Assembly (NCBI GenBank): GCA_029882355.1 | Contig: JAOUKV010000007.1 | Span: forward strand, 10,114 to 74,113 | Length of the DNA: 64,000 bases | Reading direction: 5' to 3' | Origin: Gammaproteobacteria bacterium | GTDB taxonomy: Bacteria; Pseudomonadota; Gammaproteobacteria; SZUA-229 | Part shown: positions 1 to 64,000 of the stretch, piece after piece | Numbering within the stretch: the stretch's first letter is position 1 | Layout: the number at the start of each line of letters is the position of its first letter | Notes under the pieces: generated by a model | What the model was told of the DNA's origin: nothing | Seen by the model: only the letters and a program-made list of their open reading frames with translations | Databases searched by the model: none | Translations under genes and position numbers: made by a program

Positions 1-1233
1 TATTACAGCCAGGTTATCACCCGGTTTAACCTTATAATCTGTAATTGCTTCAGATAGCCAGGTACCTGGTGGTGCCTTTCTTAGGAAGTAGCTATTTACA
101 CCACGGCTAATTGCTTTGGCCACTTTTAGTTGGTGTGCTGAACTACGTAAATTCTTTTCTTCTCTAGGGTTAGAAATAAATGCTGTTTCTAACAATACTG
201 AAGGAATATTAGGTGTTTTCAGCACAGCAAAACCGGCCTGTTGAACTGTTTTTTTATGAACCTTATTGACCGTACCAATCTGTTTCAATACTTCATCGCC
301 AATATCTAGACTTGACTCAATACCGCCAGTAAAAGAAAGATCAAGTAAAACTTTATTGACCATGGGATCGTCATTAGTCAGTGACACATCACCAAACATC
401 ACATCAGATGCATTTTCATTTTCTGCCAGCTGTTGCGCCATCTCAGAACTAGCACCATTTACTGACAAAGCAAAAATTGAGGAACCACGAGCACGCGGAT
501 CAGGAAAAGAATCAGCATGAATTGAAATCATCATATCTGCATTGCTCTTTCTGGCTTTTTCTATACGATGACGAAGCTTCATGTAACGGTCATCTTTACG
601 TGTCAACACGGCTTTCATTCCACGTTGATTGTTGATAAGTTTTTCCAGCTTTCTAGCCATTTGCAGTGTTACAGTTTTTTCTTTCGTTCCTTTTCTACCC
701 GTTGCGCCAGGATCTCTACCACCGTGACCGGCATCTATAACAATAACCACATCACGTAACTCTTTTTTCGGCGCTTTCTTTGAAACTATTTTCTCTGATT
801 TTTTTTCTGAATCATGTAAATCCAGTACTAAACGATGTCCAGCTTCACCTGAAGGTGTCAATATAAAACTACGAGGAGAAACCTGCTCATGCAGATCAAA
901 GACTACGCGTAAATCGTGACCATTTTGAATACCACTGCGAATACCACGAATCAACGAATTAGCCTGAATCATATCAATCATGCCATGTGGCATACTGGCA
1001 TTTTTCAGGTCAAGGACAATGCGTTCTGGCTGATGTAAGGAGAAAATGCTGTGCTGAACAGAGCGATCCATATCAAAAACAAGGCGAACATAGCCGTCAC
1101 TTTTGGAAAGTCTGATATCTTTTACCTGTGCTTTGGGCGTGCTGGCATGCGATAAGCTCGGAACAGCAGACAAACCTGCCGCACCGCTAACGCCTATCAA
1201 CTGCTGAAGAAATTTTCGACGCCCCTTTCCCAT
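1..1233 (-). CDS. N-acetylmuramoyl-L-alanine amidase (AmiB/AmiC family); C-terminus with LysM-like tail runs off the window start
   Basis: Own reverse translation from ATG at 1233..1231 gives MGKGRRKFLQQLIGVSGAAG, a twin-arginine signal, followed by the Amidase_3 core (VIDAGHGG, ISIHADS) and a LysM-like C-terminus (YKVKPGDNLAVI). Amidase-tsaE-nnr synteny is conserved. Absent from the ORF track because it is truncated at the window edge. Confidence 0.85.
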   Translation of the reverse strand, partial: MGKGRRKFLQQLIGVSGAAGLSAVPSLSHASTPKAQVKDIRLSKSDGYVRLVFDMDRSVQHSIFSLHQPERIVLDLKNASMPHGMIDMIQANSLIRGIRSGIQNGHDLRVVFDLHEQVSPRSFILTPSGEAGHRLVLDLHDSEKKSEKIVSKKAPKKELRDVVIVIDAGHGGRDPGATGRKGTKEKTVTLQMARKLEKLINNQRGMKAVLTRKDDRYMKLRHRIEKARKSNADMMISIHADSFPDPRARGSSIFALSVNGASSEMAQQLAENENASDVMFGDVSLTNDDPMVNKVLLDLSFTGGIESSLDIGDEVLKQIGTVNKVHKKTVQQAGFAVLKTPNIPSVLLETAFISNPREEKNLRSSAHQLKVAKAISRGVNSYFLRKAPPGTWLSEAITDYKVKPGDNLAVI

Positions 1234-1359
1234 CTGCTCAGAACCCTGTTATTACATCAAAAGAATATACACCCGTACACCTACAGTCTGGCTATTTTTT
1301 CAACTATTGCAAGTTTTTCTCTAATATTTTTATATAGATAGAGGACTTCTCTATAGTAG

Positions 1360-1839
1360 TTAGTTAGCATTTAAATGTAAGACGACATCATTACCCTTTA
1401 TGCTCTTCGCAGATACATTAAGCTGTCGCCCTTGACCCTTATATTCGATTGAACAAACGATGTCCGGATTAGGTAGATATCCTTCTGCTTTTTCCGGCCA
1501 TTCAATCAGCGAGACAGACTGATCATCGAAATAATCTCTTACACCAGCGAATTCCAGCTCTTCACCATCACTAAGCCTATATAAATCAAAGTGATAGAGC
1601 ATATTTTCAGTTTCTAATTCGTAGGGTTCGACCAGTGTATAAGTTGGACTTTTAACCATTCCCTGATAACCACAGCCACGCAGGAACCCCCGCGCAAAGG
1701 TGGTTTTACCAGCCCCCAGGTTACCCTCTAAAAAAATCACCAGATCAAGATTGGACTTTTTAGCCATATTTGCTGCAAAGGCTTCAAGACTGGATTCAGA
1801 GTCAATAAATTGGGATATTGATGCAAGTTCATCATTCAT
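1360..1839 (-). CDS. tsaE: tRNA threonylcarbamoyladenosine biosynthesis ATPase TsaE (YjeE)
   Basis: 159 aa with P-loop GNLGAGKTTFARG; a 4-nt ATGA overlap with the upstream nnr matches the conserved operon. Confidence 0.92.
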   Translation of the reverse strand: MNDELASISQFIDSESSLEAFAANMAKKSNLDLVIFLEGNLGAGKTTFARGFLRGCGYQGMVKSPTYTLVEPYELETENMLYHFDLYRLSDGEELEFAGVRDYFDDQSVSLIEWPEKAEGYLPNPDIVCSIEYKGQGRQLNVSAKSIKGNDVVLHLNAN

Positions 1840-3326
1840 GCGTTTATAACTCGTCTGATCATGTCAATTAGCTCTGAGGCCACCATACCGTAGGTATCAC
1901 CCGCTGCCGCCAAATCACCTGCACGCGCATGTACACAAACACCCAGCGTGGCAGCTTCATTTAAATTTAAACCCTGTGCGACAAAGCCTGCGATGACCCC
2001 GGTCAAGACATCACCCATACCAGCGACCGCCATGGCAGGGTTGCCCAATGAGCAAACACGCAGCTTATCACCATCATAAATCAGCGTGCCTGAACCTTTT
2101 AAAACAACGACACCTTTCATTAGATCATAGAGTTGTTTGATTGCAGCAAGGCGATCAAGCTGAATATCCGAAGCTTTATGACAATATAGCAAGCGAGCGG
2201 CCTCACCAGGGTGTGGAGTAATAATATGAGCTGGAGTGATATGTAAATTGTTCTCTGCAATTAGATTTAATGCGTCCGCATCAAGTACCATTGGTCGATC
2301 AAGCGCGATAGCTTGCGTCAATAATCGATGTGCCCAGGCATCCCGCCCTAAACCTGGTCCTATAGCAACCACCGATATTCTCTCTACACACAATTCAGGT
2401 AGGTCACCATTTACACTGCCGTAGACCATGGCCTCAGGACAGGCCGCAGCAACAGCGGCAATATGCTCAACACGCGTCACCACGGTGACCATAGCAGCAC
2501 CACTGCGTAAAGCTGCTCTAGCTGCCAGTATCACCGCGCCGGGCATACCATCATTACCACCTATGACCAGCACATGGCCGTACAGACCTTTATGTGAATC
2601 GTGCCTTCTTTTAGGTAGATGAAAATATTCGGGTGATATCAATAATTCAGCGGCTGGTAGTTCGGACTCATAGACAGACTCAGGCACATCCAGTGAATCA
2701 AAAATAACCTCACCGCAGCAGGCCTTACCGCTCGCCGTAAATAAACCTACTTTCAAAGCAATAAAAGTGACAGTAATATCAGCCGAGATTGCTGCACCTT
2801 TTATTGAGCCAGTTAAAGCGTCAAGACCTGATGGTACATCGACAGAAATAACTGCCTTAGCCGAATAATTTACGGCATCAATCCAGTTTAGCCATGAGCC
2901 TTCCACTTCACGGGTTAATCCCGTTCCCAATAAAGCATCGACAACAACATCTGCATCGTTAATTAAGGCAACATCATTCACTGAAAGCACCGCAGTTTCA
3001 TGCCATTGCAGATAAGCCTGACGCGCATCACCCTGAAGTTTTTCCGGATCAGTCAAACTCACGACTTTTACATCCAGGCCTCGCTGCTGAGCCAGACGCG
3101 CAATGACATAACCATCGCCTGCATTATTCCCTGCACCGCATAAAACCAGAATTCTTTTTGTCTGAGGATAGTTTCTGGACAAAACGTCAAGGACTGCTTT
3201 GCCTGCTCTACGCATCAAGGTGTAGCCGGAAATACCGTGGTCCTGGATGGCTTTGTGATCAATACGCCTGACGGACTCAGGCGTATATAGTGAAGAAGGA
3301 AGTTTTTGCATAAGCCAATTATACAA
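1836..3326 (-). CDS. nnr: Bifunctional NAD(P)H-hydrate epimerase/dehydratase Nnr (YjeF)
   Basis: 496 aa with an N-terminal YjeF_N domain (LVLCGAGNNAGDGYV) and a C-terminal carbohydrate-kinase domain (GPGLG). Confidence 0.92.
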   Translation of the reverse strand: MYNWLMQKLPSSLYTPESVRRIDHKAIQDHGISGYTLMRRAGKAVLDVLSRNYPQTKRILVLCGAGNNAGDGYVIARLAQQRGLDVKVVSLTDPEKLQGDARQAYLQWHETAVLSVNDVALINDADVVVDALLGTGLTREVEGSWLNWIDAVNYSAKAVISVDVPSGLDALTGSIKGAAISADITVTFIALKVGLFTASGKACCGEVIFDSLDVPESVYESELPAAELLISPEYFHLPKRRHDSHKGLYGHVLVIGGNDGMPGAVILAARAALRSGAAMVTVVTRVEHIAAVAAACPEAMVYGSVNGDLPELCVERISVVAIGPGLGRDAWAHRLLTQAIALDRPMVLDADALNLIAENNLHITPAHIITPHPGEAARLLYCHKASDIQLDRLAAIKQLYDLMKGVVVLKGSGTLIYDGDKLRVCSLGNPAMAVAGMGDVLTGVIAGFVAQGLNLNEAATLGVCVHARAGDLAAAGDTYGMVASELIDMIRRVINA

Positions 3327-3370
3327 CTGACTTCGAATTAATAAAGAACCGAGGTTACCTTATGACCTAT

Positions 3371-4159
3371 CTAACTCATTTCGTCTTCAAAGGTGTTATT
3401 ACATGAGCATGTTGCTGTTGACTCAGATTGTAAAAAATATTCATCAAGTCTTGCCACTATATCATTGGGTTTAAACGGCTTGGCCAGACGGCCAGTTTCA
3501 CTACTGTCAGCCTCAACCACAGAATCAGTCGATGTCATTACAATAACTGGCAGGTGTTGACCAAATTCAGTTTGTCTAATTCTTCTCAGCACCTCATTGC
3601 CATCAATGCCGGGCATTACAATATCGAGCAATACCAAATCGGGGCACTGCTTTTCTATTTCTTCCAGCGCATACTCACCATCAGCAACTTCAACAACTTC
3701 ATAGCTAGCCTTAACCAATATCTTTTTCGCTATAGCACGAACCATACGACTATCATCTACCACCATAACTTTTTTTATGCTTAATGGTTTCTCAACGACA
3801 GCGGGTGCCTTCTCAATTTTCTCTATATCAAGAAGTTTAAGAACTTCAGCAGTATCAGATAAATCATGTTCCACAATATTACTTATATAGGGTAAACCCG
3901 AGACATCCTGTTCAAAGAAAAAACGTGCATACTCAATATTTTTAATATCTAGTAATGCAGCATTACCGCGTTTGGTTTTATATCCTACATCAATAATTTT
4001 TCCATGATTGAAAGAAAAACCTGCACCATCACCATTATTGGTTACCAGTAATAGAACGCCATCCCAATCTTCATGACACGCCAAAGAAAGTAATTTTTTC
4101 ACTTCATCAAAAGCCACCAGGTTGCTTTGATACACTGTCACTCTCTCTTGACTCACCAA
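3371..4159 (-). CDS. Response regulator with C-terminal REC domain and an uncharacterised ~130 aa N-terminal domain (PATAN/DUF4388-like architecture)
   Basis: The C-terminal receiver reads VMVVDDSRMVRAIAKKIL...DLVLLDIVMPGIDG...MTS. The N-terminal domain has no motif I recognise. Confidence 0.7.
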   Translation of the reverse strand: MVSQERVTVYQSNLVAFDEVKKLLSLACHEDWDGVLLLVTNNGDGAGFSFNHGKIIDVGYKTKRGNAALLDIKNIEYARFFFEQDVSGLPYISNIVEHDLSDTAEVLKLLDIEKIEKAPAVVEKPLSIKKVMVVDDSRMVRAIAKKILVKASYEVVEVADGEYALEEIEKQCPDLVLLDIVMPGIDGNEVLRRIRQTEFGQHLPVIVMTSTDSVVEADSSETGRLAKPFKPNDIVARLDEYFLQSESTATCSCNNTFEDEMS

Positions 4160-4199
4160 CCCTTCCTCTTAACTCTTCAACTTAATTTTCATAAAATTA

Positions 4200-5405
4200 T
4201 TAAGCACAACAATGAAGCAACTGTTTTTGTTTCCAGGCAACGAGCCAGAGTGGAATCTCAACAGCAGTAATAGCAGGACTAATAAAATAACCCTGTGCTA
4301 CATCACAACCCAACTTTTCTACTGAGTTCCATATCTCCTGAGTTTCCACGCCTTCAGCGACAGACTTAATATTCATTTTTTTTGAAAAGTCGATGGATGT
4401 TTCAACAATGACATGAGCATTTGGATCTGTCTGTATATGCTGAACAAAAGAACGATCGATTTTGAGCTCATCAAATGGACCTCGGTGCAACATCTGAATA
4501 GACGAATAGCCAGTACCGAAGTCATCAATTGATAGATGAATACCTTTCATACGTATGCGAGTCAAAATATCCAGCACATGAGAAATATCATCTGAAAATG
4601 CACTTTCGGTGATTTCGATAATCAACTGCGAAGGATCTAGTTTATGCTCAATCAGTTTTTTCTGAAGCTGATCTGGAAAATTAAGATCAGTCAAAGTTTT
4701 GATTGAAATATTTACTGCCACCTGAATCACAATTCCTTTAGATTTCCATCCACCACAATCTGCTAATGCGTTATCCAACACCAAGGAAGTCAAATCTTTT
4801 ATCAAGCCAGCCTCCTCTGCAAGAGCGATAAAGTCATCTGGCATAATTAAACCTTTATCTGGATGTTGCCACCTTACAAGCGCTTCAACAGAGGTCAAAA
4901 AATGCGAGGGTATGTCAATCTTTGGCTGGTAATAATTTACAAGTTCTTTGTTGTTTATAGCCTGTCTCAACTCATCAGCAGTTATCGGACCACTGATTTT
5001 TTTTGTCTCGGAAGACGGTACTCGAGGCTTACTTCTTCTATCTAGAATCCTCTCAAGACTATCAATCGAAATCGGCTTTTCTAATACACCTTTTACTGTA
5101 AGCCCACGACTATCAGCCAGCCCTCTTGCAGAATAAAGAACACTAAGATCGAAACCACTCATGAGTACAATTTCAGCTTTTGAATCAACACTAGCGAGAT
5201 ATCTAATCAGTTCTACTCCATCCATACCCGGCATGGTGAGATCAATAATAATAATATTTAGATCATGGCTGTACTGCTCAATAAATTCCTGAGAATCGCT
5301 AATACTGGTCACTTCATAGCCAATATTTCTAGCAACAAAGCTTACAAACTCACAAACATCATCTTCGTCATCAACTACAAGAAGACGTGGGGCTTTGTTA
5401 TTCAT
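4200..5405 (-). CDS. REC-EAL c-di-GMP phosphodiesterase response regulator
   Basis: N-terminal receiver (LLVVDDEDDV...IIDLTMPGMDG) plus an EAL domain (YYQPKI, EALVRW, DDFGTGYSS). The start was moved to MNNKAPRLLVVDD at 5405 because the 5'-extended ORF overlaps the hemerythrin gene. A strong start is supported by a stop/ATG spacing of 2 nt. Confidence 0.85.
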   Translation of the reverse strand: MNNKAPRLLVVDDEDDVCEFVSFVARNIGYEVTSISDSQEFIEQYSHDLNIIIIDLTMPGMDGVELIRYLASVDSKAEIVLMSGFDLSVLYSARGLADSRGLTVKGVLEKPISIDSLERILDRRSKPRVPSSETKKISGPITADELRQAINNKELVNYYQPKIDIPSHFLTSVEALVRWQHPDKGLIMPDDFIALAEEAGLIKDLTSLVLDNALADCGGWKSKGIVIQVAVNISIKTLTDLNFPDQLQKKLIEHKLDPSQLIIEITESAFSDDISHVLDILTRIRMKGIHLSIDDFGTGYSSIQMLHRGPFDELKIDRSFVQHIQTDPNAHVIVETSIDFSKKMNIKSVAEGVETQEIWNSVEKLGCDVAQGYFISPAITAVEIPLWLVAWKQKQLLHCCA

Positions 5406-5832
5406 GCTTAACTCCCATCTCGTAATTATGTACACAATCAGAATAATTTTTATCCATTCCTTCAATATGATCCTTTAGCCAATCTTCAAAAAACCCCATA
5501 AACCAAACCGCCGCATTTATATCACCCCTAAATTCTGGGTTTTTCACGAAATCTTTAAGTTGATTTTCTAGCATGCGGTGAACTAGTTTATGATTTTCAT
5601 AAAAGGGATAATGACAGGACTCCATCATGTCTTCTTCATGACGAAAATGATATATCGTGTACTGTAGCAAATCATCAATGATCATGGGTAACGCTGAAGC
5701 TTCACCACTCTTTATGGTTGCCTGCAAGTGATTAAGTAACTCAAAAAGCACCTGGTGATCATCATCCAGCTCAACAATATCCACACTAAAATCTGAACAC
5801 CATCGAAATGTATTAAGTGCGTTATTAGCCAT
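5398..5832 (-). CDS. Bacteriohemerythrin (HHE cation-binding domain protein)
   Basis: 144 aa with hemerythrin His/Glu/Asp ligand spacing: HFRHEED, YENHKLVH and WLKDHIEGMD. Confidence 0.8.
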   Translation of the reverse strand: MANNALNTFRWCSDFSVDIVELDDDHQVLFELLNHLQATIKSGEASALPMIIDDLLQYTIYHFRHEEDMMESCHYPFYENHKLVHRMLENQLKDFVKNPEFRGDINAAVWFMGFFEDWLKDHIEGMDKNYSDCVHNYEMGVKHE

Positions 5833-5888
5833 TTTTCTATCCTTTTTTATCTCAATTATTGAAGCACCTAAAAATATTCATCGCGATA

Positions 5889-6242
5889 CTAAATACTGCT
5901 ACTAATCAGACTTCCATTTGAATCGATCAACTCATCAAATACCTTATGTAAATTACTACAATTCAGTGGCCGACTTATAGAGTAAGCAGAGTTAACACCT
6001 GAGACATTCTCACCAATAGAAACCATTACTTTCCCGCTATACATGCCAATTTCACAGTTGTAAATAAACTCTTTACCTTCGTCTTGCTCAAAATCGACAA
6101 TAACAACTTCTGCATTATCCTCATCTGAATATACCCAGAGTAAAGACGGGTCCAAATTTATAACTTTTAAAAATGACTTCAATATGACTTGATCATGCTG
6201 ATTTAAACCAAAAGAGGTAATTTTATGCTGCACTTCCATCAT
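5889..6242 (-). CDS. Hypothetical protein (117 aa, no recognisable domain)
   Basis: ORF in the six-frame track. The start was moved to MMEVQHK at 6242, where AGGAGAAG sits 3 nt upstream of ATGATG; the longer N-terminal extension has no ribosome-binding site. Confidence 0.5.
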   Translation of the reverse strand: MMEVQHKITSFGLNQHDQVILKSFLKVINLDPSLLWVYSDEDNAEVVIVDFEQDEGKEFIYNCEIGMYSGKVMVSIGENVSGVNSAYSISRPLNCSNLHKVFDELIDSNGSLISSSI

Positions 6243-6493
6243 GTCTTCTCCTGAGAAATAACCATGAGCAAATACTATTATCAGGGGACAAATAAACCTA
6301 TAGGAATACTCCCTATTTACTGCAGCAACAGTCAAAAAATGCGGTGTTAATTATTAGCAATAAACTATGGATATACAGAATTAATCAGCATTGTTTTATA
6401 TAAAACAGCAAGCGGAAGTTATAACCTGACTTAGAGTGCGTGTATATTTTTATTGTTGAATTGCGGGTAAAAAAGAAGGAACAAGAAGTATTA

Positions 6494-7123
6494 TCACGCA
6501 GTAACTATACCGTGGCGTATAGCATAGCGTGATAACTCAACAAGGTTTTTAACATCTAGTTTATGCATAATATTGTCACGATGGTTGCTGGCTGTTTTGG
6601 GGCTAATGTTCAAATTACTCGCTACCTCAGTCACTGTAGATCCCTGTGCGAGCAAAACAAAGATTTCAAACTCACGCTTAGATAACTCATTGATTTCAGA
6701 GGGCCTGGAACCTGTATCAGCGCCTTTATCGACTAGATCATCACTAAGGTAGAAATGATTTAGCGATACAGCTTCAATAGCCTCCAGCAACTCTGTCGGT
6801 GCACTGCGCTTGGTGACATAACCATTTACACTGAGCTTTTTCATATTTTCAACATGACTAATGTCATCATACATGCTTAAAACGATAACTTTGACCTGAA
6901 CATCTTGTGCTTTAATTCGTCGTACCAGCTCCACACCACCCATACCAGGCATATTAATATCACAAACAATAAGATCAGGGCTCTGTTCCAAATAAACTTT
7001 ATAGCCAGTCTCTGCACTACCTGCTTCGATCACATCATAACGCCCATTAGACAATAGCAGGCTCTTAAATCCTGCGCGCACAACTTCATGATCATCAACC
7101 AGTAAAATTTTTAGATTGCTCAT
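6494..7123 (-). CDS. NarL/FixJ-family response regulator (GacA/UvrY-like, REC + LuxR HTH)
   Basis: MSNLKILLVDDHEVVRAGF...DINMPGMGG receiver and a C-terminal LuxR-type HTH (LSKREFEIFVLLAQGSTVTEVASNLNISPKTASNHRDNIMHKL). Confidence 0.9.
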   Translation of the reverse strand: MSNLKILLVDDHEVVRAGFKSLLLSNGRYDVIEAGSAETGYKVYLEQSPDLIVCDINMPGMGGVELVRRIKAQDVQVKVIVLSMYDDISHVENMKKLSVNGYVTKRSAPTELLEAIEAVSLNHFYLSDDLVDKGADTGSRPSEINELSKREFEIFVLLAQGSTVTEVASNLNISPKTASNHRDNIMHKLDVKNLVELSRYAIRHGIVTA

Positions 7124-7125
7124 AT

Positions 7126-8535
7126 TTAGTCAATTTCTGCTATTTTTAAATTAATACGTACAAATAGTGATACTCCAGCTCCATCACGACTGGATATATT
7201 AATAACACCGCCAAGTGCCTCTACACGTTCATGCAAACCGAAAATTCCCATGCCATGTTTATTTTGTTTTTTATCCTCTGAAAAACCAATGCCATTATCT
7301 GATATTTCAAGCTCAAAAAAATCAGATGATGCCGCAGATTCATTGAGTATTTTTTTTCTTTGCATTTTTATCTGTACTTTCGATGCTTTTGCATACTTGG
7401 CAATATTCGTTAACGATTCCTGCACAATTCGGTAGATTGTTAGTTGGACCAACTGATCCATTGTTTCTACTTCGCCGGCTATATCCAGTTTGATATCCAC
7501 ATCTGTATGGTGGAGACCGGAAGCATGAATGCATGACTGTATCGCAGCCTCTAAACCTAATGTATCTAATACAACGGGGTGCAGCCGATACATCAACTCA
7601 TGTGCAGAATCATACATTTTATCCGCAACGTCTGAAATACTTGTTGCACTTTGTTGATAGAAATCTGTAGTAACATTAGTTGCCCCGGACATTGCTGAAG
7701 CTATAACTCGCACCGCAGTAAGTGACTGGCCTATCTCATCATGTAGCTCTCTTGCAATTTCATGGCGTACATCCTCCTGAACTTGCAGCATTCTGCGTGC
7801 AAGATTTCGTTTATCGATACTGAGTTTTAACATTGCTCTCTGCGCGCGTTTCATGCTTGTTACATCAAGCGCAAAACCTGCTAATTCATTATTTCCTGAA
7901 GTACGAAAGATATAGTGCATCAACCATAATTTTCCCTGTGAGGTGGCATGCTGGCTTTCAAAAAAATATTGTCCATGTCGCATGATCATTTCATATTTGC
8001 CTGTAAGATCATGAAAAATGTCCGTCGCTGGCACCCCAGTCTGAACATCCACATTTAAATCTAGTTTTGATAAGGCAGCACCCACCATTTCCTGAATCAT
8101 TTCATGCTGATCGACGCGATAATAAATAACGGGAATTTTTCTCAACAATGAGCGTATAGACTTATCGTGCTCTACCCGTTTTCTCATAACTGAAATGGGC
8201 TCTGCAATGTCGACACCCATCTGCAGAAAACCATCTTTACCATTATCTAAAATAACTGGCGAGAAAGAGACTTTATGCCAGATTTTTTTATCTTCGTAAT
8301 AGGTATCATAAAATGCTGGAGCTTTTTGATATTTAATATAATTACATAAGGGGCAGTCTGCCTCTAGAAGTTTGTTAGAATGAAAAAATTTATGGACAGT
8401 TGCGTTCAAAAGAACGCTTTCTTTCATGCCTGCAAACGCAATAGCTTCTTTATTGACTTGAATAATTTTACCTGAATGATCAATGATAATCACTGGATAC
8501 GGAATCGAGTCCATTTGAAAAGGATTATGTAGCAC
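7126..8535 (-). CDS. Cytoplasmic PAS-domain sensor histidine kinase (HisKA_3/NarX-type)
   Basis: 469 aa with no TM segment. It has N-terminal PAS-like repeats, an H-box ELHDEIGQSLTAV typical of HisKA_3, and a HATPase domain (ISDNGIGF...GMGIFGLHERV). A 3-nt spacing to the downstream NarL-type regulator indicates a cognate pair. Confidence 0.85.
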   Translation of the reverse strand: MLHNPFQMDSIPYPVIIIDHSGKIIQVNKEAIAFAGMKESVLLNATVHKFFHSNKLLEADCPLCNYIKYQKAPAFYDTYYEDKKIWHKVSFSPVILDNGKDGFLQMGVDIAEPISVMRKRVEHDKSIRSLLRKIPVIYYRVDQHEMIQEMVGAALSKLDLNVDVQTGVPATDIFHDLTGKYEMIMRHGQYFFESQHATSQGKLWLMHYIFRTSGNNELAGFALDVTSMKRAQRAMLKLSIDKRNLARRMLQVQEDVRHEIARELHDEIGQSLTAVRVIASAMSGATNVTTDFYQQSATSISDVADKMYDSAHELMYRLHPVVLDTLGLEAAIQSCIHASGLHHTDVDIKLDIAGEVETMDQLVQLTIYRIVQESLTNIAKYAKASKVQIKMQRKKILNESAASSDFFELEISDNGIGFSEDKKQNKHGMGIFGLHERVEALGGVINISSRDGAGVSLFVRINLKIAEID

Positions 8536-8550
8536 TGTGCTAGTGCCTCC

Positions 8551-8934
8551 TCATAGCTTTGTTTTAATTTCAGTTAGAATTTTTTCTAAATCCTCCAGGG
8601 CTATAGGCTTGCTCAATGTATCTATAACTGACATACCCAAGTCTGTTCCCACTGTTTTTGCCCAATTCAACATATAGTCACCGTGACCACTCATTAAAAT
8701 AATAGGACAGCGATTACCCGCAGAGCCTAACCACTCAAGTAAACCAATTGCATCAATATCTGGAATCGCAACATCCATTAGCAACAAGTCAGGCGACATA
8801 AGCAAATAGGCTTCCTGAAAATCCTTGCCGCTGGACATGGTAATAACCTCATAACCTGTAACCTCCCCGGCAAAAGAGGCAAATTCGCCCATATCTGGTT
8901 CATCATCAACAATTAATAAAATTGGTTTACTCAT
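8551..8934 (-). CDS. Single-domain response regulator (REC only)
   Basis: ILLIVDDEPDMGEF...LLLMDVAIPDIDA...ILMSGHG. The start was chosen at MSKPILL (8934), preceded by GGAGAAGAGAATA. The longer track ORF would overlap the upstream kinase by 56 nt. Confidence 0.75.
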   Translation of the reverse strand: MSKPILLIVDDEPDMGEFASFAGEVTGYEVITMSSGKDFQEAYLLMSPDLLLMDVAIPDIDAIGLLEWLGSAGNRCPIILMSGHGDYMLNWAKTVGTDLGMSVIDTLSKPIALEDLEKILTEIKTKL

Positions 8935-11900
8935 TATTCTCTTCTCCATCAATCTCAAATCGGACACGCTGTGCAAGCTCAAGCTTACTATAGGGTTTAG
9001 CTAATCGTTTACTAGCCAAAAGTCTTAAATCTTTGCTGAGATCACTTCCTCCCCGGGTATATCCCGAGACCAGTAATATCTTAATTTTTGGATGCAGCTG
9101 CAGTGCCGCTGTCGATAATTCATAACCATCCTTACCACCGGGCATAATAATGTCACTGAACAGTAAGTCGATTTTTTCTCCACTTTCAAGAAATGTCATA
9201 GCTTGTTTGCTATTCGTGGCCTGCAATACTCGGTAACCAAGTTCGCTAAGATAAATAGTCGCCACTTCAACGAGTTGAGGTTCGTCATCAACCACTAATA
9301 TCGTTTCTGTTCCAGTTGGCAATACAACCTTCAACTTACTATCCAGCACATTTAATTCATCTTTATCAGATCTTGGCAGATATATATAAAAGGTTGTACC
9401 AGCGCCAGATTCAGAAACAACATCTACATATCCATGAGAACGACGAACGAAACCATGCACCATGCTTAAGCCCAGACCAGTTCCTTTACCTTTCTCTTTG
9501 GTAGTAAAAAAAGGATCAAACATACGTTGCTGCACATCTTTACTAATGCCAGAACCAGAATCCGATACACATAAAACAACATAATCACCCGCACTGCTAC
9601 CATGCATATATGATGCTTTATCCTCATCTACGATTTCATTGTACACGCTAATATCCAGTCTGCCGTTTTCCTGCATAGCATCTCTAGCATTAATTACCAG
9701 ATTAATCATGGCATCCTCAAGATCGCCGGCATCAATGTCGGTCAACCAGAGATCATGCTCCAACTCATAGTTCACGCCAATATTTAGCCCGGCGGTTTTG
9801 TCTATCATAGATCGCATATCTTCAAGCATTTTACTTACAGATATGGTCTTCACCTCAGCAGCATTCAGCCTTGAGAAGCTAAGCAGACGTTTGGTTAATG
9901 CGCTACCACGTTTTGCTGTCTTAATCCCACTATCAATCCATTTATTCATATCAGCATTGTCACCTGAAAAACGTCTCAAGATTTCCAGATTACCACTCAT
10001 AATGCCAAGTAAATTATTAAAGTCATGAGCGATGCCACCCGCCATTTCTCCAATCGCTTCCAGCTTTCGTGACTGACGGATAATTTCTTCATGTTTACGT
10101 TGCGCTGTAATATCACGTTTTATCGCAACAAAGTTAGTGGTTTTCCCCGACGCATCCATCACCGGAGTGATATATTCCTCTTCCAGATAAATCTCACCAT
10201 CGCTACGTTTATTATATAACTCGCCGTGCCATGTTTTTCCTAATAATATAGTTCGCCACAGCTGCTCGTAGATAGAACTATCCTGCTTACCGGACTTTAA
10301 TATATTTGGTTTTTTACCTATGACCTCTGCAAAGGCATAACCCGTCATATTTTCAAAAGCCGGGTTAACCCACTGAATGATTCCTTCATTATCTGTAATG
10401 ACAATACCATCGGCAGCAGCTTGCAGAGCTTCTGATTGTAGATACATCTGTTCTTGCGCTTCTCGATGTAGAGTAATATCTTCGTTTAAGGACAGGTAAT
10501 TTATGATCTTGCCATTCGGAGATTTTATGGGAATAATCCTTGTGGATTGCCAAATAAAATCACCATTTTTATTCCTGTTATGGAAAACACCATTCCATTG
10601 CTGCCCACTAGTAATAGTTTGCCAAAGGTGCTGATATACTTTAACGGGCGTCTCACCTCCTTGAAATATTTTTGTATTTTTTCCAATCACATCTTCCGCG
10701 CTATAGCCGGTTATTGCTGTAAATGCAGCATTTGTATATTCAATATCACCCTTGATGCTGGTGATAATCATTGAAACAGGGCTTTGCTCAACTGCCAGAG
10801 ATAGTTTTTGCAATTCAGTTTCTCGAATTTTAATTGAACGAGCCATTGAATTAAAAGAGCTTGTTAGAAAAGCTAACTCATCATTACTTGATGGCACAGA
10901 AATTTCTTCATAACGGCCTCTACTCAGAGCTTCTATTCCCGCTACCAAACGACTCACAGGATGTAAAATTGTACGTCTTAAAAAATAAACGCCCAATGGA
11001 AATAACAAAAAAACATTGACCAACAGCACCACAATCATTGCTTTTTGTAGAATAGTAAATTCAGGGTACAACCTGGGTAACTCAAAGATAAACTTTAGAC
11101 TTTTTCCGTTACTCACTGGGTAATTTGCAATGCCATAAATATAATCTGGCTGTTCGACAAAATGCCAGCCCTGTAAATTTCCTGCAGCTAAATCTTTAGA
11201 GGATAATGCATCAATTCTTTTACCAATCTGAGCTTGATCCCCAGTAGAAATCCAGTTGCCATCATCAAAGGACAGATAAAAATCCAACTTTGCATACCTA
11301 CTAATACCTTCAACAAATGATCGCCCCAGTTCTCCTATCGTAATCAGGCCTACCCTCTCTTTAGATTTGTCATGAAGAGGTATTAAAACAGGTGAATGAA
11401 AACCCACAGTAAACCTGTCACCATGAGCATGAATATGGACATTGTTTTGATCGTTCTCATGTTCTTCAAAATTCATTGCTTTTTCTTTTACCGGCTCAAG
11501 CCAGAAAGGTAACTTATCTACTGGCTGATAATTTTTCAGTGTAATGTCTGAAATAAAATACTGGGGTATTCCTTTGTCATATGAAATATAGCCAATATGA
11601 CTTTGATATTTCTCATCAACAAAAGCAAAACTCGCTAGACGCATATATCCGTCATAGGCTGCGATAACACTTACATTCTCTGCTTTTAGCAACTTAACCA
11701 ACTCACCAGCCAAACTTTTCTTTTCAGAATCAAAAACAATTGACTGATAATCCTTTGGATTCTGATAGTGAGAGATCATACTCAACGAAGAAACAACATC
11801 CTCACGCATGGAAAATGAGCGCACATTTCTAAGTAGATTTTTACGATTATCGATATAAACACTTAAATCATCAAAAGCCTCATCAATTTGTTTATGAGCG

Positions 11901-12019
11901 GAATCTCGATTAATCTCATTATTGAGAAACAAAAAGACTGATCCCAAAATTAACAAAGAGAGAATTATTGAACTAAGCCAAAAAAACAATAATTTATGAT
12001 CAAGTTTAAATGTAATCAT
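8927..12019 (-). CDS. Hybrid sensor histidine kinase (periplasmic sensor - TM - HAMP - 2x PAS/PAC - HisKA - HATPase - REC)
   Basis: 1030 aa. It has an N-terminal TM segment, a periplasmic region of about 290 aa, a second TM (MIVVLLVNVFLLFPLGVYFL), PAS/PAC repeats, H-box [12 protein letters not shown], HATPase motifs DSGSGIS and GTGLGLSMV, and a C-terminal receiver (ILVVDDEPQLV...DIIMPGG). Confidence 0.9.
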   Translation of the reverse strand: MITFKLDHKLLFFWLSSIILSLLILGSVFLFLNNEINRDSAHKQIDEAFDDLSVYIDNRKNLLRNVRSFSMREDVVSSLSMISHYQNPKDYQSIVFDSEKKSLAGELVKLLKAENVSVIAAYDGYMRLASFAFVDEKYQSHIGYISYDKGIPQYFISDITLKNYQPVDKLPFWLEPVKEKAMNFEEHENDQNNVHIHAHGDRFTVGFHSPVLIPLHDKSKERVGLITIGELGRSFVEGISRYAKLDFYLSFDDGNWISTGDQAQIGKRIDALSSKDLAAGNLQGWHFVEQPDYIYGIANYPVSNGKSLKFIFELPRLYPEFTILQKAMIVVLLVNVFLLFPLGVYFLRRTILHPVSRLVAGIEALSRGRYEEISVPSSNDELAFLTSSFNSMARSIKIRETELQKLSLAVEQSPVSMIITSIKGDIEYTNAAFTAITGYSAEDVIGKNTKIFQGGETPVKVYQHLWQTITSGQQWNGVFHNRNKNGDFIWQSTRIIPIKSPNGKIINYLSLNEDITLHREAQEQMYLQSEALQAAADGIVITDNEGIIQWVNPAFENMTGYAFAEVIGKKPNILKSGKQDSSIYEQLWRTILLGKTWHGELYNKRSDGEIYLEEEYITPVMDASGKTTNFVAIKRDITAQRKHEEIIRQSRKLEAIGEMAGGIAHDFNNLLGIMSGNLEILRRFSGDNADMNKWIDSGIKTAKRGSALTKRLLSFSRLNAAEVKTISVSKMLEDMRSMIDKTAGLNIGVNYELEHDLWLTDIDAGDLEDAMINLVINARDAMQENGRLDISVYNEIVDEDKASYMHGSSAGDYVVLCVSDSGSGISKDVQQRMFDPFFTTKEKGKGTGLGLSMVHGFVRRSHGYVDVVSESGAGTTFYIYLPRSDKDELNVLDSKLKVVLPTGTETILVVDDEPQLVEVATIYLSELGYRVLQATNSKQAMTFLESGEKIDLLFSDIIMPGGKDGYELSTAALQLHPKIKILLVSGYTRGGSDLSKDLRLLASKRLAKPYSKLELAQRVRFEIDGEENNE

Positions 12020-12105
12020 GTATAAGAATTCACTCTAAAATATTAGATTCGTCTGATTAATATTGTTATTCAACATACGTCTTTCATAATGATTTATTTA
12101 GTACT

Positions 12106-13278
12106 TCAATCAGCCTGCGTATCTATCACAGGAAACAATAGAACAAAACAACTACCTTTTCCTACTTCTGTCTCAACAGTAATATGCCCTCTATGGTCAT
12201 GCATAATCCCATGCACCATGGCCAGCCCCATTCCTGTTCCCTTATCTGTACCTAATTCTTTGGTCGTGTAGAACGGATCAAAAATACGTTCTGAAAATTC
12301 TGATTTTATGCCACATCCAGTATCACAAACTGAAATCCGTATATAGTCACCCTCAAATTTTTCATGGCACGAGGAACATCCGTTTACAATATTTTTAGCA
12401 TACTGCAGGCCAATAGTAATACTCCCCTTTCCCTGCATAGCATCTAGTGCATTTAGGCATAGCTCTATTATCAGTTGATGTACTTGTTCTGGACGCGACA
12501 TGATTGCCAGATCAACATCTTCCAGTTTCAGCTTAAGCTCAATACTCGACGAAATATCAGATGTGATCATTGTTAATGATTCTTTAATCAACGGTGCTAG
12601 CATGCAAACTTCCAACTCCCCCACGCGACCATGCCCTTGTGTGAATGTCAGCATTTTTGCTACAAGGTCGCGCACACGCTCACTCGATGAATATATTTGC
12701 TCAACATAATGCTGCATTTTACTGTCACCAACGACTTCAACTTTATCTTTTAGCAGTTCCGTATAACCCATAATAGTGCCTAGAAGATTATTAAAATCAT
12801 GAGCAATACCACCGGTTAACTGCCCGATCGCTTCCATCTTATGTGCTTGCTTTAATTGTTTTTGTAACTCGGCCTTTTTCGCCTCAGCTTCAATTCGTTC
12901 AGCCTGCAAATCCAGCATTCGTCTACCAACTTTCAGCCTCGCTTGCAATTCAGCATTTTCGAAGGGTTTAACAATATAATCGTTAGCACCTGCTTCAAGT
13001 CCTTCAACAATATCACTCGACTTATTACGCGTGGTTAACAGGACAATATAAGGCGGGTCTTCAGTATTCTGCTGACGGATACGTTCGCATAATGCCTTGC
13101 CATCCAGTTTTGGCATCTCCCAGTCAAGTAACAACAACCGAGGACTTTCATCTCCCTGCAAAATATCCCAGGCAACTATACCATCTTCAGCTAGCACAGG
13201 CTGATAGCCCCACTTAACTGTTACACCTGACAGAATGGAACGAGATGTAACATCATCCTCAGCGATCAGCAACTTCAT
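12106..13278 (-). CDS. REC-histidine kinase fusion (receiver + HisKA + HATPase)
   Basis: [16 protein letters not shown]...DWEMPKLDG receiver, a coiled-coil linker, H-box [15 protein letters not shown] and HATPase motifs DTGCGI and [15 protein letters not shown] overlap with the upstream kinase. Confidence 0.88.
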
Positions 13279-16200
13279 AAGATTTTCTCCATCTCAACCT
13301 TTAGCTCTTCAAATTCCTGCCCAAGTTTGTGTATACACTGTTGAATAGTATCTATATCTGCTTTTTTTCCAGCCAGTTCTATTTTGAGTGCAATGGAACT
13401 CAATGCCATACCGCCTACATTTGCAGAGGCGCCCTTGATCCTATGAGCCATTCCTGCAATTTCTTTGGCATCCCCAATTTTCACCAATGATCTAAGCTGA
13501 TCGATCTGTATAGGCATATCTTGCAAGAAAACTTCTGCCACTGTGGTAATGAGATCCTGATCGCCCATCAATCTTTCACTCATTGCCACCCGATCAAACA
13601 CTAGCTTTTTAATTATTTCATCGTTGTTATCACCATCAGGCTTTATCATGGATGCTTGTTGGGATAACCTTATTTTATTATCACCTGGAGCTGATTGTTT
13701 ACGGAGTTCCTCAGGCAACCAGTGCTCAAGCACCTGCTGAACCTTCAAAACGTCTATTGGTTTAGAAATATAATCATCCATGCCAACTTCAATGCAATGT
13801 TCACGATCACCTTGCATAGCATTAGCAGTCATAGCGATAATAGGAATTTTATGGTCTTTAACATTGGTCGCCGGGTCACGAATCTGACGTGTAGCATCAA
13901 AGCCATCAAGTACTGGCATCTGACAGTCCATGAAAACAAGATCATAGGGCAACTGCTGAAGTGCACTGATCGCTTCAGCACCATTGGCAGCAAAATCAAT
14001 ACGTACACCAAACTTTTCTAACAGGCCTTTTGCGACCTTCTGGTTAACCATGTTATCTTCCACTACCAAGACACGTGCATTAAACGTTTTTACCATTATA
14101 TTTTTTTTATGAATAGTAAATTGGTCATCCGGATTACTGTCATCATCGACAGCTAGCATTAAATTATAAAGTTCCGACTGATTGACAGGTTTGCTGATAT
14201 AACCGCAAAAGCTAACCTCCAGGATTTTTTGAGCTGCACCAATCTGCCCCTGATTACCAAGTAACACCAGGCGAGTTGCTGACAGTTGCTTATCGTTAGC
14301 GATTTGCCTAGCCAGTAGCATACTATCTATATCTGAGATATGCATATCAACTAGTACAAAAGTGTAAGGCTTATTCTGCAAGACAGCATCCTGCATTATC
14401 TGAAGTATCTCAGATCCATTTTCGACCAGAGTATTTTCTATCTGCCATGAATCAAAAATTTCACCAAACAATTTTAGGCTAGCGATGCTGTCATCAACAA
14501 CCAATATTCTATCAACATGAAGCTTGTTTTTTGAGAGTAATGGTCTTTGCTGCTCTGAAACTAGCAACGGTAGTACAAACCAGAAAGTACTTCCTATGCC
14601 TGGTTTACTTTCTATACCGATTTCACCGTTCATAAGATCGACTAATTGCTTACAAATAGAAAGCCCGAGTCCAGTACCACCGTACTTGCGTGTTGTTGAT
14701 CCATCTGCCTGGCTAAAACGTTCAAACAAATTCTGTTGCTGCTCATTAGTAAGACCTATACCGGTATCGCTCACTGAAAAACACAGTAATACACCTTTCT
14801 CTGGATCATCTATACGCTCACAGGTAACTTTAACTTCTCCCTGTTCAGTAAATTTAATGGCATTAGCAACCAAATTAGTCAAAATCTGACGAATACGTCC
14901 AGGGTCACCTCGATAATTACATTGCTGAATAAAGTTAGCAGGACAAAGCAGTTCAAGCCCTTTATCCTCGGAACTGAATGTCATAGTGCGGGCAAAATCC
15001 TCCATCAATTCTACTATGTCAAAGTCCAAAAGTTCCAGCATGAGTTTGCCATCCTCAATCTTAGAAAAATCCAGAATATCATTAACTATAGAGAGTAGTG
15101 ACTCAGCACTATTTTTAATAGTCAAAGCACGCACATGCTGTGCCTGACTCAAATCATTTTCAAGCATAAGACCACTCATACCAATAACACCATTCATTGG
15201 TGTACGTATTTCATGACTCATATTCGCAAGAAAATCACTCTTGGATTGGTTAGCACACTTAGCCAGGTCTAGTGCATCAGCCAGTTCCAGTGTCCGTTGC
15301 TCAACAGCGATCTCTAGCTCATCACTATGTTGGTGAAGCGCCATATTTTTAAAATTGATTGATTGTAAAAGGGCATTAAAACGCTTCGCGAGGAGTCCAA
15401 TCTCTCCTTTATCTTCAATCTTAATTTCCCTAATAAAATCTATGTTTTCAAATTCATCCGTATTCTTCATCAAAACCTTAAGAGGAATAAGCAAGCGCTC
15501 AGCAAAAACCCAGCCTATAACTGTGATTAATAGAAAACTGACCCCACCAATAACAAAAAATCGCTCAACCAGATTATCTTTAATTAAATCCAGTTTACTT
15601 TTTGGATAACTAAGTAAAATTGAGCCTTCCATGCTCGGGTCTATAAATTGTAATTTGCGTGCAGAAACAAAGTGATTAACACCATTGAGTTGCATCATGG
15701 CCATGACATGGCTAATAGCTTCTTCTTCAGACAATAACGATTTATACGAGATATAATTCATCGGAATATCAATCATACGATTTTCACTCGTATTAAAAGT
15801 CGAGGCCATCACTCCTCGCCGACGAACAATAGTAATGTCCGTTAGGGTGTCTTTTTTCATGCCCGCAATTAGAGCATCATTGACAACATAACCAACAAGA
15901 ATAACACCAAGAATTTTTCCACTTTCATTTTCGTAATATATTGATGGTGCATATATAATAAGGCTATTTAAATCCTGAACTATGGAGAATTTAGTTTCAT
16001 TCTGCTGCAGTGCTGTACGCACGACTTTCCATGACATTAAAGAAGCACCGAGTAACTCTTGAGTCTCCGAGTGTGCAATGATGCGCCCCTCAGCATTCAT
16101 GAGGACAACAACATCAGCAGCCGACGCTTCTTTAAAGTATGCCATGGTGGCAGATTTTTCCTCTGAGCCATGTGATGAAAACATACCAGGCAGATGCTTA

Positions 16201-16433
16201 TCGTTAGCAAAATGCCGAGCCCAGTTCTCCGATACCTGACCTACAAGAGAAAGGAAATTTTCAGCCATGGCTTCTGTAGTGTGAAAACTTTCATGCATAG
16301 CAAGGTAAAAATCATCTTCTGCTAACCTGAGCACCATAATCCCGGAAACAACTTCAACAGCTAACACAACCACGACAAACAGGGATATAACCTTGAAACG
16401 TAATCTATGATAAAAAGGAATTTTAACATTCAT
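13275..16433 (-). CDS. Unorthodox hybrid sensor kinase (periplasmic Cache-like sensor - TM - HAMP - HisKA - HATPase - REC - REC - Hpt)
   Basis: 1052 aa with two TM segments flanking a periplasmic domain of about 250 aa. H-box [15 protein letters not shown], HATPase motifs DTGIGL and [11 protein letters not shown], two receivers ([11 protein letters not shown]...; [12 protein letters not shown]...DCQMPVLDG) and a C-terminal Hpt ([13 protein letters not shown]). Confidence 0.9.
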
Positions 16434-16445
16434 GTTTACTGGGTC

Positions 16446-17819
16446 TTATTTTAAGTTTTTTTCAGGGTAATGTTGTCGATAAGCATCGATCATCCATTTC
16501 ACTGACTTATCATCATGGCAACCACTATTCTGACAAGAGCTGGGCATATCATTTTTCTGTGCGACTTCTGGTGTGATGATTTTAAAAGCATGGTTACGGA
16601 TACTTAAAAATCCACCAGTCGTAACAATGCGTGGCATATGGCAATCCGCACAGGTCACGGTCGCTGTGGGACAGGGGTAATGAGGCACACCAGTTTTCGC
16701 CACATTATGCGACATACTATCAATATGGCAGCCACCGCATTGTGTAACGCCATCGCCAGAATGAGGCAACGCTTTATCACGCCCATGTGGTTCATGGCAT
16801 GCAACACAGGTCACACCAAATTTGGCGGTTTCTAGAGTAGGCTTTTTGTCTTTATCTGCGTGGCGATAGTCAGTAGAGTGGCAATATAGACACTCGTCGG
16901 TCAACTCGCCTCTATCACCACCTTTTTCATGTTCTTCCTTAAGTTTTTTTACTGCATTAGCATGCTTAGATTTAGACCAGTCACCAAATTCCTGATGGCG
17001 GTTCTTAGCGATACCATTACCCCAAAAAAACTTACCTTTTACGTCCTGTTTAGGAGTCATAGGTGAGATTGCAGATGTCAGATCCTCACCAGGTTTGTAA
17101 TTGACAGGGAAATTAAATATAGCACCGTGTACACCATCTTTAGGCGTGTTCTGTCCACGATTATGGCACTGACCACAAACGGTGGCAGAAACGCTACGAA
17201 CAATATCTTTTTTATTTGACAAATCAGCCGATTCATTTACATGGCAAAGTATACAAGGAGATGAAGTTATCTTTCGCTTATTTTGCACATGTACACTTCC
17301 AGGGCCATGACAGGCTTCACAACCAATACCAAATTCGGCAAATTTCAGCGTTGCTGGATCAAAGCCTGTGGTGTGACAACCATTACATTTCTTTGACATG
17401 GGCGTTTGCTTCCAGTCATTGACTTTATAGGCTTCCCATTTCTTCAACATAACGTGCCATTTTGCGGGCAGAGGATAATATTCACCATCAATCATGCGAG
17501 CATAAACCTGCTCCCACTTGCTACCGAGAACATATTCAACGTCTTCTTTTTTAAAGGTCAGCGCGGGGTCAGTAGAATTGAAATCGCCTAAGATACGTTC
17601 TCCCGTTGTTACCGGGAGAAACATGTATGGATGTAGGGTATTTGACTTCCATGAATCATAATTTGACGCATGACAATCACGACATTCCTCAGAGGTTATA
17701 TAAAGATTTTGATCGGAAACGCCATTATGAAGATAAATCACAGAACCGATTGCGATTACTACAAAAATTGCAATAAGACTAAATAGTTTTTTCATTAGAT
17801 TCTCAAAAAAATACGGCAT
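16446..17819 (-). CDS. Membrane-anchored multihaem cytochrome c (9 CXXCH + 1 CX4CH)
   Basis: 457 aa with N-terminal TM/signal anchor KKLFSLIAIFVVIAIGSVIYL. Haem sites are CRDCH, CNGCH, CEACH, CILCH, CGQCH, CLYCH, CVACH, CGGCH and CADCH, plus CQNSGCH. It sits 12 nt upstream of the 1052 aa kinase on the same strand. Confidence 0.85.
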   Translation of the reverse strand: MPYFFENLMKKLFSLIAIFVVIAIGSVIYLHNGVSDQNLYITSEECRDCHASNYDSWKSNTLHPYMFLPVTTGERILGDFNSTDPALTFKKEDVEYVLGSKWEQVYARMIDGEYYPLPAKWHVMLKKWEAYKVNDWKQTPMSKKCNGCHTTGFDPATLKFAEFGIGCEACHGPGSVHVQNKRKITSSPCILCHVNESADLSNKKDIVRSVSATVCGQCHNRGQNTPKDGVHGAIFNFPVNYKPGEDLTSAISPMTPKQDVKGKFFWGNGIAKNRHQEFGDWSKSKHANAVKKLKEEHEKGGDRGELTDECLYCHSTDYRHADKDKKPTLETAKFGVTCVACHEPHGRDKALPHSGDGVTQCGGCHIDSMSHNVAKTGVPHYPCPTATVTCADCHMPRIVTTGGFLSIRNHAFKIITPEVAQKNDMPSSCQNSGCHDDKSVKWMIDAYRQHYPEKNLK

Positions 17820-17920
17820 ACTACGGCCGACTATAATAGATTTTTTTAAGCGTTCACATAGGTAATATTCCTAATAAAACTTTCCTGGAAGAAAACTAAT
17901 TGACAGAGATCATTAGGCCA

Positions 17921-19225
<1,305 letters not shown>

Positions 19226-19519
19226 CTAAGAGGATTCTGCTGAAAAAGTAATAATACGACAAGATGAAGTTAAATCAGACAAGGACTCAAGTGCTGCACG
19301 CACATGATCATCCTCATCAAAAAACTCAACAACGACTGGCATATCAAAAGACATATCTAACAAACTACTAGAATGCATTTCGCCTGATTCACCAAAACCC
19401 GCAATACCACGAAACATAGTCACGCCTTTTACTTTGTGTTCATCGTGCAGGCGCTCGAATATCTTTTCGTGTACATGCTGTCCTTCTGTGACATAAATTC
19501 GTGCAACCGTTACATTCAT
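19226..19519 (-). CDS. DUF190 (PII-like) protein associated with crcB
   Basis: Start moved to MNVTVARIYVTEG (19519), giving a 4-nt overlap with crcB. The 157 aa track ORF runs antisense into crcB. DUF190 is frequently linked to crcB. Confidence 0.7.
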   Translation of the reverse strand: MNVTVARIYVTEGQHVHEKIFERLHDEHKVKGVTMFRGIAGFGESGEMHSSSLLDMSFDMPVVVEFFDEDDHVRAALESLSDLTSSCRIITFSAESS

Positions 19520-19890
19520 AATTGTCTTCCTATACCCACGCCCAGCCAAACAGCAGCGAGGCATACAATAATACTGGAAGCGATATTCACCATGGCTCTC
19601 ATCATATCGCCCTGCTCTAACAGGCTGAGCGTTTCTAATGAGAAGGTAGAAAAAGTCGTAAACGAGCCCAGCAAGCCAACGAGAATTGCGGCACGCCATT
19701 CCGGGCCTACACTAAAACGTTCTAACAAAATAATACTGAGCACGCCCATTAACAGCGAGCCAGTAACATTGACAAACAATGTACCGTAGGGGAAACCTCG
19801 CCCGAACAGGCTATACGCGCCCAATGATGCACCGTAACGCATGACTGCACCAATAGCACCACCGCCAGCGATAAATAGAATCATTTTCAT
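19516..19890 (-). CDS. crcB: Fluoride ion channel CrcB/FluC
   Basis: 124 aa with four TM helices; MKMILFIAGGGAIGAVMRYG and GTLFVNVTGS are typical of CrcB. Confidence 0.9.
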   Translation of the reverse strand: MKMILFIAGGGAIGAVMRYGASLGAYSLFGRGFPYGTLFVNVTGSLLMGVLSIILLERFSVGPEWRAAILVGLLGSFTTFSTFSLETLSLLEQGDMMRAMVNIASSIIVCLAAVWLGVGIGRQL

Positions 19891-19894
19891 GCGT

Positions 19895-22450
19895 TTAGGA
19901 CAGCGTTACCTCAACACCATCTGCAACATTTTGATATTCCGCTAACTCGTGAAAATTGAGATAGCGATAAATTTCAGCAGAGGATGTATCAATATTTTTT
20001 GTGCCTTCCATATATTCTTCTTTTGTTGGAATGCGACCCAGTGTTGCAGCCACCGCACTCAGTTCAGCAGATGCCAGATAAACATCGGCATTATCACCTA
20101 AACGGTTTGGGAAGTTTCGTGTTGAAGTTGACATCACAATTGCGTTATCTGCAACACGTGCCTGATTACCCATACACAATGAACATCCTGGAATTTCAGT
20201 ACGCGCACCGGCCTTGCCGAAGATATTATAAATACCTTCCTGCATCAGCTGACGTTCGTCCATTTTTGTTGGTGGCACAATCCACATGCGTGTTGGCAAA
20301 GATGTAACACCATTCAGCACATTGCCTGCGGCGCGATAATGACCGATATTAGTCATACATGATCCAATAAAGACTTCATCAATTTTCGAGCCAGCCACTT
20401 CAGATAATGTTTTCACATCATCGGGATCATTCGGACAGGCCAAAATCGGCTCTTTGATTTCATTCAAATCAATTTCGATGATTTCTGCGTATTCCGCATT
20501 GGCATCCGGCTCCAGCAATTGTGGATCAGCTAACCATGCTTCCATCGCAACAATACGACGTGACAAAGTACGTTTGTCTTCATAGCCGTTTGAAATCATC
20601 CATTTCAACAAAGTAACATTCGATTTCAAATATTCAATAATAGGTTCTTTACCTAAACGAACAGTACAACCATTAGCGGAACGTTCGGCAGAAGCATCGG
20701 ATAATTCAAATGCCTGCTCCACTTTCAGATCAGGCAGACCTTCTATTTCCAGCACGCGACCATTGAAGACATTTTTCTTGCCCTTCTTCTCAACGGTGAG
20801 CAGACCTTTTTGAATGGCTACGTATGGAATGGCATTGACCAGATCACGCAAAGTCACACCCGGTTGCATTTCTCCTTTGAAACGAACCAGTACAGACTCG
20901 GGCATATCTAATGGCATCACACCCAGTGCAGCACCAAAAGCAACTAAACCGGAACCAGCAGGGAAACTGATACCCATCGGGAAACGGGTATGTGAATCAC
21001 CACCAGTACCGACGGTATCAGGCAGGATCATACGATTCAGCCAGGAGTGAATAATGCCATCACCGGGTCGCAGGGCGACACCACCACGAGTCTGCATAAA
21101 ATCTGGCAGTTCATGTTGCAAATTAACATCAACCGGTTTTGGATAGGCTGCGGTATGGCAGAAAGACTGCATGATCAAATCAGCAGAAAAACCTAAACAG
21201 GCTAGCTCTTTTAATTCATCACGGGTCATAGCGCCAGTGGTATCTTGTGAACCGACAGTAGTCATTTTTGGTTCGCAATAAGTACCGGGGCGGACGCCTT
21301 CAACACCACAGGCTTTACCAACAATTTTCTGTGCCTGTGTGTAACCTTTGCCGGTATCGTCAGCGGTTTCAGGTTTCAGGAAAACGTCTGAAGAGTCTTC
21401 ACCCAGAAATGTTCTTGCTCTATCAGTTAAGCCGCGTCCGATAATAAGTGGAATACGGCCATTAGCGCGCACTTCATCCGGCATAGTGGTTGGACGCAAA
21501 TCAAATTTACAAACTTCTTCACCGGCTTCATTCAAAATCACGCCGTCATAAGGACGGATACGAATCACATCACCGGTTTGCATATTTTCAACATCACACT
21601 CGATCGGCAAAGCACCTGAGTCTTCAGCGGTATTGAAGAAAATAGGTGCAATCTTACCACCCAGTACAACACCTGCTTCGTGCTTGTTAGGTACGAATGG
21701 AATTTCATCGCCCATATACCAGAGCACCGAATTGATCGCTGATTTTCTTGATGAACCAGTTCCCACCACATCGCCTACATAAGCAACAGGATGACCTTTT
21801 TTCTTAAGTTCAGCGATTGTTTCCAGCGGCTTATCCATTTTGCTAATCAGCATTGACTTGGCGTGCAAAGGAATATCAGGACGGCTCCATGCTTCCGTCG
21901 CTGGCGACAGATCGTCAGTGTTGGTCTCACCGGGTACTTTATAAACAGTGACGGTAATCTCTTCCGCCATTTCTGGTTTTGAAGTAAACCATTCGGCATC
22001 AGCCCATGAACGAATTACGCGTGCTGCGTATTCATTGTTAGCGGCTTTATCTGAGATGTCGTGAAAAGCATCGTAAATAAGTAAGGTGTGAGATAAAGCG
22101 GTAGCGGCTGCATCGGCGCTTACGTCAACATCCAGTAACTCGATCAATGGTTGAATGTTGTAACCGCCCAGCATAGTACCGAGAATCTCAGTCGCTCGAA
22201 CCTGTGAAATCAGTTCACAGGCTGTACCGCCTTTGGCAACATCGGCGAGAAAAGCTGCTTTAACGTAGGCAGCCTGATCGACACCGGGTGGTACGCGATT
22301 AACCAGCAGATCCATCAGAAATTCAGCTTCACCAGCTGGTGGATTTTTGATCAATTCGATCAGTTCAGCGACTTGCTCAGCACTCAGTGGTAGTGGTGGT
22401 AAATCTTCTGATTGACGTTGTGTGACATGTTCGCGATAAGCCTCAAGCAT
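19895..22450 (-). CDS. acnB: Aconitate hydratase B (bifunctional aconitase 2 / 2-methylisocitrate dehydratase)
   Basis: 851 aa, collinear with E. coli AcnB (MLEAYREHV...[10 protein letters not shown]...), with Fe-S ligand Cys in the C-terminal domain. Confidence 0.95.
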
Positions 22451-22510
22451 GCGTATTCCTCAGTGTGCAAATAAAAGGAGCGTATTATAGCTTTTGTATG
22501 AGCTCACCAC

Positions 22511-22540
22511 AAAAAAAGCCCACATATGCGGGCTTTTTTT
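22511..22540. terminator. Bidirectional rho-independent terminator between the Rrf2 regulator gene and acnB
   Basis: AAAAAAAGCCCACATATGCGGGCTTTTTTT: a GC stem flanked by an A-tract and a T-tract. Confidence 0.7.
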
Positions 22541-22616
22541 GCTCAATAAGTCTGACTTTTGAGTTATCTATACAGCCATCCAGGCAATCATACAAACATA
22601 GACAGTTAATCAGTGA

Positions 22617-23112
22617 CTAAACTAAACCCTGACTAATAGCTTCAGCTTGCTTACGAGCCAACATAAAGCGTCCAATACTCTTGTCACGCTCCATTGATAA
22701 CTCTGGAATACCTGGACGCTCAACAAATTGTGCCAATGTAATTCCGTCCAGGAAGGCATATAAACGATCACTCAAATCGGACCAGAGCTCATGAGTTAGG
22801 CAACGTTCGCCATCCTGACAATCACCCTCACCATTACAATTGGTGACATCAACCTTTTCATCAACAGCACGAATAATCTGTGCAATACTGATATCACTAG
22901 CGGATTTGGCCAAACGGTATCCTCCACCTGGACCACGTACACCTTTCACCAAACCTGCTTTACGAAGATTGGAAAATAATTGTTCTAAATAAGACAGGGA
23001 AATACCCTGACATTGTGAAATATCGCCCAGTGTTACAGGCCCTGCCTTATCATGTATGGCCAGATCAAGCATTGCTGTTACGCTGTAACGTCCTTTAGTA
23101 GATAGTTTCATA
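22617..23112 (-). CDS. Rrf2-family transcriptional regulator (IscR/NsrR-like, 3-Cys cluster site)
   Basis: Start moved to [18 protein letters not shown] (23112). It has the Rrf2 winged helix and three Cys in [13 protein letters not shown], matching the spacing of [Fe-S]-binding IscR/NsrR. There are no isc genes downstream. Confidence 0.8.
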
Positions 23113-23190
23113 GTTATGCTCTCCAAAATTTCCCTAATTAAATTGACGGTTTCATTGTAATAATTACCCAGTAAACTAATCAAGTATTGT

Positions 23191-23210
23191 TTACATTTCT
23201 TTACATTTCT
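23191..23210. repeat. Perfect tandem 10-bp direct repeat (TTACATTTCT x2) in the Rrf2 leader
   Basis: ttacatttctttacatttct lies 79-98 bp upstream of the Rrf2 ATG; candidate operator. Confidence 0.5.
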
Positions 23211-23398
23211 GTGCAAACTAATACGAATGCTTAGTGTTTTCGATCGCAATTACACAATCTGACTTTAAATTAACGCAGGTAAACCAAGAAAGAAGTAGGG
23301 AAACTTCCTATTTCGCATATATGAAAATGATATCAGCCCAATCATCACCGAAAACAACTCGATGACCAGATGATGTCGAAAAAAACGTTGTTGTGAAT

Positions 23399-25027
23399 CT
23401 ATTTTTGTACTGAAGCACTCAAACAGGTAGATGCTTGAGCTAATTGCCTGGTATAGGTATGTTGTGGTTGGTCGAGTAATTCAATGGTAGAGCCTTGCTC
23501 TACAATCGCCCCCTCTTTCATTACAATCACTCGGTGTGACATGGCGCGAATCACCCGTAAATCGTGACTAATGAAGATGTAACTCAGACCTCGTTTTTTC
23601 TGAAGATCAGCTAATAATCTTAATACCTGCTTCTGAACTGAGACATCGAGCGCACTGGTTGGCTCATCAAGGAGAATGATATCCGGCTCCAGAACCACGG
23701 CTCTAGCGATAGCAATGCGCTGGCGCTGACCACCTGAAAATTCATGCGGATAGCGCCATAAAATATCGCTTTCCAGGCCAACCTCTTCAAGCACCGAGAG
23801 AATTTTGGCTTTTCTCTGAAGGTTATCCAGCTCAGAGAAATGCAGCTTCAAACCTTCACCGATAATCTGCTCAACCGTCATACGAGGTGATAAAGATGAA
23901 AATGGATCCTGGAACACCACCTGAAAATGACGCCGAAAAGGCCTGATTTCTTTTTCTCGAAAATCAGAGATTTTATTTTTTCCAAAATAGATATCCCCGG
24001 TTGATTGCACCATGCGAAATAAAGACATACCCAGGGTGGTCTTACCAGAACCTGACTCGCCGACAATACCTAAGGTTTCCCCTTTATGGATTTTGAGACT
24101 GATATCGTCCACGGCTTTGACAACATCAACCTGACGTTTGAAGAAACCTTTATAGATGGGAAAATGACAACGCACATTTTTTGCACTCATTACTACAACA
24201 GAGGAAGGTTCAACTTCGACGATACGCTGATCAGGTTCACTTTGTAATAAATACTGCGTGTATTCGTGCTGAGGCTTTGAGAAAATATCTGATGTATCAC
24301 CCTGCTCGACAATTTTTCCCTGTTGCATTACGCAAACTCTTTGCGCATAGCGTCTAACCAAATTTAAATCGTGGGTAATAAACAACACCGACATATTGAA
24401 TTCTTTTTGTAGATCAATTAGCAGATCAAGTATTTGTTGTTGAATAGTGACATCAAGCGCTGTTGTAGGTTCATCAGCAATCAGCAATGCTGGCTTACAG
24501 GCTAATGCCATGGCAATCATCACTCGCTGTCTCTGACCACCCGACAAGGCATGAGGGAAACTATTAATTTGTCTTTGTGGATCACGAATACCAACACGAT
24601 CCAGTAATTCAATGCAGCGCTGCCTGGCTTCAGTTTTATTCAAAGAAGTATGCAACAATAAAACCTCCTGAATCTGAGCACCAACGGTGAAGACAGGATT
24701 CAGGGAGCTCATGGGTTCCTGAAAGATCATAGAGATATCACTGCCTCTGATAGCTTGCATGTCATTCTCATCGAAAGACATTAAGTTATTAGCATGGTTA
24801 GCATTGTGATAAATGATTTTCCCAGCAGGATAAGATACCTGTTTTTCGTCATGGAGTTTTAAAATGGAAAGTGCCGTCACAGACTTGCCAGAACCGGATT
24901 CGCCGACAATCGCCAAAGTTTCACTTTGATGAATATCGAAACTAATATCACGTACAGCAGCAATATCACCACCTTGCGTACGAAAAGTGACACTGAGATT
25001 TTCTACCTGTAAAAGTTGCTTTTCCAT
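23399..25027 (-). CDS. yejF: ABC transporter ATP-binding protein YejF (two fused ATPase domains)
   Basis: Two Walker A motifs (GESGSGKS, GESGSGKT), two signature motifs (LSGGQRQR x2) and yejABEF gene order. The start was set at MEKQLLQVENLSV to avoid overlap with yejE. Confidence 0.88.
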   Translation of the reverse strand: MEKQLLQVENLSVTFRTQGGDIAAVRDISFDIHQSETLAIVGESGSGKSVTALSILKLHDEKQVSYPAGKIIYHNANHANNLMSFDENDMQAIRGSDISMIFQEPMSSLNPVFTVGAQIQEVLLLHTSLNKTEARQRCIELLDRVGIRDPQRQINSFPHALSGGQRQRVMIAMALACKPALLIADEPTTALDVTIQQQILDLLIDLQKEFNMSVLFITHDLNLVRRYAQRVCVMQQGKIVEQGDTSDIFSKPQHEYTQYLLQSEPDQRIVEVEPSSVVVMSAKNVRCHFPIYKGFFKRQVDVVKAVDDISLKIHKGETLGIVGESGSGKTTLGMSLFRMVQSTGDIYFGKNKISDFREKEIRPFRRHFQVVFQDPFSSLSPRMTVEQIIGEGLKLHFSELDNLQRKAKILSVLEEVGLESDILWRYPHEFSGGQRQRIAIARAVVLEPDIILLDEPTSALDVSVQKQVLRLLADLQKKRGLSYIFISHDLRVIRAMSHRVIVMKEGAIVEQGSTIELLDQPQHTYTRQLAQASTCLSASVQK

Positions 25028-25028
25028 A

Positions 25029-26060
25029 TCAGTTTTTACGCGTATCCATGGCCTCACGTAAGGCTTCACCTATAAATATCAACAACATTAAAGTTCCTAC
25101 CAGTACAACAAAAGCGCCTAACGACAACCACCAGGCTTCTATATTCTCTTTGCCTTGCGACAACAACTCACCAAGACTTGGTGTAGTTGGCGGCACACCC
25201 AAACCAAGAAAATCCAAACTGGTTAGCGCTAAAATTGAACCACTAATGCGAAACGGCAAAAAAGTAATTACCGGTGTCAGACTATTCGGCAATAAATGAT
25301 GACGCATAATCGCAAAGTCACTCAAACCCATAGCTTTAGCAGCGCGCACATAATCCATATTTCTACCACGTAAAAACTCGGCACGAACATAATCTGACAA
25401 ACCCATCCAGCCAAACAGAGATAATAAAATTATTAGCAACCAGACGCTGGGTTGAAAAATCGAAGCAAAGATAATCAATAAATATAATTCAGGCATAGAA
25501 GACCACACTTCGATGACGCGCTGCATAAATAAATCAATCTTTCCAGAGAAATAACCTTGTATAGCACCCATCACTATACCTATGACAACACCTAGAGCTG
25601 TTAATGCAAAGGCAAACAATACCGACAGACGAAAACCATAAACAAGACGAGCGAAAACATCACGACCCCTATCATCTGTACCTATCAAATTATCTATCGA
25701 AGGCGCAGCTGGATTGGCTGCATCAGTAAGAAAGTTAATCGTGTTATAGCTAAATCTAATGGGAGGATCAATTACCCAGTTTGAATCTTGCGTCAATTTT
25801 TCACGCACATATTCATCAGAATAATCGGCCTCTGTTTCAAAATCACCACCGAATGTGGTCTCAGGATATGAAATTACAAAGGGGAAATAATATTCATTCT
25901 GATAATTAACTAGTAGCGGTTTATCATTAAACAAAACTTCGGCAGCGAGACTTAATAAAAATAAAATAACAAACAGCCATAAACTAATATAACCACGACG
26001 ATTTGATTTAAATCGCAGCCAGGAACGCTGGCCTGGTGTCAGGTAGTTATTGTTATCCAT
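25029..26060 (-). CDS. yejE: ABC transporter permease YejE
   Basis: 343 aa with a BPD_transp_1 permease fold; third gene of the yejABEF-order operon. Confidence 0.85.
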   Translation of the reverse strand: MDNNNYLTPGQRSWLRFKSNRRGYISLWLFVILFLLSLAAEVLFNDKPLLVNYQNEYYFPFVISYPETTFGGDFETEADYSDEYVREKLTQDSNWVIDPPIRFSYNTINFLTDAANPAAPSIDNLIGTDDRGRDVFARLVYGFRLSVLFAFALTALGVVIGIVMGAIQGYFSGKIDLFMQRVIEVWSSMPELYLLIIFASIFQPSVWLLIILLSLFGWMGLSDYVRAEFLRGRNMDYVRAAKAMGLSDFAIMRHHLLPNSLTPVITFLPFRISGSILALTSLDFLGLGVPPTTPSLGELLSQGKENIEAWWLSLGAFVVLVGTLMLLIFIGEALREAMDTRKN

Positions 26061-26062
26061 GC

Positions 26063-27115
26063 TTAATGCTCCACCGATTCGAAATGGATACGTGGATCAA
26101 TCAACACATAACTAAGATCGGCCAATAACTTTGCAACTAGACCCATCAATGTAAACAGGAAAAGTGAACCAAGTACCACAGGATAATCACGTTTAAGCAC
26201 CGACTCATAAGATAACAAACCTAAACCATCGAGAGAGAAGATGGTTTCAATCAACAAACTACCGGTAAAGAATGCGCCAATAAAAGCAGCCGGAAAACCT
26301 GTGACTAGTGGAATCATGGCATTCCTGAACACATGACGATAAAGCACCGTGTTTTGAGATAAACCCTTGGCGCGCGCTGTCAGTACATATTGTTTTCTAA
26401 TTTCTTCAATAAAGCTATTCTTGGTCAACATAGTCATTACCGCAAAACTGCCAATAACAGAAGAAATAATAGGTAATACCATATGCCACAGGTAATCCAG
26501 TATTTTGTCATACCAGTTCATGGCATCCCAGTTATCCGAAGTCAGACCTCTTAGTGGGAACACATCAAAAAAACTCCCGCCGCCAAAAAAAACAATCAGG
26601 GTCAAACCCAGTACGAAGCCCGGTATTGCATAACCAATCAGAATCAGTGTGCTGGTCGCGACATCAAACAGACTGCCATCACGAATTGCTTTGGCTATAC
26701 CTAAGGGGATACAAGTTAGATACACAATGAAAAAAGTCCACACTCCGAGGCTAATTGAGACTGGTAATTTTGACGCCATCAAATCAATTACCGATTGATT
26801 ATGAAAATAACTGTCGCCAAAATCAAATTGCAGATAGTTAGTTAGCATTCCTATAAAACGCTGGTGAATTGGCTTGTCAAAACCGTATAACACGCGTATT
26901 TGTTCAATATATTCTTCATCCAGACCAGTTGCTCCACGATACAAACCATGTGAGCCACTACTGGCTTCCCCGCTCATTGTGTTACCTTCCAATTGACTTA
27001 CCAGTTGCTCAACGGGGCCGCCCGGGACAAACTGAGTCACGGCAAAAGTAATCAGCATGACGCCGAACAGGGTTGGTATCATCAAAAGCAAACGTTTAAG
27101 AATATAATTAAACAT
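26063..27115 (-). CDS. yejB: ABC transporter permease YejB
   Basis: 350 aa; oligopeptide-type permease with the N-terminal MFNYILKRLLLMIPTLFGV characteristic of DppB/YejB. Confidence 0.85.
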   Translation of the reverse strand: MFNYILKRLLLMIPTLFGVMLITFAVTQFVPGGPVEQLVSQLEGNTMSGEASSGSHGLYRGATGLDEEYIEQIRVLYGFDKPIHQRFIGMLTNYLQFDFGDSYFHNQSVIDLMASKLPVSISLGVWTFFIVYLTCIPLGIAKAIRDGSLFDVATSTLILIGYAIPGFVLGLTLIVFFGGGSFFDVFPLRGLTSDNWDAMNWYDKILDYLWHMVLPIISSVIGSFAVMTMLTKNSFIEEIRKQYVLTARAKGLSQNTVLYRHVFRNAMIPLVTGFPAAFIGAFFTGSLLIETIFSLDGLGLLSYESVLKRDYPVVLGSLFLFTLMGLVAKLLADLSYVLIDPRIHFESVEH

Positions 27116-27124
27116 ATAATTTTC

Positions 27125-28954
27125 TTATTGGAGAGGCGAAGTCTGTGAGATTGTTGTTTTTTTCCACCATGTTTTAATCAGCAGGGTGATCGGATCATAG
27201 TATAAAGGTAACTTTTTCGGATAATCAAAAGCTTTTCGGTAAGCTATACGATGTTTATCAATATACCAGTTTGGCACCAGATACTCACCAGACAATAGAA
27301 CACGATCCAGCGCACGTGAAGCAATCAATAATTGCTGACGATTTTCAGCATTAACAACACGTTCTATTAAGGCATCGACAACGGGATTATTAATACCCGG
27401 CAGATTATCTGAACCTTTAGTACTTACTGATTGCGAATGGAATCTATTTTTCAGCTCATTACCTGGTGACATCGACGATGAATAACTTGTCACCACCATA
27501 TCAAAATCATAAGTATCAACTCTTCGCTTATACAGAGATCGATCAACTGTTCGGTAGTTCATTTCTATGCCTAACTTTTTTAAATTACGTGCGTAAGGTG
27601 CCAATATTCGATCAAAACCTTTTTGTGCCAGCAACACATCAACTGTAAAACTTTCACCTTCACTATTCTTAAGCACGCCATCTTTAACAAACCAACCTGC
27701 TTTTTCTAATAGATCTCGTGCCTGTTTTAAATTTTCTCTTAGCGCCCCTTTTTTGTCTGTTGCAGGAGGAGACCATGCCCGGGTAAAAACTGTCTCGGGC
27801 AACTGATCTCTAAACTCATTCAACAAGGCAAGTTCATCGTCTTCAGGTAAGCCCGTAGCTGCTAGTTCACTGTTACTGAAATAACTGTCACAACGCACAT
27901 ATTGATTATAAAAAAGATGGTTATTTGCCCAGGAAAAATCATAGGCCAGTGACAAGGCACGTCTAACTCGTACATCCTTGAAATGGTCTCGCCGAGTATT
28001 AATAGCAAAACCCTGCATACCTGCATTATTACTGTGTTTTAATTCTGTTTTAAGAATTTCACCAGACTGGTATTTCGGGCCATCATGTGAACGCGCCCAT
28101 CGCTTTGAATAGTTCTCGAAAAAGAAATCAAATTCTCCGGCCTTAAATGCTTCCAGAGCTATAGACGAGTCTTTATAGTACGTGTATTTAATCGTATCGA
28201 AATTATACATTCCTTTGCGTACTGGCAAATCAACTGCCCAGTAATCTGGATTACGTTTATATTTTATGTATTTACCACGCTCATACTTATCAACAACATA
28301 TGGGCCACTACTAATTGGCTTAATATCATCGGTTTCTGAAAATTCTTGCCCTTGCAACCAATCTTTTGAGAATACAGAAATATCACCCAGGATCATATGC
28401 AATTCACGATTTTGTCGCTTGAAATTAAAACGCACAGTCAAATCATCAAGCACAATAACTGAGTCCACATCCTGATAATATATTCTAAACTGAGGATGCG
28501 CAGCCTGGCTCATAAGCACATCAAAGGAGAATTTTACATCCTCTGCATTAATTGACGTTCCGTTTGAAAAGCGTGCTTTGGGATTAATGTGAAAAGTTAC
28601 TGACAAACCGTCTTCAGCAAGAAAAAAATCATCCGCAATCATGCCATACATGCTGAACGGCTCATCCAGACTTTTTTCCAGTAGAGTTTCAAAAACTAGT
28701 AAATTAAGGCCATCCGCAGGAATCCCCTTGAGTAAAAATGGATTTAAACTATCAAATGCCCCCAAACCCGAAAGCACTAACTCACCACCGTGTTTAGCCT
28801 GTGGGTTAACATAATCAAAATTTTTAAATTCAGGCGGATACTTTGGCGCATATCCCATACCCATGGCTGGTACTGCTGATGCTTCTACAGTAAATACCAG
28901 AGTGCATGAAATAATTAAAAAATTTAATATTATTTGAAGTAATCTATGCGGCAT
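27125..28954 (-). CDS. yejA: Periplasmic substrate-binding protein YejA (SBP family 5)
   Basis: 609 aa with a signal peptide and an oligopeptide-binding family 5 fold; first gene of the operon. Confidence 0.85.
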   Translation of the reverse strand: MPHRLLQIILNFLIISCTLVFTVEASAVPAMGMGYAPKYPPEFKNFDYVNPQAKHGGELVLSGLGAFDSLNPFLLKGIPADGLNLLVFETLLEKSLDEPFSMYGMIADDFFLAEDGLSVTFHINPKARFSNGTSINAEDVKFSFDVLMSQAAHPQFRIYYQDVDSVIVLDDLTVRFNFKRQNRELHMILGDISVFSKDWLQGQEFSETDDIKPISSGPYVVDKYERGKYIKYKRNPDYWAVDLPVRKGMYNFDTIKYTYYKDSSIALEAFKAGEFDFFFENYSKRWARSHDGPKYQSGEILKTELKHSNNAGMQGFAINTRRDHFKDVRVRRALSLAYDFSWANNHLFYNQYVRCDSYFSNSELAATGLPEDDELALLNEFRDQLPETVFTRAWSPPATDKKGALRENLKQARDLLEKAGWFVKDGVLKNSEGESFTVDVLLAQKGFDRILAPYARNLKKLGIEMNYRTVDRSLYKRRVDTYDFDMVVTSYSSSMSPGNELKNRFHSQSVSTKGSDNLPGINNPVVDALIERVVNAENRQQLLIASRALDRVLLSGEYLVPNWYIDKHRIAYRKAFDYPKKLPLYYDPITLLIKTWWKKTTISQTSPLQ

Positions 28955-29039
28955 GATTTTATTGTTGTTTTAAATGTATAAACCACCTAACATCAGGTAC
29001 TCACAGTTTACAGTACTTTATTTCAGGGAGTAAATTCTT

Positions 29040-29861
29040 ATGGGTTTTATGAGTGGCAAACGTGTTCTCATTTTTGGTGTCGCCAGTAACCGTTCTATTG
29101 CATGGGGCATTGCCAAAGCAATGCATCGCGAAGGCGCTGAACTTGCATTTACCTATATGGGAGAACGCCTACATGAGCGAGTAGAAAAACTTGCCGGTGA
29201 ATGTGATTCTGATATTGTGGTTCCCTGTGACGTAGAAAATGATGACGAAATCGAAGCAGTATTCGAGCATCTTGACGACTACTGGGACTCTCTCGACGTC
29301 ATTATTCATTCGGTGGCATTTGCACCTAAAGAAATGCTCGAAGGTGACTATCTGGACAATCTGACACGGGACGGTTTCAATCAGGCTCATGACATCAGCT
29401 CTTATAGTCTGTCCGCGATTGCCAAGGCTGGCCGCCACATGATGCAAAACCGTGAAGATGCTGCAATTTTAACACTCAGTTATCTAGGCGCAGTGCGCGC
29501 ATTCCCTGGCTATAACGTCATGGGTCTGGCCAAGGCCAGCCTGGAAGCCAATGTCCGTTACCTGGCGCATTCACTCGGCGCTGAGGGTATTCGTGTTAAT
29601 GCCATTTCAGCAGGCCCGATCAAAACCCTCGCAGCAAAAGGCATTTCTAACTTCAGCACTATTTTGAAGCATGTTGAGCAAAGTGCCCCTTTACATAGAA
29701 ACATCACCATTGAGGAAGTGGGTAATTGCGCCGCCTTCTTATGTTCAAGCCTGGCGAGTGGTATTACGGGTGAAGTGACTTACGTCGATGCCGGTTATCA
29801 CACCGCGGGCCTGATGGGCGATATATTAGAAGTCAAAGATACAGACGTCAAAGATAAATAA
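29040..29861 (+). CDS. fabI: Enoyl-[acyl-carrier-protein] reductase [NADH] FabI
   Basis: [39 protein letters not shown] aligns closely with E. coli FabI; Tyr/Lys catalytic motif present. Confidence 0.95.
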
Positions 29862-29887
29862 TTCGTTACTAGGTTATCTGGGTGAAC

Positions 29888-31171
29888 CTATCTTTTCTCC
29901 TGTAGCACACCACCCTCACCTTCAAGGCGAGCGATGGTGACCGCTGCACAGGAATCACTGAAGACATTAACCGATGTACGACACATATCCAGCACGCGGT
30001 CGACTACCAGAATCAAACCAATCGCCTCCAGAGGCAAACCTATCGCACCCAGAATAATAGTTATAGCGACCAGACTGGCTGAAGGAATACCGGCAACCCC
30101 GATAGATGTCAGCAAAGCAATCAACACAATCGTAAATTGAGTCACAATATCCAGTTGCAAGCCATAGGCCTGCGCGATAAACATGGCCGCAACACATTCA
30201 TACAAAGCAGTACCATCCATATTCACCGTTGCACCCAAAGGCAGTGTAAAACCACTGACACGATTTGATACACCAGCACGGCGCTCAACACAATCTAATG
30301 TTAAAGGTAATGTAGCAGAGGAAGAACTGGTCGAGAACGCCGTCAGCAATGCCGGCATCATTGCCTTGAAGTGCAGCGCAGGATTTACCTTTGCTACAAA
30401 CTTCAATACCAGGGGTAGAAAAACAAGCATATGAAGTGCTAATGCCAGAATAACAGCGGCAAAAAATACCGCCAGTGGTCTGAATGCATCAGCACCTGAC
30501 ATTATGATTACCTTACAAACCAGCGCAAAAATTCCAATGGGTGCAAATTTCATCACCAGATTGGTTATTTGTATCATTATGCTGAGCAGGCCACGCCAGA
30601 AGTCTTTTTGAACCTCACCGTGTGAACCTTTCAAATGTGACAGGAAATAACCAAATAACAGGCTAAAAAATATCAGACCTAACATCTGACCTTCGGCTGC
30701 CGCCGAGACAATATTGGCAGGAACCATTCTCAAAAAGACTTCAGCAATATCACCTGCGCCCTTACCTTCAACCTTAGCCAGTACCAAATCAGTATCTGAA
30801 GACAGAGCCATCGTCTCCAGCGCAGGCTGACCATCAACAATACCCGGTTGCAAGATGTTCACCATCAGCAAACCAATCAGAATGGCCACAAGGCTGCTCG
30901 CCATGTAAAAAAGCAATGTCTTTAAACCAAGACGGCCAAGGGTATTAGGCTTTAGCTCCATCATACCGGTAATAATGGATGCAACCACCAACGGTACGAT
31001 TAGCATCTTCAGGGCATTAAGGAAAAGCGTGCCAAAAAAACTAAGGATAGAAAGTAAAGATAGTCCTAGAAAACCAGATTCAGGCGTAGCTATTACACCA
31101 AGAATGATAGCTAAAACCAGTGCGGCAAGGATTTGCCAGTGCAAGGGCAGCCGGGTTAATGTTTTAAGCAT
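29888..31171 (-). CDS. Dicarboxylate/amino acid:cation symporter (DAACS family, GltP/DctA-like)
   Basis: 427 aa polytopic membrane protein with the conserved SSSSATLP and NMDGTALYE motifs of the sodium:dicarboxylate symporter family. Confidence 0.85.
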   Translation of the reverse strand: MLKTLTRLPLHWQILAALVLAIILGVIATPESGFLGLSLLSILSFFGTLFLNALKMLIVPLVVASIITGMMELKPNTLGRLGLKTLLFYMASSLVAILIGLLMVNILQPGIVDGQPALETMALSSDTDLVLAKVEGKGAGDIAEVFLRMVPANIVSAAAEGQMLGLIFFSLLFGYFLSHLKGSHGEVQKDFWRGLLSIMIQITNLVMKFAPIGIFALVCKVIIMSGADAFRPLAVFFAAVILALALHMLVFLPLVLKFVAKVNPALHFKAMMPALLTAFSTSSSSATLPLTLDCVERRAGVSNRVSGFTLPLGATVNMDGTALYECVAAMFIAQAYGLQLDIVTQFTIVLIALLTSIGVAGIPSASLVAITIILGAIGLPLEAIGLILVVDRVLDMCRTSVNVFSDSCAAVTIARLEGEGGVLQEKR

Positions 31172-31204
31172 TGAACAATTCCCGGCAACCCTGATTAATA
31201 TATA

Positions 31205-33085
31205 TTATTGAAAAACTTTAGAATTAATATGCACGTTAGCCTTTTCCCTGATAGCACTGAGCGCCGCGGTAAATTCTATATTTGATACATCCTGCTGCAA
31301 TTGTTTCTTAATCGTGTCAATCTGGGCCTGATCAATATTATCAGGGACATGAACCTCTTCCAGAATAACCAGTGCGACATCACCAGAGGACATAGCGACA
31401 TCATTAGCAACCACCTTACCCGCTTCAGGTGCAGACATATTAAAAGCCGCCTCCAAAATCATTGGATCTACCCTGGTAGTGTCTTTACGTGTCAGCATAT
31501 CCGATCTCTCAAGCTTGATACCTGCGCTGACAATATCTTTAACGGCTGCCTGCCCGGTATTGATTTTAGTTTTAGCTTCACGAGCAGCAGCCAGGGTATT
31601 TTCATGGCTCTTTTTAAGTTTCAAATTGTTTTCAATAGCGGAACGAACGCTATCCAAAGGCAACAAACTTGCTGGTTTACGATCCAATATACGCAAGACT
31701 AGAATATGCTCAGGTGTAATTTCTATCACATCACTGTTTGATTTATCCTCAAGGACTAGCTTGGAAAAAGCTGCAGCGCGAATTTTTTCATTATTGGCAA
31801 TACCGGCACCACTATTACGAGTAAAGTATTCACTAGTTTTTTGCTGAACCTTTAGCGCGTCAGTTACCGAAGATAGTGAATCAGAATTTTCATAAGCCGT
31901 TGTCGCCATAAGCTCGCTCAATTCATAAAACTTGTTACTAATCACTTCCTGCTTGAAAGTTTTTTCTAACTCAGCTCTCTTTTCCTGAAAAGGTTGAACC
32001 GGTTCACTTTGAATCTTTTCTAACTTGATCAAATGTAGACCAAACTGAGATTCAACAACATCACTAACTTCGCCCATTTTCAAGGCATAAAGCGCATCTT
32101 CAAACGGCTTCACCATCTGACCAGACTCTACCCAACCAAGATCACCGCCCTGTTTTGCCGAACCAATATCCTGTGAATACTTGCGTGCTAAATCATCAAA
32201 TGAAGCACCATCAGCCAACTGCTTTCTTATATCTGTGATTTGCGTACGAGCTGCAGCCTCATCCACATCCGTTTTCAAAAGTATATGTCTAGCTTTACGT
32301 TGTTCTTTTTGCGAAATAGATGCCACATATTCATCGTACATGGCCTTGATTTCAGCCTCATCAATTGCAACATCATTAGATAATGCACCACTCTCTAGCT
32401 CAACATACTCAATACTAATTTTCTCAGGCAACATATAACGATCTGAATCAACTTCATAGGCGGCCTTAATTTCCTCATCTGTCACCGTGATATCTGAAGA
32501 AAAATGATCAAGACTAAAAATCAAGGTACTAATTTTACGTTGCTGATTTTCAAGATCAGCTAATCGTCGAGCTTCTTCATCAGTAATAAAACTTGTATTA
32601 ATCAGGGCATCGATTACTTGCGTAATCTGCATATCACTTCTCAATTGATATTCCATTTGAGAAGCAGTCATTCCTTTAGATTGTAATATTTGATCCACAT
32701 ATGACCGATCAAATTTCCCATCCCGTGAGAAGACCTTTTTAATATTTTCGGTTAATTGTGCATCTGAAATACTGTAGCCAGAACTAACCGCTCTAGCTTC
32801 CAGTAATTTGCGATTTACTAACTGGTCCATAACGCGCTGTTTCAAAACTATATCTTCAAATGGCAGTTTGCCACCAAACTGCTCTTGCAGTTTCTGACGC
32901 TGATTAGAAAGCGTATATTCAAATTCACGTGGTGAAATTTCTATGTCATTGACTTTGGCCGCATACTGCTCGCCACCACCACCGATATAAGAGTTAATAC
33001 CCCAAAAAGCAAATGGAAGCGCAATTAACGCAACAATGGCAATACCTAACCAACCTTTAATTCGATCATTAATAGCTTGTAACAT
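31205..33085 (-). CDS. ppiD: Periplasmic chaperone / peptidyl-prolyl isomerase PpiD
   Basis: 626 aa with an N-terminal TM anchor, a parvulin-like domain (GGDLGWV) and the conserved hupB-ppiD neighbourhood. Confidence 0.9.
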   Translation of the reverse strand: MLQAINDRIKGWLGIAIVALIALPFAFWGINSYIGGGGEQYAAKVNDIEISPREFEYTLSNQRQKLQEQFGGKLPFEDIVLKQRVMDQLVNRKLLEARAVSSGYSISDAQLTENIKKVFSRDGKFDRSYVDQILQSKGMTASQMEYQLRSDMQITQVIDALINTSFITDEEARRLADLENQQRKISTLIFSLDHFSSDITVTDEEIKAAYEVDSDRYMLPEKISIEYVELESGALSNDVAIDEAEIKAMYDEYVASISQKEQRKARHILLKTDVDEAAARTQITDIRKQLADGASFDDLARKYSQDIGSAKQGGDLGWVESGQMVKPFEDALYALKMGEVSDVVESQFGLHLIKLEKIQSEPVQPFQEKRAELEKTFKQEVISNKFYELSELMATTAYENSDSLSSVTDALKVQQKTSEYFTRNSGAGIANNEKIRAAAFSKLVLEDKSNSDVIEITPEHILVLRILDRKPASLLPLDSVRSAIENNLKLKKSHENTLAAAREAKTKINTGQAAVKDIVSAGIKLERSDMLTRKDTTRVDPMILEAAFNMSAPEAGKVVANDVAMSSGDVALVILEEVHVPDNIDQAQIDTIKKQLQQDVSNIEFTAALSAIREKANVHINSKVFQ

Positions 33086-33208
33086 GAAACTGACCTTGTA
33101 TGGATTATATAAACGCGATATTAGCGCCTAGTCATTATTAGTGAAATGTCAGCTAACTAACTAATGTAAAAAATTAGCATTTACTTTAGTTAACTAAGAA
33201 ATTGGAAA

Positions 33209-33285
33209 TGGCGGACCGGACGGGACTCGAACCCGCGACCTCCGGCGTGACAGGCCGGCATTCTAACCAGCTGAACTACCGGTCC
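33209..33285 (-). tRNA. tRNA-Asp (GTC)
   Basis: Own fold: GGACCGG/CCGGTCC acceptor stem, anticodon loop CTGTCAC, T-loop TTCGAGT and encoded CCA. Confidence 0.9.
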
Positions 33286-33291
33286 TAAAAT

Positions 33292-33370
33292 TGGTGGGTG
33301 GTGAGGGATCGAAGCCCCGACGCTCACCTTGTAAGAGCGACGCTCTACCAGCTAAGCTTTTTAACCACCC
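33292..33370 (-). tRNA. tRNA-Val (TAC)-like with aberrant arms, possible pseudogene
   Basis: GGGTGGT/ACCACCC acceptor stem and anticodon loop CTTACAA are present. There is a 5-nt A-run between the acceptor stem and the D-stem, and the T-stem 3' strand is 1 nt short. Confidence 0.5.
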
Positions 33371-33385
33371 CGCCAAAAGTGCGCG

Positions 33386-33658
33386 CTAGTTTACGGCTTC
33401 TTTAAGCGCTTTGCCAGGCTTAAATGCAGGTACTTTAGCGGCTTTAATTTGAATTTCTGCACCAGTCTGTGGGTTACGACCTGTACGAGCTGAACGCTCA
33501 CGAACCAGGAAAGAACCAAAACCGACGATACTCACTTGATCGCCGCCTTTCATGGCACCAGTTATAACACTGATAACTGCGTCAAACGCACGAGTTGAGT
33601 CAGCTTTAGATAAACCAGCTGCTTCTGCAACTGCATCAATTAGTTCAGATTTATTCAT
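33386..33658 (-). CDS. hupB: DNA-binding protein HU-beta
   Basis: 90 aa; [19 protein letters not shown]...GFGSF...RNPQTGAEI is near-identical to HU. Confidence 0.95.
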
Positions 33659-33894
33659 TATTGTTTCCTATGTATTTAAGATGATTTACTTTCTTATTTA
33701 TAATTGTATTTCAATACTTTTATATTTTTGCTCTTATTATGAGATGTCCATGGCTTTGAAATATAAACGCCGTGCATTTTATACCAGCCTGCTACTAGCC
33801 CTGTCAATGAAAAATGCAGGAAAAATGCGGCTTTCGCCTATTTTTAGCTCATCATCCATGATGAATTAATGTAGCAATCGCCGCTTTCAGGTCA

Positions 33895-36326
33895 TTAGTG
33901 ATGGTGTACTCTAACTCCAGATTTCTTTCCTTTTGTGCTTGTTTTTCTGTTACTTGCAGAGTCATCTTCAAGTGGAGTAGGCATTTTTTCAAGTGCTATT
34001 TCAAGTACTTCATCGATCCAGCGCACCGGCTTAATATCCAATTTAGACATAATGTTTTTTGGGATATCAACCAGGTCTTTTTCATTATCATGCGGAATAA
34101 TAATAACCTCGATGCCTGCACGATGAGCTGCCAACAGTTTTTCTTTAAGCCCACCAATAGGTAAAACTTCACCACGCAATGTAATCTCACCGGTCATCGC
34201 AACATTGGCATTAACAGGTATACCCGTTAGCGATGAAGCTAACGCAGTGCACATGCCGACACCAGCACTAGGACCATCTTTAGGTGTTGCACCTTCAGGC
34301 ACATGCACATGAATATCTTTATCATCTTGGAAATTACTAATCAGGCCTAACGACGCAGATCGACTACGAATCACCGTCATTGCAGCCTGGATAGATTCCT
34401 GCATAACATCACCCAACTGACCGGTGTGAGATAGTTTACCTTTACCCGGCATTACGGCCGACTCGATAGTTAATATTTCACCACCAACTTCGGTCCACGC
34501 CAACCATTAACCTGACCTATCTGATTGTGTTTCTCAGCCACGCCATAACGGAAACGTTTTACGCCCAGATATTTTTCAATATTTTTTGAGGTCACAGAGA
34601 CGACTTTGCTCTCTGGCTTGAGTACCATTTGTTTAACCACTTTACGACAAATCTTGGCCAGTTCTCGCTGCAAGCTACGAACACCCGCTTCACGAGTATA
34701 AAGTCGAACAATGTCTCTCAAGGCTGACTCATTAACCTGTAACTCACCATCTTTCAGGCCATTTTCTTCCAGCTGCTTAGGCAATAAATATTTTGTTGCT
34801 ATAGCCACTTTTTCATCTTCGGTATAACCCGGTAGGCGAATCACTTCCATACGATCCAGCAAAGGCGCGGGGATATTCATACTATTCGATGTCGCAACGA
34901 ACATCACGTCAGAGAGATCAAAATCGACTTCTAAATAATGATCGGAAAAGGTGTGATTTTGTTCTGGGTCAAGCACTTCTAACAAAGCTGATGCAGGATC
35001 ACCCCTGAAATCTGCCGCCATCTTGTCAATTTCATCCAGCAAAAACAATGGATTACGAGTACCAACCTTGCTCAAGTTCTGAATCACCTTACCTGGCAGG
35101 GAGCCAATATAAGTCCGGCGATGACCACGAATTTCAGACTCATCGCGTACACCGCCTAAAGACATACGGGTATATTTACGATTAGTTGCACGCGCGATAG
35201 ATTCACCTAGTGACGTTTTACCTACACCCGGTGGTCCCACCAAACACAAAATAGGTCCTTTGAGTTTTTTCACGCGCTGCTGTACTGCAAGATATTCGAG
35301 AATGCGTTCCTTAACTTTTTCAAGACCATAATGATCATCATTGAGCACCTGTTCGGCGCCCGCAAGATCACGTCGTATTTTTGATTTTTTCTTCCAGGGA
35401 CAATCCGCCAACCAATCAATGTAGTTTCTAACTACAGTCGCTTCTGCAGACATCGGCGACATCATTTTTAGTTTATTAAGTTCACTAGTGGCCTTCTTTT
35501 CAGCCTCTTTACTCATACCCGCTTCGGCAATGCGTTTTTCAAGCTCTTCAACTTCATTGGGCACATCATCCATATCACCTAATTCTTTCTGAATCGCTTT
35601 CATCTGCTCATTCAAATAATACTCGCGCTGACTTTTTTCCATCTGCTGCTTAACTCGTCCGCGAATACGCTTTTCGATTTGTAACAAATCAATTTCAGCA
35701 TCGATCAAACTCATTAGATATTCAAGTCGCGCATGCACACTGGAAATTTCAAGAATTTTCTGTTTTTCATCCAGCTTTAGCGACATGTGTGCCGCAATGG
35801 TATCGGATAATCTTGAGGGTTCGTCAATACCCGCCAATGAGGTTAAAATTTCAGCAGGTACTTTTTTATTGAGTTTCACATACTGATCGAAGACGTTCAG
35901 GATAGAACGCGACAAAATATCGATTTCACGATCATCTTCATCTGTAACCTCATCCAGCGCTGAATAATTAGCGACAAAAAAATCACCTCTTTCATGCAGG
36001 CCTTCAACTTTTGCTCGCTGCACGCCTTCTACTAAAACTTTAATAGTTCCATCGGGTAATTTTAACAACTGAAGAATCGTCGCCAATGTGCCAATTTCAT
36101 GCACATCATCAATGCCGGGCTCGTCGATATCCGCACTTTTCTGAGCAATCAATAAAATCTTTTTATCACCCTGCATTGCTGTATCGAGTGCATGAATTGA
36201 TTTTTCGCGCCCGACAAACAAAGGGATAACCATATGGGGATAAACCACAACATCACGTAACGGTAAAACCGGAATTTCAGTTGTCACGGATGAGCTGGAT
36301 TGATCTTTATCACTTGAACTGGCCAT
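33895..36326 (-). CDS. lon: ATP-dependent protease Lon, reading frame split by an apparent 1-nt deletion near 34500-34504
   Basis: ORF 34470..36326 carries the Lon N-terminal domain and AAA+ module (GPPGVGKTS). ORF 33895..34503 carries the S16 protease domain with catalytic PKDGPSAG. E. coli has the contiguous sequence [12 protein letters not shown], but here the frame breaks between QVNG and LAWTEVGG. Confidence 0.9.
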
Positions 36327-36435
36327 GTATGCCTCTATATATTATGGATTCTTTTACACCAGTGGGGGCAGCTTGCTGGGATTTCAAGTGCCCTACAACA
36401 CACAAGCAGAATTAATTAGCGGTCAGGCAAAACTC

Positions 36436-37719
36436 TTACTCTTGAGAAACCTGCTTCTTATCACCACCTTCATAAACTAGCAGTGGTTGATTATCGCCCG
36501 CAACCACCGAAGCATCGATGACTACTTTAGATACGTCATTCTGTGAAGGAAGCTCATACATAGTATTTAGTAGAATATTTTCCAGAATAGTACGTAAACC
36601 ACGAGCACCTGTTTTACGCTCCATCGCTTTTTTGGCGATGGCATGCAGGGCATCGTTACGAAGCTCAAGCTCACTACCTTCCATTTCGATCATTTTGGAA
36701 TATTGTTTGACCAGTGCATTTTTAGGCTCAGTAAGAATAGTCACAAGTGCATCTTCATCCAGCTCGTTCAGTGTAGCCACTACCGGCAGGCGTCCAACGA
36801 ACTCAGGAATCAAACCATATTGAATCAGGTCATCTGCTTCCAGATCATCCAGCACATCACTGAACTGACGTCTTTTATCCTTATCAACTGAGCGTACTTC
36901 AGCACCAAATCCAATACCACCTTTCTCTGAGCGATGGCGAATGACCTTATCCAGTCCTGAAAATGCTCCGCCGCAAATAAATAAGATACTGCCAGTATCG
37001 ACCTGTAGAAACTCTTGCTGAGGATGCTTACGTCCACCTTGAGGCGGCACCGAGGCGATCGTGCCCTCAATCAGCTTCAACAGTGCTTGCTGAACGCCCT
37101 CGCCAGATACATCGCGGGTAATAGAAGGGTTATCAGATTTGCGTGAAATTTTATCGATTTCATCGATATAAACGATACCGGTCTGTGCTTTTTCAACATC
37201 ATAATCGCATTTTTGCAGCAATTTCTGGATGATGTTTTCCACATCTTCACCGACGTAACCCGCTTCGGTCAGTGTGGTTGCATCAGCGATAGTAAAAGGT
37301 ACGTCGAGTAAACGAGCCAGTGTCTCAGCCAGAAGGGTCTTACCCGAACCAGTTGGGCCAATCAGCAAAATATTGCTCTTGGAAAGCTCTATTTCATCCT
37401 TCTTATGTTTAACTTCCAGACGTTTGTAATGGTTATATACTGCAACAGCCAAAACTTTTTTAGCTTTTTCCTGACCAATGACATAATCGTTAAGAAGGTC
37501 ATTAATTTCGTGCGGGGTTGGTAACTTTCGAATTGCCGATGAGGCTTCCTCTTCCATCTCCTCAAGAATAATGTCATTACACAGTTCAACACATTCATCA
37601 CAGACATAAACTGAAGGACCTGCAATCAGTTTTTTTACTTCGTGCTGACTCTTACCGCAGAAAGAGCAGTAGAGTAGTTTTTCAGAATCGTTACCAGAAT
37701 GGTTTTTATCGTCGCTCAT
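36436..37719 (-). CDS. clpX: ATP-dependent Clp protease ATP-binding subunit ClpX
   Basis: 427 aa with a zinc-binding CSFCGK...CDEC motif and Walker A GPTGSGKT. Confidence 0.95.
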
Positions 37720-37891
37720 CTAGTTATCAAACCTCAGGCTTAGCCTCGTTATCTGTTGCACCTTGCTTTAACAGTGTAAGAGCAGCAAGGCCTTAATTGT
37801 AGGTATAACGTCAATATATAGCCCATGAGCGTCATTTCAACAGAAAATCAAGCCTGAAAAAACCTTTTTTCAAGGGGAAATAATACTGACT

Positions 37892-38533
37892 TTAAATTCT
37901 TTTCTCTAATACTTCGTCGATCAGACCGTATTCTTTAGCTTGTTCCGAGCCCATGAAGTTATCACGCTCAGTGTCATTATCGATGGTCTCGATGTCCTGA
38001 CCGGTGTGATGCGCTAACAAACGATTCAGTTGCTCACGAATTTTAAGAATTTCACGGGCATGGATATCGATATCTGAGGCCTGCCCCTGAAAACCACCCA
38101 AAGGCTGGTGAATCATCACTCTGGAATTAGGCAAAGCAAAACGCTTACCCTTGGCACCACCTGCCAGTAAAAAAGCACCCATACTGGCAGCCTGGCCGAT
38201 ACATAAGGTACTGATCTCAGGCTTAATAAACTGCATGGTGTCATAAATAGCCATACCAGCAGTCACCGATCCACCCGGAGAATTGATGTAAACGGAAATA
38301 TCCTTATCCGGGTTTTCTGACTCTAAAAACAACAACTGAGCCACAATCAAATTGGCCATATGATCTTCAATCGGGCCAACAATGAAAATAACTCGTTCTT
38401 TTAACAGGCGTGAATAGATATCGTACGAACGTTCACCGCGCGCAGTTTGCTCTACCACCATTGGAATTAGTCCCAATGCTTCAGTTTCAAGCGCGCCACC
38501 GGTGTGACCATTAAATTGTGAAAATTTATGCAT
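37892..38533 (-). CDS. clpP: ATP-dependent Clp protease proteolytic subunit ClpP
   Basis: 213 aa with a catalytic Ser in GQAASMGA; [17 protein letters not shown] is conserved. Confidence 0.95.
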
Positions 38534-38545
38534 GCCTTATACCTG

Positions 38546-39832
38546 TTAAATAGTTGATGTAGGCTTCATTACCTCATCAAATGAACTCTCAACGGTTGAA
38601 ACTTTAGCCTGATCTGCTACCCAGTCAACAATCATATCTTCAATCATCAGGGATTCAACACCACGCATCATCTGTGGATTACTCTTATAATAATTCACAA
38701 ACTCGCTTGAATCTTCATAATCTTTAGCCATCAGCTCAAGACGTTCATCAATTTTACTCGGATCAAGCTGCACACCGGAAAGTTTAACCAGATCACCCAA
38801 AATCATACCCAGTTTAACTCGACGCTCTGCATCAGCCATGAATGCATCAACAGGCTCATTACCACCTGTTTGCGCACTAGCTTGCTGCTTCAGCGTTTCA
38901 GCTTCTTCCAGTACAATGGCTTTAGGCACTAGAATGGAATTCACAATCAACAATTGATCCATCACTTTAGATTTCAAATCACTCGCAATACGGTTATCCA
39001 GTTCACGTTGCATGTTGTTCCTAACATCTTCACGCAATTTTTCCAGACCGCCCTCTTCAATACCAAAATCTTTGGCAAAGGCATCATCCAGTACTGGTAA
39101 CTCAGAAACTTCAACCTTAGATACAGTGATTGCAAACTCGGCAGGTTTACCTGCTAAATTTGCCGCTGAATAATCCTCAGGGAAAGAAACGGTGATAGTA
39201 GATTCAGCATCTTTAGCCAAACCAATAATTTGCTCTTCAAAACCGGGGATCATACCGTTCGACCCAATCACTAAAGGCACATTGTCAGCAGAACCACCTT
39301 CAAACAGCTCACCATCAATACTGCCTTTAAAACTGATGGTCACGCGATCACCGTCTTCAGCAGCGCGATCGACCTCACTCCAGCTGGCTTTTTGCTTACG
39401 CAAAGTTTCCAGCAAACCTTCAACATCCGCATCCTTGATCTCAGCGACCAGTTTATCGATTTTTATATCACCAACGGGAGCAAGCACCAGCTCTGGATAA
39501 ATCTCAAAAGTTGCAATGTATTCAAGAGGCTTGCCAAGCTCAAAGCTTTTAGGCTCGATAGCAGGGTCACTAGCAGGGCGTAGATTTTCCTGAGTTACCG
39601 CATCACGGAATGTGTTCTGAATGACTTCACCAGCCACTTCCTGAAACACCTGGGTCGCATAACGCTTCTTAACGACACTAAACGGAACCTTGCCCGGACG
39701 AAAGCCATCTACTTTAACTTGATGACGCATTGATTGAAGTCGGCTCTCAACTTGAGCATCAACTGTCTCTGCTGGCACCTGAACCGTCAATTTGCGCTCA
39801 AGACCTTCCCCTGTTTCAACTGAAACTTGCAT
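38546..39832 (-). CDS. tig: Trigger factor
   Basis: 428 aa, MQVSVETGEGLERKLTVQVPA, with an FKBP-type PPIase middle domain; tig-clpP-clpX-lon order. Confidence 0.95.
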   Translation of the reverse strand: MQVSVETGEGLERKLTVQVPAETVDAQVESRLQSMRHQVKVDGFRPGKVPFSVVKKRYATQVFQEVAGEVIQNTFRDAVTQENLRPASDPAIEPKSFELGKPLEYIATFEIYPELVLAPVGDIKIDKLVAEIKDADVEGLLETLRKQKASWSEVDRAAEDGDRVTISFKGSIDGELFEGGSADNVPLVIGSNGMIPGFEEQIIGLAKDAESTITVSFPEDYSAANLAGKPAEFAITVSKVEVSELPVLDDAFAKDFGIEEGGLEKLREDVRNNMQRELDNRIASDLKSKVMDQLLIVNSILVPKAIVLEEAETLKQQASAQTGGNEPVDAFMADAERRVKLGMILGDLVKLSGVQLDPSKIDERLELMAKDYEDSSEFVNYYKSNPQMMRGVESLMIEDMIVDWVADQAKVSTVESSFDEVMKPTSTI

Positions 39833-39878
39833 AGATACCTCAGTGTATGTACTTAATTTTTAAGAAGAAATAATAATA

Positions 39879-39962
<84 letters not shown>

Positions 39963-40123
39963 ATGTGTGGGTGCGAATCATATCAAAAAAAAGCACGTTG
40001 CACGGCCTTATTCAGAATAAATTCAGCAATTTTTTGACATTTTATAGTTATATATCCAATAACCCAGGAACTTGTACGATAAAGACAGATTTAACGACTA
40101 GTGCTTGATGATCGTAACTAAAA

Positions 40124-40169
40124 ATGGTGGGTCGTGAGAGACTTGAACTCTCGACCAAGAGATTAAGAG
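40124..40169 (-). repeat. Truncated copy of tRNA-Lys 3' half (46-bp perfect direct repeat of 42994..43039), candidate attR/attL
   Basis: atggtgggtcgtgagagacttgaactctcgaccaagagattaagag is identical at both loci and covers tRNA positions 32-76. Confidence 0.85.
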
Positions 40170-40378
40170 AACTTCGTGCCCAAATATCGTTGTTTTCAAA
40201 ACAACAACTTACCAATCCACTCAATCACTTACATTCTATAGCGGTGATCTGAGTGCACTCTAACAACAATAAGAGCGTCCGTAATCAGACCCTGAGCGCC
40301 CCTAAACCGTCCCTTGAGCTACCACTTGCTAATGAGTCGGGGATACTACCTGATGGCCGGGTCAAGTGGAAGGTTGCA

Positions 40379-40657
40379 ATGAACAATAAACTTAGAAAAA
40401 AGCCTGCTATTGATAAAGATGGTTACATGCGACTACTGTATAACGAGTACCCAAGCATTCAACCAGTGAACATAAAAATCGGTGATTATCCAATGAAAAG
40501 TCTGCCGGAAGATCAGGCTAAAGAAGCATTCTCAGCACTTGGCTCCAGCTCAAAAACTTTTATTGAATCACTATACAAGTCAGGCATGATTGGCGGGCTA
40601 CGTTCAATCACCCACGTTAAAACTAAAGACCAGGAATGGCCGATAACTGATATTTAA
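40379..40657 (+). CDS. Hypothetical protein (about 93 aa) inside the tRNA-Lys-bounded islet
   Basis: Track ORF 40253..40657. The likely start is MNNKLRKKPAID, with GGAAGG 5 nt upstream. No domain recognised. The stop lies 28 bp before the IS30 left inverted repeat. Confidence 0.4.
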   Translation: MNNKLRKKPAIDKDGYMRLLYNEYPSIQPVNIKIGDYPMKSLPEDQAKEAFSALGSSSKTFIESLYKSGMIGGLRSITHVKTKDQEWPITDI

Positions 40658-40685
40658 GATGAAGTTAGTGCCGAAGTCTGCTTTC

Positions 40686-41920
40686 GGCGGTGACCTCAAC
40701 CGGTCGACGCAACACATGCGTTAAATCTCTCTGCTGGTGTTTCAAATTCTAATGTTTTTCTTGGTCGCTCGTTTAGCTGACGAGCCACAGCATTGAGCTT
40801 TGTTTGTGAGTGTACCGCTAAGTCAGTTCCTTTTGGAAAATATTGTCGGAGTAACCGATTGGTATTTTCATTAGAACCTCGTTGCCAGGGACTACGTGGA
40901 TCACAAAAATAAACATCAATGTCAGTCTCTAGAGTAAACCGTTTGTGATCGGCCAGTTCTTTCCCTCTATCCCAGGTCAGTGATTTGTATAATTCATCCG
41001 GTAGTTTCTTTGATTGTTTTATCAGTGCGGATACGACACTCTTGGTATCTTTATTTTTAACTTTAGCTAGCATGACGTAACGTGTGTGTCGTTCAACTAA
41101 AGTGGCGATGTAACTATTATTTGAGCCTGCAATAAGGTCACCTTCCCAATGTCCGGGCACGGCTCTATCTTCTACAGATGCAGGCCGCTCACTAATCGAT
41201 ACGGCATCTTTGATTTTTCCAAGGCCATCTTTCTTGAGGCTGGCATGTTGAGAGCGGCGTATCGCTCGTTGAGTCCTGAGGTACTGCTGTAGCTCCTTTT
41301 TAAGCACACCACGGGTTTGAATAAATAAACTTCGGTAGATAGTCTCGTGTGACACTTGGCTGCTCTCATTGTTGGGGTAGGTTCTTTTTAGCCATCCCGC
41401 TATTTGTTCAGGTGACCAGTTTTTCATGAGCTTTGCCGCCACTTTTCGACTTAGCGATGGGTGAGTCGCGAGTTTACACAGCTTGGGGCGACAGGCTCGA
41501 TCCCAGGCGGCTTGATCAGCATGTGCAGCTCGATAGTCATCATAACCACCATTGCGTTTAATTTCACGACTGATGGTTGAAGGTGAACGGTTTAATTGCG
41601 ACGCGATTGAGCGTAATGATCGCTGACAGACGATGCCTCTTGAAATCTCTTCACGCTCAGAAATCGTCAGGGCAAGTTTTGATCGTACACGAGGTGCAGG
41701 TCGAATGCCTCCACTGGGTGACAGTATGCTAAAGATTGAGGATGATTCTCTATCAAATAGCCGACCAATTGAACTTTGGGATTCACCTCGTTGCCAGCGA
41801 TTCCATATTTCGTTCTTTTGTTCAGTGGTGTATTTTATTCGTGTTCTGTAGGCCATTTACAACACTCCATCTTTTTAATTAAAGATTATAGTGTTGCGTT
41901 GACCGGTTGAGGTCACCGCC
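40686..41920 (-). mobile_element. IS30-family insertion sequence (1235 bp) with 30-bp terminal inverted repeats
   Basis: IR-L at 40686..40715 (GGCGGTGACCTCAACCGGTCGACGCAACAC) and IR-R at 41891..41920 (reverse complement, 29/30 identical) flank a single transposase ORF. Confidence 0.9.
40696..41856 (-). CDS. IS30-family transposase
   Basis: 386 aa with an N-terminal HTH (WQRGESQSSIGRLF), a DDE integrase core (HWEGDLI...) and a C-terminal ETPAERFN motif typical of IS30 transposases. Confidence 0.9.
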   Translation of the reverse strand: MAYRTRIKYTTEQKNEIWNRWQRGESQSSIGRLFDRESSSIFSILSPSGGIRPAPRVRSKLALTISEREEISRGIVCQRSLRSIASQLNRSPSTISREIKRNGGYDDYRAAHADQAAWDRACRPKLCKLATHPSLSRKVAAKLMKNWSPEQIAGWLKRTYPNNESSQVSHETIYRSLFIQTRGVLKKELQQYLRTQRAIRRSQHASLKKDGLGKIKDAVSISERPASVEDRAVPGHWEGDLIAGSNNSYIATLVERHTRYVMLAKVKNKDTKSVVSALIKQSKKLPDELYKSLTWDRGKELADHKRFTLETDIDVYFCDPRSPWQRGSNENTNRLLRQYFPKGTDLAVHSQTKLNAVARQLNERPRKTLEFETPAERFNACVASTG

Positions 41921-41943
41921 AATAGCGGACGTTCGACCTAAAT

Positions 41944-41976
41944 AAAAAAGGCGACTTAAAAGCCGCCTTTTTATAG
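41944..41976. terminator. Rho-independent terminator downstream of the PEP-CTERM gene
   Basis: AAAAAGGCGACTTAAAAGCCGCCTTTTTAT: a GC-rich stem with flanking A- and T-tracts, 15 nt after the stop at 41988. Confidence 0.65.
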
Positions 41977-41987
41977 AGCCATATGAT

Positions 41988-42509
41988 TTAACTTTTATAT
42001 TTTTTGCGTCTAACAAAACCTATTAAACCAATTAAACCTGAACCGAATAACCATGCAGCTGCAGGAACTGGAACAGCTGAAACTGTACCTTGCCAAGATG
42101 GTGCCTGACCTGGGAATGGAGAAGTCTGCATTGGTACACCTGGGCCAGCAGATCCGTCCGCATTGAAAATAGCAAGAACGGGAATAGGTGAAGAAAGACT
42201 CCAGTCAAAAGCAAGGCCAAATGCAACCTGACCAGCAGTCAGAGTAAAGTTATATGAGAAAGCACCCCGTGATGAAGTACCTGCCCAAGTACTAGAAGAT
42301 GCATAAGAAGTTAAAGTAGTAGCAGTCCAGGGCTGGCTGAAGAATGTACCACCAAAAGTTGTACCCAGAGTGTCAGTATCAACAACACCAGTCGCAGCGC
42401 TCAGGCTAGGGAAGTTCATGCCTGTGATGTTAATTACCAGTGCTGAAGCCGGAGCTGCAGCAGTACCCAGAGTTAAAGCCATAGCACCTGCAAGTATTGC
42501 TTTATTCAT
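41988..42509 (-). CDS. Secreted protein with C-terminal PEP-CTERM-type sorting signal (VPLPA-CTERM variant)
   Basis: Signal peptide MNKAILAGAMALTLGTAAAPASA. A Thr/Ser/Gly-rich body ends in VPVPAAAWLFGSGLIGLIGFVRRKKYKS, which is motif, TM helix and basic tail. Confidence 0.8.
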   Translation of the reverse strand: MNKAILAGAMALTLGTAAAPASALVINITGMNFPSLSAATGVVDTDTLGTTFGGTFFSQPWTATTLTSYASSSTWAGTSSRGAFSYNFTLTAGQVAFGLAFDWSLSSPIPVLAIFNADGSAGPGVPMQTSPFPGQAPSWQGTVSAVPVPAAAWLFGSGLIGLIGFVRRKKYKS

Positions 42510-42994
42510 TTGTCATACTCCTTTACACATTTGTCCAAATTTATAATTTCCACACAGTAAATGCAAGATTGAAGCCTTATTTATAAGCTGCTGTTTTAAT
42601 AGGAATTAATAAAAAACATCATTCTAACAGTATTAAAAGTGTAAAGAAAAAATATTTAAGAGATTAATCACGAACGTCCGCTTTGGTCGTTAACAGTCAC
42701 TCAGATCTAGGCGCAGGTAGCGTATGAGAAAGAACAAGAGACTAAAAATCTCTTGTTCGAAATAATGTTGCTTTGAAATCAACAAGTTATATTTTCTAAC
42801 TGTTGTTTTCAAAACGACAAAAATGTGACAAAAAATATTTTTTGAGGTAAAAAAGGGAAATCATTAGCTGTAACTAACTGTTTTGTAAGGTGTTATTTTT
42901 GAGCGTCCTTGAGACGCCCCTGAAGCGAGATAAAAAAGCAGAGCACCGAAGCAATGATAAGAACATAACTCGTTGTTTTTAAAGGAATAAAAGA

Positions 42995-43070
42995 TGGTGG
43001 GTCGTGAGAGACTTGAACTCTCGACCAAGAGATTAAGAGTCTCCTGCTCTACCAACTGAGCTAACGACCC
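42995..43070 (-). tRNA. tRNA-Lys (CTT)
   Basis: Own fold: 5' GGGTCGTTAGCTCAGTTGGTAGAGCAG matches E. coli tRNA-Lys. Anticodon loop CTCTTAA, T-loop TTCAAGT, encoded CCA. Confidence 0.85.
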
Positions 43071-43098
43071 GAACTTACCGGTACTTAACTACAAAAAA

Positions 43099-43175
43099 TG
43101 GGGTGGATGATGGGGCTCGAACCCACGACAACCGGAATCACAATCCGGGACTCTACCAACTGAGCTACACCCACC
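43099..43175 (-). tRNA. tRNA-His (GTG)
   Basis: Extra 5' G(-1), anticodon loop TTGTGAT, T-loop TTCGAGC and CCA. Confidence 0.88.
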
Positions 43176-43187
43176 ATAAATCAAAAA

Positions 43188-43263
43188 TGGTGCGCCTGGC
43201 AGGATTCGAACCTGCTACCCTCGGCTTAGAAGGCCGATGCTCTATCCGAGTGAGCTACAGGCG
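43188..43263 (-). tRNA. tRNA-Arg (TCT)
   Basis: GCGCCTG acceptor stem, anticodon loop CTTCTAA, T-loop TTCGAAT and CCA. Confidence 0.88.
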
Positions 43264-43308
43264 CAGTATTTTGGGTTACTGCTATACCTTAAACCAGACA
43301 ACCAAAAA

Positions 43309-43385
43309 TTGGTCGGGGTGGAGAGATTCGAACTCCCGACATCCTGCTCCCAAAGCAGGCGCGCTACCAGACTGCGCTACACCCC
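43309..43385 (-). tRNA. tRNA-Pro (TGG)
   Basis: CGGGGTG acceptor stem, anticodon loop TTTGGGA, T-loop TTCGAAT and CCA. Confidence 0.88.
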
Positions 43386-43557
43386 GATACCCACATACCC
43401 AGCTGGATATGTGGAGGCGGGCATGATACGCGCTACCCCTATTCTGGTCAAGATAGAATTCATCAATTGAACGACTGTTTTTTACTTGTCGCTAGTACAT
43501 CGCACATGAGAGAATTCGCATCTTCATTCCCCACATCAATACGGACAGGAAAACTCC

Positions 43558-44418
43558 ATGCCTGCAAACATTATCGACGGTAAAGCTATCGCGGCAGAAA
43601 TACGTGAACAAGTGAAGCAAGCCGTCATAAAAAGGACTGAACATGGTATGGCAGCACCTGGCCTGGCCGTAATCCTCGTTGGAGAGTCACCCGCCTCCCA
43701 GGTGTACGTGCGCAAAAAAAGAGAAGCTTGTGCCGAAGCAGGCGTGCTATCAAAAGCTTTTGACCTGCCTGATAACACTAGCGAAAGCGATTTACTAAAT
43801 CTGATTAAACAGCTTAATGATGATAATGAGATCGACGGTATTCTGGTACAACTCCCCTTGCCTGAACACATTGACTCAACCACCGTGCTCGAAGCCATCC
43901 ACCCTGATAAAGACGTTGATGGTTTCCACCCCTACAACATTGGCCGCCTGGCGCAGCGCATGCCCTCACTAAGGCCCTGCACACCGCATGGCGTTATCCA
44001 TATGCTGGATAGTATTGGCGAAAAATACAAAGGTCGCCATGCCGTCATCGTTGGTGCTTCTAATATAGTGGGTCGCCCAATGGGACTGGAATTACTTTTA
44101 GCAGGTGCTACCGTTACAACCTGTCATCGTTTTACCGATGATTTAGCCGCGCACGTTGCACGTGCAGATATATTGGTTGTCGCTGTTGGTAAACCCGGCA
44201 TCGTCAAAGGCGAATGGGTTAAGCCTGGAGCTACCGTGATCGATGTTGGCATCAATCGTACTGCAGAGGGAAAACTAACCGGTGATGTTGATTTTGAAGC
44301 CGCTGCTGAAAAAGCCGCATTCATTACCCCCGTACCCGGAGGCGTCGGCCCTATGACGGTTGCCATGTTATTACGCAACACACTGCAAGCGGCAGACAAC
44401 CACAATTCAAATAGCTAG
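43558..44418 (+). CDS. folD: Bifunctional methylenetetrahydrofolate dehydrogenase/cyclohydrolase FolD
   Basis: 286 aa, collinear with E. coli FolD: NIIDGKAIA start, [18 protein letters not shown] and PGGVGPMT. Confidence 0.95.
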
Positions 44419-44421
44419 CGA

Positions 44422-44847
44422 CTATTCATTACCTGTACCATCAAAATCAACCAAACCATGTAAAACTATATCGGTAAAACTCACGATACCAATCACCTTA
44501 CCGTTTTCTAGCACTGGCGCACGGGACAAACCAAAGCGTTCGAGAAATCTTGCACAATAACGAATATCCATTTCAGGATCGATCGGCAATAAAGGCTTCG
44601 ACATAATCTCGTAAACATTTATCCTCTCTGGCGAACGATCTTTTGCTATTACACTTTTAGCAATATCTGAGATCAACAGAATCCCGTATTCATCATTCTC
44701 ATTACGCTTGTCTACAATTAAGGTTTTAGTTTCAACATGTTTCATGGTACGTAACGCATTCATCACCGTCATTTTTCCATCAACCATATCAAAATCGGCT
44801 TTCATCACATCTCTTACACGAACTACTTTTTTTTCAAGATTCATCAC
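44422..44847 (-). CDS. Stand-alone CBS-pair domain protein
   Basis: 141 aa with two CBS motifs (VRDVMKADFDMV..., EIMSKPLLPIDPEM...GIVSFTDIV). ATGA overlap with the upstream PII-like gene. Confidence 0.8.
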   Translation of the reverse strand: MMNLEKKVVRVRDVMKADFDMVDGKMTVMNALRTMKHVETKTLIVDKRNENDEYGILLISDIAKSVIAKDRSPERINVYEIMSKPLLPIDPEMDIRYCARFLERFGLSRAPVLENGKVIGIVSFTDIVLHGLVDFDGTGNE

Positions 44848-45200
44848 AAAACCTCCTCAACAAAATCAGTCAATTTTTCAATCTGGTGGGCAACACCGAC
44901 GGCATCTTCGACATCAATCTGGAATGCAATACCACTTCCGGGTGAACTATCAAACTCACCGACATCACTTATTTTTTCAAGTATGTGCCTACTCAAATGT
45001 TCCTCGACTAAAAACAGCACCACATCTCGTTGCGTTTCCAGCGAAAGCCCAAAAAAAGTTTTACCTTTATCCAGGCCCTCACCTCGCGCATTATTAATCA
45101 CGGTCGCCCCGGTTGCGCCAGATTCACGCGCCGCCTTCATCACCTTGTCCGTTTTTTCATCTTCAACAAAAGCTATTATTAATTTGAAATGCATACGCAC
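44844..45200 (-). CDS. PII-like (GlnB-fold) signalling protein
   Basis: 118 aa; KLIIAFVEDEKTDKVMKAARESGATGATVINNARGEG resembles the PII beta-alpha-beta fold and T-loop region. Confidence 0.65.
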   Translation of the reverse strand: MRMHFKLIIAFVEDEKTDKVMKAARESGATGATVINNARGEGLDKGKTFFGLSLETQRDVVLFLVEEHLSRHILEKISDVGEFDSSPGSGIAFQIDVEDAVGVAHQIEKLTDFVEEVL

Positions 45201-45259
45201 CTCCTAATTGAATAGATCAATATGTATATTTTTAAATCATTCACATCAACACTCCTTTC

Positions 45260-46039
45260 TCAATTTTTATTCGCTTTACTGCGTTTGGTTAGCCACACAG
45301 AAAGTTGTGCATACGTCATCACAGAAATTATCGGAAACAAACTGGCAAAAGCTATCAAACCAAAACCATCAATTAAGGGGCTTCTTCCCGGCACAGTTTC
45401 CGCCAAACCTAAACCCAAAGCAGCGACTAACGGTACAGTTACCGTTGAAGTGGTGACACCACCAGAATCATAAGCCAGTGGCACAATCGATTTAGGTGCA
45501 AAAAACGTTTGGATAACGACAATGATATAACCAGCAATGATGAAATAATGAATTGGCGCACCGATAACTATTCTGTATGCACCCAATGCAATGCCGACAG
45601 CAACACCGATAGCGACAGCAATCCTTAAACCCCAAATACTAATAGCACCACCAGAAACTTCGTTAGCTTTAATGGCTACCGCTATTAATGAAGGTTCTGC
45701 GATGGTGGTACTTGCACCTATGGCGAAGGCAAAGATATACACCCAATAATAATCCTGCCAGTGCAAGACGCCTGTTGTAATTCGCACTGTTTCTAAAAAT
45801 GCAGGATTAGTCAGCTGCTCCGCCATCATCCGGCCCACAGGAAAAAGAGCCAGTTCCAGCCCTAAGAGAAAAAAAGTGATGCCCACAAGGACATAAAACA
45901 TACCTATTAGCACTTTTTTTATATTTGGAACTCTTTTTCTAATAACCAGAAACTGGAAGCCAAAAAGAATAATGGCGATAGGTATAACATCAAACAAAGT
46001 TGATGCTAACTTATCGCCAAGTGCCTGCATAAAATCCAT
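45260..46039 (-). CDS. DUF1538 family membrane protein (copy 2)
   Basis: 259 aa polytopic protein with the conserved [25 protein letters not shown] motif shared with the adjacent paralogue. Confidence 0.8.
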   Translation of the reverse strand: MDFMQALGDKLASTLFDVIPIAIILFGFQFLVIRKRVPNIKKVLIGMFYVLVGITFFLLGLELALFPVGRMMAEQLTNPAFLETVRITTGVLHWQDYYWVYIFAFAIGASTTIAEPSLIAVAIKANEVSGGAISIWGLRIAVAIGVAVGIALGAYRIVIGAPIHYFIIAGYIIVVIQTFFAPKSIVPLAYDSGGVTTSTVTVPLVAALGLGLAETVPGRSPLIDGFGLIAFASLFPIISVMTYAQLSVWLTKRSKANKN

Positions 46040-46774
46040 TTAGACGATCATCCCGTAACCCAGAACAAAAATAATGGGCGTTAATGAGGCAAAGGCAATT
46101 AGACCAAAACCATCCAGCATAGGGTTACGTCCAGAAATTGAGGAAGCCAGGCCAATTCCCAATGCAGTCACTAATGGCACGGTAATGGTAGAGGTAGTGA
46201 CACCACCAGAATCATAGGCAATACCTATAATTTCATCAGGCGCAAATCCGGTCATAATAATCACCATGACGTAACCAATCATGATCATAAAATGTATTGG
46301 CCAGTTTTTTAATATACGCAAGACACCGATAACGATGGCAAAGCCCACTGACAATGCAACCGTAAAACGTAAGCCAGTGGAGTAACTATCCATGGCTTCT
46401 GCATGATTGTTGATATGCCCTGCCCTGGCTGCCACCTTCGCTGCCTCATCGGCCACAGCAATCAATGCCGGTTCCGCCACAGTTGTGCCAAAACCCAGCG
46501 CAAAAGCAAACATCAGCAACCAGAACACACTACCTTTTCGCGCAAAAGCATGCGCCATGGATTCGCCAATCGGAAACAGACCCATCTCCAGACCATAGAT
46601 AAAAAAGGTTAACCCGATAATGACAAAAAACACACCTGAAAGCAGATCAGCGACATTTTCCAACGGCTGCTGCAAAACAAACAGCTGAAAAAAGCCAATA
46701 ACTAGAATAATAGGGGCGAGATCACGAACACTGCCCATCATCGATTTTAAAAAAGAGAGAAGTGATTTGTTCAA
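46040..46774 (-). CDS. DUF1538 family membrane protein (copy 1)
   Basis: 244 aa polytopic protein with [25 protein letters not shown]; immediately adjacent to copy 2 with no gap. Confidence 0.8.
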
Positions 46775-46859
46775 AAGTTTGCTATTGAAAAAATAATTGA
46801 CATGGATATCGGAGATTAAACGTCAGCCCCTTTCAGTGCAATGATCTTGATCAAACCAA

Positions 46860-47663
46860 TTAGATATTAAAAAACATTTTTGTATTAACCAGAGCCGCAT
46901 GTTCCAGTTCCTCAATCTCCACACCCATATATCGGGAGACCGTTTTAGCAATGTGTGGCAAATAACAAGGTTCATTACGACGATTTTTTACTGGTTTTTT
47001 ATCCAGATCCCTCGGCAACAAATAAGGTGCATCGGTCTCAAGCATCACTCTATCTAAAGGAATTTCTTTGACTGCCTGTTGCAAATCCTGACCTCGTCGC
47101 TCATCACAAATCCAGCCGGTGATACCAATATGCATATCCAGCTCAAGATAATCATTCACCTCGGCAGCCGTGCCAGTAAAACAATGCGCTACAGCATTGT
47201 TCAGCTGAGGCCGAACATTCTTCAACATGGCAATAAAATCATCATGTGCATCACGTTGATGCAAAAATACTGGTTTCTGTATCTCAACTGCCAGTTCCAG
47301 CTGCCCATCAAAAGCAGTACGTTGATTCTGTTTCGTTGAAAAATTTCGATTGTAATCCAGACCACACTCACCGATCGCCACAACACAATCCTGATGACTG
47401 AGCTCTGCTAACAACCTACTTGTTTCTCTCGTATATTCATCGGCATGATGCGGATGCACACCCGCTGTCGAAAAAAGCACCTTTGAGTACTGTTTGCACA
47501 ACTCAATCGCCTTTCGACTATGCTTAATGTCCGTACCGGTCACAATCATTCTGCCGACACCAGAGGCCATCGCTCTCTGTACGACGATATCCAGATCACC
47601 GTCAAAGGAACTGCCCGTTAAATTAACGCCTATATCAATATAATCACTCATTTGCGGTATCAT
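46860..47663 (-). CDS. tatD: TatD-family Mg-dependent 3'-5' exonuclease
   Basis: 267 aa, closely collinear with E. coli TatD (IGECGLDYNRNFS, HCFTGT, GITGWICDERRG, ETDAPYLLPRDL, RRNEP). Confidence 0.9.
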   Translation of the reverse strand: MIPQMSDYIDIGVNLTGSSFDGDLDIVVQRAMASGVGRMIVTGTDIKHSRKAIELCKQYSKVLFSTAGVHPHHADEYTRETSRLLAELSHQDCVVAIGECGLDYNRNFSTKQNQRTAFDGQLELAVEIQKPVFLHQRDAHDDFIAMLKNVRPQLNNAVAHCFTGTAAEVNDYLELDMHIGITGWICDERRGQDLQQAVKEIPLDRVMLETDAPYLLPRDLDKKPVKNRRNEPCYLPHIAKTVSRYMGVEIEELEHAALVNTKMFFNI

Positions 47664-47690
47664 AACAGCTACTCATAATTCTGAAACAAC

Positions 47691-48482
47691 ATGTCTGAAA
47701 GTAAACAAAATACCTCCCTCTGCATTATCTGCGACAATGACACTCTATATGAACAAGCTCGTTCATTTGCAGCGGAACAACAACTTCCACTGTTTGATAA
47801 AAAAAATAAGTCATTCGAATTACAGTTCATTTTTGGCAGTGAGCGCATTGAGCTTTTCGATAAACAACTCAATACCAGTATTTTTGTGGACTTTGTCAGT
47901 GGTGCTCTGGCACACAGGCAGCAATTTGGTGGCGGCCGAGGTCAGGCTATTGCCAAAGCTATTGGACTAAAAAAAGGCAAAAATCCCAACGTACTAGACG
48001 TCACAGCGGGATTAGCACGTGACGCTTATATTTTGGCCACACTCGGTTGCCGCATGACACTGGTCGAAAAATCCCCCATCTTGAGCACATTGATACAGAA
48101 TGGAATAAGTCGTGGTATGGAGAGCGAACAAAGCGCCCAAACTCTTTCTGAGGGCTTTGTGGTTCACAACCAAAATGCCATTAACTTTATGAAAAATATA
48201 GACAAACACCAAATACCGGACATTATTTACATCGACCCGATGTACCCGGAAAGAAAAAAATCTGCCCTGGTTAAAAAGGACATGCAAATTCTGCAGCGAT
48301 TACTGGAAAAAGAAGAAAAAGACGGTGAACTTTTGGAGGCTGCACTCAATTGTGCCAGAGAAAGAGTCGTCGTCAAACGCCCCGTCCACGCGCCCTGCCT
48401 AACGGAGGTAAAACCTGCCACATCCATCCTCAGCAAAAAAACTCGTTATGACATTTACTTAACCACTTCATCTAAAAACTAA
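47691..48482 (+). CDS. rsmJ: 16S rRNA (guanine1516-N2)-methyltransferase RsmJ
   Basis: 263 aa; FVDFVSGALAHRQQFGGGRGQAIAKAIG, VLDVTAGLARDAYILA and YIDPMYP...KSALVKKDM match E. coli RsmJ/YhiQ. Confidence 0.9.
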   Translation: MSESKQNTSLCIICDNDTLYEQARSFAAEQQLPLFDKKNKSFELQFIFGSERIELFDKQLNTSIFVDFVSGALAHRQQFGGGRGQAIAKAIGLKKGKNPNVLDVTAGLARDAYILATLGCRMTLVEKSPILSTLIQNGISRGMESEQSAQTLSEGFVVHNQNAINFMKNIDKHQIPDIIYIDPMYPERKKSALVKKDMQILQRLLEKEEKDGELLEAALNCARERVVVKRPVHAPCLTEVKPATSILSKKTRYDIYLTTSSKN

Positions 48483-48631
48483 TCAGAATAGTCTGCCCTT
48501 TTAAAATCATCTGCTTCACAACCTTAATATCTGTGTGCTATATTGCCCACACGGTCTTAAAGGAAGTTCTACAAGTATTACGTTTCATAGCAATCCTGAC
48601 CGTCTAAATGCACTAAATAAAGGAATACCCC

Positions 48632-48868
48632 ATGAGTCTTTCAATATCTAAAAATATTGGTCGTATTGACCAGCTTATTCGTCTGGGCATCAGTCTCAGC
48701 ATGATCTATTTCGGCTTCTTTGATCTTAGCCTGATCCAGGATAAATTCAGCGCAACCATCGTCGGCATTTTCGGCTCGATGAATCTAATAGTGGCACTAA
48801 TACAATACTGCCCCCTGTACGCCGTCGTCGGTATCAATACTTATTGCAAAGCTAAAACTGAAATATAG
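48632..48868 (+). CDS. DUF2892 (YgaP-like) small membrane protein
   Basis: 78 aa with two TM helices and a conserved CPLY motif; 15 nt upstream of the GGDEF-EAL gene. Confidence 0.65.
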   Translation: MSLSISKNIGRIDQLIRLGISLSMIYFGFFDLSLIQDKFSATIVGIFGSMNLIVALIQYCPLYAVVGINTYCKAKTEI

Positions 48869-48883
48869 GGATCACCCGAAGCA

Positions 48884-50806
48884 ATGAAGTTTTCAACTCA
48901 ACTGGTGCTATCTATTTTAGGTATCACCATTTTGTCTCTATCCGTCTTTGGCAGCATTGCTTACTGGATTATTGATGATGGCCACGATCAAACCCATAAT
49001 GAGTTACTGCAACACATGGCCACAACCATACATAAGCACTGGCTTGTCTCCAAAGAAAAAACACTTACTCAAGCCTCGCTCAATCTGATTCACGAAAAAT
49101 TCGCCGCTCCTGATAGCATTCTCCTGGTTGAACATCTTAATGGCACTCGACTGCTTGTTGGTAACACAACTCAGACCCCATCAGCATTTATTGCTAAGAT
49201 AAAACATGCTATTAAAATATCCAACGCTTCAACGGCAAATTATGGTTCTTTAGAAATAGATAATCGTGCTTATCACTGGAACATCAGCCAGTTACCCAAC
49301 AGCCAGTACCGCCTCACCCTGTTGCACGATGATTCAACAGGACAACATCAGTCCGACTTCAAACTGGGCATGCGCCTGCTTGCCACCAGCATCATCATCA
49401 TCTGGATGGCCGTCTGGTTAGCACTGTTACTAAGCTCAATTATTAGTCGAAGACTAAAGGAAAAAAATGAAGCTATAAAGCATCAGGCTTTGCATGATAA
49501 TCTCACTGGCCTACCTAATCGAAACCTGCTTTTCGATCGCCTTGATCAGGCGCAACTAGCCGCCAATCGCAACAAAACATCTTTCGCCCTGCTGCTCATG
49601 GATCTTGATAACTTCAAGGAAATTAATGATGCTCTCGGCCATCACTTCGGTGATCTAATGTTGAAAAAAATCAGCACCATTATTCAGCAGACGCTCCGGG
49701 AAAATGACTCAATCGCCAGATTAGGTGGTGATGAGTTTGCTGTATTGCTGCCTGATACTGAGCAGGAAGGCGCTCTCCAATGTGCCCAAAAAATACTGAC
49801 TAGTCTAAAAACGCCTTTCAACGTTAAAGATATTCGTATTGAAAGCAGCGCCAGCATAGGCATAGTATTCTACCCACAGGATGGTAGCGATACCGAAATT
49901 CTGTTACAACGTGCTGACATCGCCATGTACCAGGCAAAAAAAACACGTAGCCACTACGTTATTTATGACCAGAGCAGAGATTTCGATAACGTCAGACAAC
50001 TAACGTTAATGAATGCGCTGAGAGAAACCATTAAAAATGACCAGCTGGATGTCTACTACCAGCCCATGGTCGATCAGAAAACGGGCTGCACTATTGCTGC
50101 CGAGGCACTCGCACGCTGGCATCACCCGGAATTAGGTTTTATATCACCTGAAGAATTTATACCGATAGCCGAACGAACGGGGCTCATCAGAAAGCTCACC
50201 TTATCTGTCATAAAACAGGCTATGCATGACTGCAAACAATGGCAGGACATGGGTTATGAAATGATGGTCGCCATCAACATATCGACACATTGCCTGCAAG
50301 ACCAGTCTTTCCCCAGAAAACTCAATCAAATATTACAGACTAGCGCTATATCAGCCCATAGCATTGAATTGGAGATTACAGAAAGTGCTTTAATGCAAGA
50401 TATCGGTGGGGCACGTCAAGTCTTGCAGCAACTTAACCTTGCCGGTTACAGTTTATCCATCGACGACTTTGGCACGGGCTTTTCATCATTAGCCTATTTA
50501 AAAGAGCTGCCCGTTGACACCTTAAAAATTGACAAATCATTCATATTTGATATGGATAGTAACGAGGACGATACGGCCATTGTGCAAACTGTGATAGAAC
50601 TTGCACACAATTTTAATTGTAAAGTCATTGCCGAAGGCGTCGAAACCACAAGCTCACTCGAACAGCTGAAGGGTCTAGGCAACGATATTGCGCAAGGCTA
50701 CTTATTCAGCAAGCCCATACCTTTTGAAGAATTTAATATATGGTTACAGGACTCCGAATGGGCTCCCGTTTCCACTATAAAAGAAAGGGTATCAGATGCA
50801 ATCTAA
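48884..50806 (+). CDS. Membrane sensor diguanylate cyclase/phosphodiesterase (periplasmic sensor - GGDEF - EAL)
   Basis: 640 aa with two TM segments flanking a periplasmic domain of about 150 aa. The GGDEF motif is intact (RLGGDEFAVLL) and the EAL domain has EALARW and DDFGTGFSS. Confidence 0.9.
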   Translation: MKFSTQLVLSILGITILSLSVFGSIAYWIIDDGHDQTHNELLQHMATTIHKHWLVSKEKTLTQASLNLIHEKFAAPDSILLVEHLNGTRLLVGNTTQTPSAFIAKIKHAIKISNASTANYGSLEIDNRAYHWNISQLPNSQYRLTLLHDDSTGQHQSDFKLGMRLLATSIIIIWMAVWLALLLSSIISRRLKEKNEAIKHQALHDNLTGLPNRNLLFDRLDQAQLAANRNKTSFALLLMDLDNFKEINDALGHHFGDLMLKKISTIIQQTLRENDSIARLGGDEFAVLLPDTEQEGALQCAQKILTSLKTPFNVKDIRIESSASIGIVFYPQDGSDTEILLQRADIAMYQAKKTRSHYVIYDQSRDFDNVRQLTLMNALRETIKNDQLDVYYQPMVDQKTGCTIAAEALARWHHPELGFISPEEFIPIAERTGLIRKLTLSVIKQAMHDCKQWQDMGYEMMVAINISTHCLQDQSFPRKLNQILQTSAISAHSIELEITESALMQDIGGARQVLQQLNLAGYSLSIDDFGTGFSSLAYLKELPVDTLKIDKSFIFDMDSNEDDTAIVQTVIELAHNFNCKVIAEGVETTSSLEQLKGLGNDIAQGYLFSKPIPFEEFNIWLQDSEWAPVSTIKERVSDAI

Positions 50807-51285
50807 TCTCTAAAATTATTATATTGCAAAGGCAATTCAATATCAGAAGCCTTCAACATCGCCATCACCTGCTGCAAATCATCCCTTTTCTTTCCCGTCA
50901 CCCTGACTTGTTCACCCTGAATCGCCGCTGTCACTTTTATCTTCGACTCTTTAATTAACTTAGCAATTTTTTTAGCCATTTCCTTATCCAGTCCTTCTTT
51001 AACTTTAACGGTCTGATAAGCACGCATGCCACGTTCTTCGATGGCACCTTGATCCAGACAGGCAATATCAATTTTCCTGGCCGATAATTTTTTATACATA
51101 ATATCGTGCATCTGGCGAACCTGGAATTCATTAGTCGCCTCAAGATTCATGGCGCTATCTTTCAGTGTGACCTTGGCATCACTACCCTTAAAATCAAAAC
51201 GCGTACCCAATTCACGATTCATCTGATCGACTGCATTGGTTAACTCGTGGCTATCTACTTCTGAAACAACATCAAACGAAGGCAT
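50803..51285 (-). CDS. yajQ: YajQ-family (UPF0234) nucleotide/c-di-GMP-binding protein
   Basis: 160 aa; MPSFDVVSEVDSHELTNAVDQ is collinear with E. coli YajQ. Convergent with the GGDEF-EAL gene, with overlapping stop codons. Confidence 0.9.
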   Translation of the reverse strand: MPSFDVVSEVDSHELTNAVDQMNRELGTRFDFKGSDAKVTLKDSAMNLEATNEFQVRQMHDIMYKKLSARKIDIACLDQGAIEERGMRAYQTVKVKEGLDKEMAKKIAKLIKESKIKVTAAIQGEQVRVTGKKRDDLQQVMAMLKASDIELPLQYNNFRD

Positions 51286-51345
51286 GTAAAATCTCCTAAA
51301 AAAATCATATACAATTAACCGCTATAAGAAAACAAAGGTAAAACA

Positions 51346-51720
51346 ATGTCAAACTTATTTATCGGGCTAGGTGCTCTCAACGCATTTATTGCAGTAGCCA
51401 TGGGGGCTTTTTCTGCTCATGCGCTCAAAGGTAAGTTATCAGAACATTATCTGTCAGTAATACAAACCGCTGCCGATTATCAGTTTTATCATGCTCTGGG
51501 CTTAATACTCATCGGCCTGATTTTTTTACATAACAAATCTCGCCTTATCACACTTGCTGGCTGGCTGATGCTTAGTGGTATTATTCTATTCTGTGGCAGC
51601 CTGTACACACTCAGCCTGAGCGGAACAAAATGGCTGGGCATGATCACACCACTAGGTGGCCTATGTTTTTTAATTGCCTGGCTGATGTTGGCCTATGCTC
51701 ATCTGCAGGCAAAAAACTAA
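51346..51720 (+). CDS. DUF423 (YgdD-like) membrane protein
   Basis: 124 aa with four TM helices and a conserved AFSAHAL motif. Confidence 0.8.
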   Translation: MSNLFIGLGALNAFIAVAMGAFSAHALKGKLSEHYLSVIQTAADYQFYHALGLILIGLIFLHNKSRLITLAGWLMLSGIILFCGSLYTLSLSGTKWLGMITPLGGLCFLIAWLMLAYAHLQAKN

Positions 51721-51723
51721 AAA

Positions 51724-52476
51724 CTATTTTCTAGCTGACTTCCTGCCCTGCGCCGCTGAATAAATGCCCCGCAAGATACTCACTTCACGTTTAGTCAGGT
51801 GAGCACGATTAAATAACCCCTTTAATCGGCGTTTGATAATTTCAGGATTGCTACTGCCAGTAAATTCCACATCTTCGAGCATTTTAAAAAGATGCTGGTA
51901 CATGCCATCGACCTGATCTGCTGTCGCCGGTATGTCATTAAGGTGTTTGGAAGCGATCTTTTCGCTCTCGGCTTCCGTTGAAACAGATAAATCCAACGCT
52001 GCCAGACGTAACTCATAACTCAACACCTGCACCGCTGATGCCACATTCAGCGAACTAAAATCAGGATTAGTCGGAATATTCACCAGTGCCTGACATTGCT
52101 CCAGCTCTTCATTGGTCAGGCCGGTACGTTCGCGACCAAAAACAATCGCTGCTTCTGCCTGCGCCGCCTGTTTCATTGTTTCTGCCGCACACTCGCGTGG
52201 TTGCATCATCGGCCATTGCACGGTGCGCTCTCTGGCGCTTGTACCCATCACCCAGGTGCACCCAACCACCGCCTCGGCCAGGGTTTTCACCACCACGGCA
52301 TCACCTAGTACATCATCAGCACCAGCCGCGCGGCTATAAGCTTCAAAAGAGGGATGATCATTGGGGTCAACCAGCACCAGCTTCGTCAAACCCATGTTTT
52401 TCATGGCTCTGGCGGCCGCACCGATATTTCCGGGATGAGAGGTATTAACTAAAACAATTCTTATATTTTCAAGCAT
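51724..52476 (-). CDS. trmJ: tRNA (cytidine/uridine-2'-O)-methyltransferase TrmJ
   Basis: 250 aa; MLENIRIVLVNTSHPGNIGAAARAMKNMGL is collinear with E. coli TrmJ; SpoU methylase fold. Confidence 0.9.
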   Translation of the reverse strand: MLENIRIVLVNTSHPGNIGAAARAMKNMGLTKLVLVDPNDHPSFEAYSRAAGADDVLGDAVVVKTLAEAVVGCTWVMGTSARERTVQWPMMQPRECAAETMKQAAQAEAAIVFGRERTGLTNEELEQCQALVNIPTNPDFSSLNVASAVQVLSYELRLAALDLSVSTEAESEKIASKHLNDIPATADQVDGMYQHLFKMLEDVEFTGSSNPEIIKRRLKGLFNRAHLTKREVSILRGIYSAAQGRKSARK

Positions 52477-52531
52477 GCGTGTATTCTGCTATCATTCGCA
52501 TCGATTTAACACAGCTCTTTGAAAATTTACC

Positions 52532-53347
52532 ATGCATCCAACAGTAAACATTGCGGTACGCGCAGCGCGTGCAGCCGGCGACATCATTGTCCGTAGTATG
52601 GACAAAATTGATCGTCTGACAATTACCTCCAAACGCAACAATGATTTCGTCACCGACGTCGATCGTAAAGCCGAAGAGGCGATTATCGATATATTGCGTC
52701 AGTCCTACCCGGAATATGGCATTTTAGCCGAAGAAAGTGGTGCTCAAGGTGAAGACGCTGAATACCAGTGGATCATTGATCCTCTGGATGGCACCACCAA
52801 TTTCCTGCATGGCTTCCCGCAATTTGCGGTATCGATTGCACTCAAACATAAAGAGCGCATCATCGCCGGTGTGATCTACGATCCATTGTCTCAGGAGCTA
52901 TTCACCGCATCCAAAGGTGATGGCGCGCAGCTCAATGGTAAGAAAATTCGTGTTTCAGGTCGAATCGGACTAAAGGGTTCGTTATTGAGCACCGGCTTCC
53001 CGTATCACGATCAAAGCTATCTAGATACTTACATGAAAACCATGACGCAACTCATGGCACCCGCCGCAGGCATTCGTCGCCCCGGCTCAGCCGCGCTGGA
53101 TTTGGCCTGGCTGGCTGCTGGTCGTACCGATGGTTTCTGGGAATTTAATTTGAGTGCATGGGATATCGCCGCAGGTGTGCTAATCGTTCGTGAAGCGGGT
53201 GGCATCATTTCTGATTTCCAGGGTAGCGATAACTACCTGAAAAGTGGCGATATCATCGCCGCTAGCCCCAAGGTGTTCCCAGAAATGATGAAAATCATCA
53301 GCGGCAGCGTTAAGGGCAGCGCTTACGAAGAACGCTCAAAAAAATAG
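52532..53347 (+). CDS. suhB: Inositol-1-monophosphatase SuhB
   Basis: 271 aa; NIAVRAARAAG, WIIDPLDGTTNF and the WDIAAG motifs are collinear with E. coli SuhB. Confidence 0.93.
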   Translation: MHPTVNIAVRAARAAGDIIVRSMDKIDRLTITSKRNNDFVTDVDRKAEEAIIDILRQSYPEYGILAEESGAQGEDAEYQWIIDPLDGTTNFLHGFPQFAVSIALKHKERIIAGVIYDPLSQELFTASKGDGAQLNGKKIRVSGRIGLKGSLLSTGFPYHDQSYLDTYMKTMTQLMAPAAGIRRPGSAALDLAWLAAGRTDGFWEFNLSAWDIAAGVLIVREAGGIISDFQGSDNYLKSGDIIAASPKVFPEMMKIISGSVKGSAYEERSKK

Positions 53348-53355
53348 ATAAAGAC

Positions 53356-53592
53356 TTACTGAGCCTTCGCCTCTTCCGGTGTCAGTGCTTTGATGGTCAA
53401 AGCATGAATGGCACCACTTTGAATATGCTCATTCAACAGCGCATATACCATCTTCTGCTCAGCTACCATAGTCTTGCCTTCAAAAGCATCAGAGACAATG
53501 GTCGCTATGTATTTGCTGCCATCGGCTGTCACCGTAGCTTCACTACCGGGAATGCCGGCCTCAATAATTTTTTTAACTTCGCTGGTTTCCAT
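53356..53592 (-). CDS. BolA-family protein (IbaG-like)
   Basis: 78 aa with a BolA-like fold and a C-terminal HAL...TPEEA segment. Confidence 0.65.
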   Translation of the reverse strand: METSEVKKIIEAGIPGSEATVTADGSKYIATIVSDAFEGKTMVAEQKMVYALLNEHIQSGAIHALTIKALTPEEAKAQ

Positions 53593-53680
53593 TACATAAC
53601 CTCATTGAAAAAGTTTCGCGCATCTTAATGGATATTTAAAAGCATGACACCGTATATTCCATACTGGTATAAATAACGCC

Positions 53681-54739
53681 ATGAACAACATCACACAACT
53701 GGTTCTACTCTGCCGTCCCGGTTTTGAAAAAGAATGCGCTGGCGAGATCATGGATTACGCCACCAACCTTGGCTTTCCTGCCTATATCCAGACCAAACCC
53801 GACACCGGTTATGTCTTGCTGATCGGTACCGGTGAACCGAATATCGGCGAACTCGTCTCACAGCTGGATTTTAAACAGCTTATTTTTACCCGTCAGTGGT
53901 TTGCCAGTCTGGCCAAAGTCGATGACCTGCCCGAACAGAATCGAATTGCACCGCTCATCACCACTATCAAATCATTAGATGAAGATTTTAACGATATTGA
54001 ACTGGCTTACCCCGACACCAATGATGGCAAATCACTCAGCCGTTTCTGCAAACAGTTCAAACCCCATTTATTGACCGCGCTAAAAAAACAGAAACTATTA
54101 TCGGCGCACTCAAACCAACGCCTGCACATTTTGTTTTTAGATTCCAAACAGGCCTTTGTCGGTGCATCGCCGATAGACAATAGCGCACAGATCGCCATGG
54201 GCATTCCGCGTCTACGCATGCCCTCTTCCGCACCGAGTCGCTCAACACTCAAACTCGAAGAAGCCATTCACTGGTTTATTGAAGACGAATCAAAAGTCAT
54301 TAAAAATGGCATGAGCGCGGTTGACCTCGGTGCCGCGCCCGGTGGCTGGAGCTGGCAACTAGTACAACGTGGACTGTTAGTCACTGCCATCGACAACGGA
54401 CCGATGGAAGATAAACTCATGCGCGGCGGCATGGTCGAACACTATAAAACCGATGCATTCACCTATCGTCCGAAAAAAACCGTCGACTGGTTAGTTTGTG
54501 ACATGGCCGAACGTCCCTCGCTAGTCAGCAAACTCATTGCCAAATGGTTCACTCGTGAAGACTGCCACAACGCCATCTTCAATTTAAAATTGCCGATGAA
54601 AAAACGATTACAAGAAGTGAATGAATGTCTTTCTCTAATTCATCAGCAACTGAACGAGGCCAACATTACACATCAAATACAGGCCAAACATTTGTATCAC
54701 GACCGTGAAGAAATCACCGTTTGCATTATTAGCAACTAA
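53681..54739 (+). CDS. rlmM: 23S rRNA (cytidine2498-2'-O)-methyltransferase RlmM
   Basis: 352 aa; LLCRPGFEKECA, GIPRLRMPSSAPSRSTLKLEEA, VDLGAAPGGW, CDMAERP and NLKLPMKKR are collinear with E. coli RlmM. Confidence 0.93.
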   Translation: MNNITQLVLLCRPGFEKECAGEIMDYATNLGFPAYIQTKPDTGYVLLIGTGEPNIGELVSQLDFKQLIFTRQWFASLAKVDDLPEQNRIAPLITTIKSLDEDFNDIELAYPDTNDGKSLSRFCKQFKPHLLTALKKQKLLSAHSNQRLHILFLDSKQAFVGASPIDNSAQIAMGIPRLRMPSSAPSRSTLKLEEAIHWFIEDESKVIKNGMSAVDLGAAPGGWSWQLVQRGLLVTAIDNGPMEDKLMRGGMVEHYKTDAFTYRPKKTVDWLVCDMAERPSLVSKLIAKWFTREDCHNAIFNLKLPMKKRLQEVNECLSLIHQQLNEANITHQIQAKHLYHDREEITVCIISN

Positions 54740-56453
54740 CAGTTTTCTGCATCACCAATCGTAGATCATCCGACTGAAGCGGCTTGTACAACACCTCACT
54801 TCCAATTTTAACGGCTTCGGCAACAATTTCTTTTGCGGTATCACCAGTGACGATAATTGAAGGTATATCATCATTATAAAAATCTCGAACGCTTGAGATT
54901 GCCTCGACTCCAGTTTTATTATCACGCAATCGATAATCAGAAATAATTAGATTCGGCTTTTGGTAGTGGTCTTCACGTAATTGCTGCAACGCTGATTCTT
55001 CACTATCACAAATTAAGGATTCACAGTCCCAGCTTCGCAATAATGCACGAATAGCATCTCTGACATTCACCTCATCATCAATAACCAGTACAAACAGGCC
55101 TTGTAGCTCTTCATATACCGTGTCAGTCGAAGGAAAAACAAATTCTTTTCCCTTGTAAAGGGGTACACAAAAACTAAAACAGCTTCCGATTCCAATTTCA
55201 CTTTCAACTTTTACAGAATAATTTAATAAATGCGACAGCCTTTTTACAATAGCCAGACCCAGACCCAGCCCTTTATTTCTATCTCGCTCAGGATTATCCA
55301 ATTGATAAAATTCAGAAAAGATATTGGTCTTCTCTGTTTCAGCAATACCTTTACCAGAATCATAGACCTCAATCACCAATTCATCATTTTTTTCTTTTAC
55401 CCGAACCGACACCTTGCATGAAGAATTATGCTTGACCGCATTAGATACAAGATTACGTATAATCCGAGCCAATAAAATCGGGTCAGATAAAACCAGTAAA
55501 TCTGTATTATTCACACTTAGTTCAATATCTGACTGATTTGCCAATTCCTTAAAATCCTCAGCTATCGAATCCAATAGAGGCTGAAGCTTAACCGGTGAAA
55601 GATTTACATCAACAACACCAGCATCAAGCCTGGATACATCCATCAAGGAATTCAATAAATCTGTTAATGAACGGCTAGAATGAATAACTTTTTCAAATAA
55701 TTCCTTTTGGTAATCATCTTTTAAATACCGGCCCAAGGCCCCCAGAAATAAATCCATTGCATGCAGAGGTTGTCTTAAATCATGGCTGGTCGCTGCCAGA
55801 AAACGTGATTTTTCTACATTTGCCTTCTCTGCAATTTCCTTTTGTAATTGAAGATTTTCCATTAACTCAATATTCTGGAAACGCAATTTAATTGATTCGA
55901 TGATATTTTTATTAACAACATGAGAATAAGCCAGCATTGCGATTAAATAAACCATGACCATATAACCAATTAATACCATTAACTCCTGACCAGAAGAAAT
56001 CAGCTTATATATGAATGGGCTCAATGAGAAAATTGAAAATGCGTAAAAAGCCTGATTGAATACCGATAATGGAACTAGACTACCCGCCAGCATTCCAGTG
56101 AGGGATACCGAGAGCAGCAATACGGCTTCAGAGTCAGAGACATTAAGAAATAATAAGGAGGCACTTCCCCACAACATACCCGAGATAGCAGAGGACATGG
56201 CAAAGGTATATCCCCACTTGACTGTAGCAACCGCTGGATATTTTCGATTAAAGCTGGTGATTAAAATAACACGTGCAATAGTCAATAAAATACTTAACAG
56301 CAACCAGGGAAGCAAGAGAGCATGGTCAACCCTGTCCCAGAAAAAATAGGAAACAACGGCGATAACCGTCACCAGTCCCATAAATAAAAATGGGGATTGC
56401 TGAAAGAGCATGCGTATCTGCTCATTTTTTATATTTGCATCATTCGTCATCAT
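54729..56453 (-). CDS. Hybrid sensor histidine kinase with polytopic membrane sensor (5-6 TM) - HisKA - HATPase - REC
   Basis: 574 aa with an N-terminal multi-TM region, H-box ATSHDLRQPLHAM, HATPase motifs DSGKGI and GLGLGLAIVKRL, and a C-terminal receiver (VLVIDDEVNVRD...DYRLRD). Confidence 0.88.
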   Translation of the reverse strand: MMTNDANIKNEQIRMLFQQSPFLFMGLVTVIAVVSYFFWDRVDHALLLPWLLLSILLTIARVILITSFNRKYPAVATVKWGYTFAMSSAISGMLWGSASLLFLNVSDSEAVLLLSVSLTGMLAGSLVPLSVFNQAFYAFSIFSLSPFIYKLISSGQELMVLIGYMVMVYLIAMLAYSHVVNKNIIESIKLRFQNIELMENLQLQKEIAEKANVEKSRFLAATSHDLRQPLHAMDLFLGALGRYLKDDYQKELFEKVIHSSRSLTDLLNSLMDVSRLDAGVVDVNLSPVKLQPLLDSIAEDFKELANQSDIELSVNNTDLLVLSDPILLARIIRNLVSNAVKHNSSCKVSVRVKEKNDELVIEVYDSGKGIAETEKTNIFSEFYQLDNPERDRNKGLGLGLAIVKRLSHLLNYSVKVESEIGIGSCFSFCVPLYKGKEFVFPSTDTVYEELQGLFVLVIDDEVNVRDAIRALLRSWDCESLICDSEESALQQLREDHYQKPNLIISDYRLRDNKTGVEAISSVRDFYNDDIPSIIVTGDTAKEIVAEAVKIGSEVLYKPLQSDDLRLVMQKTVSC

Positions 56454-56566
56454 TGGCTGATTTTACATTACTTTATATAAGGCCATAAAATTCATTATTC
56501 ACTGTGAATATCATCGACATATCATTAAACATTTGCTCAAATACATACCCCCCTCCAAACACGTAG

Positions 56567-57385
56567 ATGACCATGCAAAGCAAAGCCCTGAAGCCCGAAG
56601 AATACTTTATTAAGGACGAGCCTTTTTACCAGTCGATTGGTGAAGAGATCGAAGTCTTTGAAGCGGCTTATCGCCAGGGCCTGCCTATTTTATTAAAAGG
56701 CCCCACCGGCTGTGGCAAAACCCGTTTCATGGAACACATGGCCTGGCGTTTAAAGCGCCCCCTGATCACGGTATCCTGTCACGACGATTTAACTTCCTCT
56801 GATTTAGTCGGACGTTTTTTAATCTCCGGCGGTGAAACCGTCTGGGTTGATGGCCCGCTGGCTCGTGCTGTACGCAATGGTGCTATCTGTTATCTCGATG
56901 AAGTCGTCGAAGCGCGCAAGGACACCACCGTGGTGATTCACCCACTGGCCGATGACCGACGCGTTCTGCCTATGGAAAAAGTCGGTGAACTTTTAGAAGC
57001 TACGCCTGAATTCTGTTTAACCATCTCTTATAATCCTGGCTACCAGAGTGTAATGAAAGATTTAAAACAAAGCACACGTCAACGCTTTGTCGCACTGGAA
57101 TTTGATTACCCGGATGCACAGCTGGAAGCAGAGATCATTATCAAGGAAACCGGTATTGAAGATAAAACAGCGCAGCAGTTGGTTAAATTCGCTCACATGA
57201 CTCGCGACTTAAAAGGCAGTGGACTCGACGAAGGCGCATCAACACGTTTATTGGTACACGCCGCTAAATTGATTGTTGATGGTATCAAACCCGTCACTGC
57301 CTGCAAGACAGCCATCACCCAGGCAATTACCGATGACAGCGATATGCTGATCGCCATCAACGAACTTTCCTCTTCATTGTTTTAG
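56567..57385 (+). CDS. CbbQ/NorQ/NirQ-type MoxR AAA+ ATPase
   Basis: 272 aa with Walker A GPTGCGKT and Walker B CYLDEV, the length and motif pattern of CbbQ/NorQ. It is followed 23 nt later by a VWA partner. Confidence 0.85.
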   Translation: MTMQSKALKPEEYFIKDEPFYQSIGEEIEVFEAAYRQGLPILLKGPTGCGKTRFMEHMAWRLKRPLITVSCHDDLTSSDLVGRFLISGGETVWVDGPLARAVRNGAICYLDEVVEARKDTTVVIHPLADDRRVLPMEKVGELLEATPEFCLTISYNPGYQSVMKDLKQSTRQRFVALEFDYPDAQLEAEIIIKETGIEDKTAQQLVKFAHMTRDLKGSGLDEGASTRLLVHAAKLIVDGIKPVTACKTAITQAITDDSDMLIAINELSSSLF

Positions 57386-57408
57386 TAGCGAAGAGCCAAG
57401 CACGAGCC

Positions 57409-59535
57409 ATGTCTCGCCAGTCACTAACAGAAGCACAGATCATTGAATTTCTGGACAAATGTCTGGAAGTCGAATTTTCATTCGTCAAAAATGAAATACC
57501 CGCTGTCGACATTGTTAAACAGTCACGTCCACATCAAGACTTCATTCTCAATCTGACACAACGCGTTGCCGCCACCAATATTGAACTCGCCTATCAGTTT
57601 GCTGTTCATTCAAAACAGGCGCTTGAAGAAATGGATTTGCTCATGGTCGAAGCCTGGGCGATGTCGGCAACCGATCAATATGACAAACAGGGTTTGTACC
57701 CCGCCATGTCGGCGATCAAAAATTTAGATCAATTCATCCACACCGCACACGTAAAAGCCTGTGGTGCAGTATTCGAAGAAGAAGCATCCATACTACTGCC
57801 ATTTATACAGGGTCTTGCCGGGCGCAAACTCAAACTGGCAGAAGCCGAACAGGCTTACACCGACACTGAAACCATTTTTATTCCCGCCATCACTGCGCTA
57901 TTTGAAACCAAAAAAGAAAACTTCCTGCATTATAAAGTCACCGTGGCTTATCTTTGGGCGCAAATTCAATTTGGCAGCTTCAGAGTTGATTTAGAAATTC
58001 TGTCTAATGATCCCGACAAACTCAATAAATTTTCTGTACTGGAAAACATCCGTCTCGAAGCCTGTCTTGAAAGAGAACTACCAGGTTTGTATCGTGACAT
58101 GCAGATACTGAAAACGCTTTTCCACCCCGAACATGAACAAGACACAGAAAATTTACTCTCGATTGAATCTATACAGGCATTACTACACGAGAATGCCGAA
58201 GCAGCTCATTCACTCGACATTATTGAAAACATAAAAGTGGATCAATGGCCTGAAGTCTATTGTTACCAGGGAACCATTCAAATCGACCAAGTTGCAACCA
58301 TCTTTGAGCGACGTATTGAAAAGGAGAAAGCCTATTTTCGAGTCGCGCTCAGTGAACTCGCCAATGAGCAATCAAATAAGCAGGATGATAATCCTATTGA
58401 GGAAACTGACGAAAATTCAGCCTTCAAACTTGCTAACAAAGATGAACATACAAAACAAAGCGGCAACATTGATCTTGAACTCGATGGTGAATTAATCACA
58501 CCGCCTGAACATGTGCGCGAGCTGATGACCTCCATCATCGTCGACTTCGGAGAAATCCCACCTGAATATTTATTCGCCGCTGGCCCCGGTGAATATGATC
58601 TTAAAAAGTACCAGGAGGAAGAGATTAATCCTAATGATGTCTGGAAAGGTACCTATCATGAAGAAGGTGCAGAAATATACAATGAATGGAATTTCAAACG
58701 CCAGTATTATCACAAGAACTGGTGCGTGTTGCGCGAGTTAGAGATCAAACCGGTTTACGATGATTTTGTTGCCGACACACTCAACAAGCACAAAGGTTTA
58801 TTAAAAAGCCTGCGCCACACTTTTGAAGTCTTGCGCGGTGAAGACAAACTACTCAAGCGACAACCCTATGGTGACGACATCGATATTGATGCTTTGGTCG
58901 ATGCGCTGGCTGACACCAAAAGCGGCATGGAAATGAGTGAGCGAGTGTTCACCAAAATGCACAAGGAAGATCGCAACGTCGCTGTCATCTTCATGGTCGA
59001 CATGAGCGGTTCGACGCGTGGCTGGATTAATGAAGCCGAACGTGAATCGCTGATCCTGTTAGCCGAAGTATTAGAAATACTCGGTGACCGTTACGCTATC
59101 TACGGTTTCTCTGGCATGACCCGCAAACGTTGCGAGTTATACAAAATAAAAACTTTCGATGAGAACTACGACGACGAAATCAAAGCCCGCATCAGCAACA
59201 TCCAACCACAGGACTACACCCGCATGGGTGTATTCATCCGTCATATAACAAAAATGTTCCGCGACGTAGAGGCCAGCACCAAATTATTGATCACCCTGTC
59301 CGACGGAAAACCGGACGACTACGACACCTACCGCGGTGAATACGGCGTTGAAGATACCCGTCAGGCGCTGTATGAAGCCCACCGCGAAGGTATCCACCCC
59401 TTCTGCATCACCATCGACGAAAAGGCGCGTGATTATTTACCGCATATGTATGGCGCTGCCAACTATGCGGTAATCGACGATATTGCTAAACTGCCGCAAA
59501 AGGTTTCTGATATTTATCGAAGGATTACGAGCTAA
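57409..59535 (+). CDS. CbbO/NorD-type von Willebrand factor A domain protein
   Basis: 708 aa with a C-terminal VWA domain whose MIDAS motif is in VIFMVDMSGST...LSDGKPDD. Pairing with the upstream AAA+ ATPase is typical of CbbQO/NorQD. Confidence 0.82.
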   Translation: MSRQSLTEAQIIEFLDKCLEVEFSFVKNEIPAVDIVKQSRPHQDFILNLTQRVAATNIELAYQFAVHSKQALEEMDLLMVEAWAMSATDQYDKQGLYPAMSAIKNLDQFIHTAHVKACGAVFEEEASILLPFIQGLAGRKLKLAEAEQAYTDTETIFIPAITALFETKKENFLHYKVTVAYLWAQIQFGSFRVDLEILSNDPDKLNKFSVLENIRLEACLERELPGLYRDMQILKTLFHPEHEQDTENLLSIESIQALLHENAEAAHSLDIIENIKVDQWPEVYCYQGTIQIDQVATIFERRIEKEKAYFRVALSELANEQSNKQDDNPIEETDENSAFKLANKDEHTKQSGNIDLELDGELITPPEHVRELMTSIIVDFGEIPPEYLFAAGPGEYDLKKYQEEEINPNDVWKGTYHEEGAEIYNEWNFKRQYYHKNWCVLRELEIKPVYDDFVADTLNKHKGLLKSLRHTFEVLRGEDKLLKRQPYGDDIDIDALVDALADTKSGMEMSERVFTKMHKEDRNVAVIFMVDMSGSTRGWINEAERESLILLAEVLEILGDRYAIYGFSGMTRKRCELYKIKTFDENYDDEIKARISNIQPQDYTRMGVFIRHITKMFRDVEASTKLLITLSDGKPDDYDTYRGEYGVEDTRQALYEAHREGIHPFCITIDEKARDYLPHMYGAANYAVIDDIAKLPQKVSDIYRRITS

Positions 59536-59547
59536 GGCAAGTTAATT

Positions 59548-60981
59548 ATGGCGAATTCAATTTACTGGTACGACTACGAAACATTTGGCATCAATCCACG
59601 TTTGGATCGCCTCGCGCAATTCGGCGGCATCCGCACCGATGAAGATTTAAACATCATCAGTGACCCGCTGGTGATTTACTGCAAACCCGCCGACGATATG
59701 CTGCCCGATCCTTATGCCTGTCTGGTCACCGGCATCACACCGCAAAAAGCATTGGCGGATGGCCTGATCGAATCCGAATTCATCGCCACCATCCATAAAG
59801 AATTCTCCCAGCCCGGCACCTGTATTGCGGGTTATAACAGCATCCGCTTCGATGACGAATTCACCCGCAACAGCCTGTACCGAAACTTTTTCAACCCGTA
59901 CACGCACGAATGGCAGTATGGCAACTCGCGCTGGGATTTAATTGACATCGTACGTTTAACTCGTGCACTCCGACCTGACGGCATTAACTGGCCAGTCGGT
60001 GATGATGGCCGCCCTAGTATTCGACTAGAGCTATTGACCAGGGAAAACGGCATCAGCCACGAGTCCGCGCATGATGCCATGTCCGACGTTTATGCCACCA
60101 TCGAAATGGCCAAACTGATCCGTGAAAAACAGCCACGACTTTTCGACTACATGTACGGTCTGCGCAAAAAGGGTGAAGTCAGCAAACTACTCAACCTGCG
60201 CACCCATGAAGCCGTGTTACATGTCTCGTCGATGTACTCATCCGAACGCCACGCCATCGCTATGGTCATGCCCATCTGCCAGCATCCGACCAATAAAAAC
60301 AGCATCATCGTTTACGACCTTAGCAGCGACCCGACCGATTTTATCGAAATAGACGCCAATGAAATAAGCGGAAGAATGTACACCAAAGCCAGTGAACTAC
60401 CCGAAGGAATCAAACGCATTCCTCTTAAAGACGTACATATCAATAAGTGCCCGGTGATCGTGCCACTCAAAACCATGGACGCCGCCAGTGCAGAGAGACT
60501 GGAAATCGACATCGAAGCCTGCGAGGCCAACCGACAGATCATCCTCGACAACATTGACATACTGGCTGCCAAAACCTTGCAGGTTTTTTCACAGAACGAC
60601 TTCCCCGATGTCTCCGACCCCGATGCACAAATCTATTCCGGCGGATTTTTCAGTAATACCGATTATGACCGCATGGATCGTATAAGAAAAAGCAGTCCCG
60701 AAGAACTTAGCAAACTCAATCTTACTTTTGACGATCCTCGCCTGCCGGAAATGTTATTTAGATATCGGGCAAGAAATTTTCCTGAGTCACTTAGCGATGA
60801 AGAAAAACAACGCTGGAATGATTATCGAAAAGAACGGTTTACTGATCCTGCGCTTAGTCCGCGGACGATGAATCGTTTTTTAGCTGATATTGAAGAGTTG
60901 CAAGGTGGTGATGAAACAACTGGAGCACAATTGGTGATTTTAGAGGAGTTACTAGCTTATGCGGATATAATTAAACCTTAA
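59548..60981 (+). CDS. sbcB: Exodeoxyribonuclease I
   Basis: 477 aa; YDYETFG, AQFGGIRTD, VRFDDEFTRN, NSRWDLIDI and HDAMSDVYAT are collinear with E. coli SbcB. Confidence 0.93.
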   Translation: MANSIYWYDYETFGINPRLDRLAQFGGIRTDEDLNIISDPLVIYCKPADDMLPDPYACLVTGITPQKALADGLIESEFIATIHKEFSQPGTCIAGYNSIRFDDEFTRNSLYRNFFNPYTHEWQYGNSRWDLIDIVRLTRALRPDGINWPVGDDGRPSIRLELLTRENGISHESAHDAMSDVYATIEMAKLIREKQPRLFDYMYGLRKKGEVSKLLNLRTHEAVLHVSSMYSSERHAIAMVMPICQHPTNKNSIIVYDLSSDPTDFIEIDANEISGRMYTKASELPEGIKRIPLKDVHINKCPVIVPLKTMDAASAERLEIDIEACEANRQIILDNIDILAAKTLQVFSQNDFPDVSDPDAQIYSGGFFSNTDYDRMDRIRKSSPEELSKLNLTFDDPRLPEMLFRYRARNFPESLSDEEKQRWNDYRKERFTDPALSPRTMNRFLADIEELQGGDETTGAQLVILEELLAYADIIKP

Positions 60982-60997
60982 ATCTTTAGAGAAAATC

Positions 60998-61477
60998 ATG
61001 AACAAATTCTTTGTTATTAGCATTACTGCCTTTTCAATACTTATTTCTATCAACAGCGCACATGCTGTAGAACCAAAAAACATTCACGATTTGATGGTCT
61101 ATGAATTTGAAGGCGAATTTGAATATGCTCGCAATGATTTAATAGATGCTATCAAATCACGTGGCATGGTTATTAGCTATAGATCACATGCCAAAACAAT
61201 GCTCGATAGAACTGCTGACGCGGTCGGCATTACAGAGACTGCTTATCCTACTGGTGCTGAGATCATATTGTTCTGCAAGACGAATACTTCCCATAAATTA
61301 ATTCAGGCTAACCCCCACTACCTTGCCCTGTGTCCTTACGCAATCTCCGTTTATGATATTCAAAATGCCACGGGAAAAGTTTTTTTAAGTTACAGAAAGC
61401 CACCAGGTGGCATTCCTGAGTATGAAGACATAGAAAACCTCCTAAAAGATATAATCAACGAAGTCATAGGGGAGTAA
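60998..61477 (+). CDS. Secreted DUF302-like protein
   Basis: 159 aa with a signal peptide (MNKFFVISITAFSILISINSAHA). The DUF302 assignment is tentative and made from memory of the family. Confidence 0.45.
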   Translation: MNKFFVISITAFSILISINSAHAVEPKNIHDLMVYEFEGEFEYARNDLIDAIKSRGMVISYRSHAKTMLDRTADAVGITETAYPTGAEIILFCKTNTSHKLIQANPHYLALCPYAISVYDIQNATGKVFLSYRKPPGGIPEYEDIENLLKDIINEVIGE

Positions 61478-61486
61478 GAGATACTA

Positions 61487-62185
61487 TTATTTACGCTGCC
61501 CAAACAAATCCGTGCCAATCCTGACCATGGTCGCGCCTTCTTCGATGGCAAGATCATAATCTCCCGACATACCCATCGAAAGCTGATCAAAGTCTTCCAT
61601 ATTAAATTTATCCCGACATTCGTCGCGGAGTTTTCTTAAATCCGAAAAGGCTTTGCGGGTTTCTGCTTCATCACCCTGCACGCCGATGGTCATCAAACCG
61701 CGCCATGCAAGATTAGGAAGATTCAATTCAACCAGATCAGACAGTAAAAAAATCGTTTCATCTCGTGACAAACCTGACTTGCTTGCCTCGCCCGATACAT
61801 TCACCTGCAATAAACAATTCAAAATATTATTTGGATTATGTTGTTGCATTGCCGCTGATAATTTCTGCGCCAGCTTTAAACTATCAACCGTATGAATCCA
61901 CTGAAAGTTTTCGGCTACCTGTTTTGATTTTTTGGATTGCAGATGACCGATAAAATGCCATTCAAGAACGGGATTATTGAGTTGCGGTATTTTGGTTAAC
62001 GCATCCTGCACGGTATTTTCACCGAACACGGTTTGACCAGCAGAAATTGCCTGTTCAACTTCGGCCAGACTTCTGGTTTTGGAAACGGCAATCAGACAAA
62101 CGTCATTGGCAGCTCTACCGGCGCCAAGGCTTAACTGCTGAATACGTTCTCTGGTTGATTTGAGATTATCGGCGACATGACTCAT
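61487..62185 (-). CDS. yggS: PLP-homeostasis protein YggS
   Basis: 232 aa; LIAVSKT, FGENTVQD, WHFIGHLQSKK and SMGMSGD are collinear with E. coli YggS. Confidence 0.92.
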   Translation of the reverse strand: MSHVADNLKSTRERIQQLSLGAGRAANDVCLIAVSKTRSLAEVEQAISAGQTVFGENTVQDALTKIPQLNNPVLEWHFIGHLQSKKSKQVAENFQWIHTVDSLKLAQKLSAAMQQHNPNNILNCLLQVNVSGEASKSGLSRDETIFLLSDLVELNLPNLAWRGLMTIGVQGDEAETRKAFSDLRKLRDECRDKFNMEDFDQLSMGMSGDYDLAIEEGATMVRIGTDLFGQRK

Positions 62186-62205
62186 AACGAGATACCGCTC
62201 TTGCG

Positions 62206-63420
62206 TTATTGCGTATAAGTTGAAAAGAAACGCCCGAGTCGTTCAATGGCATTTCGCAGTTCATCTTCTCTAGACAAAAACACGATTCTGAAATGATCGG
62301 GGTCGGGCCAGTTGAAGGCGGTACCCTGAACGATGAGAATTTTTTCCTGCAATAATAAATCCAGCACCATTTTTTCATCATCTTTAATTTTGTGTATCGC
62401 GGGATCCATTTTAGCGAACAAATACATCGCACCTTTGGGTTTAACGCAACTAATACCCGGAATATCGTTGATCAGCTTCCAGGCCAGATCGCGTTGATCA
62501 CGTAGACGTCCACCGGGTACGATCAATTCATTGATACTTTGATAACCACCCAGGGCGGTTTGAATGGCATGTTGCCCCGGCACGTTGGCGCACAAACGCA
62601 TGGAGGCGAGTAAATCTATACCTTCAATATAATCTTTGGCTTTCGATTTAGCACCGCTGATGACCATCCAGCCGGCACGGAAACCTGCCACGCGATATGC
62701 TTTTGAAAGTCCGTTGAAGGTAATAAACAAAACATCATCGGCCAGTGATGCGGTGGAAATATGCTGTGCATCATCGTATACAATCTTGTCATAAATCTCA
62801 TCTGAGAAAACAATAAGATTGTGCTTACGCGCCAGATCAATAATAGCGTCGAGAACCACCGGCGGGTATAAAGCACCGGTAGGGTTATTCGGATTAATGA
62901 TTACAATACCACGAGTATTCTTTGTTATTTTGCGTTCCATGTCTTCAAGATCAGGAGACCAGTCCGATTTTTCGTCGCACAAGTAATGCACCGGTTTGCC
63001 GCCAGATAAACTCACCGAAGCTGTCCACAAAGGATAATCGGGTGCGGGAACTAAAATTTCATCGCCATTATCCAGCAAGGCCTGCATAGACATAACGATC
63101 AGCTCACTGACGCCATTGCCCAGATAGATATCATCAATATCGACACCTTTAATGCCTTTATGCTGACAATACTGCATGACCGCTTTACGACCGGAAAATA
63201 AACCCTTTGAATCACTGTAACCCTGTGAATCACGCACGTTGTGAATCATGTCGACAACGATTTCTTCGGGGGCTTCAAAACCAAAGGGCGCGGGATTACC
63301 AATATTCAATTTGAGAATCTTATGGCCATCCTCTTCCATGCGACGTGCTTCCTGTAACACCTGCCCACGAATGTCGTAACAAACATCGTCCAGCTTATGT
63401 GATTTTTTTATTGTTTTCAT
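62206..63420 (-). CDS. alaA: Glutamate-pyruvate (alanine) aminotransferase AlaA
   Basis: 404 aa, strongly collinear with E. coli AlaA (VCYDIRG, KLNIGNPAPFGF, SKAYRVAGFRAGW, LCANVPGQHAIQTALGG). Confidence 0.93.
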   Translation of the reverse strand: MKTIKKSHKLDDVCYDIRGQVLQEARRMEEDGHKILKLNIGNPAPFGFEAPEEIVVDMIHNVRDSQGYSDSKGLFSGRKAVMQYCQHKGIKGVDIDDIYLGNGVSELIVMSMQALLDNGDEILVPAPDYPLWTASVSLSGGKPVHYLCDEKSDWSPDLEDMERKITKNTRGIVIINPNNPTGALYPPVVLDAIIDLARKHNLIVFSDEIYDKIVYDDAQHISTASLADDVLFITFNGLSKAYRVAGFRAGWMVISGAKSKAKDYIEGIDLLASMRLCANVPGQHAIQTALGGYQSINELIVPGGRLRDQRDLAWKLINDIPGISCVKPKGAMYLFAKMDPAIHKIKDDEKMVLDLLLQEKILIVQGTAFNWPDPDHFRIVFLSREDELRNAIERLGRFFSTYTQ

Positions 63421-63510
63421 TGAACTCAGTCATCTATAAAATTTGTCTCGTATAGATGAGAGTATATATGCTTATTTCTTCAAAAGTGGCTACAGGCGGG
63501 CTTATTATCA

Positions 63511-63546
63511 AAAAAAGATAAAAAAAGACCGGCAAGGCTGCCGGTC
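63511..63546 (-). terminator. Rho-independent terminator of the aminopeptidase gene
   Basis: The minus strand reads GACCGGCAGCCTTGCCGGTC followed by TTTTTTTATCTTTTTTT. Confidence 0.75.
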
Positions 63547-63704
63547 AAAGGGAGAGTTGCTCAAGGGAGTCCACCCGAAGGTGGCAAGAGCAATAACTGA
63601 ATCCAAACATAGGATGAACACAGTTACCTAAAATGAAAAAACTAACTACTGACGCTCATAAGGATAAGGATTCTCAACAAGAATTCAACACAGCTAAATT
63701 ACGG

Positions 63705-64000
63705 TTATTGAAAATATTCTCGCAGTGCACGGTAAAGATAATAAGCATCCCAGCGACCGGCTAATTCACGTATGGAATGCATGGCAAAGGTTGGCACACC
63801 GACATCGATTGCGCGCACACCGATTTCACTTGCCGTAATCGGGCCGATGGTACTACCACAGGCCATATTCGAACGCACAACAAAAGATTGCACCGGCACA
63901 TCGGCTTCTTCACAAATATATCTGAAGGCAGCGCTAGTTTCGCTATTAGATGCATAGCGTTGATTGACATTCATTTTAATCACCGGTCCCTGATTCAATA
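63705..64000 (-). CDS. M18-family aminopeptidase (ApeB-like), C-terminal part; N-terminus beyond window end
   Basis: The C-terminal sequence [37 protein letters not shown] matches the conserved M18 aminopeptidase C-terminus. The ORF continues upstream past position 64000. Confidence 0.75.

Follow-up and report, generated by a model that had tools for sequence, protein, structure and literature searches.

A multihaem cytochrome and a transmembrane hybrid kinase as a probable sensing pair beside a separate signalling block in a gammaproteobacterium

Does a multihaem cytochrome c whose gene opens a run of signalling genes provide the input of one pathway, or do separate systems lie side by side? 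The question is raised by positions 3371-17819 of the window, the whole stretch of 64,000 nucleotides analysed here from a gammaproteobacterial contig (JAOUKV010000007.1). Eleven open reading frames (g1-g11 in transcription order), all co-directional on the minus strand, were confirmed there by an ORF check and Pfam, which returned the domains named in a preliminary description of this DNA. They are flanked by housekeeping genes, serS upstream and nnr and tsaE downstream. Independent gene calls for the identical public contig place the likely true starts at 17795 for g1 (449 aa), 8934 for g5 (127 aa), 6242 for g8 (117 aa), 5405 for g10 (401 aa) and 4156 for g11 (261 aa). The gaps had been given as 0-90 nt, which does not hold between g7 and g8, separated by 251 nt (158 nt if the longest g8 ORF is used). 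Further, several ATGA overlaps had been described: the start of g3 does overlap the stop of g2 in this way, while g5 overlaps the g4 stop, and g9 the g10 start, by 8 nt.

The preliminary description saw in this block one pathway headed by the cytochrome, but related genomes do not support it. In three related MAG lineages (loci L092, L093, L097 and L095) g4-g11 are present as an intact block while g1-g3 are missing, and a further locus (L094) has at least g8-g11. The block occupies the same serS/nnr site in two of the three lineages. DNA homology between L092 and the window stops at 17830 and restarts exactly at the start of g4, at 12019, which delimits a 5.8 kb segment with g1-g3 (12020..17829, minus strand; unit A). 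At this spot L097 carries an intact Peripla_BP_4 gene and L092 a 61-aa remnant of it; the segment sits where relatives have, or had, a gene for a periplasmic binding protein. Unit B, that is g4-g11, was apparently headed ancestrally by such a binding protein and would be older than the arrival of unit A. The direction, gain of g1-g3 here and not their loss in other genomes, is argued from parsimony with three relatives; GC3 reveals no foreign signature.

All eleven genes could nevertheless be one co-transcribed phosphorelay, with the cytochrome as input and c-di-GMP hydrolysis by g10 and the LuxR-type g7 as outputs. The genes share one strand, gaps are short or overlapping through g1-g7 and g8-g11, and a search of the minus-strand gaps between genes returned no terminator-like site. 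The eight receiver domains outnumber the four kinases (there is also one Hpt domain), g2 is without a dedicated DNA-binding partner, and the g1-g3 insertion abuts g4, which may allow read-through. Against this stand the relatives that keep g4-g11 without g1-g3, to which older block both proposed outputs belong, and the absence of g3-g11 from all of the about 60 other loci where such a cytochrome adjoins a sensor. We therefore regard a single phosphorelay as quite improbable, and further points against it appear below.

The cytochrome gene g1 (16446..17819) matches Pfam multihaem families. Its product has nine CXXCH motifs and one CX4CH motif (C429-X4-C434-H435), and all ten haem motifs are kept in 48 homologues. 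Combined into a profile, 28 homologues match OcwA of Thermincola potens (PDB 6I5B), a member of the NrfA / cytochrome c554 / MccA multihaem superfamily, with E=8.4e-59 over residues 26-442, and the homology covers the full length. The only hydrophobic segment spans residues 1-27. Judged from its sequence, g1 is an OcwA-like cytochrome with an N-terminal anchor, predicted to sit in the inner membrane, and a periplasmic haem domain.

OcwA has two haems with open coordination, reduces nitrite and hydroxylamine, and passes electrons to iron oxides (PMC6703420). Nine haem motifs occur in identical order in the two proteins, and the conserved non-motif His and Met residues of g1 align with His and Met in OcwA. 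A polar pocket is kept at the haem-2 distal position, where a nearly invariant stretch of g1 (H275, Q276 and E277 invariant, K272 and R274 at least 90% conserved) aligns with the distal His-His of OcwA. However, the tenth haem motif of g1, C189xxCH, is absent from OcwA, the last CXXCH of OcwA is replaced by CX4CH, and the distal His-His pairs are lost, with His-Gln at one site and the other site unaligned. The g1 family also has an extra, lone conserved cysteine, Cys383. The settings differ too: OcwA works as a terminal reductase on the surface of a Gram-positive cell, while the host of g1 is Gram-negative and the protein carries an N-terminal membrane anchor. Next to the g1 gene lies one for a signalling protein, not electron-transfer genes. 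Across the g1 family ten invariant haem motifs face nine conserved candidate distal ligands (eight His and Met395), so one haem may lack a conserved distal ligand, i.e. be open. This open haem would follow from ligand counting only, because the distal His-His motifs of OcwA are not kept as such.

The linkage of cytochrome and kinase is conserved across genomes. Among 63 loci with cytochromes at least 42% identical to g1, a homologue of the g2 sensor region lies directly downstream in 62; with g2 residues 1-370 as the query, 61 loci match and the 62nd has a truncated dCache_3 ORF. The exception is a Scalindua locus (L038), with a cytochrome and no sensor. In most loci the sensor starts between -11 and +22 nt from the cytochrome stop, frequently with a 4-nt overlap. 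The hosts include Gamma-, Beta- and Alphaproteobacteria, Magnetococcus, Campylobacterota, Desulfobacterota, SAR324, Nitrospirota and Latescibacterota. Cultivable species that carry the cytochrome, next to a GGDEF sensor, are Shewanella atlantica, S. canadensis and Psychromonas aquimarina. Among 58 downstream proteins we found HAMP in 45, HisKA in 29, dCache_3 in 23, GGDEF in 21, CHASE4 in 15, REC in 12 and Hpt in 6. A constant sensing part with varied outputs is the pattern expected of a shared input module. Pairwise identities of the cytochromes and the sensor domains are correlated (r=0.86, Mantel p=0.001), a co-divergence that in part reflects shared ancestry rather than contact. No third neighbour is conserved in 41 non-redundant loci, be it a quinol dehydrogenase, a maturation gene or a constant regulator. 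Downstream of more distant cytochromes (29-33% identical) a sensor was found in none of 15 loci; nine downstream genes scanned there encode other cytochromes c, CcmE/CcmF, large surface proteins, a permease or proteins with no family match.

Could the adjacency be without functional meaning, g1-g3 lying beside serS by chance and the pair elsewhere hitch-hiking on mobile cassettes? The pair does occur in unrelated contexts across taxa, consistent with horizontal spread, and g1-g3 are unlinked to unit B in any other genome. Yet gene order, stop/start overlap and sensor homology survive the swapping of outputs and hold even where cytochromes are 42% and sensors about 20% identical, no transposase or other third gene recurs near the pair, and no convincing repeat joins the two g1-g3 junctions in the window (best match 9 nt). 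Chance is in our judgement a very remote explanation.

Another possibility is that g1 is an enzyme or electron carrier, for instance a periplasmic reductase or detoxifier of nitrite, hydroxylamine, NO or a sulfur compound, and that the neighbouring sensor only regulates g1, or uses a Cache domain of its own to sense the substrate independently. It is common for regulators to be encoded next to the genes they control; the g1-g2 adjacency could reflect regulation of an enzyme gene. The NrfA/OcwA ancestry leads one to expect such a role, as does the conservation of all ten haem motifs together with the polar pocket. Further, Cache domains normally bind ligands themselves (PMC12889525). However, 21 of the 58 partners are diguanylate cyclases without DNA-binding output, and the loci have no adjacent response regulator in common. 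The order is always cytochrome then sensor, and the overlapping or near-abutting stop and start suggest stoichiometric co-expression. The pair also comes without electron-donor or maturation genes, whereas its distant relatives adjoin cytochromes and Ccm genes. On balance an enzyme with a neighbouring regulator is unlikely, and a hybrid in which the sensor detects turnover by g1 is compatible with it.

We favour, as the probable explanation, two signalling units side by side, in which g1 would serve g2 alone as a dedicated co-sensor of redox state or of a ligand in the periplasm. A periplasmic topology is predicted for both proteins. The transmembrane unorthodox hybrid kinase g2 (13275..16433; Pfam and TM prediction) has the order TM, Cache-like periplasmic domain of about 250 aa, TM, HAMP, HisKA, HATPase, REC, REC, Hpt, with TM segments at about 15-37 and 292-314. 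Its Cache matches fall below the Pfam thresholds (sCache_3_2 E=6e-5, CHASE4 E=4e-4), for which reason the assignment is held up mainly by homologues. The best NCBIfam matches, BarA (456 bits, cut-off 890) and TorS (430 bits, cut-off 677), are also below cut-off.

The soluble REC-HisKA-HATPase kinase g3 (12106..13278; Pfam) has the architecture of LvrB (8vc9, E=1.5e-24), and its H-box is of the CckA type. No counterpart of g3 was found beside any other cytochrome-sensor pair (about 60 loci) or in the loci of the relatives. LvrA/LvrB of Leptospira likewise combine a hybrid kinase with a REC-kinase, and the position of g3 after a hybrid kinase suggests a relay from one kinase to the next. The parallel is no more than an analogy; the NCBIfam scores fall far short of the cut-offs (LvrB 155 bits versus 500, LvrA 164 versus 1200). 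The H-boxes of g3 and g4 had been called near-identical, which is correct (both have AHDFNNLL), and from this shared phosphorylation partners had been proposed. That step does not follow: the motif is a signature of the CckA subfamily, a comparable H-box is carried by Caulobacter CckA (5idj), the kinase cores of g3 and g4 are only 33% identical and the residues after the H-box differ, so the H-box is uninformative on shared partners and lends nothing to a single phosphorelay.

Unit B begins with the membrane hybrid kinase g4 (8927..12019; Pfam, TM segments), first gene of the conserved eight-gene block, with the order TM, periplasmic domain of about 290 aa, TM, HAMP, PAS, PAS, HisKA, HATPase, REC. 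The periplasmic part has no Pfam match. Orthologues of g4 in L092 and L097 align essentially end to end, at 69% and 65% identity; in L095 the identity is 44% and the match is confined to residues 393-1025. The single-domain receiver g5 (8551..8934, 127 aa; Pfam) has orthologues that are 92%, 86% and 69% identical. In every relative examined, the cytoplasmic PAS-HisKA_3-HATPase kinase g6 (7126..8535; Pfam), UhpB/MctS-like with a score below the NCBIfam cut-off, is followed by g7 (6494..7123; Pfam), which begins 2 nt downstream. This NarL/FixJ-type response regulator is the probable partner of g6, and its conserved place beside its own HisKA_3 kinase speaks against a single phosphorelay. It had been called GacA-like; its architecture is REC-GerE, and its NCBIfam scores are below the family cut-offs (UvrY/GacA 144 bits against a cut-off of 280; MctR 140 against 300).

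The 251-nt spacer before g8 likewise argues against one eleven-gene relay, as it holds a conserved block (6243..6320, 5' of g8 on the minus strand) containing TAGGGAGTATTCCTATAGG. In the window, L092 and L097 this block is the best-kept part of an otherwise diverged spacer of 200-250 nt, and it is non-coding because a 4-nt indel precedes the start codon. It has no Rfam match and no stable conserved fold, and may be the promoter or operator from which g8-g11 are transcribed as a unit of their own. A Shine-Dalgarno sequence precedes the ATG of g8 (5889..6242) at 6242. This small protein of 117 aa, described earlier as an orphan, indeed matches no Pfam or NCBIfam family and is lineage-restricted, with only three relatives at E<=1e-10 among 1.84 billion representatives; L092 and L097 keep it at the corresponding place, with 64-68% identity. 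The bacteriohemerythrin g9 (5398..5832; Pfam Hemerythrin; NCBIfam bact_hemeryth 109.5 bits, cut-off 84) overlaps g10 also in L092 and L097. The predicted c-di-GMP phosphodiesterase g10 (4200..5405) has Pfam matches to REC and EAL (E=1e-72), orthologues 63-76% identical, and stretches that, read by eye, resemble EAL catalytic motifs (EITES, DDFGTG, EGVE, QGY). Last is g11 (3371..4156), a receiver, by its REC match, with a 125-aa N-terminal domain. The sole match of this domain is DUF4388 (E=0.19; nine of the 22 family members have weak matches, the best at 0.011), and it is possibly a divergent PATAN domain. There are only about 24 full-length homologues of g11, and an AF2 model with MSA (pLDDT 78) gave receiver matches only in Foldseek.

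How does the pair compare with known sensors? In H-NOX/HnoK and NosP/NahK, stand-alone haem sensors are encoded directly beside a kinase or c-di-GMP enzyme, and the partner differs by species, as it does here. H-NOX and NosP sensors bind a single b-type haem and are mostly cytoplasmic, whereas g1 is predicted to be a periplasmic, membrane-anchored cytochrome c and has ten motifs for covalent haem, while its partner would sense via a transmembrane Cache-like domain; we know of no sequence relationship between them and g1. In TorT/TorS and LuxP/LuxQ a periplasmic protein is encoded beside a transmembrane hybrid or unorthodox kinase, and unit B of L097, with Peripla_BP_4 upstream of g4, has this classical layout. 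Their partners, however, are cofactor-free binding proteins and not multihaem cytochromes. In GSU0582/GSU0935 and sCache_heme, Cache and PAS domains likewise sense by haem in the periplasm and are joined to transmembrane signalling proteins, and one c-type haem is attached within the sensor domain itself (PMC12889525). In contrast, the periplasmic region of g2 has no cysteine, and the haem motifs are on a separate protein.

As to contact between cytochrome and sensor, the signal that is sensed, the path of the phosphate and cross-talk between the units, we infer the following from sequence and gene context. The haem domain of g1 would most likely form a complex with the Cache-like domain of g2 in the periplasm. 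There g1 would report either whether it is oxidised or reduced, or that a small ligand has bound to the haem without a conserved distal ligand. Passed through HAMP, this signal would set the autophosphorylation of g2, and phosphate would move from His to Asp in the second receiver and on to Hpt; from there it would most likely pass to the receiver of g3, the kinase translationally coupled to g2. Unit B appears to work without a cytochrome in the relatives. It would consist of g4, with its ancestral binding-protein partner, and g5; of g6 and g7; and of a separately promoted part with the small orphan, the hemerythrin, the REC-EAL phosphodiesterase and the PATAN-like receiver. With g1-g3 inserted right in front of g4, genuine co-transcription and cross-talk may have arisen.

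The preliminary description had held that the cytochrome pathway was not a described one. As a single pathway it is unsupported; for the cytochrome-sensor pairing, we found no paper describing it in the literature. Pairing of a ten-haem cytochrome with a membrane sensor spans many bacterial phyla and is apparently undescribed.

The preliminary description had outlined eleven co-directional signalling genes on the minus strand between 3371 and 17819, and ORF listing with translation, together with Pfam and NCBIfam scans, recovers all of them; they are here numbered g1 to g11 in transcription order. The run is bounded by serS (19189..17921) and by nnr/tsaE (3326..1360). It opens with a multihaem cytochrome c (g1, 17819 or 17795..16446), followed after 12 nt by g2 (16433..13275), with a periplasmic domain between two TM segments and then HAMP, HisKA, HATPase, two receivers (REC) and Hpt. 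An ATGA overlap leads into g3 (13278..12106, REC-HisKA-HATPase), and 86 nt further on lies g4 (12019..8927), with TM, periplasmic domain, TM, HAMP, PAS, PAS, HisKA, HATPase and REC. The lone receiver g5 (8934..8551) overlaps g4 by 8 nt, g6 (8535..7126, PAS-HisKA_3-HATPase) starts after 15 nt and g7 (7123..6494, REC-GerE) after 2 nt. Then come g8 (6242..5889), without known domain, after 251 nt, the hemerythrin g9 (5832..5398) after 56 nt, g10 (5405..4200, REC-EAL), overlapping g9 by 8 nt, and g11 (4156..3371), an unknown N-terminal domain plus receiver, after 43 nt. The spacing was earlier given as gaps of 0-90 nt with several ATGA overlaps, which needs slight correction at the g7/g8 gap and at the overlaps of 8 nt, ATGA being found at g2/g3. 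The shorter gene starts are backed by independent gene calls on two matching public contigs: ENA ERZ27296342 (identical; a 114.5 kb contig of an uncultured gammaproteobacterial MAG; NCBI proteins MDH53876xx-877xx) and a Logan contig (99.99% identity).

Upstream of serS, at 19226-19890, the longest ORFs of crcB (19516-19890) and DUF190 (19226-19699) share about 180 nt. Over-extension of the DUF190 ORF at the 5' end is the probable reason, as the product called in L092, a contig from a relative in which the crcB/DUF190 pairing is also kept, has 97 aa.

The eight-gene block g4-g11 (unit B, g1-g3 being unit A) was compared with contigs carrying g11 homologues. L092 (GCA_030636225.1; serS 90% identical) reads crcB, DUF190, serS, an ORF of 61 aa, g4 to g11, nnr and tsaE, and a second contig, L093, has the same arrangement. 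The order in L097 is serS, Peripla_BP_4, g4 to g11, nnr, tsaE, while L094 shows g8-g11, nnr and tsaE, and the more distant relative L095 has g4-g7 and g9-g11 in another chromosomal context. Orthologues are 44-92% identical to those of the window, the 44% coming from a partial alignment of g4 with L095. Counterparts of g1, g2 or g3 are present in none of these relatives' loci. That all eleven genes form a single pathway headed by the cytochrome, as first proposed for this co-directional run, is therefore very unlikely, since g4-g11 exists independently of g1-g3.

Homology between the window and L092 ends at 17830 and restarts exactly at the start of g4. The 61-aa ORF of L092 (1901-2086) is a C-terminal remnant (last 51 codons, 76% identity) of a binding protein whose gene is still complete in L097; there the Peripla_BP_4 gene (L097:1186-2175) lies directly upstream of the g4 orthologue, an arrangement similar to that of TorT/TorS. 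Taken together, the break, the remnant and the intact gene indicate that the 5.8 kb g1-g3 segment occupies the place of the binding-protein gene, of which no trace is found in the window upstream of g4 (12020-12105). On gene order, the binding-protein gene is the apparent former head of the g4-g11 block, and parsimony favours a gain of g1-g3 in the window's lineage. The segment shows no compositional foreignness (GC3 0.34-0.36, like its neighbours) and no convincing junction repeats, the best being of 9 nt. A composite architecture of the cluster is near certain, and the eleven-gene "supercluster" is a juxtaposition known so far from the window's species alone.

Within unit B, g4 has a periplasmic domain of about 290 aa without a Pfam match. 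The adjacency of g6 and g7 is kept in relatives; a metagenome scan for g6 returned one 1.5 kb contig only. The label "GacA-like" fits g7 loosely, its UvrY/GacA match falling below the family cut-off (144 bits vs 280). A cognate UvrY/GacA partner for g2, as in the BarA/UvrY system, was not found here, and g7 adjoins the HisKA_3 kinase g6 also in relatives lacking g2. The orphan status of g8 holds, with 3 clear relatives among 1.84 billion representative proteins. In related genomes g8 holds its place between g7 and g9, with 64-68% identity, and is thus a genuine lineage-specific gene. Further, g9 is a bacteriohemerythrin (NCBIfam bact_hemeryth, 109.5 bits vs cut-off 84), and g10 combines a receiver (REC E=2.7e-14) with an EAL domain (E=1.1e-72) in which the EAL-type catalytic motifs are present by eye, as in phosphodiesterases of the RocR/PvrR type. 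The N-terminal domain of g11 had been called novel; its sole Pfam match is DUF4388 (PATAN), with E=0.19 and a score of 12 bits (cut-off 25), and the same weak signal appears in 9 of 22 family members. About 24 full-length homologues of g11 are found. Its AF2 model was unusable from a single sequence (pLDDT 43.5) and reached pLDDT 78 with an alignment; a Foldseek search with the latter gave receiver matches only, none for the N-terminal domain.

Among three species, conservation in the g7-g8 spacer is highest in a block of some 75 nt directly before g8 (6243-6320, minus), containing TAGGGAGTATTCCTATAGG and a -10-like hexamer GATAAT; elsewhere the spacer has diverged. A 4-nt indel marks the block as non-coding. 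We read it as a putative promoter or operator of a separate g8-g11 unit, to which the neighbouring NarL-type regulator g7 could bind. For the spacer, a riboswitch or sRNA was rejected, there being no Rfam match and a consensus fold of only -4.3 kcal/mol.

In the first five homologue contexts of g1, a membrane signalling protein lies directly downstream of the cytochrome in 5/5. The g2 sensor region alone as query gave 3 matches, too few for an alignment, and the census was therefore built on loci from a genome scan. The family alignment, run against 185,579 species with a single genome each, gave 80 loci, and the pair was counted over the 63 in which cytochrome identity is 42% or more and the sequence continues for 900 nt or more downstream. 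In 61 of these the cytochrome is followed by a protein homologous to residues 1-370 of g2, and in the 62nd by a truncated dCache_3 ORF. The comparison proposed in the preliminary description thus comes out in favour of the cytochrome-kinase/sensor linkage, which is conserved across taxa in 62/63 loci. In most loci the sensor starts between -11 and +22 nt from the cytochrome stop, and a 4-nt overlap is very frequent. Among distant cytochromes (29-33% identical) a sensor neighbour occurs in 0/15 loci; at the nine distant loci scanned, the product of the downstream gene is another cytochrome c, CcmE/CcmF, a large surface protein or a permease, or matches no family. The single exception among the 63 is a Candidatus Scalindua contig (L038:103-3155), in which an ABC-transporter permease and no sensor follows the cytochrome.

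The downstream proteins have in common an N-terminal TM, a Cache-like domain, a second TM and HAMP, followed by variable outputs: classical, hybrid or unorthodox kinases, GGDEF, PAS-GGDEF or PAS-GGDEF-EAL. Domain counts in the 58 downstream homologues of the g2 sensor are HAMP 45, HisKA 29, dCache_3 23 (best 1.4e-15), GGDEF 21, CHASE4 15, REC 12 and Hpt 6. Adjacency and co-orientation across taxa, by which an accessory-protein co-sensor is recognised, are seen in the 62 loci, and cytochrome and sensor domain co-diverge (r=0.86, Mantel p=0.001), with mean identities of 53% and 28%, respectively. Around the pair, no third gene recurs in 41 non-redundant loci, and respiratory partner genes are absent.

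The pair is rare yet phylogenetically widespread, being found in about 60 of the species genomes scanned, and the bacteria that carry it are characteristic of oxic-anoxic interfaces. Among them are sulfur and iron oxidisers, Campylobacterota, Desulfobulbaceae, symbionts and Shewanella; by name they are sulfur-oxidising tubeworm and bivalve symbionts and Thiomargarita, Gallionella and Sideroxydans, Sulfurimonas and Arcobacter, Desulfocapsa, Magnetococcus, Nitrospirota, SAR324 and Latescibacterota, as well as the cultivable Shewanella atlantica, S. canadensis and Psychromonas aquimarina. In the two Shewanella species (strains HAW-EB5 and HAW-EB2, respectively) the sensor beside the cytochrome is of the PAS-GGDEF type.

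At L008:2246-4924 and L006:675-1799, which are unrelated, hemerythrin signalling proteins adjoin the pair, one a CHASE5-PAS-kinase-REC-hemerythrin fusion and the other a hemerythrin-GGDEF protein. They echo the hemerythrin g9 of unit B, which may be coincidence or a common O2/redox theme. The Solemya pervernicosa symbiont has a split transducer behind its cytochrome (L004:11555-13963, L005:11555-13419): one assembly shows the sensor-HAMP part and GGDEF as two ORFs, and the complete genome shows further fragmentation; frameshifts, pseudogenisation or sequencing error could be the cause.

By its Pfam architecture g2 is an unorthodox kinase (HisKA 397-462, HATPase 509-623, two receivers, Hpt 966-1044), and it scores below the NCBIfam cut-offs of BarA (456 bits; 890), TorS (430; 677) and ArcB (346; 838). 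Its sensor region gives weak Cache-type matches, sCache_3_2 at 23.6 bits (cut-off 28.4) and CHASE4 at 21.0 (26.2). In the first receiver (residues 642-753) an apparent glycine (RLVLLGNQG) is seen by eye at the conserved Thr/Ser position, and this domain may be a pseudo-receiver; the second receiver is canonical. LvrB (8vc9) has the same architecture as g3. In NCBIfam, g3 reaches 155 bits against LvrB (cut-off 500) and g2 164 against LvrA (1200), both below membership.

The near-identical H-boxes of g3 and g4 had been taken to suggest common partners. The same H-box occurs also in Caulobacter CckA (5idj), and the kinase cores of g3 and g4 are 33% identical, which speaks against that suggestion; the H-box is a subfamily mark and says nothing of common partners. 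That g3 is a recent duplicate of g4 was rejected on the same core identity.

The closest structural homologue of g1 is OcwA (PDB 6I5B), the nonahaem cell-surface reductase of Thermincola potens (PMC6703420), and the homology is near full-length (E=8.4e-59, query 26-442 vs chain 10-436, using a profile of 28 homologues against the PDB). OcwA belongs to the NrfA/c554/MccA superfamily, reduces nitrite and hydroxylamine, and two of its haems are five-coordinate, the distal His-His motifs being H281/H282 and H380/H381 (PMC6703420). However, g1 has ten haem motifs, nine CXXCH and a C-terminal CX4CH (C429-QNSG-C434-H435), all ten conserved in 48 homologues, while OcwA has nine CXXCH. The extra motif, C189xxCH, sits in a stretch absent from OcwA, and the final motif of OcwA is CXXCH. 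His281-His282 of OcwA aligns to the invariant His275-Gln276 of the g1 family, within a nearly invariant stretch (no variation at H275, Q276 and E277, and 90% or more conservation at K272 and R274). His380-His381 has no aligned equivalent, the region being variable in g1 with only a conserved His380 nearby. OcwA is thus the nearest relative of g1, yet g1 does not share its haem count or its distal-ligand motifs.

Nine conserved non-motif His/Met residues are candidate distal ligands for ten haems, and therefore at least one haem probably has an open or unusual sixth position. Outside the haem motifs a lone cysteine (Cys383, in H380-Y-P-C383-P) is conserved in 45/48 sensor-coupled cytochromes, with serine at this position in OcwA. 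This residue may act as a reactive thiol or take part in His/Cys ligation of a haem, either of which would fit sulfur-compound sensing, as many hosts are sulfur-oxidising. We read the single N-terminal hydrophobic segment of g1, which lacks an obvious cleavage site, as a predicted membrane anchor holding the haem domain in the periplasm. In this location, and in a gene neighbourhood of signalling and not electron transfer, g1 differs from the cell-surface OcwA. The main rival explanation, that g1 is an enzyme merely co-located with the sensor or regulated by it, has the homology to a reductase on its side and the lack of electron-donor or maturation genes beside the pair against it; we hold it to be unlikely. 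A Gallionellaceae pangenome contains an unexplained 10-haem "Forkhead-associated protein" cluster in 27 iron-oxidiser genomes (PMC10734462, Table 1), which may be the g1 family, as Gallionella and Sideroxydans carry the pair.

We somewhat favour a co-sensor mechanism for the cytochrome. Here g1 would bind the Cache-like domain of g2 and signal either its own redox state or the binding of a ligand to a haem that is open or has His/Cys ligation. Within g2, phosphate would then move through the second receiver, which is canonical, and Hpt, and from there to the receiver of g3, whose gene overlaps that of g2. Unit B would separately integrate a periplasmic cue (g4) and cytoplasmic PAS cues (g4, g6), and take an O2/redox cue via g9, the hemerythrin to which the EAL phosphodiesterase g10 would be coupled. 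In this species, cross-talk of the two units is no more than conceivable. The picture as a whole, a cytochrome co-sensor unit beside an independent unit B, we consider fairly probable.

To our knowledge, periplasmic redox and electron-acceptor sensing is poorly understood beyond a few single-haem sensor domains. H-NOX/HnoK and NosP/NahK place haem proteins beside a kinase or cyclase, and TorT and LuxP are periplasmic partners of the hybrid kinases TorS and LuxQ. The cytochrome-sensor pair resembles all of these in logic, as far as the analogy goes, and is unrelated to them in sequence; it can be seen as a variant of accessory-protein co-sensing. In haem Cache/PAS sensors the haem is inside the sensor domain itself (PMC12889525), whereas in the pair the haems sit on a separate protein. 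Full-text literature searches, whose coverage is incomplete and leaves absence unproven, turned up no account of a kinase or cyclase sensor that has a multihaem cytochrome as its partner.

There is about an even chance that these proteins represent an unrecognised class of periplasmic receptor, in which the signal is perceived by a membrane-anchored cytochrome of OcwA descent, with ten haem motifs, as a subunit of transmembrane Cache/HAMP transducers driving phosphorelays or c-di-GMP synthesis. As a co-sensor, g1 would be the first multihaem cytochrome shown to be a signalling input, not an enzyme or wire. The presence of the pair in the cultivable Shewanella and Psychromonas species makes the idea directly testable, and since its outputs are exchangeable the input module could serve as a part in redox-responsive synthetic circuits. 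The locus itself would be one where a complete foreign sensory module took over the chromosomal position of a binding-protein co-sensor gene. If the receptor class is real, bacteria of redox gradients would use a multihaem protein derived from respiration to sense directly the redox poise of the periplasm or a small N- or S-oxide ligand. A co-sensor role of the cytochrome would also explain how redox conditions are coupled to biofilm, motility and gene expression in sulfur and iron oxidisers, relatives of cable bacteria and chemosynthetic symbionts.

Follow-up and report, generated by a model that had tools for sequence, protein, structure and literature searches.

Does a multihaem c-type cytochrome encoded immediately upstream of a sensor kinase serve respiration, or does it supply the kinase with a signal? 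We examined this question for a locus in a 64,000-nucleotide stretch of a gammaproteobacterial contig, hereafter the window. A first-pass annotation, made from the sequence alone, had placed an open reading frame at 16446-17819 and described it as carrying nine CXXCH motifs plus CQNSGCH in 457 aa behind an N-terminal anchor. The exact interval was borne out, on the minus strand, the plus-strand reading being riddled with stop codons. Translation from the first ATG yields 457 aa with precisely this motif set, and the proposed anchor corresponds to a single N-terminal hydrophobic segment at residues 12-30. A second start, Met9 at window position 17795, gives a 449-aa product as in the deposited annotation (NCBI MDH5387700.1); most homologues begin at the equivalent position, and Met9 is the probable true start. 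The exact 457-aa product is absent from public protein records because public gene calls begin at Met9. A scan for promoter and terminator consensus sequences around the gene found none above shuffle expectation.

Haem motifs and key residues of the cytochrome

In the 457-aa numbering, the CXXCH motifs begin at C46, 145, 167, 189, 215, 310, 338, 361 and 390, and CQNSGCH occupies residues 429-435. Shuffling the protein's own Cys/His-rich composition 20,000 times yielded 0.05 CXXCH motifs on average and never more than 2, and all ten motifs are invariant both in a 26-sequence set and in a set of 108 homologues; they are thus not the product of chance. The features are given below with their equivalents in OcwA (TherJR_2595, PDB 6I5B), a nonahaem cell-surface cytochrome of Thermincola potens:

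16446..17819, minus strand: decahaem c-type cytochrome gene (open reading frame and translation; homology to OcwA)
17730..17786, minus strand: N-terminal transmembrane anchor, residues 12-30, LFSLIAIFVVIAIGSVIYL (hydropathy and AlphaFold)
17727..17729, minus strand: His31, immediately after the membrane helix, invariant in 108/108 homologues
17670..17684, minus strand: haem motif 1, CRDCH, counterpart of OcwA haem 1
17373..17387, minus strand: haem motif 2, CNGCH, counterpart of the five-coordinate haem 2 of OcwA
17307..17321, minus strand: haem motif 3, CEACH
17241..17255, minus strand: haem motif 4, CILCH, an extra haem on an insertion absent from OcwA and the octahaem paralogues
17163..17177, minus strand: haem motif 5, CGQCH, counterpart of OcwA haem 4
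16989..17006, minus strand: pocket K272-N-R274-H275-Q276-E277, 94-99% conserved in 108 sequences
16878..16892, minus strand: haem motif 6, CLYCH, counterpart of OcwA haem 5
16794..16808, minus strand: haem motif 7, CVACH
16725..16739, minus strand: haem motif 8, CGGCH
16638..16652, minus strand: haem motif 9, CADCH, with invariant Met395 after it
16515..16535, minus strand: haem motif 10, CQNSGCH (CX4CH), aligned with the ordinary CSSCH of OcwA haem 9

The unusual last motif has the family signature SCQNxxCH, in which C429 and C434 are invariant and Q430 and N431 are 98-99% conserved. His31 has no counterpart in OcwA, whose alignments begin at query residue 35, and is a candidate distal ligand of the extra (tenth) haem. 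The anchor has a Kyte-Doolittle value of 2.76 over its 19 residues, is modelled by AlphaFold as a helix at residues 2-23 (449-aa numbering) with pLDDT above 90, and has an equivalent hydrophobic segment in 101 of the 108 family members, although it may instead be cleaved as a signal peptide.

Relationship to OcwA and exclusion of other families

The closest solved relative of the cytochrome is the nonahaem OcwA, which was matched by phmmer at E 9e-41 over query residues 35-442 (~30% identity) and by the family profile at E 4e-59. Other single-sequence and profile matches were 6QVM (OmhA; 1.8e-17), c554 (2.4e-8) and MccA (2e-4), and Foldseek likewise matched OcwA (E 1.6e-25, TM 0.70), OmhA (5.6e-12) and MccA (1.4e-3). 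For structural modelling we used an AlphaFold prediction from the 108-sequence alignment (pLDDT 85.5, pTM 0.83) in place of one from only 26 sequences (pLDDT 59.7); the model is haem-free and gives no haem coordination. The cytochrome belongs to the NrfA/c554/MccA/OcwA superfamily. An earlier proposal of an Otr/HAO-like or novel fold was half right: the fold is not novel.

The same annotation had excluded both NapC/NrfH and MtrA, and Pfam and NCBIfam profile scores uphold these exclusions. The MtrA/DmsE profile TIGR03508, whose cutoff is 192.2 bits, matched only in part and scored 40.3, and NapC/NirT/NrfH, with four haems in ~200 aa as against ten in 449-457 aa here, yielded no family match in Pfam or NCBIfam at E <= 0.01. 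NrfA was also rejected (18.8 bits for PF02335, cutoff 24.1; CXXCK absent), as was membership of the OmcA/MtrC, GSU2203 and c554 families, for which scores were far under curated cutoffs or there was no match.

In common with OcwA, the cytochrome keeps nine haem motif positions in the same order, the beta-sheet domain, and a number of conserved His and Met residues that fits the six bis-His haems and one His/Met haem of OcwA. The latter also possesses two five-coordinate haems with non-bonding distal histidines, H282 and H381 in 6I5B numbering (PMC9250108). From the alignment, H282 over haem 2 corresponds to H275, conserved in 107/108 sequences, and the haem of motif 2 is predicted to be an open, ligand-binding haem; the adjacent OcwA H281 is replaced by R274. 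H381 corresponds, again by alignment, to position 378, which varies among K, R, V and E, and at the motif 6 haem the decahaem cytochromes do not conserve the distal His that OcwA has at haem 5. Further departures from OcwA comprise the tenth haem on an insertion (CILCH189), CX4CH in place of CXXCH at the last haem, and the N-terminal membrane helix with its invariant His31. At the other end, OcwA carries a C-terminal three-helix bundle (PMC6703420). This bundle is missing here: the match stops at OcwA residue ~437 of 526, and only ~22 residues, forming one short helix, follow the last haem. As read from the alignments, the inserted tenth haem and His31 are family-specific gains at the membrane/signalling end of the protein. 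Unlike OcwA, the decahaem family is mostly Gram-negative and always paired with a sensor, and the membrane helix together with this pairing with an inner-membrane sensor suggests a periplasmic location at the inner membrane rather than at the cell surface, where OcwA acts as a terminal reductase in extracellular electron transfer.

A conserved pair of cytochrome and transmembrane sensor genes

The first-pass annotation had also reported a sensor kinase 12 nt downstream, and this was confirmed, the kinase starting 12 nt past the cytochrome TAA:

16434..16445, minus strand: 12 nt separating the TAA of the cytochrome gene from the ATG of the kinase
13275..16433, minus strand: partner hybrid histidine kinase, 1052 aa (Pfam, NCBIfam and hydropathy)
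15561-16334, minus strand: periplasmic domain of the partner kinase, residues ~34-291

The kinase comprises TM1 (15-33), a periplasmic region (~34-291), TM2 (292-316), a HAMP-like linker, HisKA, HATPase, two REC domains and Hpt, and over residues 1-380 it shares homology with the gene that follows each orthologous cytochrome. A homologous TM-dCache-TM(-HAMP) sensor is the next gene on the same strand at 26/26 cytochrome loci, a set found by similarity, mostly in MAGs, that is not a random sample (15 loci from a genome collection, 6 via individual homologues, 4 from the sensor side, and the window). Among the 15 genome-collection orthologues, every downstream gene matches an HMM of the N-terminal 300 aa of the kinase; conversely, a sensor-side search of metagenomes with a narrow sensor alignment found the cytochrome directly upstream at 4/4 loci. 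For sensor-domain homologues, an exhaustive HMMER search returned 117 matches and a word-indexed search 2. The two genes overlap by up to 46 nt or lie up to 40 nt apart, and many of the pairs have ATGA-type 4-nt overlaps. The paired loci derive from Gammaproteobacteria, Gallionellaceae, Magnetococcus, Nitrospirota, Thermodesulfobacteriota and Sulfurimonas, spanning at least six phyla or classes, and the genes flanking the pair differ from locus to locus. Pairwise divergences of cytochrome and sensor domain are correlated (Mantel r 0.93, permutation p 2e-4, n 15), a value inflated by the shared ancestry of linked genes.

The partners differ in output, occurring as hybrid kinase, kinase, GGDEF and PAS-GGDEF-EAL forms with the periplasmic domain kept throughout; in the GGDEF partner, the GGDEF motif and RxxD are intact. 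A wider set of 61 sensor-domain relatives includes 39 kinases, 16 GGDEF proteins and 1 nucleotide cyclase. That the two genes are functionally unlinked, their adjacency coincidental or merely inherited, is highly improbable and effectively refuted by the synteny data: the pair persists at all 26 loci while all flanks differ, it survives exchange of the cytoplasmic half of the sensor, and its genes often overlap.

Comparison with octahaem paralogues and a possible enzymatic role

We also identified distant octahaem paralogues (loci L016-L080) with an MccA-type haem complement and 22-34% identity over the full length. They belong to the same superfamily and share with the decahaem cytochrome an N-terminal hydrophobic segment and, at haem 2, a pocket of the "HHQQY" type. 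They possess eight CXXCH motifs and lack both the inserted haem and the OcwA-haem-5 segment, and hence the motif 6 haem; their last haem motif is an ordinary CXXCH, and His31 is not conserved. A sensor gene was found at 0/65 of the paralogue loci. At the seven examined (L016, L017, L019, L021, L023, L024 and L031), the downstream genes encode either a trihaem cytochrome c and a cytochrome b561-like protein, or a 4Fe-4S (NrfC-like) and an NrfD-like protein, as assigned by Pfam for four loci and by matching gene sizes for three. This layout reads as quinol-linked respiratory. A characterised relative matching the full length of the cytochrome, part of what the first-pass annotation had named as a possible refutation, does exist in OcwA, yet the orthologues adjoin a co-evolving sensor at all 26 loci, and respiratory partner genes adjoin only the octahaem paralogues examined; the sensory proposal withstands this test. 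The proposal in the first-pass annotation of a sensory rather than a respiratory role gains support from this invariable pairing and from the interchangeable outputs, and comparative genomics lends the sensory reading strong support.

A different account of the same pairing would make the cytochrome a periplasmic reductase, detoxifier or electron conduit, with nitrite, hydroxylamine, NO or sulfite as examples of substrates, and the sensor a merely co-transcribed regulator whose dCache domain detects that substrate independently. In favour of this, nitrite and hydroxylamine are both reduced by OcwA, which has two open haems, the distal pocket of haem 2 is conserved here, and the membrane helix close before haem 1 recalls quinol-oxidising NapC/NrfH-type anchors. 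Operons of SHP cytochromes with sensor-kinase and regulator genes have been interpreted in this way (PMC2909971). The SHP operons, however, vary in sensor type and contain electron-donor genes, whereas here the sensor domain is constant and co-varies with the cytochrome, and at five annotated loci (L081-L083, L086 and L087) no adjacent electron-donor or quinol-dehydrogenase gene was found. Furthermore, about a quarter of the partners are diguanylate cyclases or phosphodiesterases with no DNA-binding regulator nearby. One such locus, L087, is a two-gene operon of cytochrome and HAMP-GGDEF protein isolated between opposite-strand PPK2 and Mfd genes; its partner is a cyclase and so cannot be a transcriptional regulator of the cytochrome. 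The second active-site His of OcwA is also not conserved. We regard a regulated enzyme or conduit as unlikely on this evidence.

The sensor domain and its possible ligand

The periplasmic region of the window kinase gave only sub-threshold Pfam matches to sCache_3_2 and CHASE4. The dCache_3 family (PF14827) was nevertheless matched by 25 of the 61 homologous sensor domains, with E down to 1e-15, and by several of the orthologous partners, and the sensor profile weakly matches the PDC domain of CitA (E 4e-4). Only seven columns are invariant, with no charged or aromatic-rich recognisable motif, and neither Cys nor His is among them, which fits reliance on a cofactor-bearing partner.

Cache and PDC domains typically bind small molecules, and the cytochrome might accordingly be an enzyme that redox-converts a compound to or from the dCache ligand, enzyme and sensor then operating with no conformational coupling. 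Such an arrangement would rest on the same synteny as a co-sensor, and both the catalytic type of the haem 2 pocket and the CitA match are consistent with it. Against it, the seven invariant columns of the sensor domain provide no assignable ligand-binding residues, and sustained turnover would have no obvious electron source. We consider this arrangement improbable, more so than a regulated enzyme.

Signalling genes surrounding the pair in the window

Downstream of the partner kinase, the window carries a series of co-oriented signalling genes:

12106..13278, minus strand: REC-HisKA-HATPase protein, 390 aa, its ATG overlapping the hybrid kinase stop (ATGA)
8927..12019, minus strand: TM-periplasmic-TM-HAMP-PAS-PAS-HisKA-HATPase-REC hybrid kinase, 1030 aa
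3371..8982, minus strand: rest of the co-oriented signalling cluster, lineage-specific
8551-8982, minus strand: single-domain REC protein
7126-8535, minus strand: PAS-HisKA_3 kinase
6494-7123, minus strand: REC-GerE/NarL-type regulator
5889-6335, minus strand: unknown open reading frame, 148 aa
5398-5832, minus strand: hemerythrin
4200-5465, minus strand: REC-EAL protein
3371-4159, minus strand: REC protein

We rejected the whole multi-kinase cluster as part of the module, because relatives of 75-79% identity carry only the two-gene pair, in different surroundings.

A proposed periplasmic co-sensor

The reading that we favour, and hold to be reasonably probable from these sequence comparisons, is that a respiratory multihaem reductase has been recruited as a periplasmic redox or ligand co-sensor of the adjacent sensor. 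A periplasmic decahaem cytochrome of the OcwA/MccA reductase lineage, held at the inner membrane by its N-terminal helix, would serve as the dedicated input for the dCache-type transmembrane sensor encoded directly downstream. Periplasmic or environmental redox species would reduce or oxidise the haem chain; alternatively or additionally, a small molecule may bind the open haem 2 beneath the K-N-R-H-Q-E pocket. The resulting change of state could pass to the sensor by direct protein contact, through the periplasmic domain, the membrane helices or both, and the sensor would then switch its cytoplasmic output. In the window this output is likely to run from the hybrid kinase through a multi-kinase phosphorelay to the NarL-type regulator and the REC-EAL c-di-GMP phosphodiesterase, while elsewhere the same cytochrome-sensor pair would drive a plain kinase or a diguanylate cyclase. 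The sequence comparisons show the homology, the set of haem motifs, the persistent gene pair and the exchange of outputs; that the two proteins touch, what signal they respond to and which way information passes between them are inferred.

Several observations count against the co-sensor reading. A simple sensor would need far fewer than ten haems, the near-invariant R274/H275 pocket looks like a catalytic site, the dCache domain could bind a ligand of its own independently, and no promoter or terminator signal delimits an operon in the window. Given this catalytic-like pocket and the reduction of nitrite and hydroxylamine by OcwA, an enzymatic role is still plausible.

A more specific form of the co-sensor reading, speculative and itself unlikely, is that the pair constitutes an unrecognised class of periplasmic redox sensor, in which a ten-haem "wire" reports ambient electron pressure or an oxidant/reductant gradient, and the tenth haem, ligated by His31 where the membrane helix ends, couples its redox or ligation state mechanically to the sensor helices and thence to the kinase or c-di-GMP response. 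Such a gradient could be formed by Fe(II), sulfide, nitrogen oxides and O2-derived species. Were this so, gradient-dwelling sulfur and iron oxidisers, symbionts and magnetotactic bacteria would directly read extracellular redox potential.

Comparison with known sensor systems

A search of the literature on multihaem cytochromes with a Cache domain, kinase, cyclase or co-sensor found no description of the pair. The gene for a stand-alone haem protein lies beside that for a histidine kinase or GGDEF/EAL protein in the H-NOX/HnoK, H-NOX/cyclase and NosP/NahK systems, where the haem protein controls its partner by direct interaction (PMC8738867). The present pair likewise consists of a haem-protein gene adjacent to and co-oriented with a signalling-enzyme gene across taxa, at all 26 loci, and its output type varies between kinase and cyclase/phosphodiesterase while the pairing persists, as for H-NOX and NosP. 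On the co-sensor reading, the pair would be a periplasmic counterpart of the H-NOX-kinase/cyclase pairs. H-NOX and NosP are, however, cytoplasmic proteins of unrelated fold that detect NO or O2 with one b-type haem, whereas the cytochrome is predicted to be periplasmic and membrane-anchored, has motifs for ten covalently bound c-type haems, and would reach its partner via a dCache domain.

Separate extracytoplasmic proteins also supply or modulate the signal of a membrane kinase in LuxP-LuxQ, TorT-TorS, apo-TorC-TorS, HbpS-SenS and QseG-QseE. LuxQ is a hybrid kinase whose periplasmic domain is double PAS/Cache-like, and HbpS-SenS is a haem-protein/kinase pair in which HbpS is a haem-binding redox accessory protein (PMC4991794). 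In contrast to the present pair, none of these systems is known to have a multihaem cytochrome as accessory or to exchange kinase for cyclase output. c-type haem is used for periplasmic sensing by the Geobacter PAS sensors GSU0582 and GSU0935 and by DcrA. In these receptors a single haem lies within the receptor itself, as opposed to the separate ten-haem protein and haem-free dCache sensor described here.

Bacterial sensing of periplasmic and extracellular redox is poorly understood, and the known haem sensors are mostly cytoplasmic and single-haem. The two genes form a conserved, portable module in which a multihaem cytochrome appears coupled to interchangeable kinase and c-di-GMP outputs, and which would therefore give two-component and c-di-GMP signalling a new kind of input device. 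It would also be a plain example of signal transduction taking over a lineage of respiratory enzymes, with a possible use as a genetically encoded redox or electrode-potential biosensor. Its carriers include chemosynthetic symbionts, iron and sulfur oxidisers and magnetotactic bacteria, for which positioning in redox gradients is central to lifestyle.

Gene model and haem complement

Re-translation upheld the cytochrome gene and the spacing to its neighbour that a first-pass annotation had reported, and placed both genes on the minus strand, which that annotation had left unstated:

16446-17819, minus strand: c-type cytochrome with ten haem motifs
13275-16433, minus strand: hybrid histidine kinase, 1052 aa

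A plus-strand reading of 16446-17819 was ruled out, as many stop codons are scattered throughout that frame. Counted from the first ATG (17819), the product has 457 aa and carries nine CXXCH motifs (C46, 145, 167, 189, 215, 310, 338, 361 and 390) and one CQNSGCH (residues 429-435); 20,000 shuffles of its own composition yielded a mean of 0.05 CXXCH and never more than two. The N-terminal anchor corresponds to the only hydrophobic stretch (residues 12-30), confidently predicted as a helix, and exactly 12 nt separate the cytochrome stop codon from the kinase ATG. Strand aside, the earlier observation is therefore confirmed. In the public record of the contig (ENA ERZ27296342, 114.6 kb, from an uncultured Gammaproteobacteria MAG; protein entry NCBI MDH5387700.1, "multiheme c-type cytochrome") the gene begins at Met9 (17795), a start common to most homologues that gives 449 aa. 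The eight additional residues from the first ATG (17795-17819, minus strand; MPYFFENL) are absent from both homologues and public annotation, so that an exact look-up of the 457-aa product in public records returned no identical entry; Met9 appears the likelier start.

Relationship to OcwA

Pfam and NCBIfam searches assigned only generic multihaem domains, and scores against the curated DmsE/MtrA, OmcA/MtrC, GSU2203, c554 and NrfA families fell far under their cutoffs. Among solved structures a single chain matched at full length, 6I5B (E 9e-41; 4e-59 with a family profile), followed by 6QVM, cytochrome c554 and MccA. These first two are OcwA, a nonahaem surface cytochrome of Thermincola potens, and the undecahaem OmhA, respectively (PMC6703420, PMC9250108). 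An AlphaFold model built from 108 sequences (pLDDT 85.5, pTM 0.83; a model from 26 sequences was poor) also retrieved OcwA first in Foldseek (E 1.6e-25, TM 0.70, 30% identity), then OmhA and MccA. The fold is therefore already known and places the protein in the NrfA-c554-HAO superfamily, on its OcwA/OmhA/MccA branch. Of the initial proposal of an octahaem Otr/HAO-like or novel multihaem fold, kinship with HAO holds at superfamily level and novelty is refuted by the OcwA match; structurally, the cytochrome adds a new variant to the OcwA family.

All nine OcwA haem positions are kept in the alignments. The cytochrome differs from OcwA in possessing an N-terminal membrane helix, an extra tenth haem (CILCH189) on an insertion between OcwA haems 3 and 4, and a last haem motif longer by two residues, whose family signature is SCQNxxCH (cysteines invariant, Q and N 98-99% conserved). 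The long C-terminal helices of OcwA are absent, since the cytochrome stops about 22 residues past its last haem. Four family members of about 508 aa (P0095, P0105, P0118 and P0119) are longer at the C terminus by about 50 aa, a segment with one more CXXCH and a PF09626 match; they are 11-haem variants of the sensor-linked family.

Among 108 homologues, the invariant residues outside the motifs are H31, H63, H177, H345, H380, H410 and M395, with H275 and H286 99% conserved. H63, H177, H286, H345, H380, H410 and M395 have conserved counterparts in the OcwA alignment, equal in number to its six bis-His haems and one His/Met haem. H275 falls in an almost invariant K-N-R-H-Q-E stretch and is aligned to OcwA H282, the distal His that lies over five-coordinate haem 2 without bonding to it (PMC9250108). 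OcwA H281 is replaced by Arg274, and the position of OcwA H381, distal His of its second open haem, is variable. H31 lies outside the OcwA alignments, which begin at query residue 35, and is not conserved in octahaem paralogues, where the inserted haem is also absent; on these grounds it is a candidate distal ligand of the tenth haem. An unpaired Cys383 (16671-16673), in an H-x-P-C-P motif three residues past invariant His380, is kept in 97 of 108 homologues (90%; Gly in 8, His in 3) and could be a haem ligand or a redox-active thiol. Sulfur-oxidation enzymes and certain sensors typically contain His/Cys haems.

A conserved cytochrome-sensor gene pair

When one genome per species was scanned, 15 orthologous loci emerged (46-60% identity; nine CXXCH and CQNxxCH in every one), along with 65 distant paralogue loci. 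Orthologue hosts comprise Sedimenticolaceae, tubeworm and bivalve symbionts, Marinobacterium, Gallionella, Sideroxydans, Thermodesulfobacteriota, Desulfocapsaceae, Nitrospirota and Sulfurimonadaceae. With the first 300 residues of the window kinase (TM, periplasmic domain, TM) as an HMM, we found the sensor in the directly downstream same-strand ORF of 15/15 orthologous loci (E 1e-128 to 2e-30) and 0/65 paralogue loci. Six further loci reached through individual homologues, including those of Magnetococcus sp. PR-3 and the Solemya pervernicosa symbiont, share the arrangement, and all four metagenomic loci retrieved sensor-first have the cytochrome immediately upstream, giving 26/26 loci with the window. 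The two genes overlap by up to 46 nt or lie up to 40 nt apart, frequently with a 4-nt ATGA overlap, and no flanking gene is common between loci; at one locus (L087) the pair stands alone as an operon, flanked by PPK2 and Mfd genes on the opposite strand. Chance adjacency, to which we attach almost no probability, is excluded by these synteny data. Cytochrome and sensor domain show correlated pairwise divergences (Mantel r 0.93, p 2e-4, n 15), a value to which linkage alone contributes.

At three of the loci we also noted:

L084, 7371-9963 (Solemya pervernicosa gill symbiont, CP054491): GGDEF-type sensor in at least five frameshifted pieces beside an intact cytochrome, either a symbiont pseudogene or long-read sequencing errors
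L015, 9362-10078 (Sulfurimonas sp.): partner ORF of only 238 aa, a sensor domain without output, either truncated or a stand-alone periplasmic form
L086, 2246-4924: CHASE5-PAS-kinase-REC-hemerythrin fusion directly upstream of the orthologous cytochrome

Both members of the pair are predicted to cross the inner membrane once or twice and to expose a large domain to the periplasm. The sensor's periplasmic domain appears to be of the double-Cache kind, with dCache_3 matches in 25 of 61 relatives and a weak profile match to the CitA PDC domain; aligned relatives contain no invariant Cys or His there. The 61 relatives, recovered by exhaustive HMMER searching, include 39 kinases, 16 GGDEF proteins and 1 nucleotide cyclase. 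The cytoplasmic half differs between loci, and in the window is a BarA/TorS-like hybrid kinase scoring under the equivalog cutoffs.

Sensor outputs at the window, orthologous loci (to L015) and loci from individual homologues (from L081)
Hybrid kinase: window, L001, L004, L082
Plain kinase: L003, L005, L010, L013, L081, L083, L086
HAMP-GGDEF, GGDEF and RxxD motifs intact: L006, L008, L009, L012, L087
PAS-GGDEF-EAL: L007

Respiratory-type paralogues

Relatives of 22-34% identity are mostly octahaem, lacking the inserted haem, the OcwA-haem-5 segment and His31, and ending in an ordinary CXXCH. Seven of their neighbourhoods were examined, with neighbours confirmed by Pfam for L017, L019, L024 and L031 and assigned by gene size and order for L016, L021 and L023. 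The octahaem gene is followed by a trihaem cytochrome c and a cytochrome b561-like membrane protein (L016, L019, L023, L024) or by 4Fe-4S NrfC-like and NrfD-like proteins (L017, L021, L031), layouts that by gene content appear quinol-linked and respiratory. These operons (e.g. L019 6676-9495, L017 1733-5289) represent two uncharacterised respiratory-type kinds, the NrfC/NrfD-like one sometimes followed by an 11-12-haem protein. From these layouts and haem differences, the sensor-linked decahaem clade therefore appears to be a line of respiratory reductases in which the electron-donor partners were lost and a sensor partner, a tenth haem and a conserved His at the membrane interface were acquired.

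Genomic surroundings in the window

An ATGA overlap joins the kinase stop codon to the start of a REC-kinase gene, the first of an unusually dense cluster defined by domain matches:

3371-13278: signalling cluster, co-oriented with and behind the cytochrome-kinase pair
5398-5832: stand-alone hemerythrin within the cluster
8927-12019: third kinase (the HAMP-PAS-PAS hybrid kinase), with a periplasmic domain of about 300 residues (about 29-328) between two TM helices

Besides the REC-kinase and hemerythrin, the cluster encodes a HAMP-PAS-PAS hybrid kinase, a single REC, a PAS-HisKA_3 kinase, a NarL-type regulator, a REC-EAL phosphodiesterase and another REC protein. This extended relay is lineage-specific, because relatives of 75-79% identity carry the two-gene core only. 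Pfam gives no assignment for the periplasmic domain of the third kinase, and that domain is not similar to the sensor domain linked to the cytochrome in the fetched loci. The window hemerythrin and the L086 fusion make a second O2/redox-type sensor a recurrent neighbour of the module.

Elsewhere in the window we identified:

33895-36326: Lon protease apparently split into two overlapping ORFs, which suggests a frameshift or assembly error
34470-36326: Lon substrate-binding, AAA and lid domains
33895-34503: presumed Lon protease domain
40696-41856: IS30-like transposase (HTH_38 and rve integrase core), between the housekeeping protease cluster and the next genes
57409-59535: 708-aa ORF without a Pfam match at E <= 1e-5
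59548-60981: exonuclease I (sbcB-like), adjoining the 708-aa ORF

The genes just upstream of the split Lon encode ClpX, a probable ClpP and trigger factor.

Proposed role

The suggestion that the cytochrome serves a sensory rather than a respiratory role gains support from strong comparative evidence, namely the 26/26 pairing and the swapped outputs. We consider it probable that the cytochrome perceives a signal for the adjacent sensor. As the signal-perceiving subunit, it would equilibrate its haem chain with periplasmic or environmental redox couples and/or bind a small molecule at open haem 2 beneath the R274/H275 pocket, and the change of state would be handed to the partner's dCache domain and membrane helices. 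For SHP cytochrome operons the published reading is an enzyme with its own sensor (PMC2909971), and a regulated enzyme beside a sensor working for itself would accord with the nitrite and hydroxylamine activity of OcwA and the conserved pocket; we judge this unlikely given cyclase-type partners, isolated two-gene operons, a constant sensor domain co-varying with the cytochrome, and no donor genes adjoining annotated orthologues. Still less probable is an enzyme that makes or removes a ligand sensed by the dCache domain, a reading that would look the same as the co-sensor model in sequence data.

LuxP-LuxQ and TorT-TorS are periplasmic accessory-protein sensor systems which, like HbpS-SenS and QseG-QseE, resemble the pair in logic, as do H-NOX and NosP systems. 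H-NOX and NosP genes usually adjoin kinase or cyclase/phosphodiesterase genes (PMC8738867). Unlike the pair, none of these systems has a membrane-anchored ten-haem c-type cytochrome, and Geobacter haem-PAS receptors hold a single c-haem within the receptor itself. Full-text searches of the open-access literature returned no description of the pairing. The fold and the "haem co-sensor" logic are already known; the molecular device and conserved module appear to be new. Hosts are mostly redox-gradient organisms, including sulfur and iron oxidisers, chemosynthetic symbionts and magnetotactic cocci, a lifestyle that fits a module which may exert redox-responsive control of motility and biofilm formation via phosphorelay or c-di-GMP.

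Follow-up and report, generated by a model that had tools for sequence, protein, structure and literature searches.

A 2.8-kb islet was found to be inserted site-specifically in a tRNA-Lys(CUU) gene of the 64-kb window (the whole stretch of DNA that was analysed). With a probability of roughly 0.7, this islet represents an integrase-less, CIME-like derivative of a tyrosine-integrase element. In the proposed mechanism, the attP of an element that carried a copy of tRNA positions 32-76 would have recombined with the chromosomal tRNA-Lys(CUU), with the crossover in the anticodon loop. The element's copy would then complete the tRNA, and the original 3' fragment would have been moved 2.87 kb away, where it remained beside the native Lys-Leu spacer. 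The family to which the islet belongs is small, unannotated and tRNA-targeting, and is a known kind of thing.

The sequence ATGGTGGGTCGTGAGAGACTTGAACTCTCGACCAAGAGATTAAGAG (46 nt) occurred exactly twice in the window, at 40124-40169 and at 42994-43039, both on the minus strand. The copy at 42994..43039 formed the core within an intact tRNA-Lys(CUU) gene (42995..43070, minus strand), which was called by ARAGORN as tRNA-Lys(CTT), scored 72.7 bits with the Rfam tRNA model and was identical to the tRNA-Lys of the related MAG L001. Read in tRNA sense, the repeat extended from position 32, where the anticodon loop (CTCTTAA) begins, to the CCA end plus one base. The perfect 46-bp duplication in the original prediction was reproduced as an exact match (46/46). 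Similarity reached 50 nt with one mismatch and, in 100 shuffles, the maximum number of chance occurrences of the 46-nt repeat was 0, even when three mismatches were allowed. The first base of an independent contig (L107) corresponded exactly to position 43039. An Rfam scan of the DNA yielded tRNAs only, all other matches being sub-threshold noise. A decayed tRNA-Val was also present in the same 64-kb window.

In three related MAGs (L001, L003 and L004), the tRNA genes were arranged in the order Pro-Arg-His-Lys-Leu with a Lys-Leu gap of just 115-160 nt, which represents an empty site. In the window, the far side of this site was marked by tRNA-Leu(UAG) (39879..39962, minus strand), the native downstream neighbour of tRNA-Lys. 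The spacer at 39963-40123, located downstream of the partial tRNA copy, aligned with the Lys-Leu spacer of all three relatives, and the DNA downstream of the intact tRNA-Lys showed no alignment with their native spacer. Since it is the partial copy that adjoins the native spacer, this copy (40124..40169, minus strand, attR side) is the displaced original 3' end of the tRNA and the islet is an insertion. The 3' part of the intact tRNA-Lys, from position 32 onward, was supplied by the islet and represents the attL side. The inserted DNA between the repeats comprised 2,824 bp, with the insertion point in the anticodon loop, and the restored empty-site junction is predicted to consist of tRNA-Lys positions 1-76 followed by TTTTTAGTTACGATCATCAAGC. 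A comparison with empty sites in relatives had been proposed earlier as a check; its positive outcome in L001, L003 and L004, together with the native spacer on the partial copy, bore out the interpretation of the repeat as the classic footprint of site-specific integration into a tRNA gene. Elsewhere, the Lys-Leu interval contained ppdK (L002) or outer-membrane and cytochrome genes (L014). Neither an excised circle nor an empty allele of the same strain was seen; identical flanking genes in other samples were located on contigs that ended at the repeats. In a search for strain-level polymorphism, the proteins of tig, clpP, folD and the cargo gene had exact matches only on the source contig or on short contigs with breaks at the insertion sequence and the repeat.

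Both cores were accompanied by arms. The conserved, non-coding P' arm (40170..40252, plus strand) was homologous to sequences in L086, L082, L100 and the integrase-bearing contig L099, and contained a palindrome, GTTGTTTTCAAAACAACAA, at 40189-40207. The P arm (42510..42993, plus strand) consisted of 484 nt of AT-rich DNA, in line with the predicted stretch of about 480 bp of non-coding DNA. It contained palindromes at 42767-42785 and 42802-42820, as well as a block (42675-42699) in common with L082. Within the 64-kb window the palindrome (GTTGTTTTCAAAACAAC) was restricted to the islet, with 6 strand-hits versus 0.09 expected. A tandem of RCGYCCNT motifs was found in the P arm at 42903 and 42914, 11 nt apart and about 90 nt from the core. 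Such a P-side pair, with the same 11-nt interval and 87-91 nt from the core, was found in the window, in L082 and in L099, where the motifs overlapped the stop codon of the integrase gene. On the P' side, repeated RCGYCCNT copies were present in the window, L086 and L082, starting at precisely 106 nt from the core in each; in the window they overlapped the first ~20 codons of the adjoining small gene. These motifs are putative binding sites for an integrase or an accessory protein. The junction of an excised circle (attP) is predicted to read ...GTTGTTTTTAAAGGAATAAAAG, the 46-nt core and AACTTCGTGCCCAAATATCG... Outside the two motifs, the P arms of the window, L082 and L099 were only weakly similar to one another: the best distal block was reached by 5 of 300 shuffles, and proximal comparisons of the window with L082 and with L099 were not significant. 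With similarity this weak, descent of the window islet and L082 from a shared integrase-less ancestor is only suggested by their sequences.

The P arm also contained a hairpin with a 12-bp stem (42731..42760, no strand assigned) that formed an inverted mimic of the tRNA-Lys anticodon arm, with identity to positions 20-50 at 25/30 nt and a score that was reached by none of 500 shuffles. The homologous hairpin site of L082 resembled tRNA-Ala (15 of 500 shuffles), and cross-comparisons were not significant. In a terminator scan, the hairpin at 42731-42760, which lies downstream of the tRNA operon, appeared terminator-like. A sigma-70 promoter scan gave no signal above shuffle expectation.

Next to the P' arm, a gene at 40253..40657 (plus strand; ORF 40253/40380-40657) encoded a basic protein of 134 aa (pI 9.5), for which no family match was found in Pfam, NCBIfam or PHROG. 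The original prediction of a small orphan ORF was correct as to its presence and its lack of a family match, but the ORF is in fact a conserved backbone gene of the element family. Only five homologs were found among billions of proteins. Substitutions occurred mostly at third positions and dN/dS values were 0.16-0.26, with a value of 0.26 between the two integrase-less islets (window and L082); the gene is under purifying selection. The gene adjoined the att site in every att-linked case examined, and the pI of its product was 9.1-9.5 in the islets and 6.4-6.6 in L099 and L100. Its product is a candidate accessory factor or recombination directionality factor. An AlphaFold model, for which the input comprised only three sequences, was uninformative (pLDDT 37). 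When 1.84 billion representatives were searched with a profile, P0131 and P0263 were the only hits that resembled true additional homologs. Other matches were rejected as long, multi-stretch proteins that shared the PDGxxKW stretch only (profile positions ~24-60), and the two that were checked were beta-propeller-type repeat proteins. Matches from a metagenome scan for family members were likewise limited to beta-propeller 'PDGxxKW' false hits. Searches of viral contigs with the orphan profile, the arm DNA pattern and the L098 integrase as queries, and tblastn searches of phage and plasmid collections, gave no matches to further members.

The prediction that the att sites were not accompanied by an integrase was confirmed, both for the islet, in which no ORF matched PF00589, and for the scanned or gene-called ORFs of at least 150 aa in the 64-kb window. 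An integrase pseudogene or remnant was not found by tblastn in the P arms of the window and L082, and no deletion scar was found in the islet. The islet encoded only the orphan protein, an IS30-family transposase and a PEP-CTERM-like cargo protein, and held no integration or transfer genes. Integrase genes were present in relatives of the islet. On contig L099, the C-terminus of a tyrosine integrase (HSLRHT...RRYSH) was followed by a 78-nt arm, a 45-nt tRNA-Lys(UUU) fragment, a homologous P' arm and a homolog of the orphan gene. The tRNA fragment started at the anticodon loop and had no 5' half, which corresponds to an attP layout. This location of homologs of the orphan gene and its arm, directly across a tRNA fragment from a tyrosine integrase gene, supported the description of the islet ends as integrase-type att sites. 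A second contig, L098, carried in a single gene string the genes for an excisionase-like protein and a PF00589 integrase of 444 aa, together with a small ORF and a distant homolog of the orphan gene. The integrase-bearing relatives looked phage-like (phrog_1 integrase, phrog_66 excisionase and phrog_872 neighbour), and no conjugation genes were seen on their short contigs (1.1 and 2.5 kb). These contigs derive from other organisms, target tRNA-Lys(UUU) and are relatives of the islet rather than its parent. A P4-type integrase, which had been suggested as the enzyme to search for, found no support: the related integrases showed only a generic PF00589/Xer-like catalytic domain.

From these comparisons we infer that a tyrosine integrase made the insertion. 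The integrase-bearing members of the family are organized as an integrase gene, a short P arm, a tRNA-fragment core, a P' arm and the conserved ~130-aa gene. The window copy lacks the integrase, has kept the two cores, the 130-aa gene and both motif-bearing arms, carries a single cargo gene and received its IS30 element later. Such an islet would be non-autonomous, and its excision or movement would proceed only via a related integrase in trans.

Two further relatives were compared with the islet. A sister islet in tRNA-Ala(GGC) (L082) was bounded by an exact 46-nt repeat, again starting from position 32, and showed the same order as the window, consisting of an arm, the orphan gene, an insertion sequence, a secreted-protein cargo gene and a non-coding arm, with no integrase. 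The displaced tRNA fragment was 46/46 identical in both islets. In L086, from another organism, the tRNA-Lys(CUU)/arm junction was identical base for base and the orphan gene was present; its downstream genes differed from those of the window and included no insertion sequence. The identity block began at position 32 in the window, L086, L082, L099 and L100. The cargo gene of the window (41988..42509, minus strand) encoded a secreted protein of 173 aa whose C-terminus carried a VPLPA/PEP-CTERM-like sorting tail, VPVPAAAWLFGSGLIGLIGFVRRKK. Although this tail is a typical-looking PEP-CTERM-like signal, its scores of 23.6 bits for TIGR03370 (cut-off 25.35) and 17.6 bits for PF07589 (cut-off 20.7) were both just below the curated cut-offs. 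The predicted VPLPA/PEP-CTERM protein gene was recovered as a gene with a tail of this kind. In L082, an FG-GAP protein occupied the corresponding position.

The islet could also be derived from a once autonomous element by deletion of the integrase and other genes, leaving a fixed, immobile fossil whose att sites are mere scars. On this reading the Lys-Leu interval, with its unrelated ordinary genes in L002 and L014, would simply be a variable spot; the absence of an integrase or its remnant from the islet, and of an integrase from the surrounding ORFs of at least 150 aa, the subsequent landing of an insertion sequence, and contigs that end at the repeats, with neither a circle nor a same-strain empty allele, all fit it too. 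However, the same backbone without an integrase in a different tRNA gene (L082) would require that the identical loss occurred twice independently. A functionless displaced fragment would not be expected to remain 46/46 in both islets, nor the arm motifs to hold their exact spacing, nor the small gene to be under purifying selection between integrase-less copies. An inert fossil is consequently considered unlikely, and the derivative of a tyrosine-integrase element proposed above may still be mobilisable in trans. The original prediction had left a choice between a decayed integrative element and a cassette dependent on an integrase in trans. Because a sister integrase-less islet exists in tRNA-Ala, the cassette is favoured a little over one-off decay, while neither is proven. 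A stronger version, to which we give rather little credence, holds that the islets represent undescribed miniature, single-cargo, integrase-less cassettes of ~1.6-4 kb. These would actively move among Lys-CUU, Ala-GGC and Lys-UUU tRNA genes by means of the integrase of phage-like relatives, with the ~130-aa protein as a hijacking or directionality factor and the P-arm mimic of the anticodon arm, matched to the target, contributing to site choice.

The IS30-family insertion sequence in the islet (1,229 bp, 40689..41917, minus strand) was delimited by 27-nt terminal inverted repeats (40689-40715 and 41891-41917). Its transposase (40696-41856, minus strand) matched NF033563 with 293.8 bits and contained HTH_38 and rve domains. 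At least 7,997 homologs of this transposase were found at E <= 1e-100; among the 120 matches listed, all were 82-97% identical and many were encoded on contigs of ~1.23 kb. The flanks of other copies fitted one palindrome-like target consensus, and contig L107 ended exactly at the boundary of the insertion sequence, at the 27-nt repeat. A '51-nt inverted repeat' was rejected as its end, because the outer 24 nt follow position rather than the orientation of the insertion sequence, other copies have similar target-like flanks and L107 stops at the 27-nt repeat. The predicted IS30 element was accordingly identified, and it is a later, unrelated secondary insertion into a palindrome-like target. 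A precedent for an IS30-family transposase as a mobility enzyme is provided by ICE6013 of Staphylococcus, and in both the window and L082 an IS30-family gene is located beside the orphan gene in the same position. Transposase-driven movement of the whole 2.8 kb is nevertheless very improbable, since the element's own inverted repeats close around the transposase to give a 1,229-bp unit, of which very many separate copies occur in unrelated contexts and on ~1.23-kb contigs, all in a similar palindrome-like target. Moreover, the copies in the window and L082 are in opposite orientations and share 73% DNA identity (about 75% at the protein level, by eye), whereas relatives with 96-97% identity occur elsewhere, and in L086 the junction and the orphan gene are present but the insertion sequence is not. 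The target duplications generated by IS30 elements are 2-3 bp in length rather than 46-nt tRNA-end copies.

A local tandem duplication or tRNA-Lys pseudogene, with no insertion involved, would be in keeping with the accumulation of duplicated and decayed copies in tRNA clusters, such as the tRNA-Val in the window, but is hardly credible for a copy that begins exactly at the anticodon loop and carries the native spacer, with foreign DNA after the intact gene, intervening DNA that is absent from L001, L003 and L004, and a junction that recurs base for base in L086 and also beside an integrase in L099.

The islet illustrates that a tRNA fragment with no accompanying integrase is not necessarily noise and can represent a well-preserved pair of att sites. 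Elements of this type would escape island finders, such as Islander-type filters, whose criteria include an integrase. Should the family be mobilised in trans, it would constitute a minimal vehicle by which single genes for surface or secreted proteins are carried from one tRNA locus to another in uncultured Gammaproteobacteria of the sulfur-cycle type, as well as a compact system (core, two arms and one small protein) to study target choice by anticodon-loop integrases. If only a fossil, the islet would be an ordinary scar of past integration.

In a lambda-type attP, the core is flanked by arms with short direct repeats (arm-type sites) at fixed distances. The islet core is similarly located between arms, with two repeats in one arm and two or three in the opposite one, but its P' motifs, which are putative sites, overlap a coding start and a tRNA fragment serves as its core. 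The 1,229-bp element inside the islet resembles IS30-family insertion sequences in its IS30-equivalog transposase, its terminal inverted repeats, its preference for palindrome-like targets and its high copy number; in the islet it is a passenger and not the agent of the tRNA insertion. In tDNA-integrated genomic islands of the Islander type, which are made by tyrosine integrases, a regenerated tDNA and a displaced fragment mark the island ends, and anticodon-loop sites are, alongside T-loop sites, a recognised crossover class (PMC4383910). The islet resembles these islands (PMC4383910) in that its DNA restores an intact tRNA, that the displaced 3' fragment lies at the opposite end as a direct repeat, that the identity block starts from the anticodon loop (the 'A' sublocation) and that the insertion is absent from relatives. 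It differs from them in its small size of only 2.8 kb (about 1.6 kb without the insertion sequence), far below that typical of such islands, and in having no integrase gene, for which reason it would be filtered out under an Islander-type definition. CIMEs (cis-mobilizable elements) have been defined as elements in which attL and attR persist after loss of the integration genes (PMC5704250). Like the CIMEs of Streptococcus and other Firmicutes (PMC5704250), the islet keeps attL and attR, has no integration genes and is expected to rely on an integrase encoded by a related element. In contrast to CIMEs, no link to a conjugative element was found for the islet, whose integrase-bearing relatives are phage-like; its host is an uncultured gammaproteobacterium, and one conserved backbone gene has been kept.

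The tRNA cluster Pro-Arg-His-Lys(CTT) (43386-42995) and tRNA-Leu(TAG) (39962-39879) were both located on the minus strand by ARAGORN. The 46 nt at 42994-43039 begin with the first anticodon-loop base of tRNA-Lys (position 32) and run one base past the CCA. Exact string search detected a second copy at 40124-40169 and no other in the window; similarity extended to 50 nt if one mismatch was permitted, and shuffled sequences yielded zero matches even at three mismatches. The exact tRNA-Lys repeat of the original prediction was thus confirmed as written.

Neighbourhoods of related genomes, all uncultured Gammaproteobacteria MAGs, were retrieved via trigger factor (Tig). Three of these loci (L001, L003, and L004; Tig identity to the window 87, 81, and 81%, respectively) showed the Pro-Arg-His-Lys-Leu order with a Lys-Leu gap of just 115-160 nt, lacking the 2,824 bp found at 40170-42993. 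Their intact tRNA-Lys 3' half, spacer, and tRNA-Leu aligned with the partial copy, 161-nt spacer, and tRNA-Leu of the window, and they contained no counterpart of the DNA after its intact tRNA-Lys. Because the native spacer is attached to the partial copy, and none of the relatives' DNA follows the intact gene, the original tRNA-Lys 3' end is the partial copy, which has been displaced; the same comparisons indicated that the 2,824 bp are foreign in origin and supplied a replacement tRNA 3' half. The proposed footprint of site-specific integration was therefore supported by the empty sites. A displaced fragment with a regenerated tRNA is a signature for mapping tDNA islands, and the sublocations recognised for crossover include the anticodon loop (PMC4383910). 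The Lys-Leu interval is otherwise variable. In two further relatives it holds a pyruvate phosphate dikinase gene (ppdK; L002, 131-3417) or approximately 3 kb encoding an outer-membrane-like protein, a multi-CxxCH protein (cytochrome), and a membrane protein (L014, 5636-8677); an integrase-type tRNA-Lys repeat was present in neither interval. In L014, a 53-nt direct repeat (5627-5679 and 5769-5821; 87% identical, 142 nt apart), comprising the last 9 nt of tRNA-Lys and downstream flank, is perhaps the trace left at the 3' end of the tRNA by a different small insertion or duplication.

The islet encodes a 134-aa 'orphan' protein (40253-40657, plus strand; GTG start kept in all relatives) without a match in Pfam, NCBIfam, or PHROG, an IS30-family transposase (40696-41856, minus strand; family profile match), and a 173-aa cargo protein (41988-42509, minus strand), followed by 484 nt of AT-rich non-coding DNA (42510-42993). 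This inventory agreed with that predicted, the profile match of the VPLPA/PEP-CTERM-like tail of the cargo protein scoring slightly below curated cut-offs. The predicted absence of an integrase also held: no tyrosine or serine recombinase was encoded within the islet, and tblastn with related integrases as queries detected no remnant there.

Elsewhere in the window, ORFs of 150 aa or longer were housekeeping, transport, and signalling genes. Relative to a public contig (L081; ENA ERZ27296342 k141_619263), lon (33894-36326, minus strand) carries a 1-nt deletion near 34501 within 34474-34532 (GGTTTGGCG to GGTT-GGCG), which splits the 810-aa Lon into ORFs 33895-34503 and 34470-36326; over the 21 kb compared, two substitutions were found besides, near 35622 and 29883. 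Such a discrepancy probably stems from assembly or consensus calling, not from biology. A decayed tRNA-Val(TAC) (around 33292-33372, minus strand), directly upstream of tRNA-Asp (33209-33285), has a 4-nt AAAA insertion in the D-arm, a 1-nt deletion in the T-arm, and several substitutions; ARAGORN did not call it in the window or in L081, and the Val-Asp pair is intact in seven relatives (L003, L005-L008, L010, and L014). A 708-aa ORF (57409-59535, plus strand), for which Pfam gave no match at E <= 1e-5, immediately follows the gene of a CbbQ/NorQ-type AAA protein (56567-57385); by its position it may encode a CbbO/NorD-like partner. Hybrid histidine kinases and response regulators (1030, 390, and 1052 aa), unrelated to the islet, are densely clustered at 8927-17819 (minus strand) beside a 457-aa multihaem cytochrome-like protein.

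Three very large searches yielded just five homologs of the 'orphan' protein. A 1.3-kb contig from another organism (L086) starts with a tRNA-Lys(CUU) 3' fragment joined to a homologous P' arm (40170-40252 in the window) through an identical junction, ...AAGAGATTAAGAG followed by AACTT; next come an 'orphan' homolog (80% identity) and different small ORFs, without an IS. A sister islet (L082-L085) was found in tRNA-Ala(GGC) of MAG RS_8_68, which also has ppdK at its Lys-Leu site, and in its source metagenome samples. Here, too, position 32 is where the exact repeat of 46 nt starts. The homologous arm is followed by an 'orphan' homolog (57% identity), an IS30-family copy (same spot, inverted, DNA identity only 73%), cargo (an FG-GAP secreted protein), a non-coding arm of about 550 nt, and the intact tRNA-Ala; this islet likewise contained no integrase. 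On a 1.1-kb contig (L099), a tyrosine integrase C-terminus (HSLRHT...RRYSH) and a 78-nt arm precede a 45-nt tRNA-Lys(UUU) fragment that runs from the anticodon loop onward without the 5' half; beyond the fragment lies a homologous P' arm, then an 'orphan' homolog and finally a phage-like ORF. This layout corresponds to an attP arrangement, which could come from an excised form or from a tandem junction. The tRNA fragment, arm, and gene of L099 recur in L100. In L098, a 444-aa PF00589 integrase gene lies between an excisionase-like gene and a small ORF, and a distant 'orphan' homolog is next in the row. All five P' arms align well. Changes in the 'orphan' gene are mainly third-position, with a dN/dS of 0.16-0.26 that also applies between the two integrase-less islets, which indicated a real, constrained gene; its position makes the product a candidate accessory or directionality factor.

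On the P side, the window, L082, and L099 each carry a pair of RCGYCCNT motifs (background 0.3 per kb) spaced by 11 nt at a distance of 87-91 nt from the core; in L099 the motif overlaps the stop codon of the integrase. On the P' side, a set of two or three copies begins at exactly 106 nt from the core, as seen for the window, L086, and L082. A 19-nt palindrome (GTTGTTTTCAAAACAACAA) has no copy outside the islet, where one lies in the P' arm and two lie in the P arm. The arms thus resemble an attP with putative arm-type and accessory sites. A block of the conserved P' arm of L082 and L086 (ACACCTTACAAA), spotted by eye, recurs inverted in the P arm of the window (42862-42878), approximately 115-130 nt from the core, and may form a paired accessory-protein site. 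A P-arm hairpin with a 12-bp stem (42731-42760) matches tRNA-Lys positions 20-50 at 25 of 30 nt in inverted orientation. These positions make up the anticodon arm, whose 5' half is not part of the 46-nt repeat. None of 500 shuffles scored as high; the homologous spot of L082 resembles tRNA-Ala (15/500 shuffles as high), and cross-comparisons were not significant. Terminator scoring also picked out this hairpin, on the tRNA operon strand. Candidate explanations are a second core-like site, a replacement terminator, and a scar.

These results are best explained by an integrase-less member of an anticodon-loop-crossing tyrosine-integrase element family, inserted at tRNA-Lys(CUU). Such an islet is possibly still mobilisable in trans: two integrase-less islets share one backbone in different tRNA genes, their repeats are undecayed (46/46 in both), motif spacing is conserved, and the 'orphan' gene is under selection. 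However, no helper integrase was found among the window's ORFs of 150 aa or longer, neither a circle nor an empty allele was seen from the same strain, and P-arm similarity outside the motifs is weak. That the islets are miniature cassettes which hop actively and carry a mimic matched to their target appears unlikely.

Insertion by the IS30 transposase was contradicted by the ends of the element itself, by its copies elsewhere, and by a cargo-gene contig. At least 7,997 transposase homologs were found at E <= 1e-100; the 120 listed were all 82-97% identical, nearly all 386 aa, and many lay on contigs of about 1.23 kb, as is usual for an IS whose high copy number breaks assemblies. Further copies of the islet's element occur in unrelated contexts, and comparison of their flanks identified 27-nt repeats (GGTGACCTCAACCGGTCGACGCAACAC) as the true ends, which therefore delimit an element of 1,229 bp (40689-41917). 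A 51-nt inverted repeat was rejected as the IS end, its outer 24 nt being a palindrome-like target common to many copies. This target (40665-40688 and 41918-41941) reads AGTCTGCTTTCGGC before the IS and GCCAATAGCGGACGT after it, and its consensus also borders unrelated IS copies (L090, L092-L096). The P arm has a third half-site-like sequence (CGAACGTCCGCTTTGGTCGTTAAC; 42662-42694), which stands alone and places the cargo gene between inverted copies; the sister islet is arranged alike. The independent cargo-gene contig (L107, SRR7132771) runs precisely from the 46-nt repeat's inner edge to the IS boundary. The IS30 element is thus a passenger that hit the islet, about 1.6 kb long without it, after the tRNA-Lys insertion. 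Tandem tRNA duplication, including a pseudogene unrelated to insertion, was contradicted by the empty sites, the native spacer on the partial copy, the recurrent junction in L086, and the integrase-linked L099.

Among phage and plasmid collections and family libraries, no annotated relatives of the arms, the 130-aa protein, or the integrases were found. The preferred reading, an element of tyrosine-integrase ancestry inserted at tRNA-Lys(CUU), makes the islet CIME-like, that is, similar to cis-mobilizable elements that keep attL and attR after loss of their integration genes (PMC5704250), and its mechanism belongs to a well-known class.

Follow-up and report, generated by a model that had tools for sequence, protein, structure and literature searches.

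A conserved four-gene operon joins UmpAB-type DUF1538 membrane proteins to PII-like and CBS-pair proteins: a candidate regulated antiporter

Introduction

PII proteins are trimers and typically act on several targets. In the AmtB-GlnK system the PII gene is co-transcribed with that of the transporter, and the trimeric regulator with its T-loops docks on the cytoplasmic face of the membrane protein. Other transporters, among them KefC-KefF, KhtU-KhtT, OpuA, MgtE and CorC, are set by cytoplasmic modules that sense nucleotides or ionic strength.

The closest described relative of the membrane proteins considered here is UmpAB of Halomonas zhaodongensis, a heterodimeric, pH-dependent Na+(Li+,K+)/H+ antiporter (PMC5484666, 2017). 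Its subunits carry three conserved acidic residues and subunit-specific loops; the cloned fragment ended after umpB, and PII or CBS partners are never mentioned in that study (PMC5484666). The antiport assignment comes from one laboratory and from heterologous assays in E. coli KNabc. Elsewhere, PF07556 is listed among pH-adaptation features, alongside K+ transporters and Mrp subunits, and for cable bacteria UmpAB has been postulated from genome data, without an experimental test, to serve adaptation to salinity. In the literature we found no paper that describes PII or CBS partners of UmpAB/DUF1538. Among bacterial Na+/H+ antiporters this family is the least understood, and it is without a solved structure.

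Organization of the locus

The window, the whole 64,000-nucleotide stretch of gammaproteobacterial DNA that was analysed, contains four minus-strand open reading frames at positions 44422-46774, with coordinates exactly as given by an earlier sequence-only reading:

46040..46774, minus strand: umpA-like gene, DUF1538 subunit A; 244 aa, TTG start; Pfam DUF1538 PF07556, E 2.7e-70
45260..46039, minus strand: umpB-like gene, DUF1538 subunit B; 259 aa; Pfam DUF1538 PF07556, E 4.3e-68
45195..45259, minus strand: spacer between umpB and the PII-like gene; 65 nt, with an AGGAGG Shine-Dalgarno sequence 5 nt before the PII ATG
44844..45194, minus strand: PII-like gene; 116 aa, ATG start; Pfam P-II PF00543, 45.9 bits
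44422..44847, minus strand: CBS-pair (Bateman module) protein gene; 141 aa, GTG start; two PF00571 stretches, E 1.5e-17

The sequence-only reading had described the genes as joined by 0-nt and 4-nt junctions. This is correct for umpA and umpB, where TAA is directly followed by ATG, and for the PII and CBS genes, where the GTG start of the latter lies over the stop codon of the former in a 4-nt GTGA overlap; it does not hold for umpB and the PII gene, with the 65-nt spacer between them. An alternative GTG start of the PII gene at 45200 would give a protein of 118 aa and a spacer of 59 nt. The gene caller placed the start of umpA at the ATG at 46738 (232 aa); however, residues 1-12 of the UmpA-like protein are kept in orthologues, and the TTG start is therefore favoured. 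Orthologues vary in the length of the umpB-to-PII spacer (median about 10 nt, range -16 to 652), and the PII-to-CBS distance is -4 in 104 of 133 loci. The spacer has no Rfam match, the Rfam search having returned tRNAs only, and promoter and terminator scans of positions 44200-47000 gave signals no better than those in shuffles. The neighbours of the cassette in the window are tatD, folD and tRNA genes; no amtB or nitrogen-metabolism or assimilation gene adjoins it there. Across the loci compared, none of the genes flanking the cassette is conserved, which indicates that the cassette is autonomous. The locus is a self-contained four-gene operon.

The two DUF1538 membrane proteins

The view that the first two genes encode paralogous membrane proteins with a common motif is borne out: the proteins are 48% identical, and both carry the motif ending in (I/V)TVPLV. 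They match the NCBIfam models for the two Ump subunits reciprocally, the UmpA-like protein scoring 385.9 bits with UmpA (NF041627) versus 190.3 with the UmpB model, and the UmpB-like protein 365 bits with UmpB (NF041628) versus 204.3 with the UmpA model. In an alignment of A and B sequences, the UmpA-like protein has the longer insertion in loop III-IV that is typical of UmpA, and the UmpB-like protein shows two traits known from UmpB, a longer loop II-III and a hydrophilic C-terminus. The window pair consists of distinct A-type and B-type subunits. Both scores lie below the equivalog cut-offs of the models (490 bits for UmpA, 500 for UmpB), so that identity of substrate with Halomonas UmpAB is extrapolated. 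The same range of scores is found in ten orthologues (358-401 bits), which RefSeq names "DUF1538 domain-containing protein", and none of the 50%-cluster representatives searched reached a cut-off.

Three acidic residues, E101 (TxAEP), D188 (YDSGGVTT) and D221 (DGFG), are invariant in a diverse alignment of ten DUF1538 sequences, and in an AF2 model of a DUF1538-DUF1538-PII fusion protein (pLDDT 75) they fall on helix breaks. A sequence search of the PDB found no homologue of the membrane proteins, and a structure search found no structural homologue of the DUF1538 domain. The sequence-only reading had proposed a heterodimeric transporter and had stated that DUF1538 has no assigned substrate. 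For the homologous UmpAB, experiments have demonstrated the heterodimer, through co-immunoprecipitation and the requirement that both subunits be expressed together (PMC5484666); the statement on the substrate is superseded, since Na+(Li+,K+)/H+ antiport was published in 2017 (PMC5484666) and NCBIfam holds models for both UmpA and UmpB. By analogy to the Halomonas homologue, the window pair would form an A/B heterodimer with pH-dependent antiport activity.

The PII-like protein

The third gene product had been predicted to adopt a GlnB-like fold, and fold recognition agrees: its AF2 model has the beta-alpha-beta-beta-alpha-beta arrangement, with a disordered T-loop (residues 38-53) and an extra C-terminal helix (98-115), and its best Foldseek matches in the PDB are SbtB, PII, CPII and GlnK, all with probability 1.0. 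SbtB chains are the best Foldseek matches for both models that were searched; for the PII-like protein, the E-values of canonical PII and GlnK are within about threefold of those of SbtB.

Is this protein an ordinary GlnB/GlnK nitrogen regulator that happens to be encoded beside unrelated membrane protein genes? In the source databases it is called "P-II family nitrogen regulator", its score with the Pfam P-II model exceeds the cut-off of 25 bits, and of its database matches (more than 8000, at the least) the named ones are nitrogen regulators or hypothetical proteins. However, the family lacks what defines GlnB and GlnK. The two PROSITE PII signatures, which we take to be Y-[KR]-G-[AS]-[AE]-Y for uridylylation and [ST]-x(3)-G-[DY]-G-[KR]-[IV]-[FW]-[LIVM] for the B-loop, are found in these forms in 0 of 143 family members, whereas E. 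coli GlnB, used as a control, contains both. The T-loop is five residues shorter than that of E. coli GlnB and is without a tyrosine, yet it is strongly conserved within the family (RGEG...FFGLSLETQRD). The canonical residues that ligate ATP and 2-OG (Q39, K58, K90, R101 and R103 were checked) are not retained as a set: relative to E. coli GlnB, I stands in place of K90, and V/A and H in place of R101 and R103, replacements that depend on the alignment. There is no NCBIfam match to the protein, the gene is not adjoined by amtB or nitrogen-metabolism genes, and its partner across phyla is DUF1538. The missing signatures, the replaced residues and the partnership with DUF1538 effectively refute a canonical nitrogen PII, and we give this explanation hardly any credence. 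From its sequence, the protein belongs to a non-canonical PII subfamily; given the absence of the GlnB/GlnK signatures, the name "nitrogen regulator" is probably a misnomer. The loss of K90, R101 and R103 together with the PROSITE signatures further suggests that the protein may not bind adenine nucleotides. The C-terminal CGPxGC loop is likewise found in 0 of the 143 family members.

The CBS-pair protein

The fourth gene does encode a CBS-pair protein, as proposed, with its two tandem PF00571 stretches forming one module. It shows full-length homology to the solved CBS pairs 5nmu and 1pvm; the closest solved homologue is the CBS pair of CBS-CP12 (5nmu, E 9e-22, residues 7-128), a protein that binds AMP and not ADP, ATP or cAMP. 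Several other identities were considered and rejected. A c-di-AMP receptor of the CbpB/DarB type is contradicted by a score of 15.9 bits with the NCBIfam CbpB model, against a cut-off of 125, and one of the PstA/DarA kind by the lack of any NCBIfam match for the PII-like protein. Matches of the CBS protein to anti-phage CBS or lysozyme-like families were far below the cut-offs.

Conservation of the cassette

Among related loci with enough sequence (131, of which 73 are from genomes and 58 from metagenomes), the PII-like gene is directly downstream of the DUF1538 pair in every case (73/73 and 58/58), and the CBS gene is present in the same gene order in 127 (71/73 and 56/58). This arrangement is far beyond chance. 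The genome scan covered the best 80 of 580 matches, with no Halomonas among them. A homologue search from the Gynuella orthologue led to Teredinibacter, Neiella and Halioglobus, and a metagenome scan seeded with distant representatives recovered the same four-gene clade again. At seven distant plasmid or chromid loci from Alphaproteobacteria and Clostridia (less than 35% identity), a P-II gene is directly downstream in all seven, and the CBS gene is found in none. In Campylobacterota, at least 120 protein clusters represent a single-chain DUF1538-DUF1538-PII fusion with the PII domain at the C-terminus of the B domain. The CBS partner is absent at the Alphaproteobacteria, Clostridia and Campylobacterota loci examined and is found in a mainly gammaproteobacterial clade that includes a few other phyla. 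The expectation that DUF1538 genes are accompanied by PII and CBS genes across genomes is thus upheld for PII, whereas the CBS partner is specific to certain clades. In one locus (L155), a further and divergent PII-CBS pair lies some 2.7 kb past the cassette and not directly after a DUF1538 gene.

The distribution of the cassette and its neighbours bears on the question of what is transported. The same PII- and CBS-regulated architecture could serve another substrate (bicarbonate or another anion, ammonium, Mg2+ or a metabolite), with Na+/H+ antiport being a side activity under overexpression. Many carriers are chemolithoautotrophs (Thiomicrorhabdus, relatives of Beggiatoa, Sedimenticola, Gallionellaceae and Nitrospirales), the carbon-regulatory SbtB and CPII are among the structures that the PII-like protein resembles most, the window proteins fall under the UmpA/UmpB equivalog cut-offs, and the evidence for Na+/H+ antiport is a single heterologous study. 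However, heterotrophs (Colwellia, Vibrio, Shewanella, Teredinibacter and Clostridia) carry the cassette just as commonly, canonical PII/GlnK structures match nearly as well as SbtB does, and the recurrent neighbours do not include carboxysome, RuBisCO or carbonic anhydrase families. Those recurrent neighbours that are informative encode K+ channels, RCK proteins and Kef-type exchangers: in Arcobacteraceae the fusion gene comes after genes for a K+ channel and an RCK protein, and in 6 of 72 loci the cassette is followed downstream by Kef-type Na_H_Exchanger+TrkA genes. We consider a different substrate rather unlikely. A link to carbon concentration, in particular, was rejected, because such genes are not recurrent in the flanks.

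A further explanation does without gating: the PII-like and CBS proteins would be signalling proteins that are expressed together with the transporter but have their targets elsewhere, for example in relaying ion or energy status to metabolism, or the transporter would just anchor or sequester them. PII proteins commonly have several targets, the separate PII-CBS pair in L155 suggests that PII and CBS form a module of their own, and the CBS protein is dispensable in many lineages. In a whole phylum, however, PII is covalently joined to the C-terminal end of the B domain, which argues for action at the transporter, as does the unbroken adjacency of the PII gene in the 131 related loci, and no other conserved neighbour offers itself as a target. 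We regard this explanation as improbable.

Discussion

We think it fairly probable that the locus encodes an UmpAB-type heterodimeric antiporter of Na+/Li+/K+ versus H+ that is gated by two cytoplasmic regulatory subunits, the PII-like protein and an AMP-type CBS protein. The idea of a PII-regulated transporter is strongly supported by the gene neighbourhood; ligand gating itself we infer. The comparison with SbtA/SbtB or AmtB/GlnK logic made in the sequence-only reading survives, as a PII partner is found family-wide and is fused to the transporter in Campylobacterota.

If this reading is correct, the three invariant carboxylates of each DUF1538 subunit (E101, D188 and D221) would form the ion or proton site. 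The PII-like protein would trimerise as other PII proteins do, and the conserved T-loop of the trimer would dock on the transporter from the cytoplasmic side. Since the natural fusion sets A, B and PII at 1:1:1, the trimer might assemble three A-B units into an (AB)3:PII3 complex; this assembly is speculative, because PII is trimeric and the transporter unit is a pseudo-twofold heterodimer. A bound small ligand would decide whether transport is blocked or released, in analogy to GlnK on AmtB and SbtB on SbtA. The CBS protein, probably made in step with PII through the 4-nt overlap of start and stop codons, may add a second signal, for which AMP or energy charge, or else ionic strength, is the most plausible choice; its target may be the PII-like protein or the transporter itself. 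Overall, an antiporter that consumes proton-motive force would be throttled post-translationally. Whether the very widespread PII-like subfamily with its altered ligand pocket, often joined in Gammaproteobacteria by an AMP-type CBS partner, serves as the cytoplasmic gate on UmpAB-type antiporters is in our judgement an evenly balanced question. The conserved gene set points to an undescribed switching of salt and pH transport by the state of the cell.

The only functional study of UmpAB tested the transporter without the two proteins whose genes are its neighbours in nearly all genomes sampled. If these two proteins gate UmpAB, then the measured kinetics are those of a deregulated transporter. 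With AmtB-GlnK and SbtA-SbtB as the first two, the system would also represent a third structural class of transporter plugged by PII, and PII signalling would reach beyond nitrogen and carbon into Na+/K+/pH and energy homeostasis. The present labels of the PII-like family, nitrogen regulator or hypothetical protein, call for correction. If gating is true, the single-chain proteins of Campylobacterota are ready-made complexes for structural work by cryo-EM, and cultured carriers such as Teredinibacter turnerae T7901, where the operon lies at 3797398-3799705 of CP001614.2, are open to genetics; Shewanella maritima and Vibrio kyushuensis are further carriers.

Comparison with known systems

Halomonas UmpAB, whose UmpB is WP_030072711.1, is similar to the window pair in having adjacent paralogous DUF1538 genes that overlap or abut, three conserved acidic residues, the same distinguishing A and B loops with a hydrophilic C-terminus on B, and reciprocal matches to the NCBIfam models. 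The window proteins differ in scoring below the equivalog cut-offs and in belonging to a four-gene unit.

As in AmtB-GlnK, a PII-family gene is co-transcribed with a membrane transport partner; however, the transporter in the window is DUF1538 and unrelated to Amt, there is an extra CBS subunit, and the PII-like protein is without the uridylylation tyrosine, the 2-OG/ATP residues and the PROSITE signatures. SbtA-SbtB (bicarbonate; PDB 7egk) shares with the window a non-canonical PII-like protein whose gene is immediately downstream of the transporter gene. In contrast to this system, the membrane proteins of the window match DUF1538 only and not the SbtA family, the transport unit is a heterodimer, the PII-like family lacks the CGPxGC redox loop, and the cassette is not linked to carbon-concentrating genes.

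For the CBS protein the nearest described counterpart is CBS-CP12 of Microcystis, whose CBS pair is its closest solved homologue, but the window protein has no CP12 domain, and the target of CBS-CP12 is phosphoribulokinase and not a transporter. Finally, the sensors of KefC-KefF, KhtU-KhtT, OpuA, MgtE and CorC are RCK, flavodoxin-like or covalently attached CBS modules, whereas the locus in the window combines a stand-alone PII-like protein with a stand-alone CBS pair.

Organization of the cassette

The window lies on an ENA metagenome contig assigned to an uncultured gammaproteobacterium. The four minus-strand open reading frames lie where the sequence-only reading had placed them, and the source gene calls contain the same four genes, with tatD and folD on the flanks:

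46774..46040, minus strand: umpA-like gene, DUF1538/PF07556, 244 aa (E 2.7e-70)
46039..45260, minus strand: umpB-like gene, DUF1538/PF07556, 259 aa (E 4.3e-68)
45194..44844, minus strand: PII-like gene, 116 aa from ATG (Pfam P-II 45.9 bits, gathering score 25)
44847..44422, minus strand: CBS-pair gene, 141 aa, two CBS motifs (E 1.5e-17)

Read from the sequence, the umpA-umpB junction is 0 nt and the PII and CBS genes overlap by 4 nt (GTGA), as that reading had reported; it left out the umpB-PII junction, a 65-nt spacer with AGGAGG 5 nt 5' of the ATG. The two membrane proteins are 48% identical to one another and have in common a motif ending in (I/V)TVPLV. The source gene call begins umpA at the ATG at 46738, which yields 232 aa. 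Residues 1-12 of the TTG-initiated 244-aa form (window 46738-46774) are kept in orthologues, and their alignment with the NCBIfam UmpA model runs from position 2, so an N-terminal truncation of the deposited gene model is probable.

Elsewhere in the window, an IS30-like transposase gene (HTH_38 and rve; 40696-41856) stands beside the gene for a 173-aa secreted protein (41988-42509), which has a PEP-CTERM-like C-terminus (VPVPAAAWLFGSGLIGLIGFVRRKK) and no match in Pfam; four tRNA genes (Lys, His, Arg, Pro) are clustered next to these at 42995-43386 (window 40696-43386). At 48632-50806, on the strand opposite to the cassette, a gene for a YgaP-like membrane protein (78 aa) is followed by one for a GGDEF-EAL protein (640 aa) with an N-terminal membrane sensor region.

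The membrane proteins are UmpAB-type

The remark that no substrate is assigned to DUF1538 proved out of date: NCBIfam includes two equivalog models under the names 'Na,Li,K/H(+) antiporter subunit UmpA' and 'UmpB'. Of the two DUF1538 proteins of the window, the first scores 385.9 bits against the UmpA model and 190.3 against UmpB; the second scores 365 bits against UmpB and 204.3 against UmpA. Since these proteins and ten orthologues (358-401 bits) all fall below the equivalog cut-offs of 490 (UmpA) and 500 (UmpB), we describe the window pair as UmpAB-type, with an extrapolated substrate; in RefSeq the orthologues still go by 'DUF1538 domain-containing protein'.

UmpA and UmpB of Halomonas zhaodongensis co-immunoprecipitate, and pH-dependent Na+(Li+,K+)/H+ antiport was measured in everted vesicles (Meng et al. 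2017, PMC5484666). [quoted passage not shown] An alternative explanation is that the physiological substrate differs from Na+/K+, given that the equivalog scores are below threshold and that the antiport evidence comes from a single heterologous study; however, carbon-concentrating genes are absent from the recurrent neighbours and the cassette is present in heterotrophs, and we consider a different substrate unlikely.

A search of PDB sequences with the DUF1538 profile returned no match. In the AF2 model of a natural DUF1538-DUF1538-PII triple fusion (pLDDT 75.3, pTM 0.66), the AEP, YDxGGVTT-TSTV and DGFG motifs fall at helix breaks in each DUF1538 domain. Ion-binding sites of secondary transporters typically show this arrangement. 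The fusion sets the ratio of A, B and PII at 1:1:1 and gives B a cytoplasmic C-terminus; should the PII domain form trimers as its relatives do, the assembly would be (AB)3:PII3.

Conservation of the neighbourhood

GTDB species genomes were scanned with the A/B alignment, and the best 80 loci of 580 relatives (65-89% identity) were retrieved, mostly from Gammaproteobacteria but also from Nitrospirales, Electrothrix and Gallionellaceae; a metagenome scan gave 80 further loci. Genes were counted by iterated HMM searches of all ORFs, in loci that contain both DUF1538 genes and extend 900 nt or more downstream. PII was present in 73/73 loci on genome contigs and 58/58 on metagenome contigs, CBS in 71/73 and 56/58, respectively. 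PII without CBS occurs in Thiomicrorhabdus and Thiosulfatimonas (L009, L016) and in two metagenome loci (L111, L148). Outside these 131 loci, two from giant sulfur bacteria contain a single DUF1538 gene each: MAGs of Candidatus Parabeggiatoa and Thiomargarita (L022 5289-9998 and L049 5839-8318) carry a lone umpA-like gene with no umpB, PII or CBS, which suggests decay, rearrangement or misassembly.

Across 133-150 loci the A-to-B junction has a median of -1, and the B-to-PII junction a median of about 10 nt (range -16 to 652). The PII-to-CBS spacing is exactly -4 in 104 of 133 loci, which supports the GTG start of the CBS gene in the window and implies that PII and CBS would be translationally coupled. 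Comparison of the flanks across loci revealed no conserved flanking genes; the four genes are, on this showing, an autonomous cassette. The commonest neighbours are AmpD (7 loci) and FolD (6) downstream, and NadC (7) and DUF1631 (5) upstream. In 6/72 genomes the next gene downstream encodes a Kef-type Na_H_Exchanger with TrkA_N/TrkA_C; in L009 (8106-10094) it lies on the opposite strand.

The PII-like and CBS proteins

The identification of the third gene product as a GlnB-fold protein, on which the earlier proposal had been staked, was borne out. Its AF2 model (pLDDT 71) has the beta-alpha-beta-beta-alpha-beta PII core with a disordered T-loop (38-53) and an added C-terminal helix (98-115), and Foldseek matched it to SbtB, canonical PII, CPII and GlnK in the PDB (E ~1e-5, probability 1.0). 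The database name 'P-II family nitrogen regulator' might be taken to mean an ordinary nitrogen PII, but this name reflects Pfam membership only, and such an identity is effectively excluded. None of the 143 family members matches either of the two PROSITE PII signatures, and the E. coli GlnB control matches both; the T-loop lacks tyrosine and is shorter by five residues, other residues stand in place of K90, R101 and R103, and an NCBIfam search gave no match. By these features the protein is not a canonical GlnB/GlnK. The family has motifs of its own (RGEG in 123/143, GxG[IL]A[FIV] in 124/143, QRD in 114/143), and its T-loop is among the best conserved segments, as expected for a putative docking surface.

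The closest solved relative of the CBS protein is the CBS pair of Microcystis CBS-CP12 (5nmu, E 9e-22, residues 7-128), which binds AMP but not ADP, ATP or cAMP (PMC6142219). Matches to the c-di-AMP receptor CbpB, an anti-phage CBS protein and lysozyme were far under their cut-offs.

Distant relatives and fusions

A tblastn search of plasmids and chromids gave nine records below 35% identity, representing seven distinct loci (Methylocystis, Chelativorans, Peptoclostridium, Vescimonas, Paraclostridium, Subdoligranulum and Acetoanaerobium). A P-II gene lies directly 3' of the DUF1538 genes in 7/7 and a CBS gene in 0/7. In Alphaproteobacteria each DUF1538 protein has a gene of its own; in Clostridia the two are fused. 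P-II partners in Clostridia have roughly double the normal length (217-229 aa, with a maximal ORF of 305 aa in Subdoligranulum); four of them, of 217-224 aa, are the following:

L087 5475-6143: double-length P-II partner of fused DUF1538
L089 4728-5396: the same
L088 5521-6195: the same
L176 3609-4262: the same

Pfam recognizes a pair of P-II stretches in L087, the Peptoclostridium protein, but just one, C-terminal, in the other Clostridial partners. These proteins may contain tandem PII domains, which would alter the oligomer geometry to be expected.

An exhaustive search of representative proteins returned 2969 relatives of DUF1538, and in many of these A and B are fused. The representative P0122 has the fused architecture DUF1538-DUF1538-PII, of 650-670 aa, that forms at least 120 clusters in Campylobacterota. 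In Arcobacteraceae a K+ channel gene (Ion_trans_2 with TrkA_N/TrkA_C), a separate RCK gene (TrkA_N/TrkA_C) and, immediately after, the fusion gene follow one another on the same strand (L090 2662-6971; also L091 and L092), which may represent a larger K+ homeostasis operon. Another DUF1538-DUF1538 fusion, P0123 (724 aa), has a C-terminal cytidylate-kinase-like/AAA_18 P-loop domain in the place of PII; this may be an alternative nucleotide-sensing regulatory domain, and the swap again points to nucleotide-dependent control.

The covalent fusion is hard to square with the idea that PII and CBS act on targets other than the transporter, which we regard as improbable. A hint of this idea comes from L155, which has an additional PII-CBS pair not preceded by DUF1538; PII-CBS may be a module with further partners. 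The pair (10024-10700) consists of a divergent PII-like gene (116 aa) and then CBS, about 2.7 kb past the cassette and after a Kef-type exchanger gene.

Proposed function and comparison with known systems

We propose that the cassette encodes an UmpAB-type cation/proton antiporter whose activity would be set post-translationally, with a PII-like trimer docking on the antiporter through its conserved T-loop. In a mainly gammaproteobacterial clade, the CBS-pair sensor, made in step with PII, would add a second input, probably AMP or energy charge, or ionic strength. A list of gene families for pH adaptation includes PF07556 next to K+ transporters and Mrp subunits (PMC13255231), and UmpAB is invoked as a salinity adaptation in genomic work on cable bacteria (PMC12093952); together with the K+ channel and Kef-type neighbours, this hints at a role in cation and pH homeostasis.

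In the DUF1538/UmpAB literature found by full-text search, the UmpAB paper, the pH paper and one paper on cable bacteria leave PII or CBS partners unmentioned, and a separate search for PII-like proteins in connection with antiporters, CBS domains and gene neighbourhoods turned up no such association. As a candidate regulatory module the cassette is clear, widespread and open to testing, but no conceptual surprise: the function of the transporter family is published, and control of a co-encoded transporter by a PII-family protein is a logic already known from AmtB-GlnK and SbtA-SbtB.
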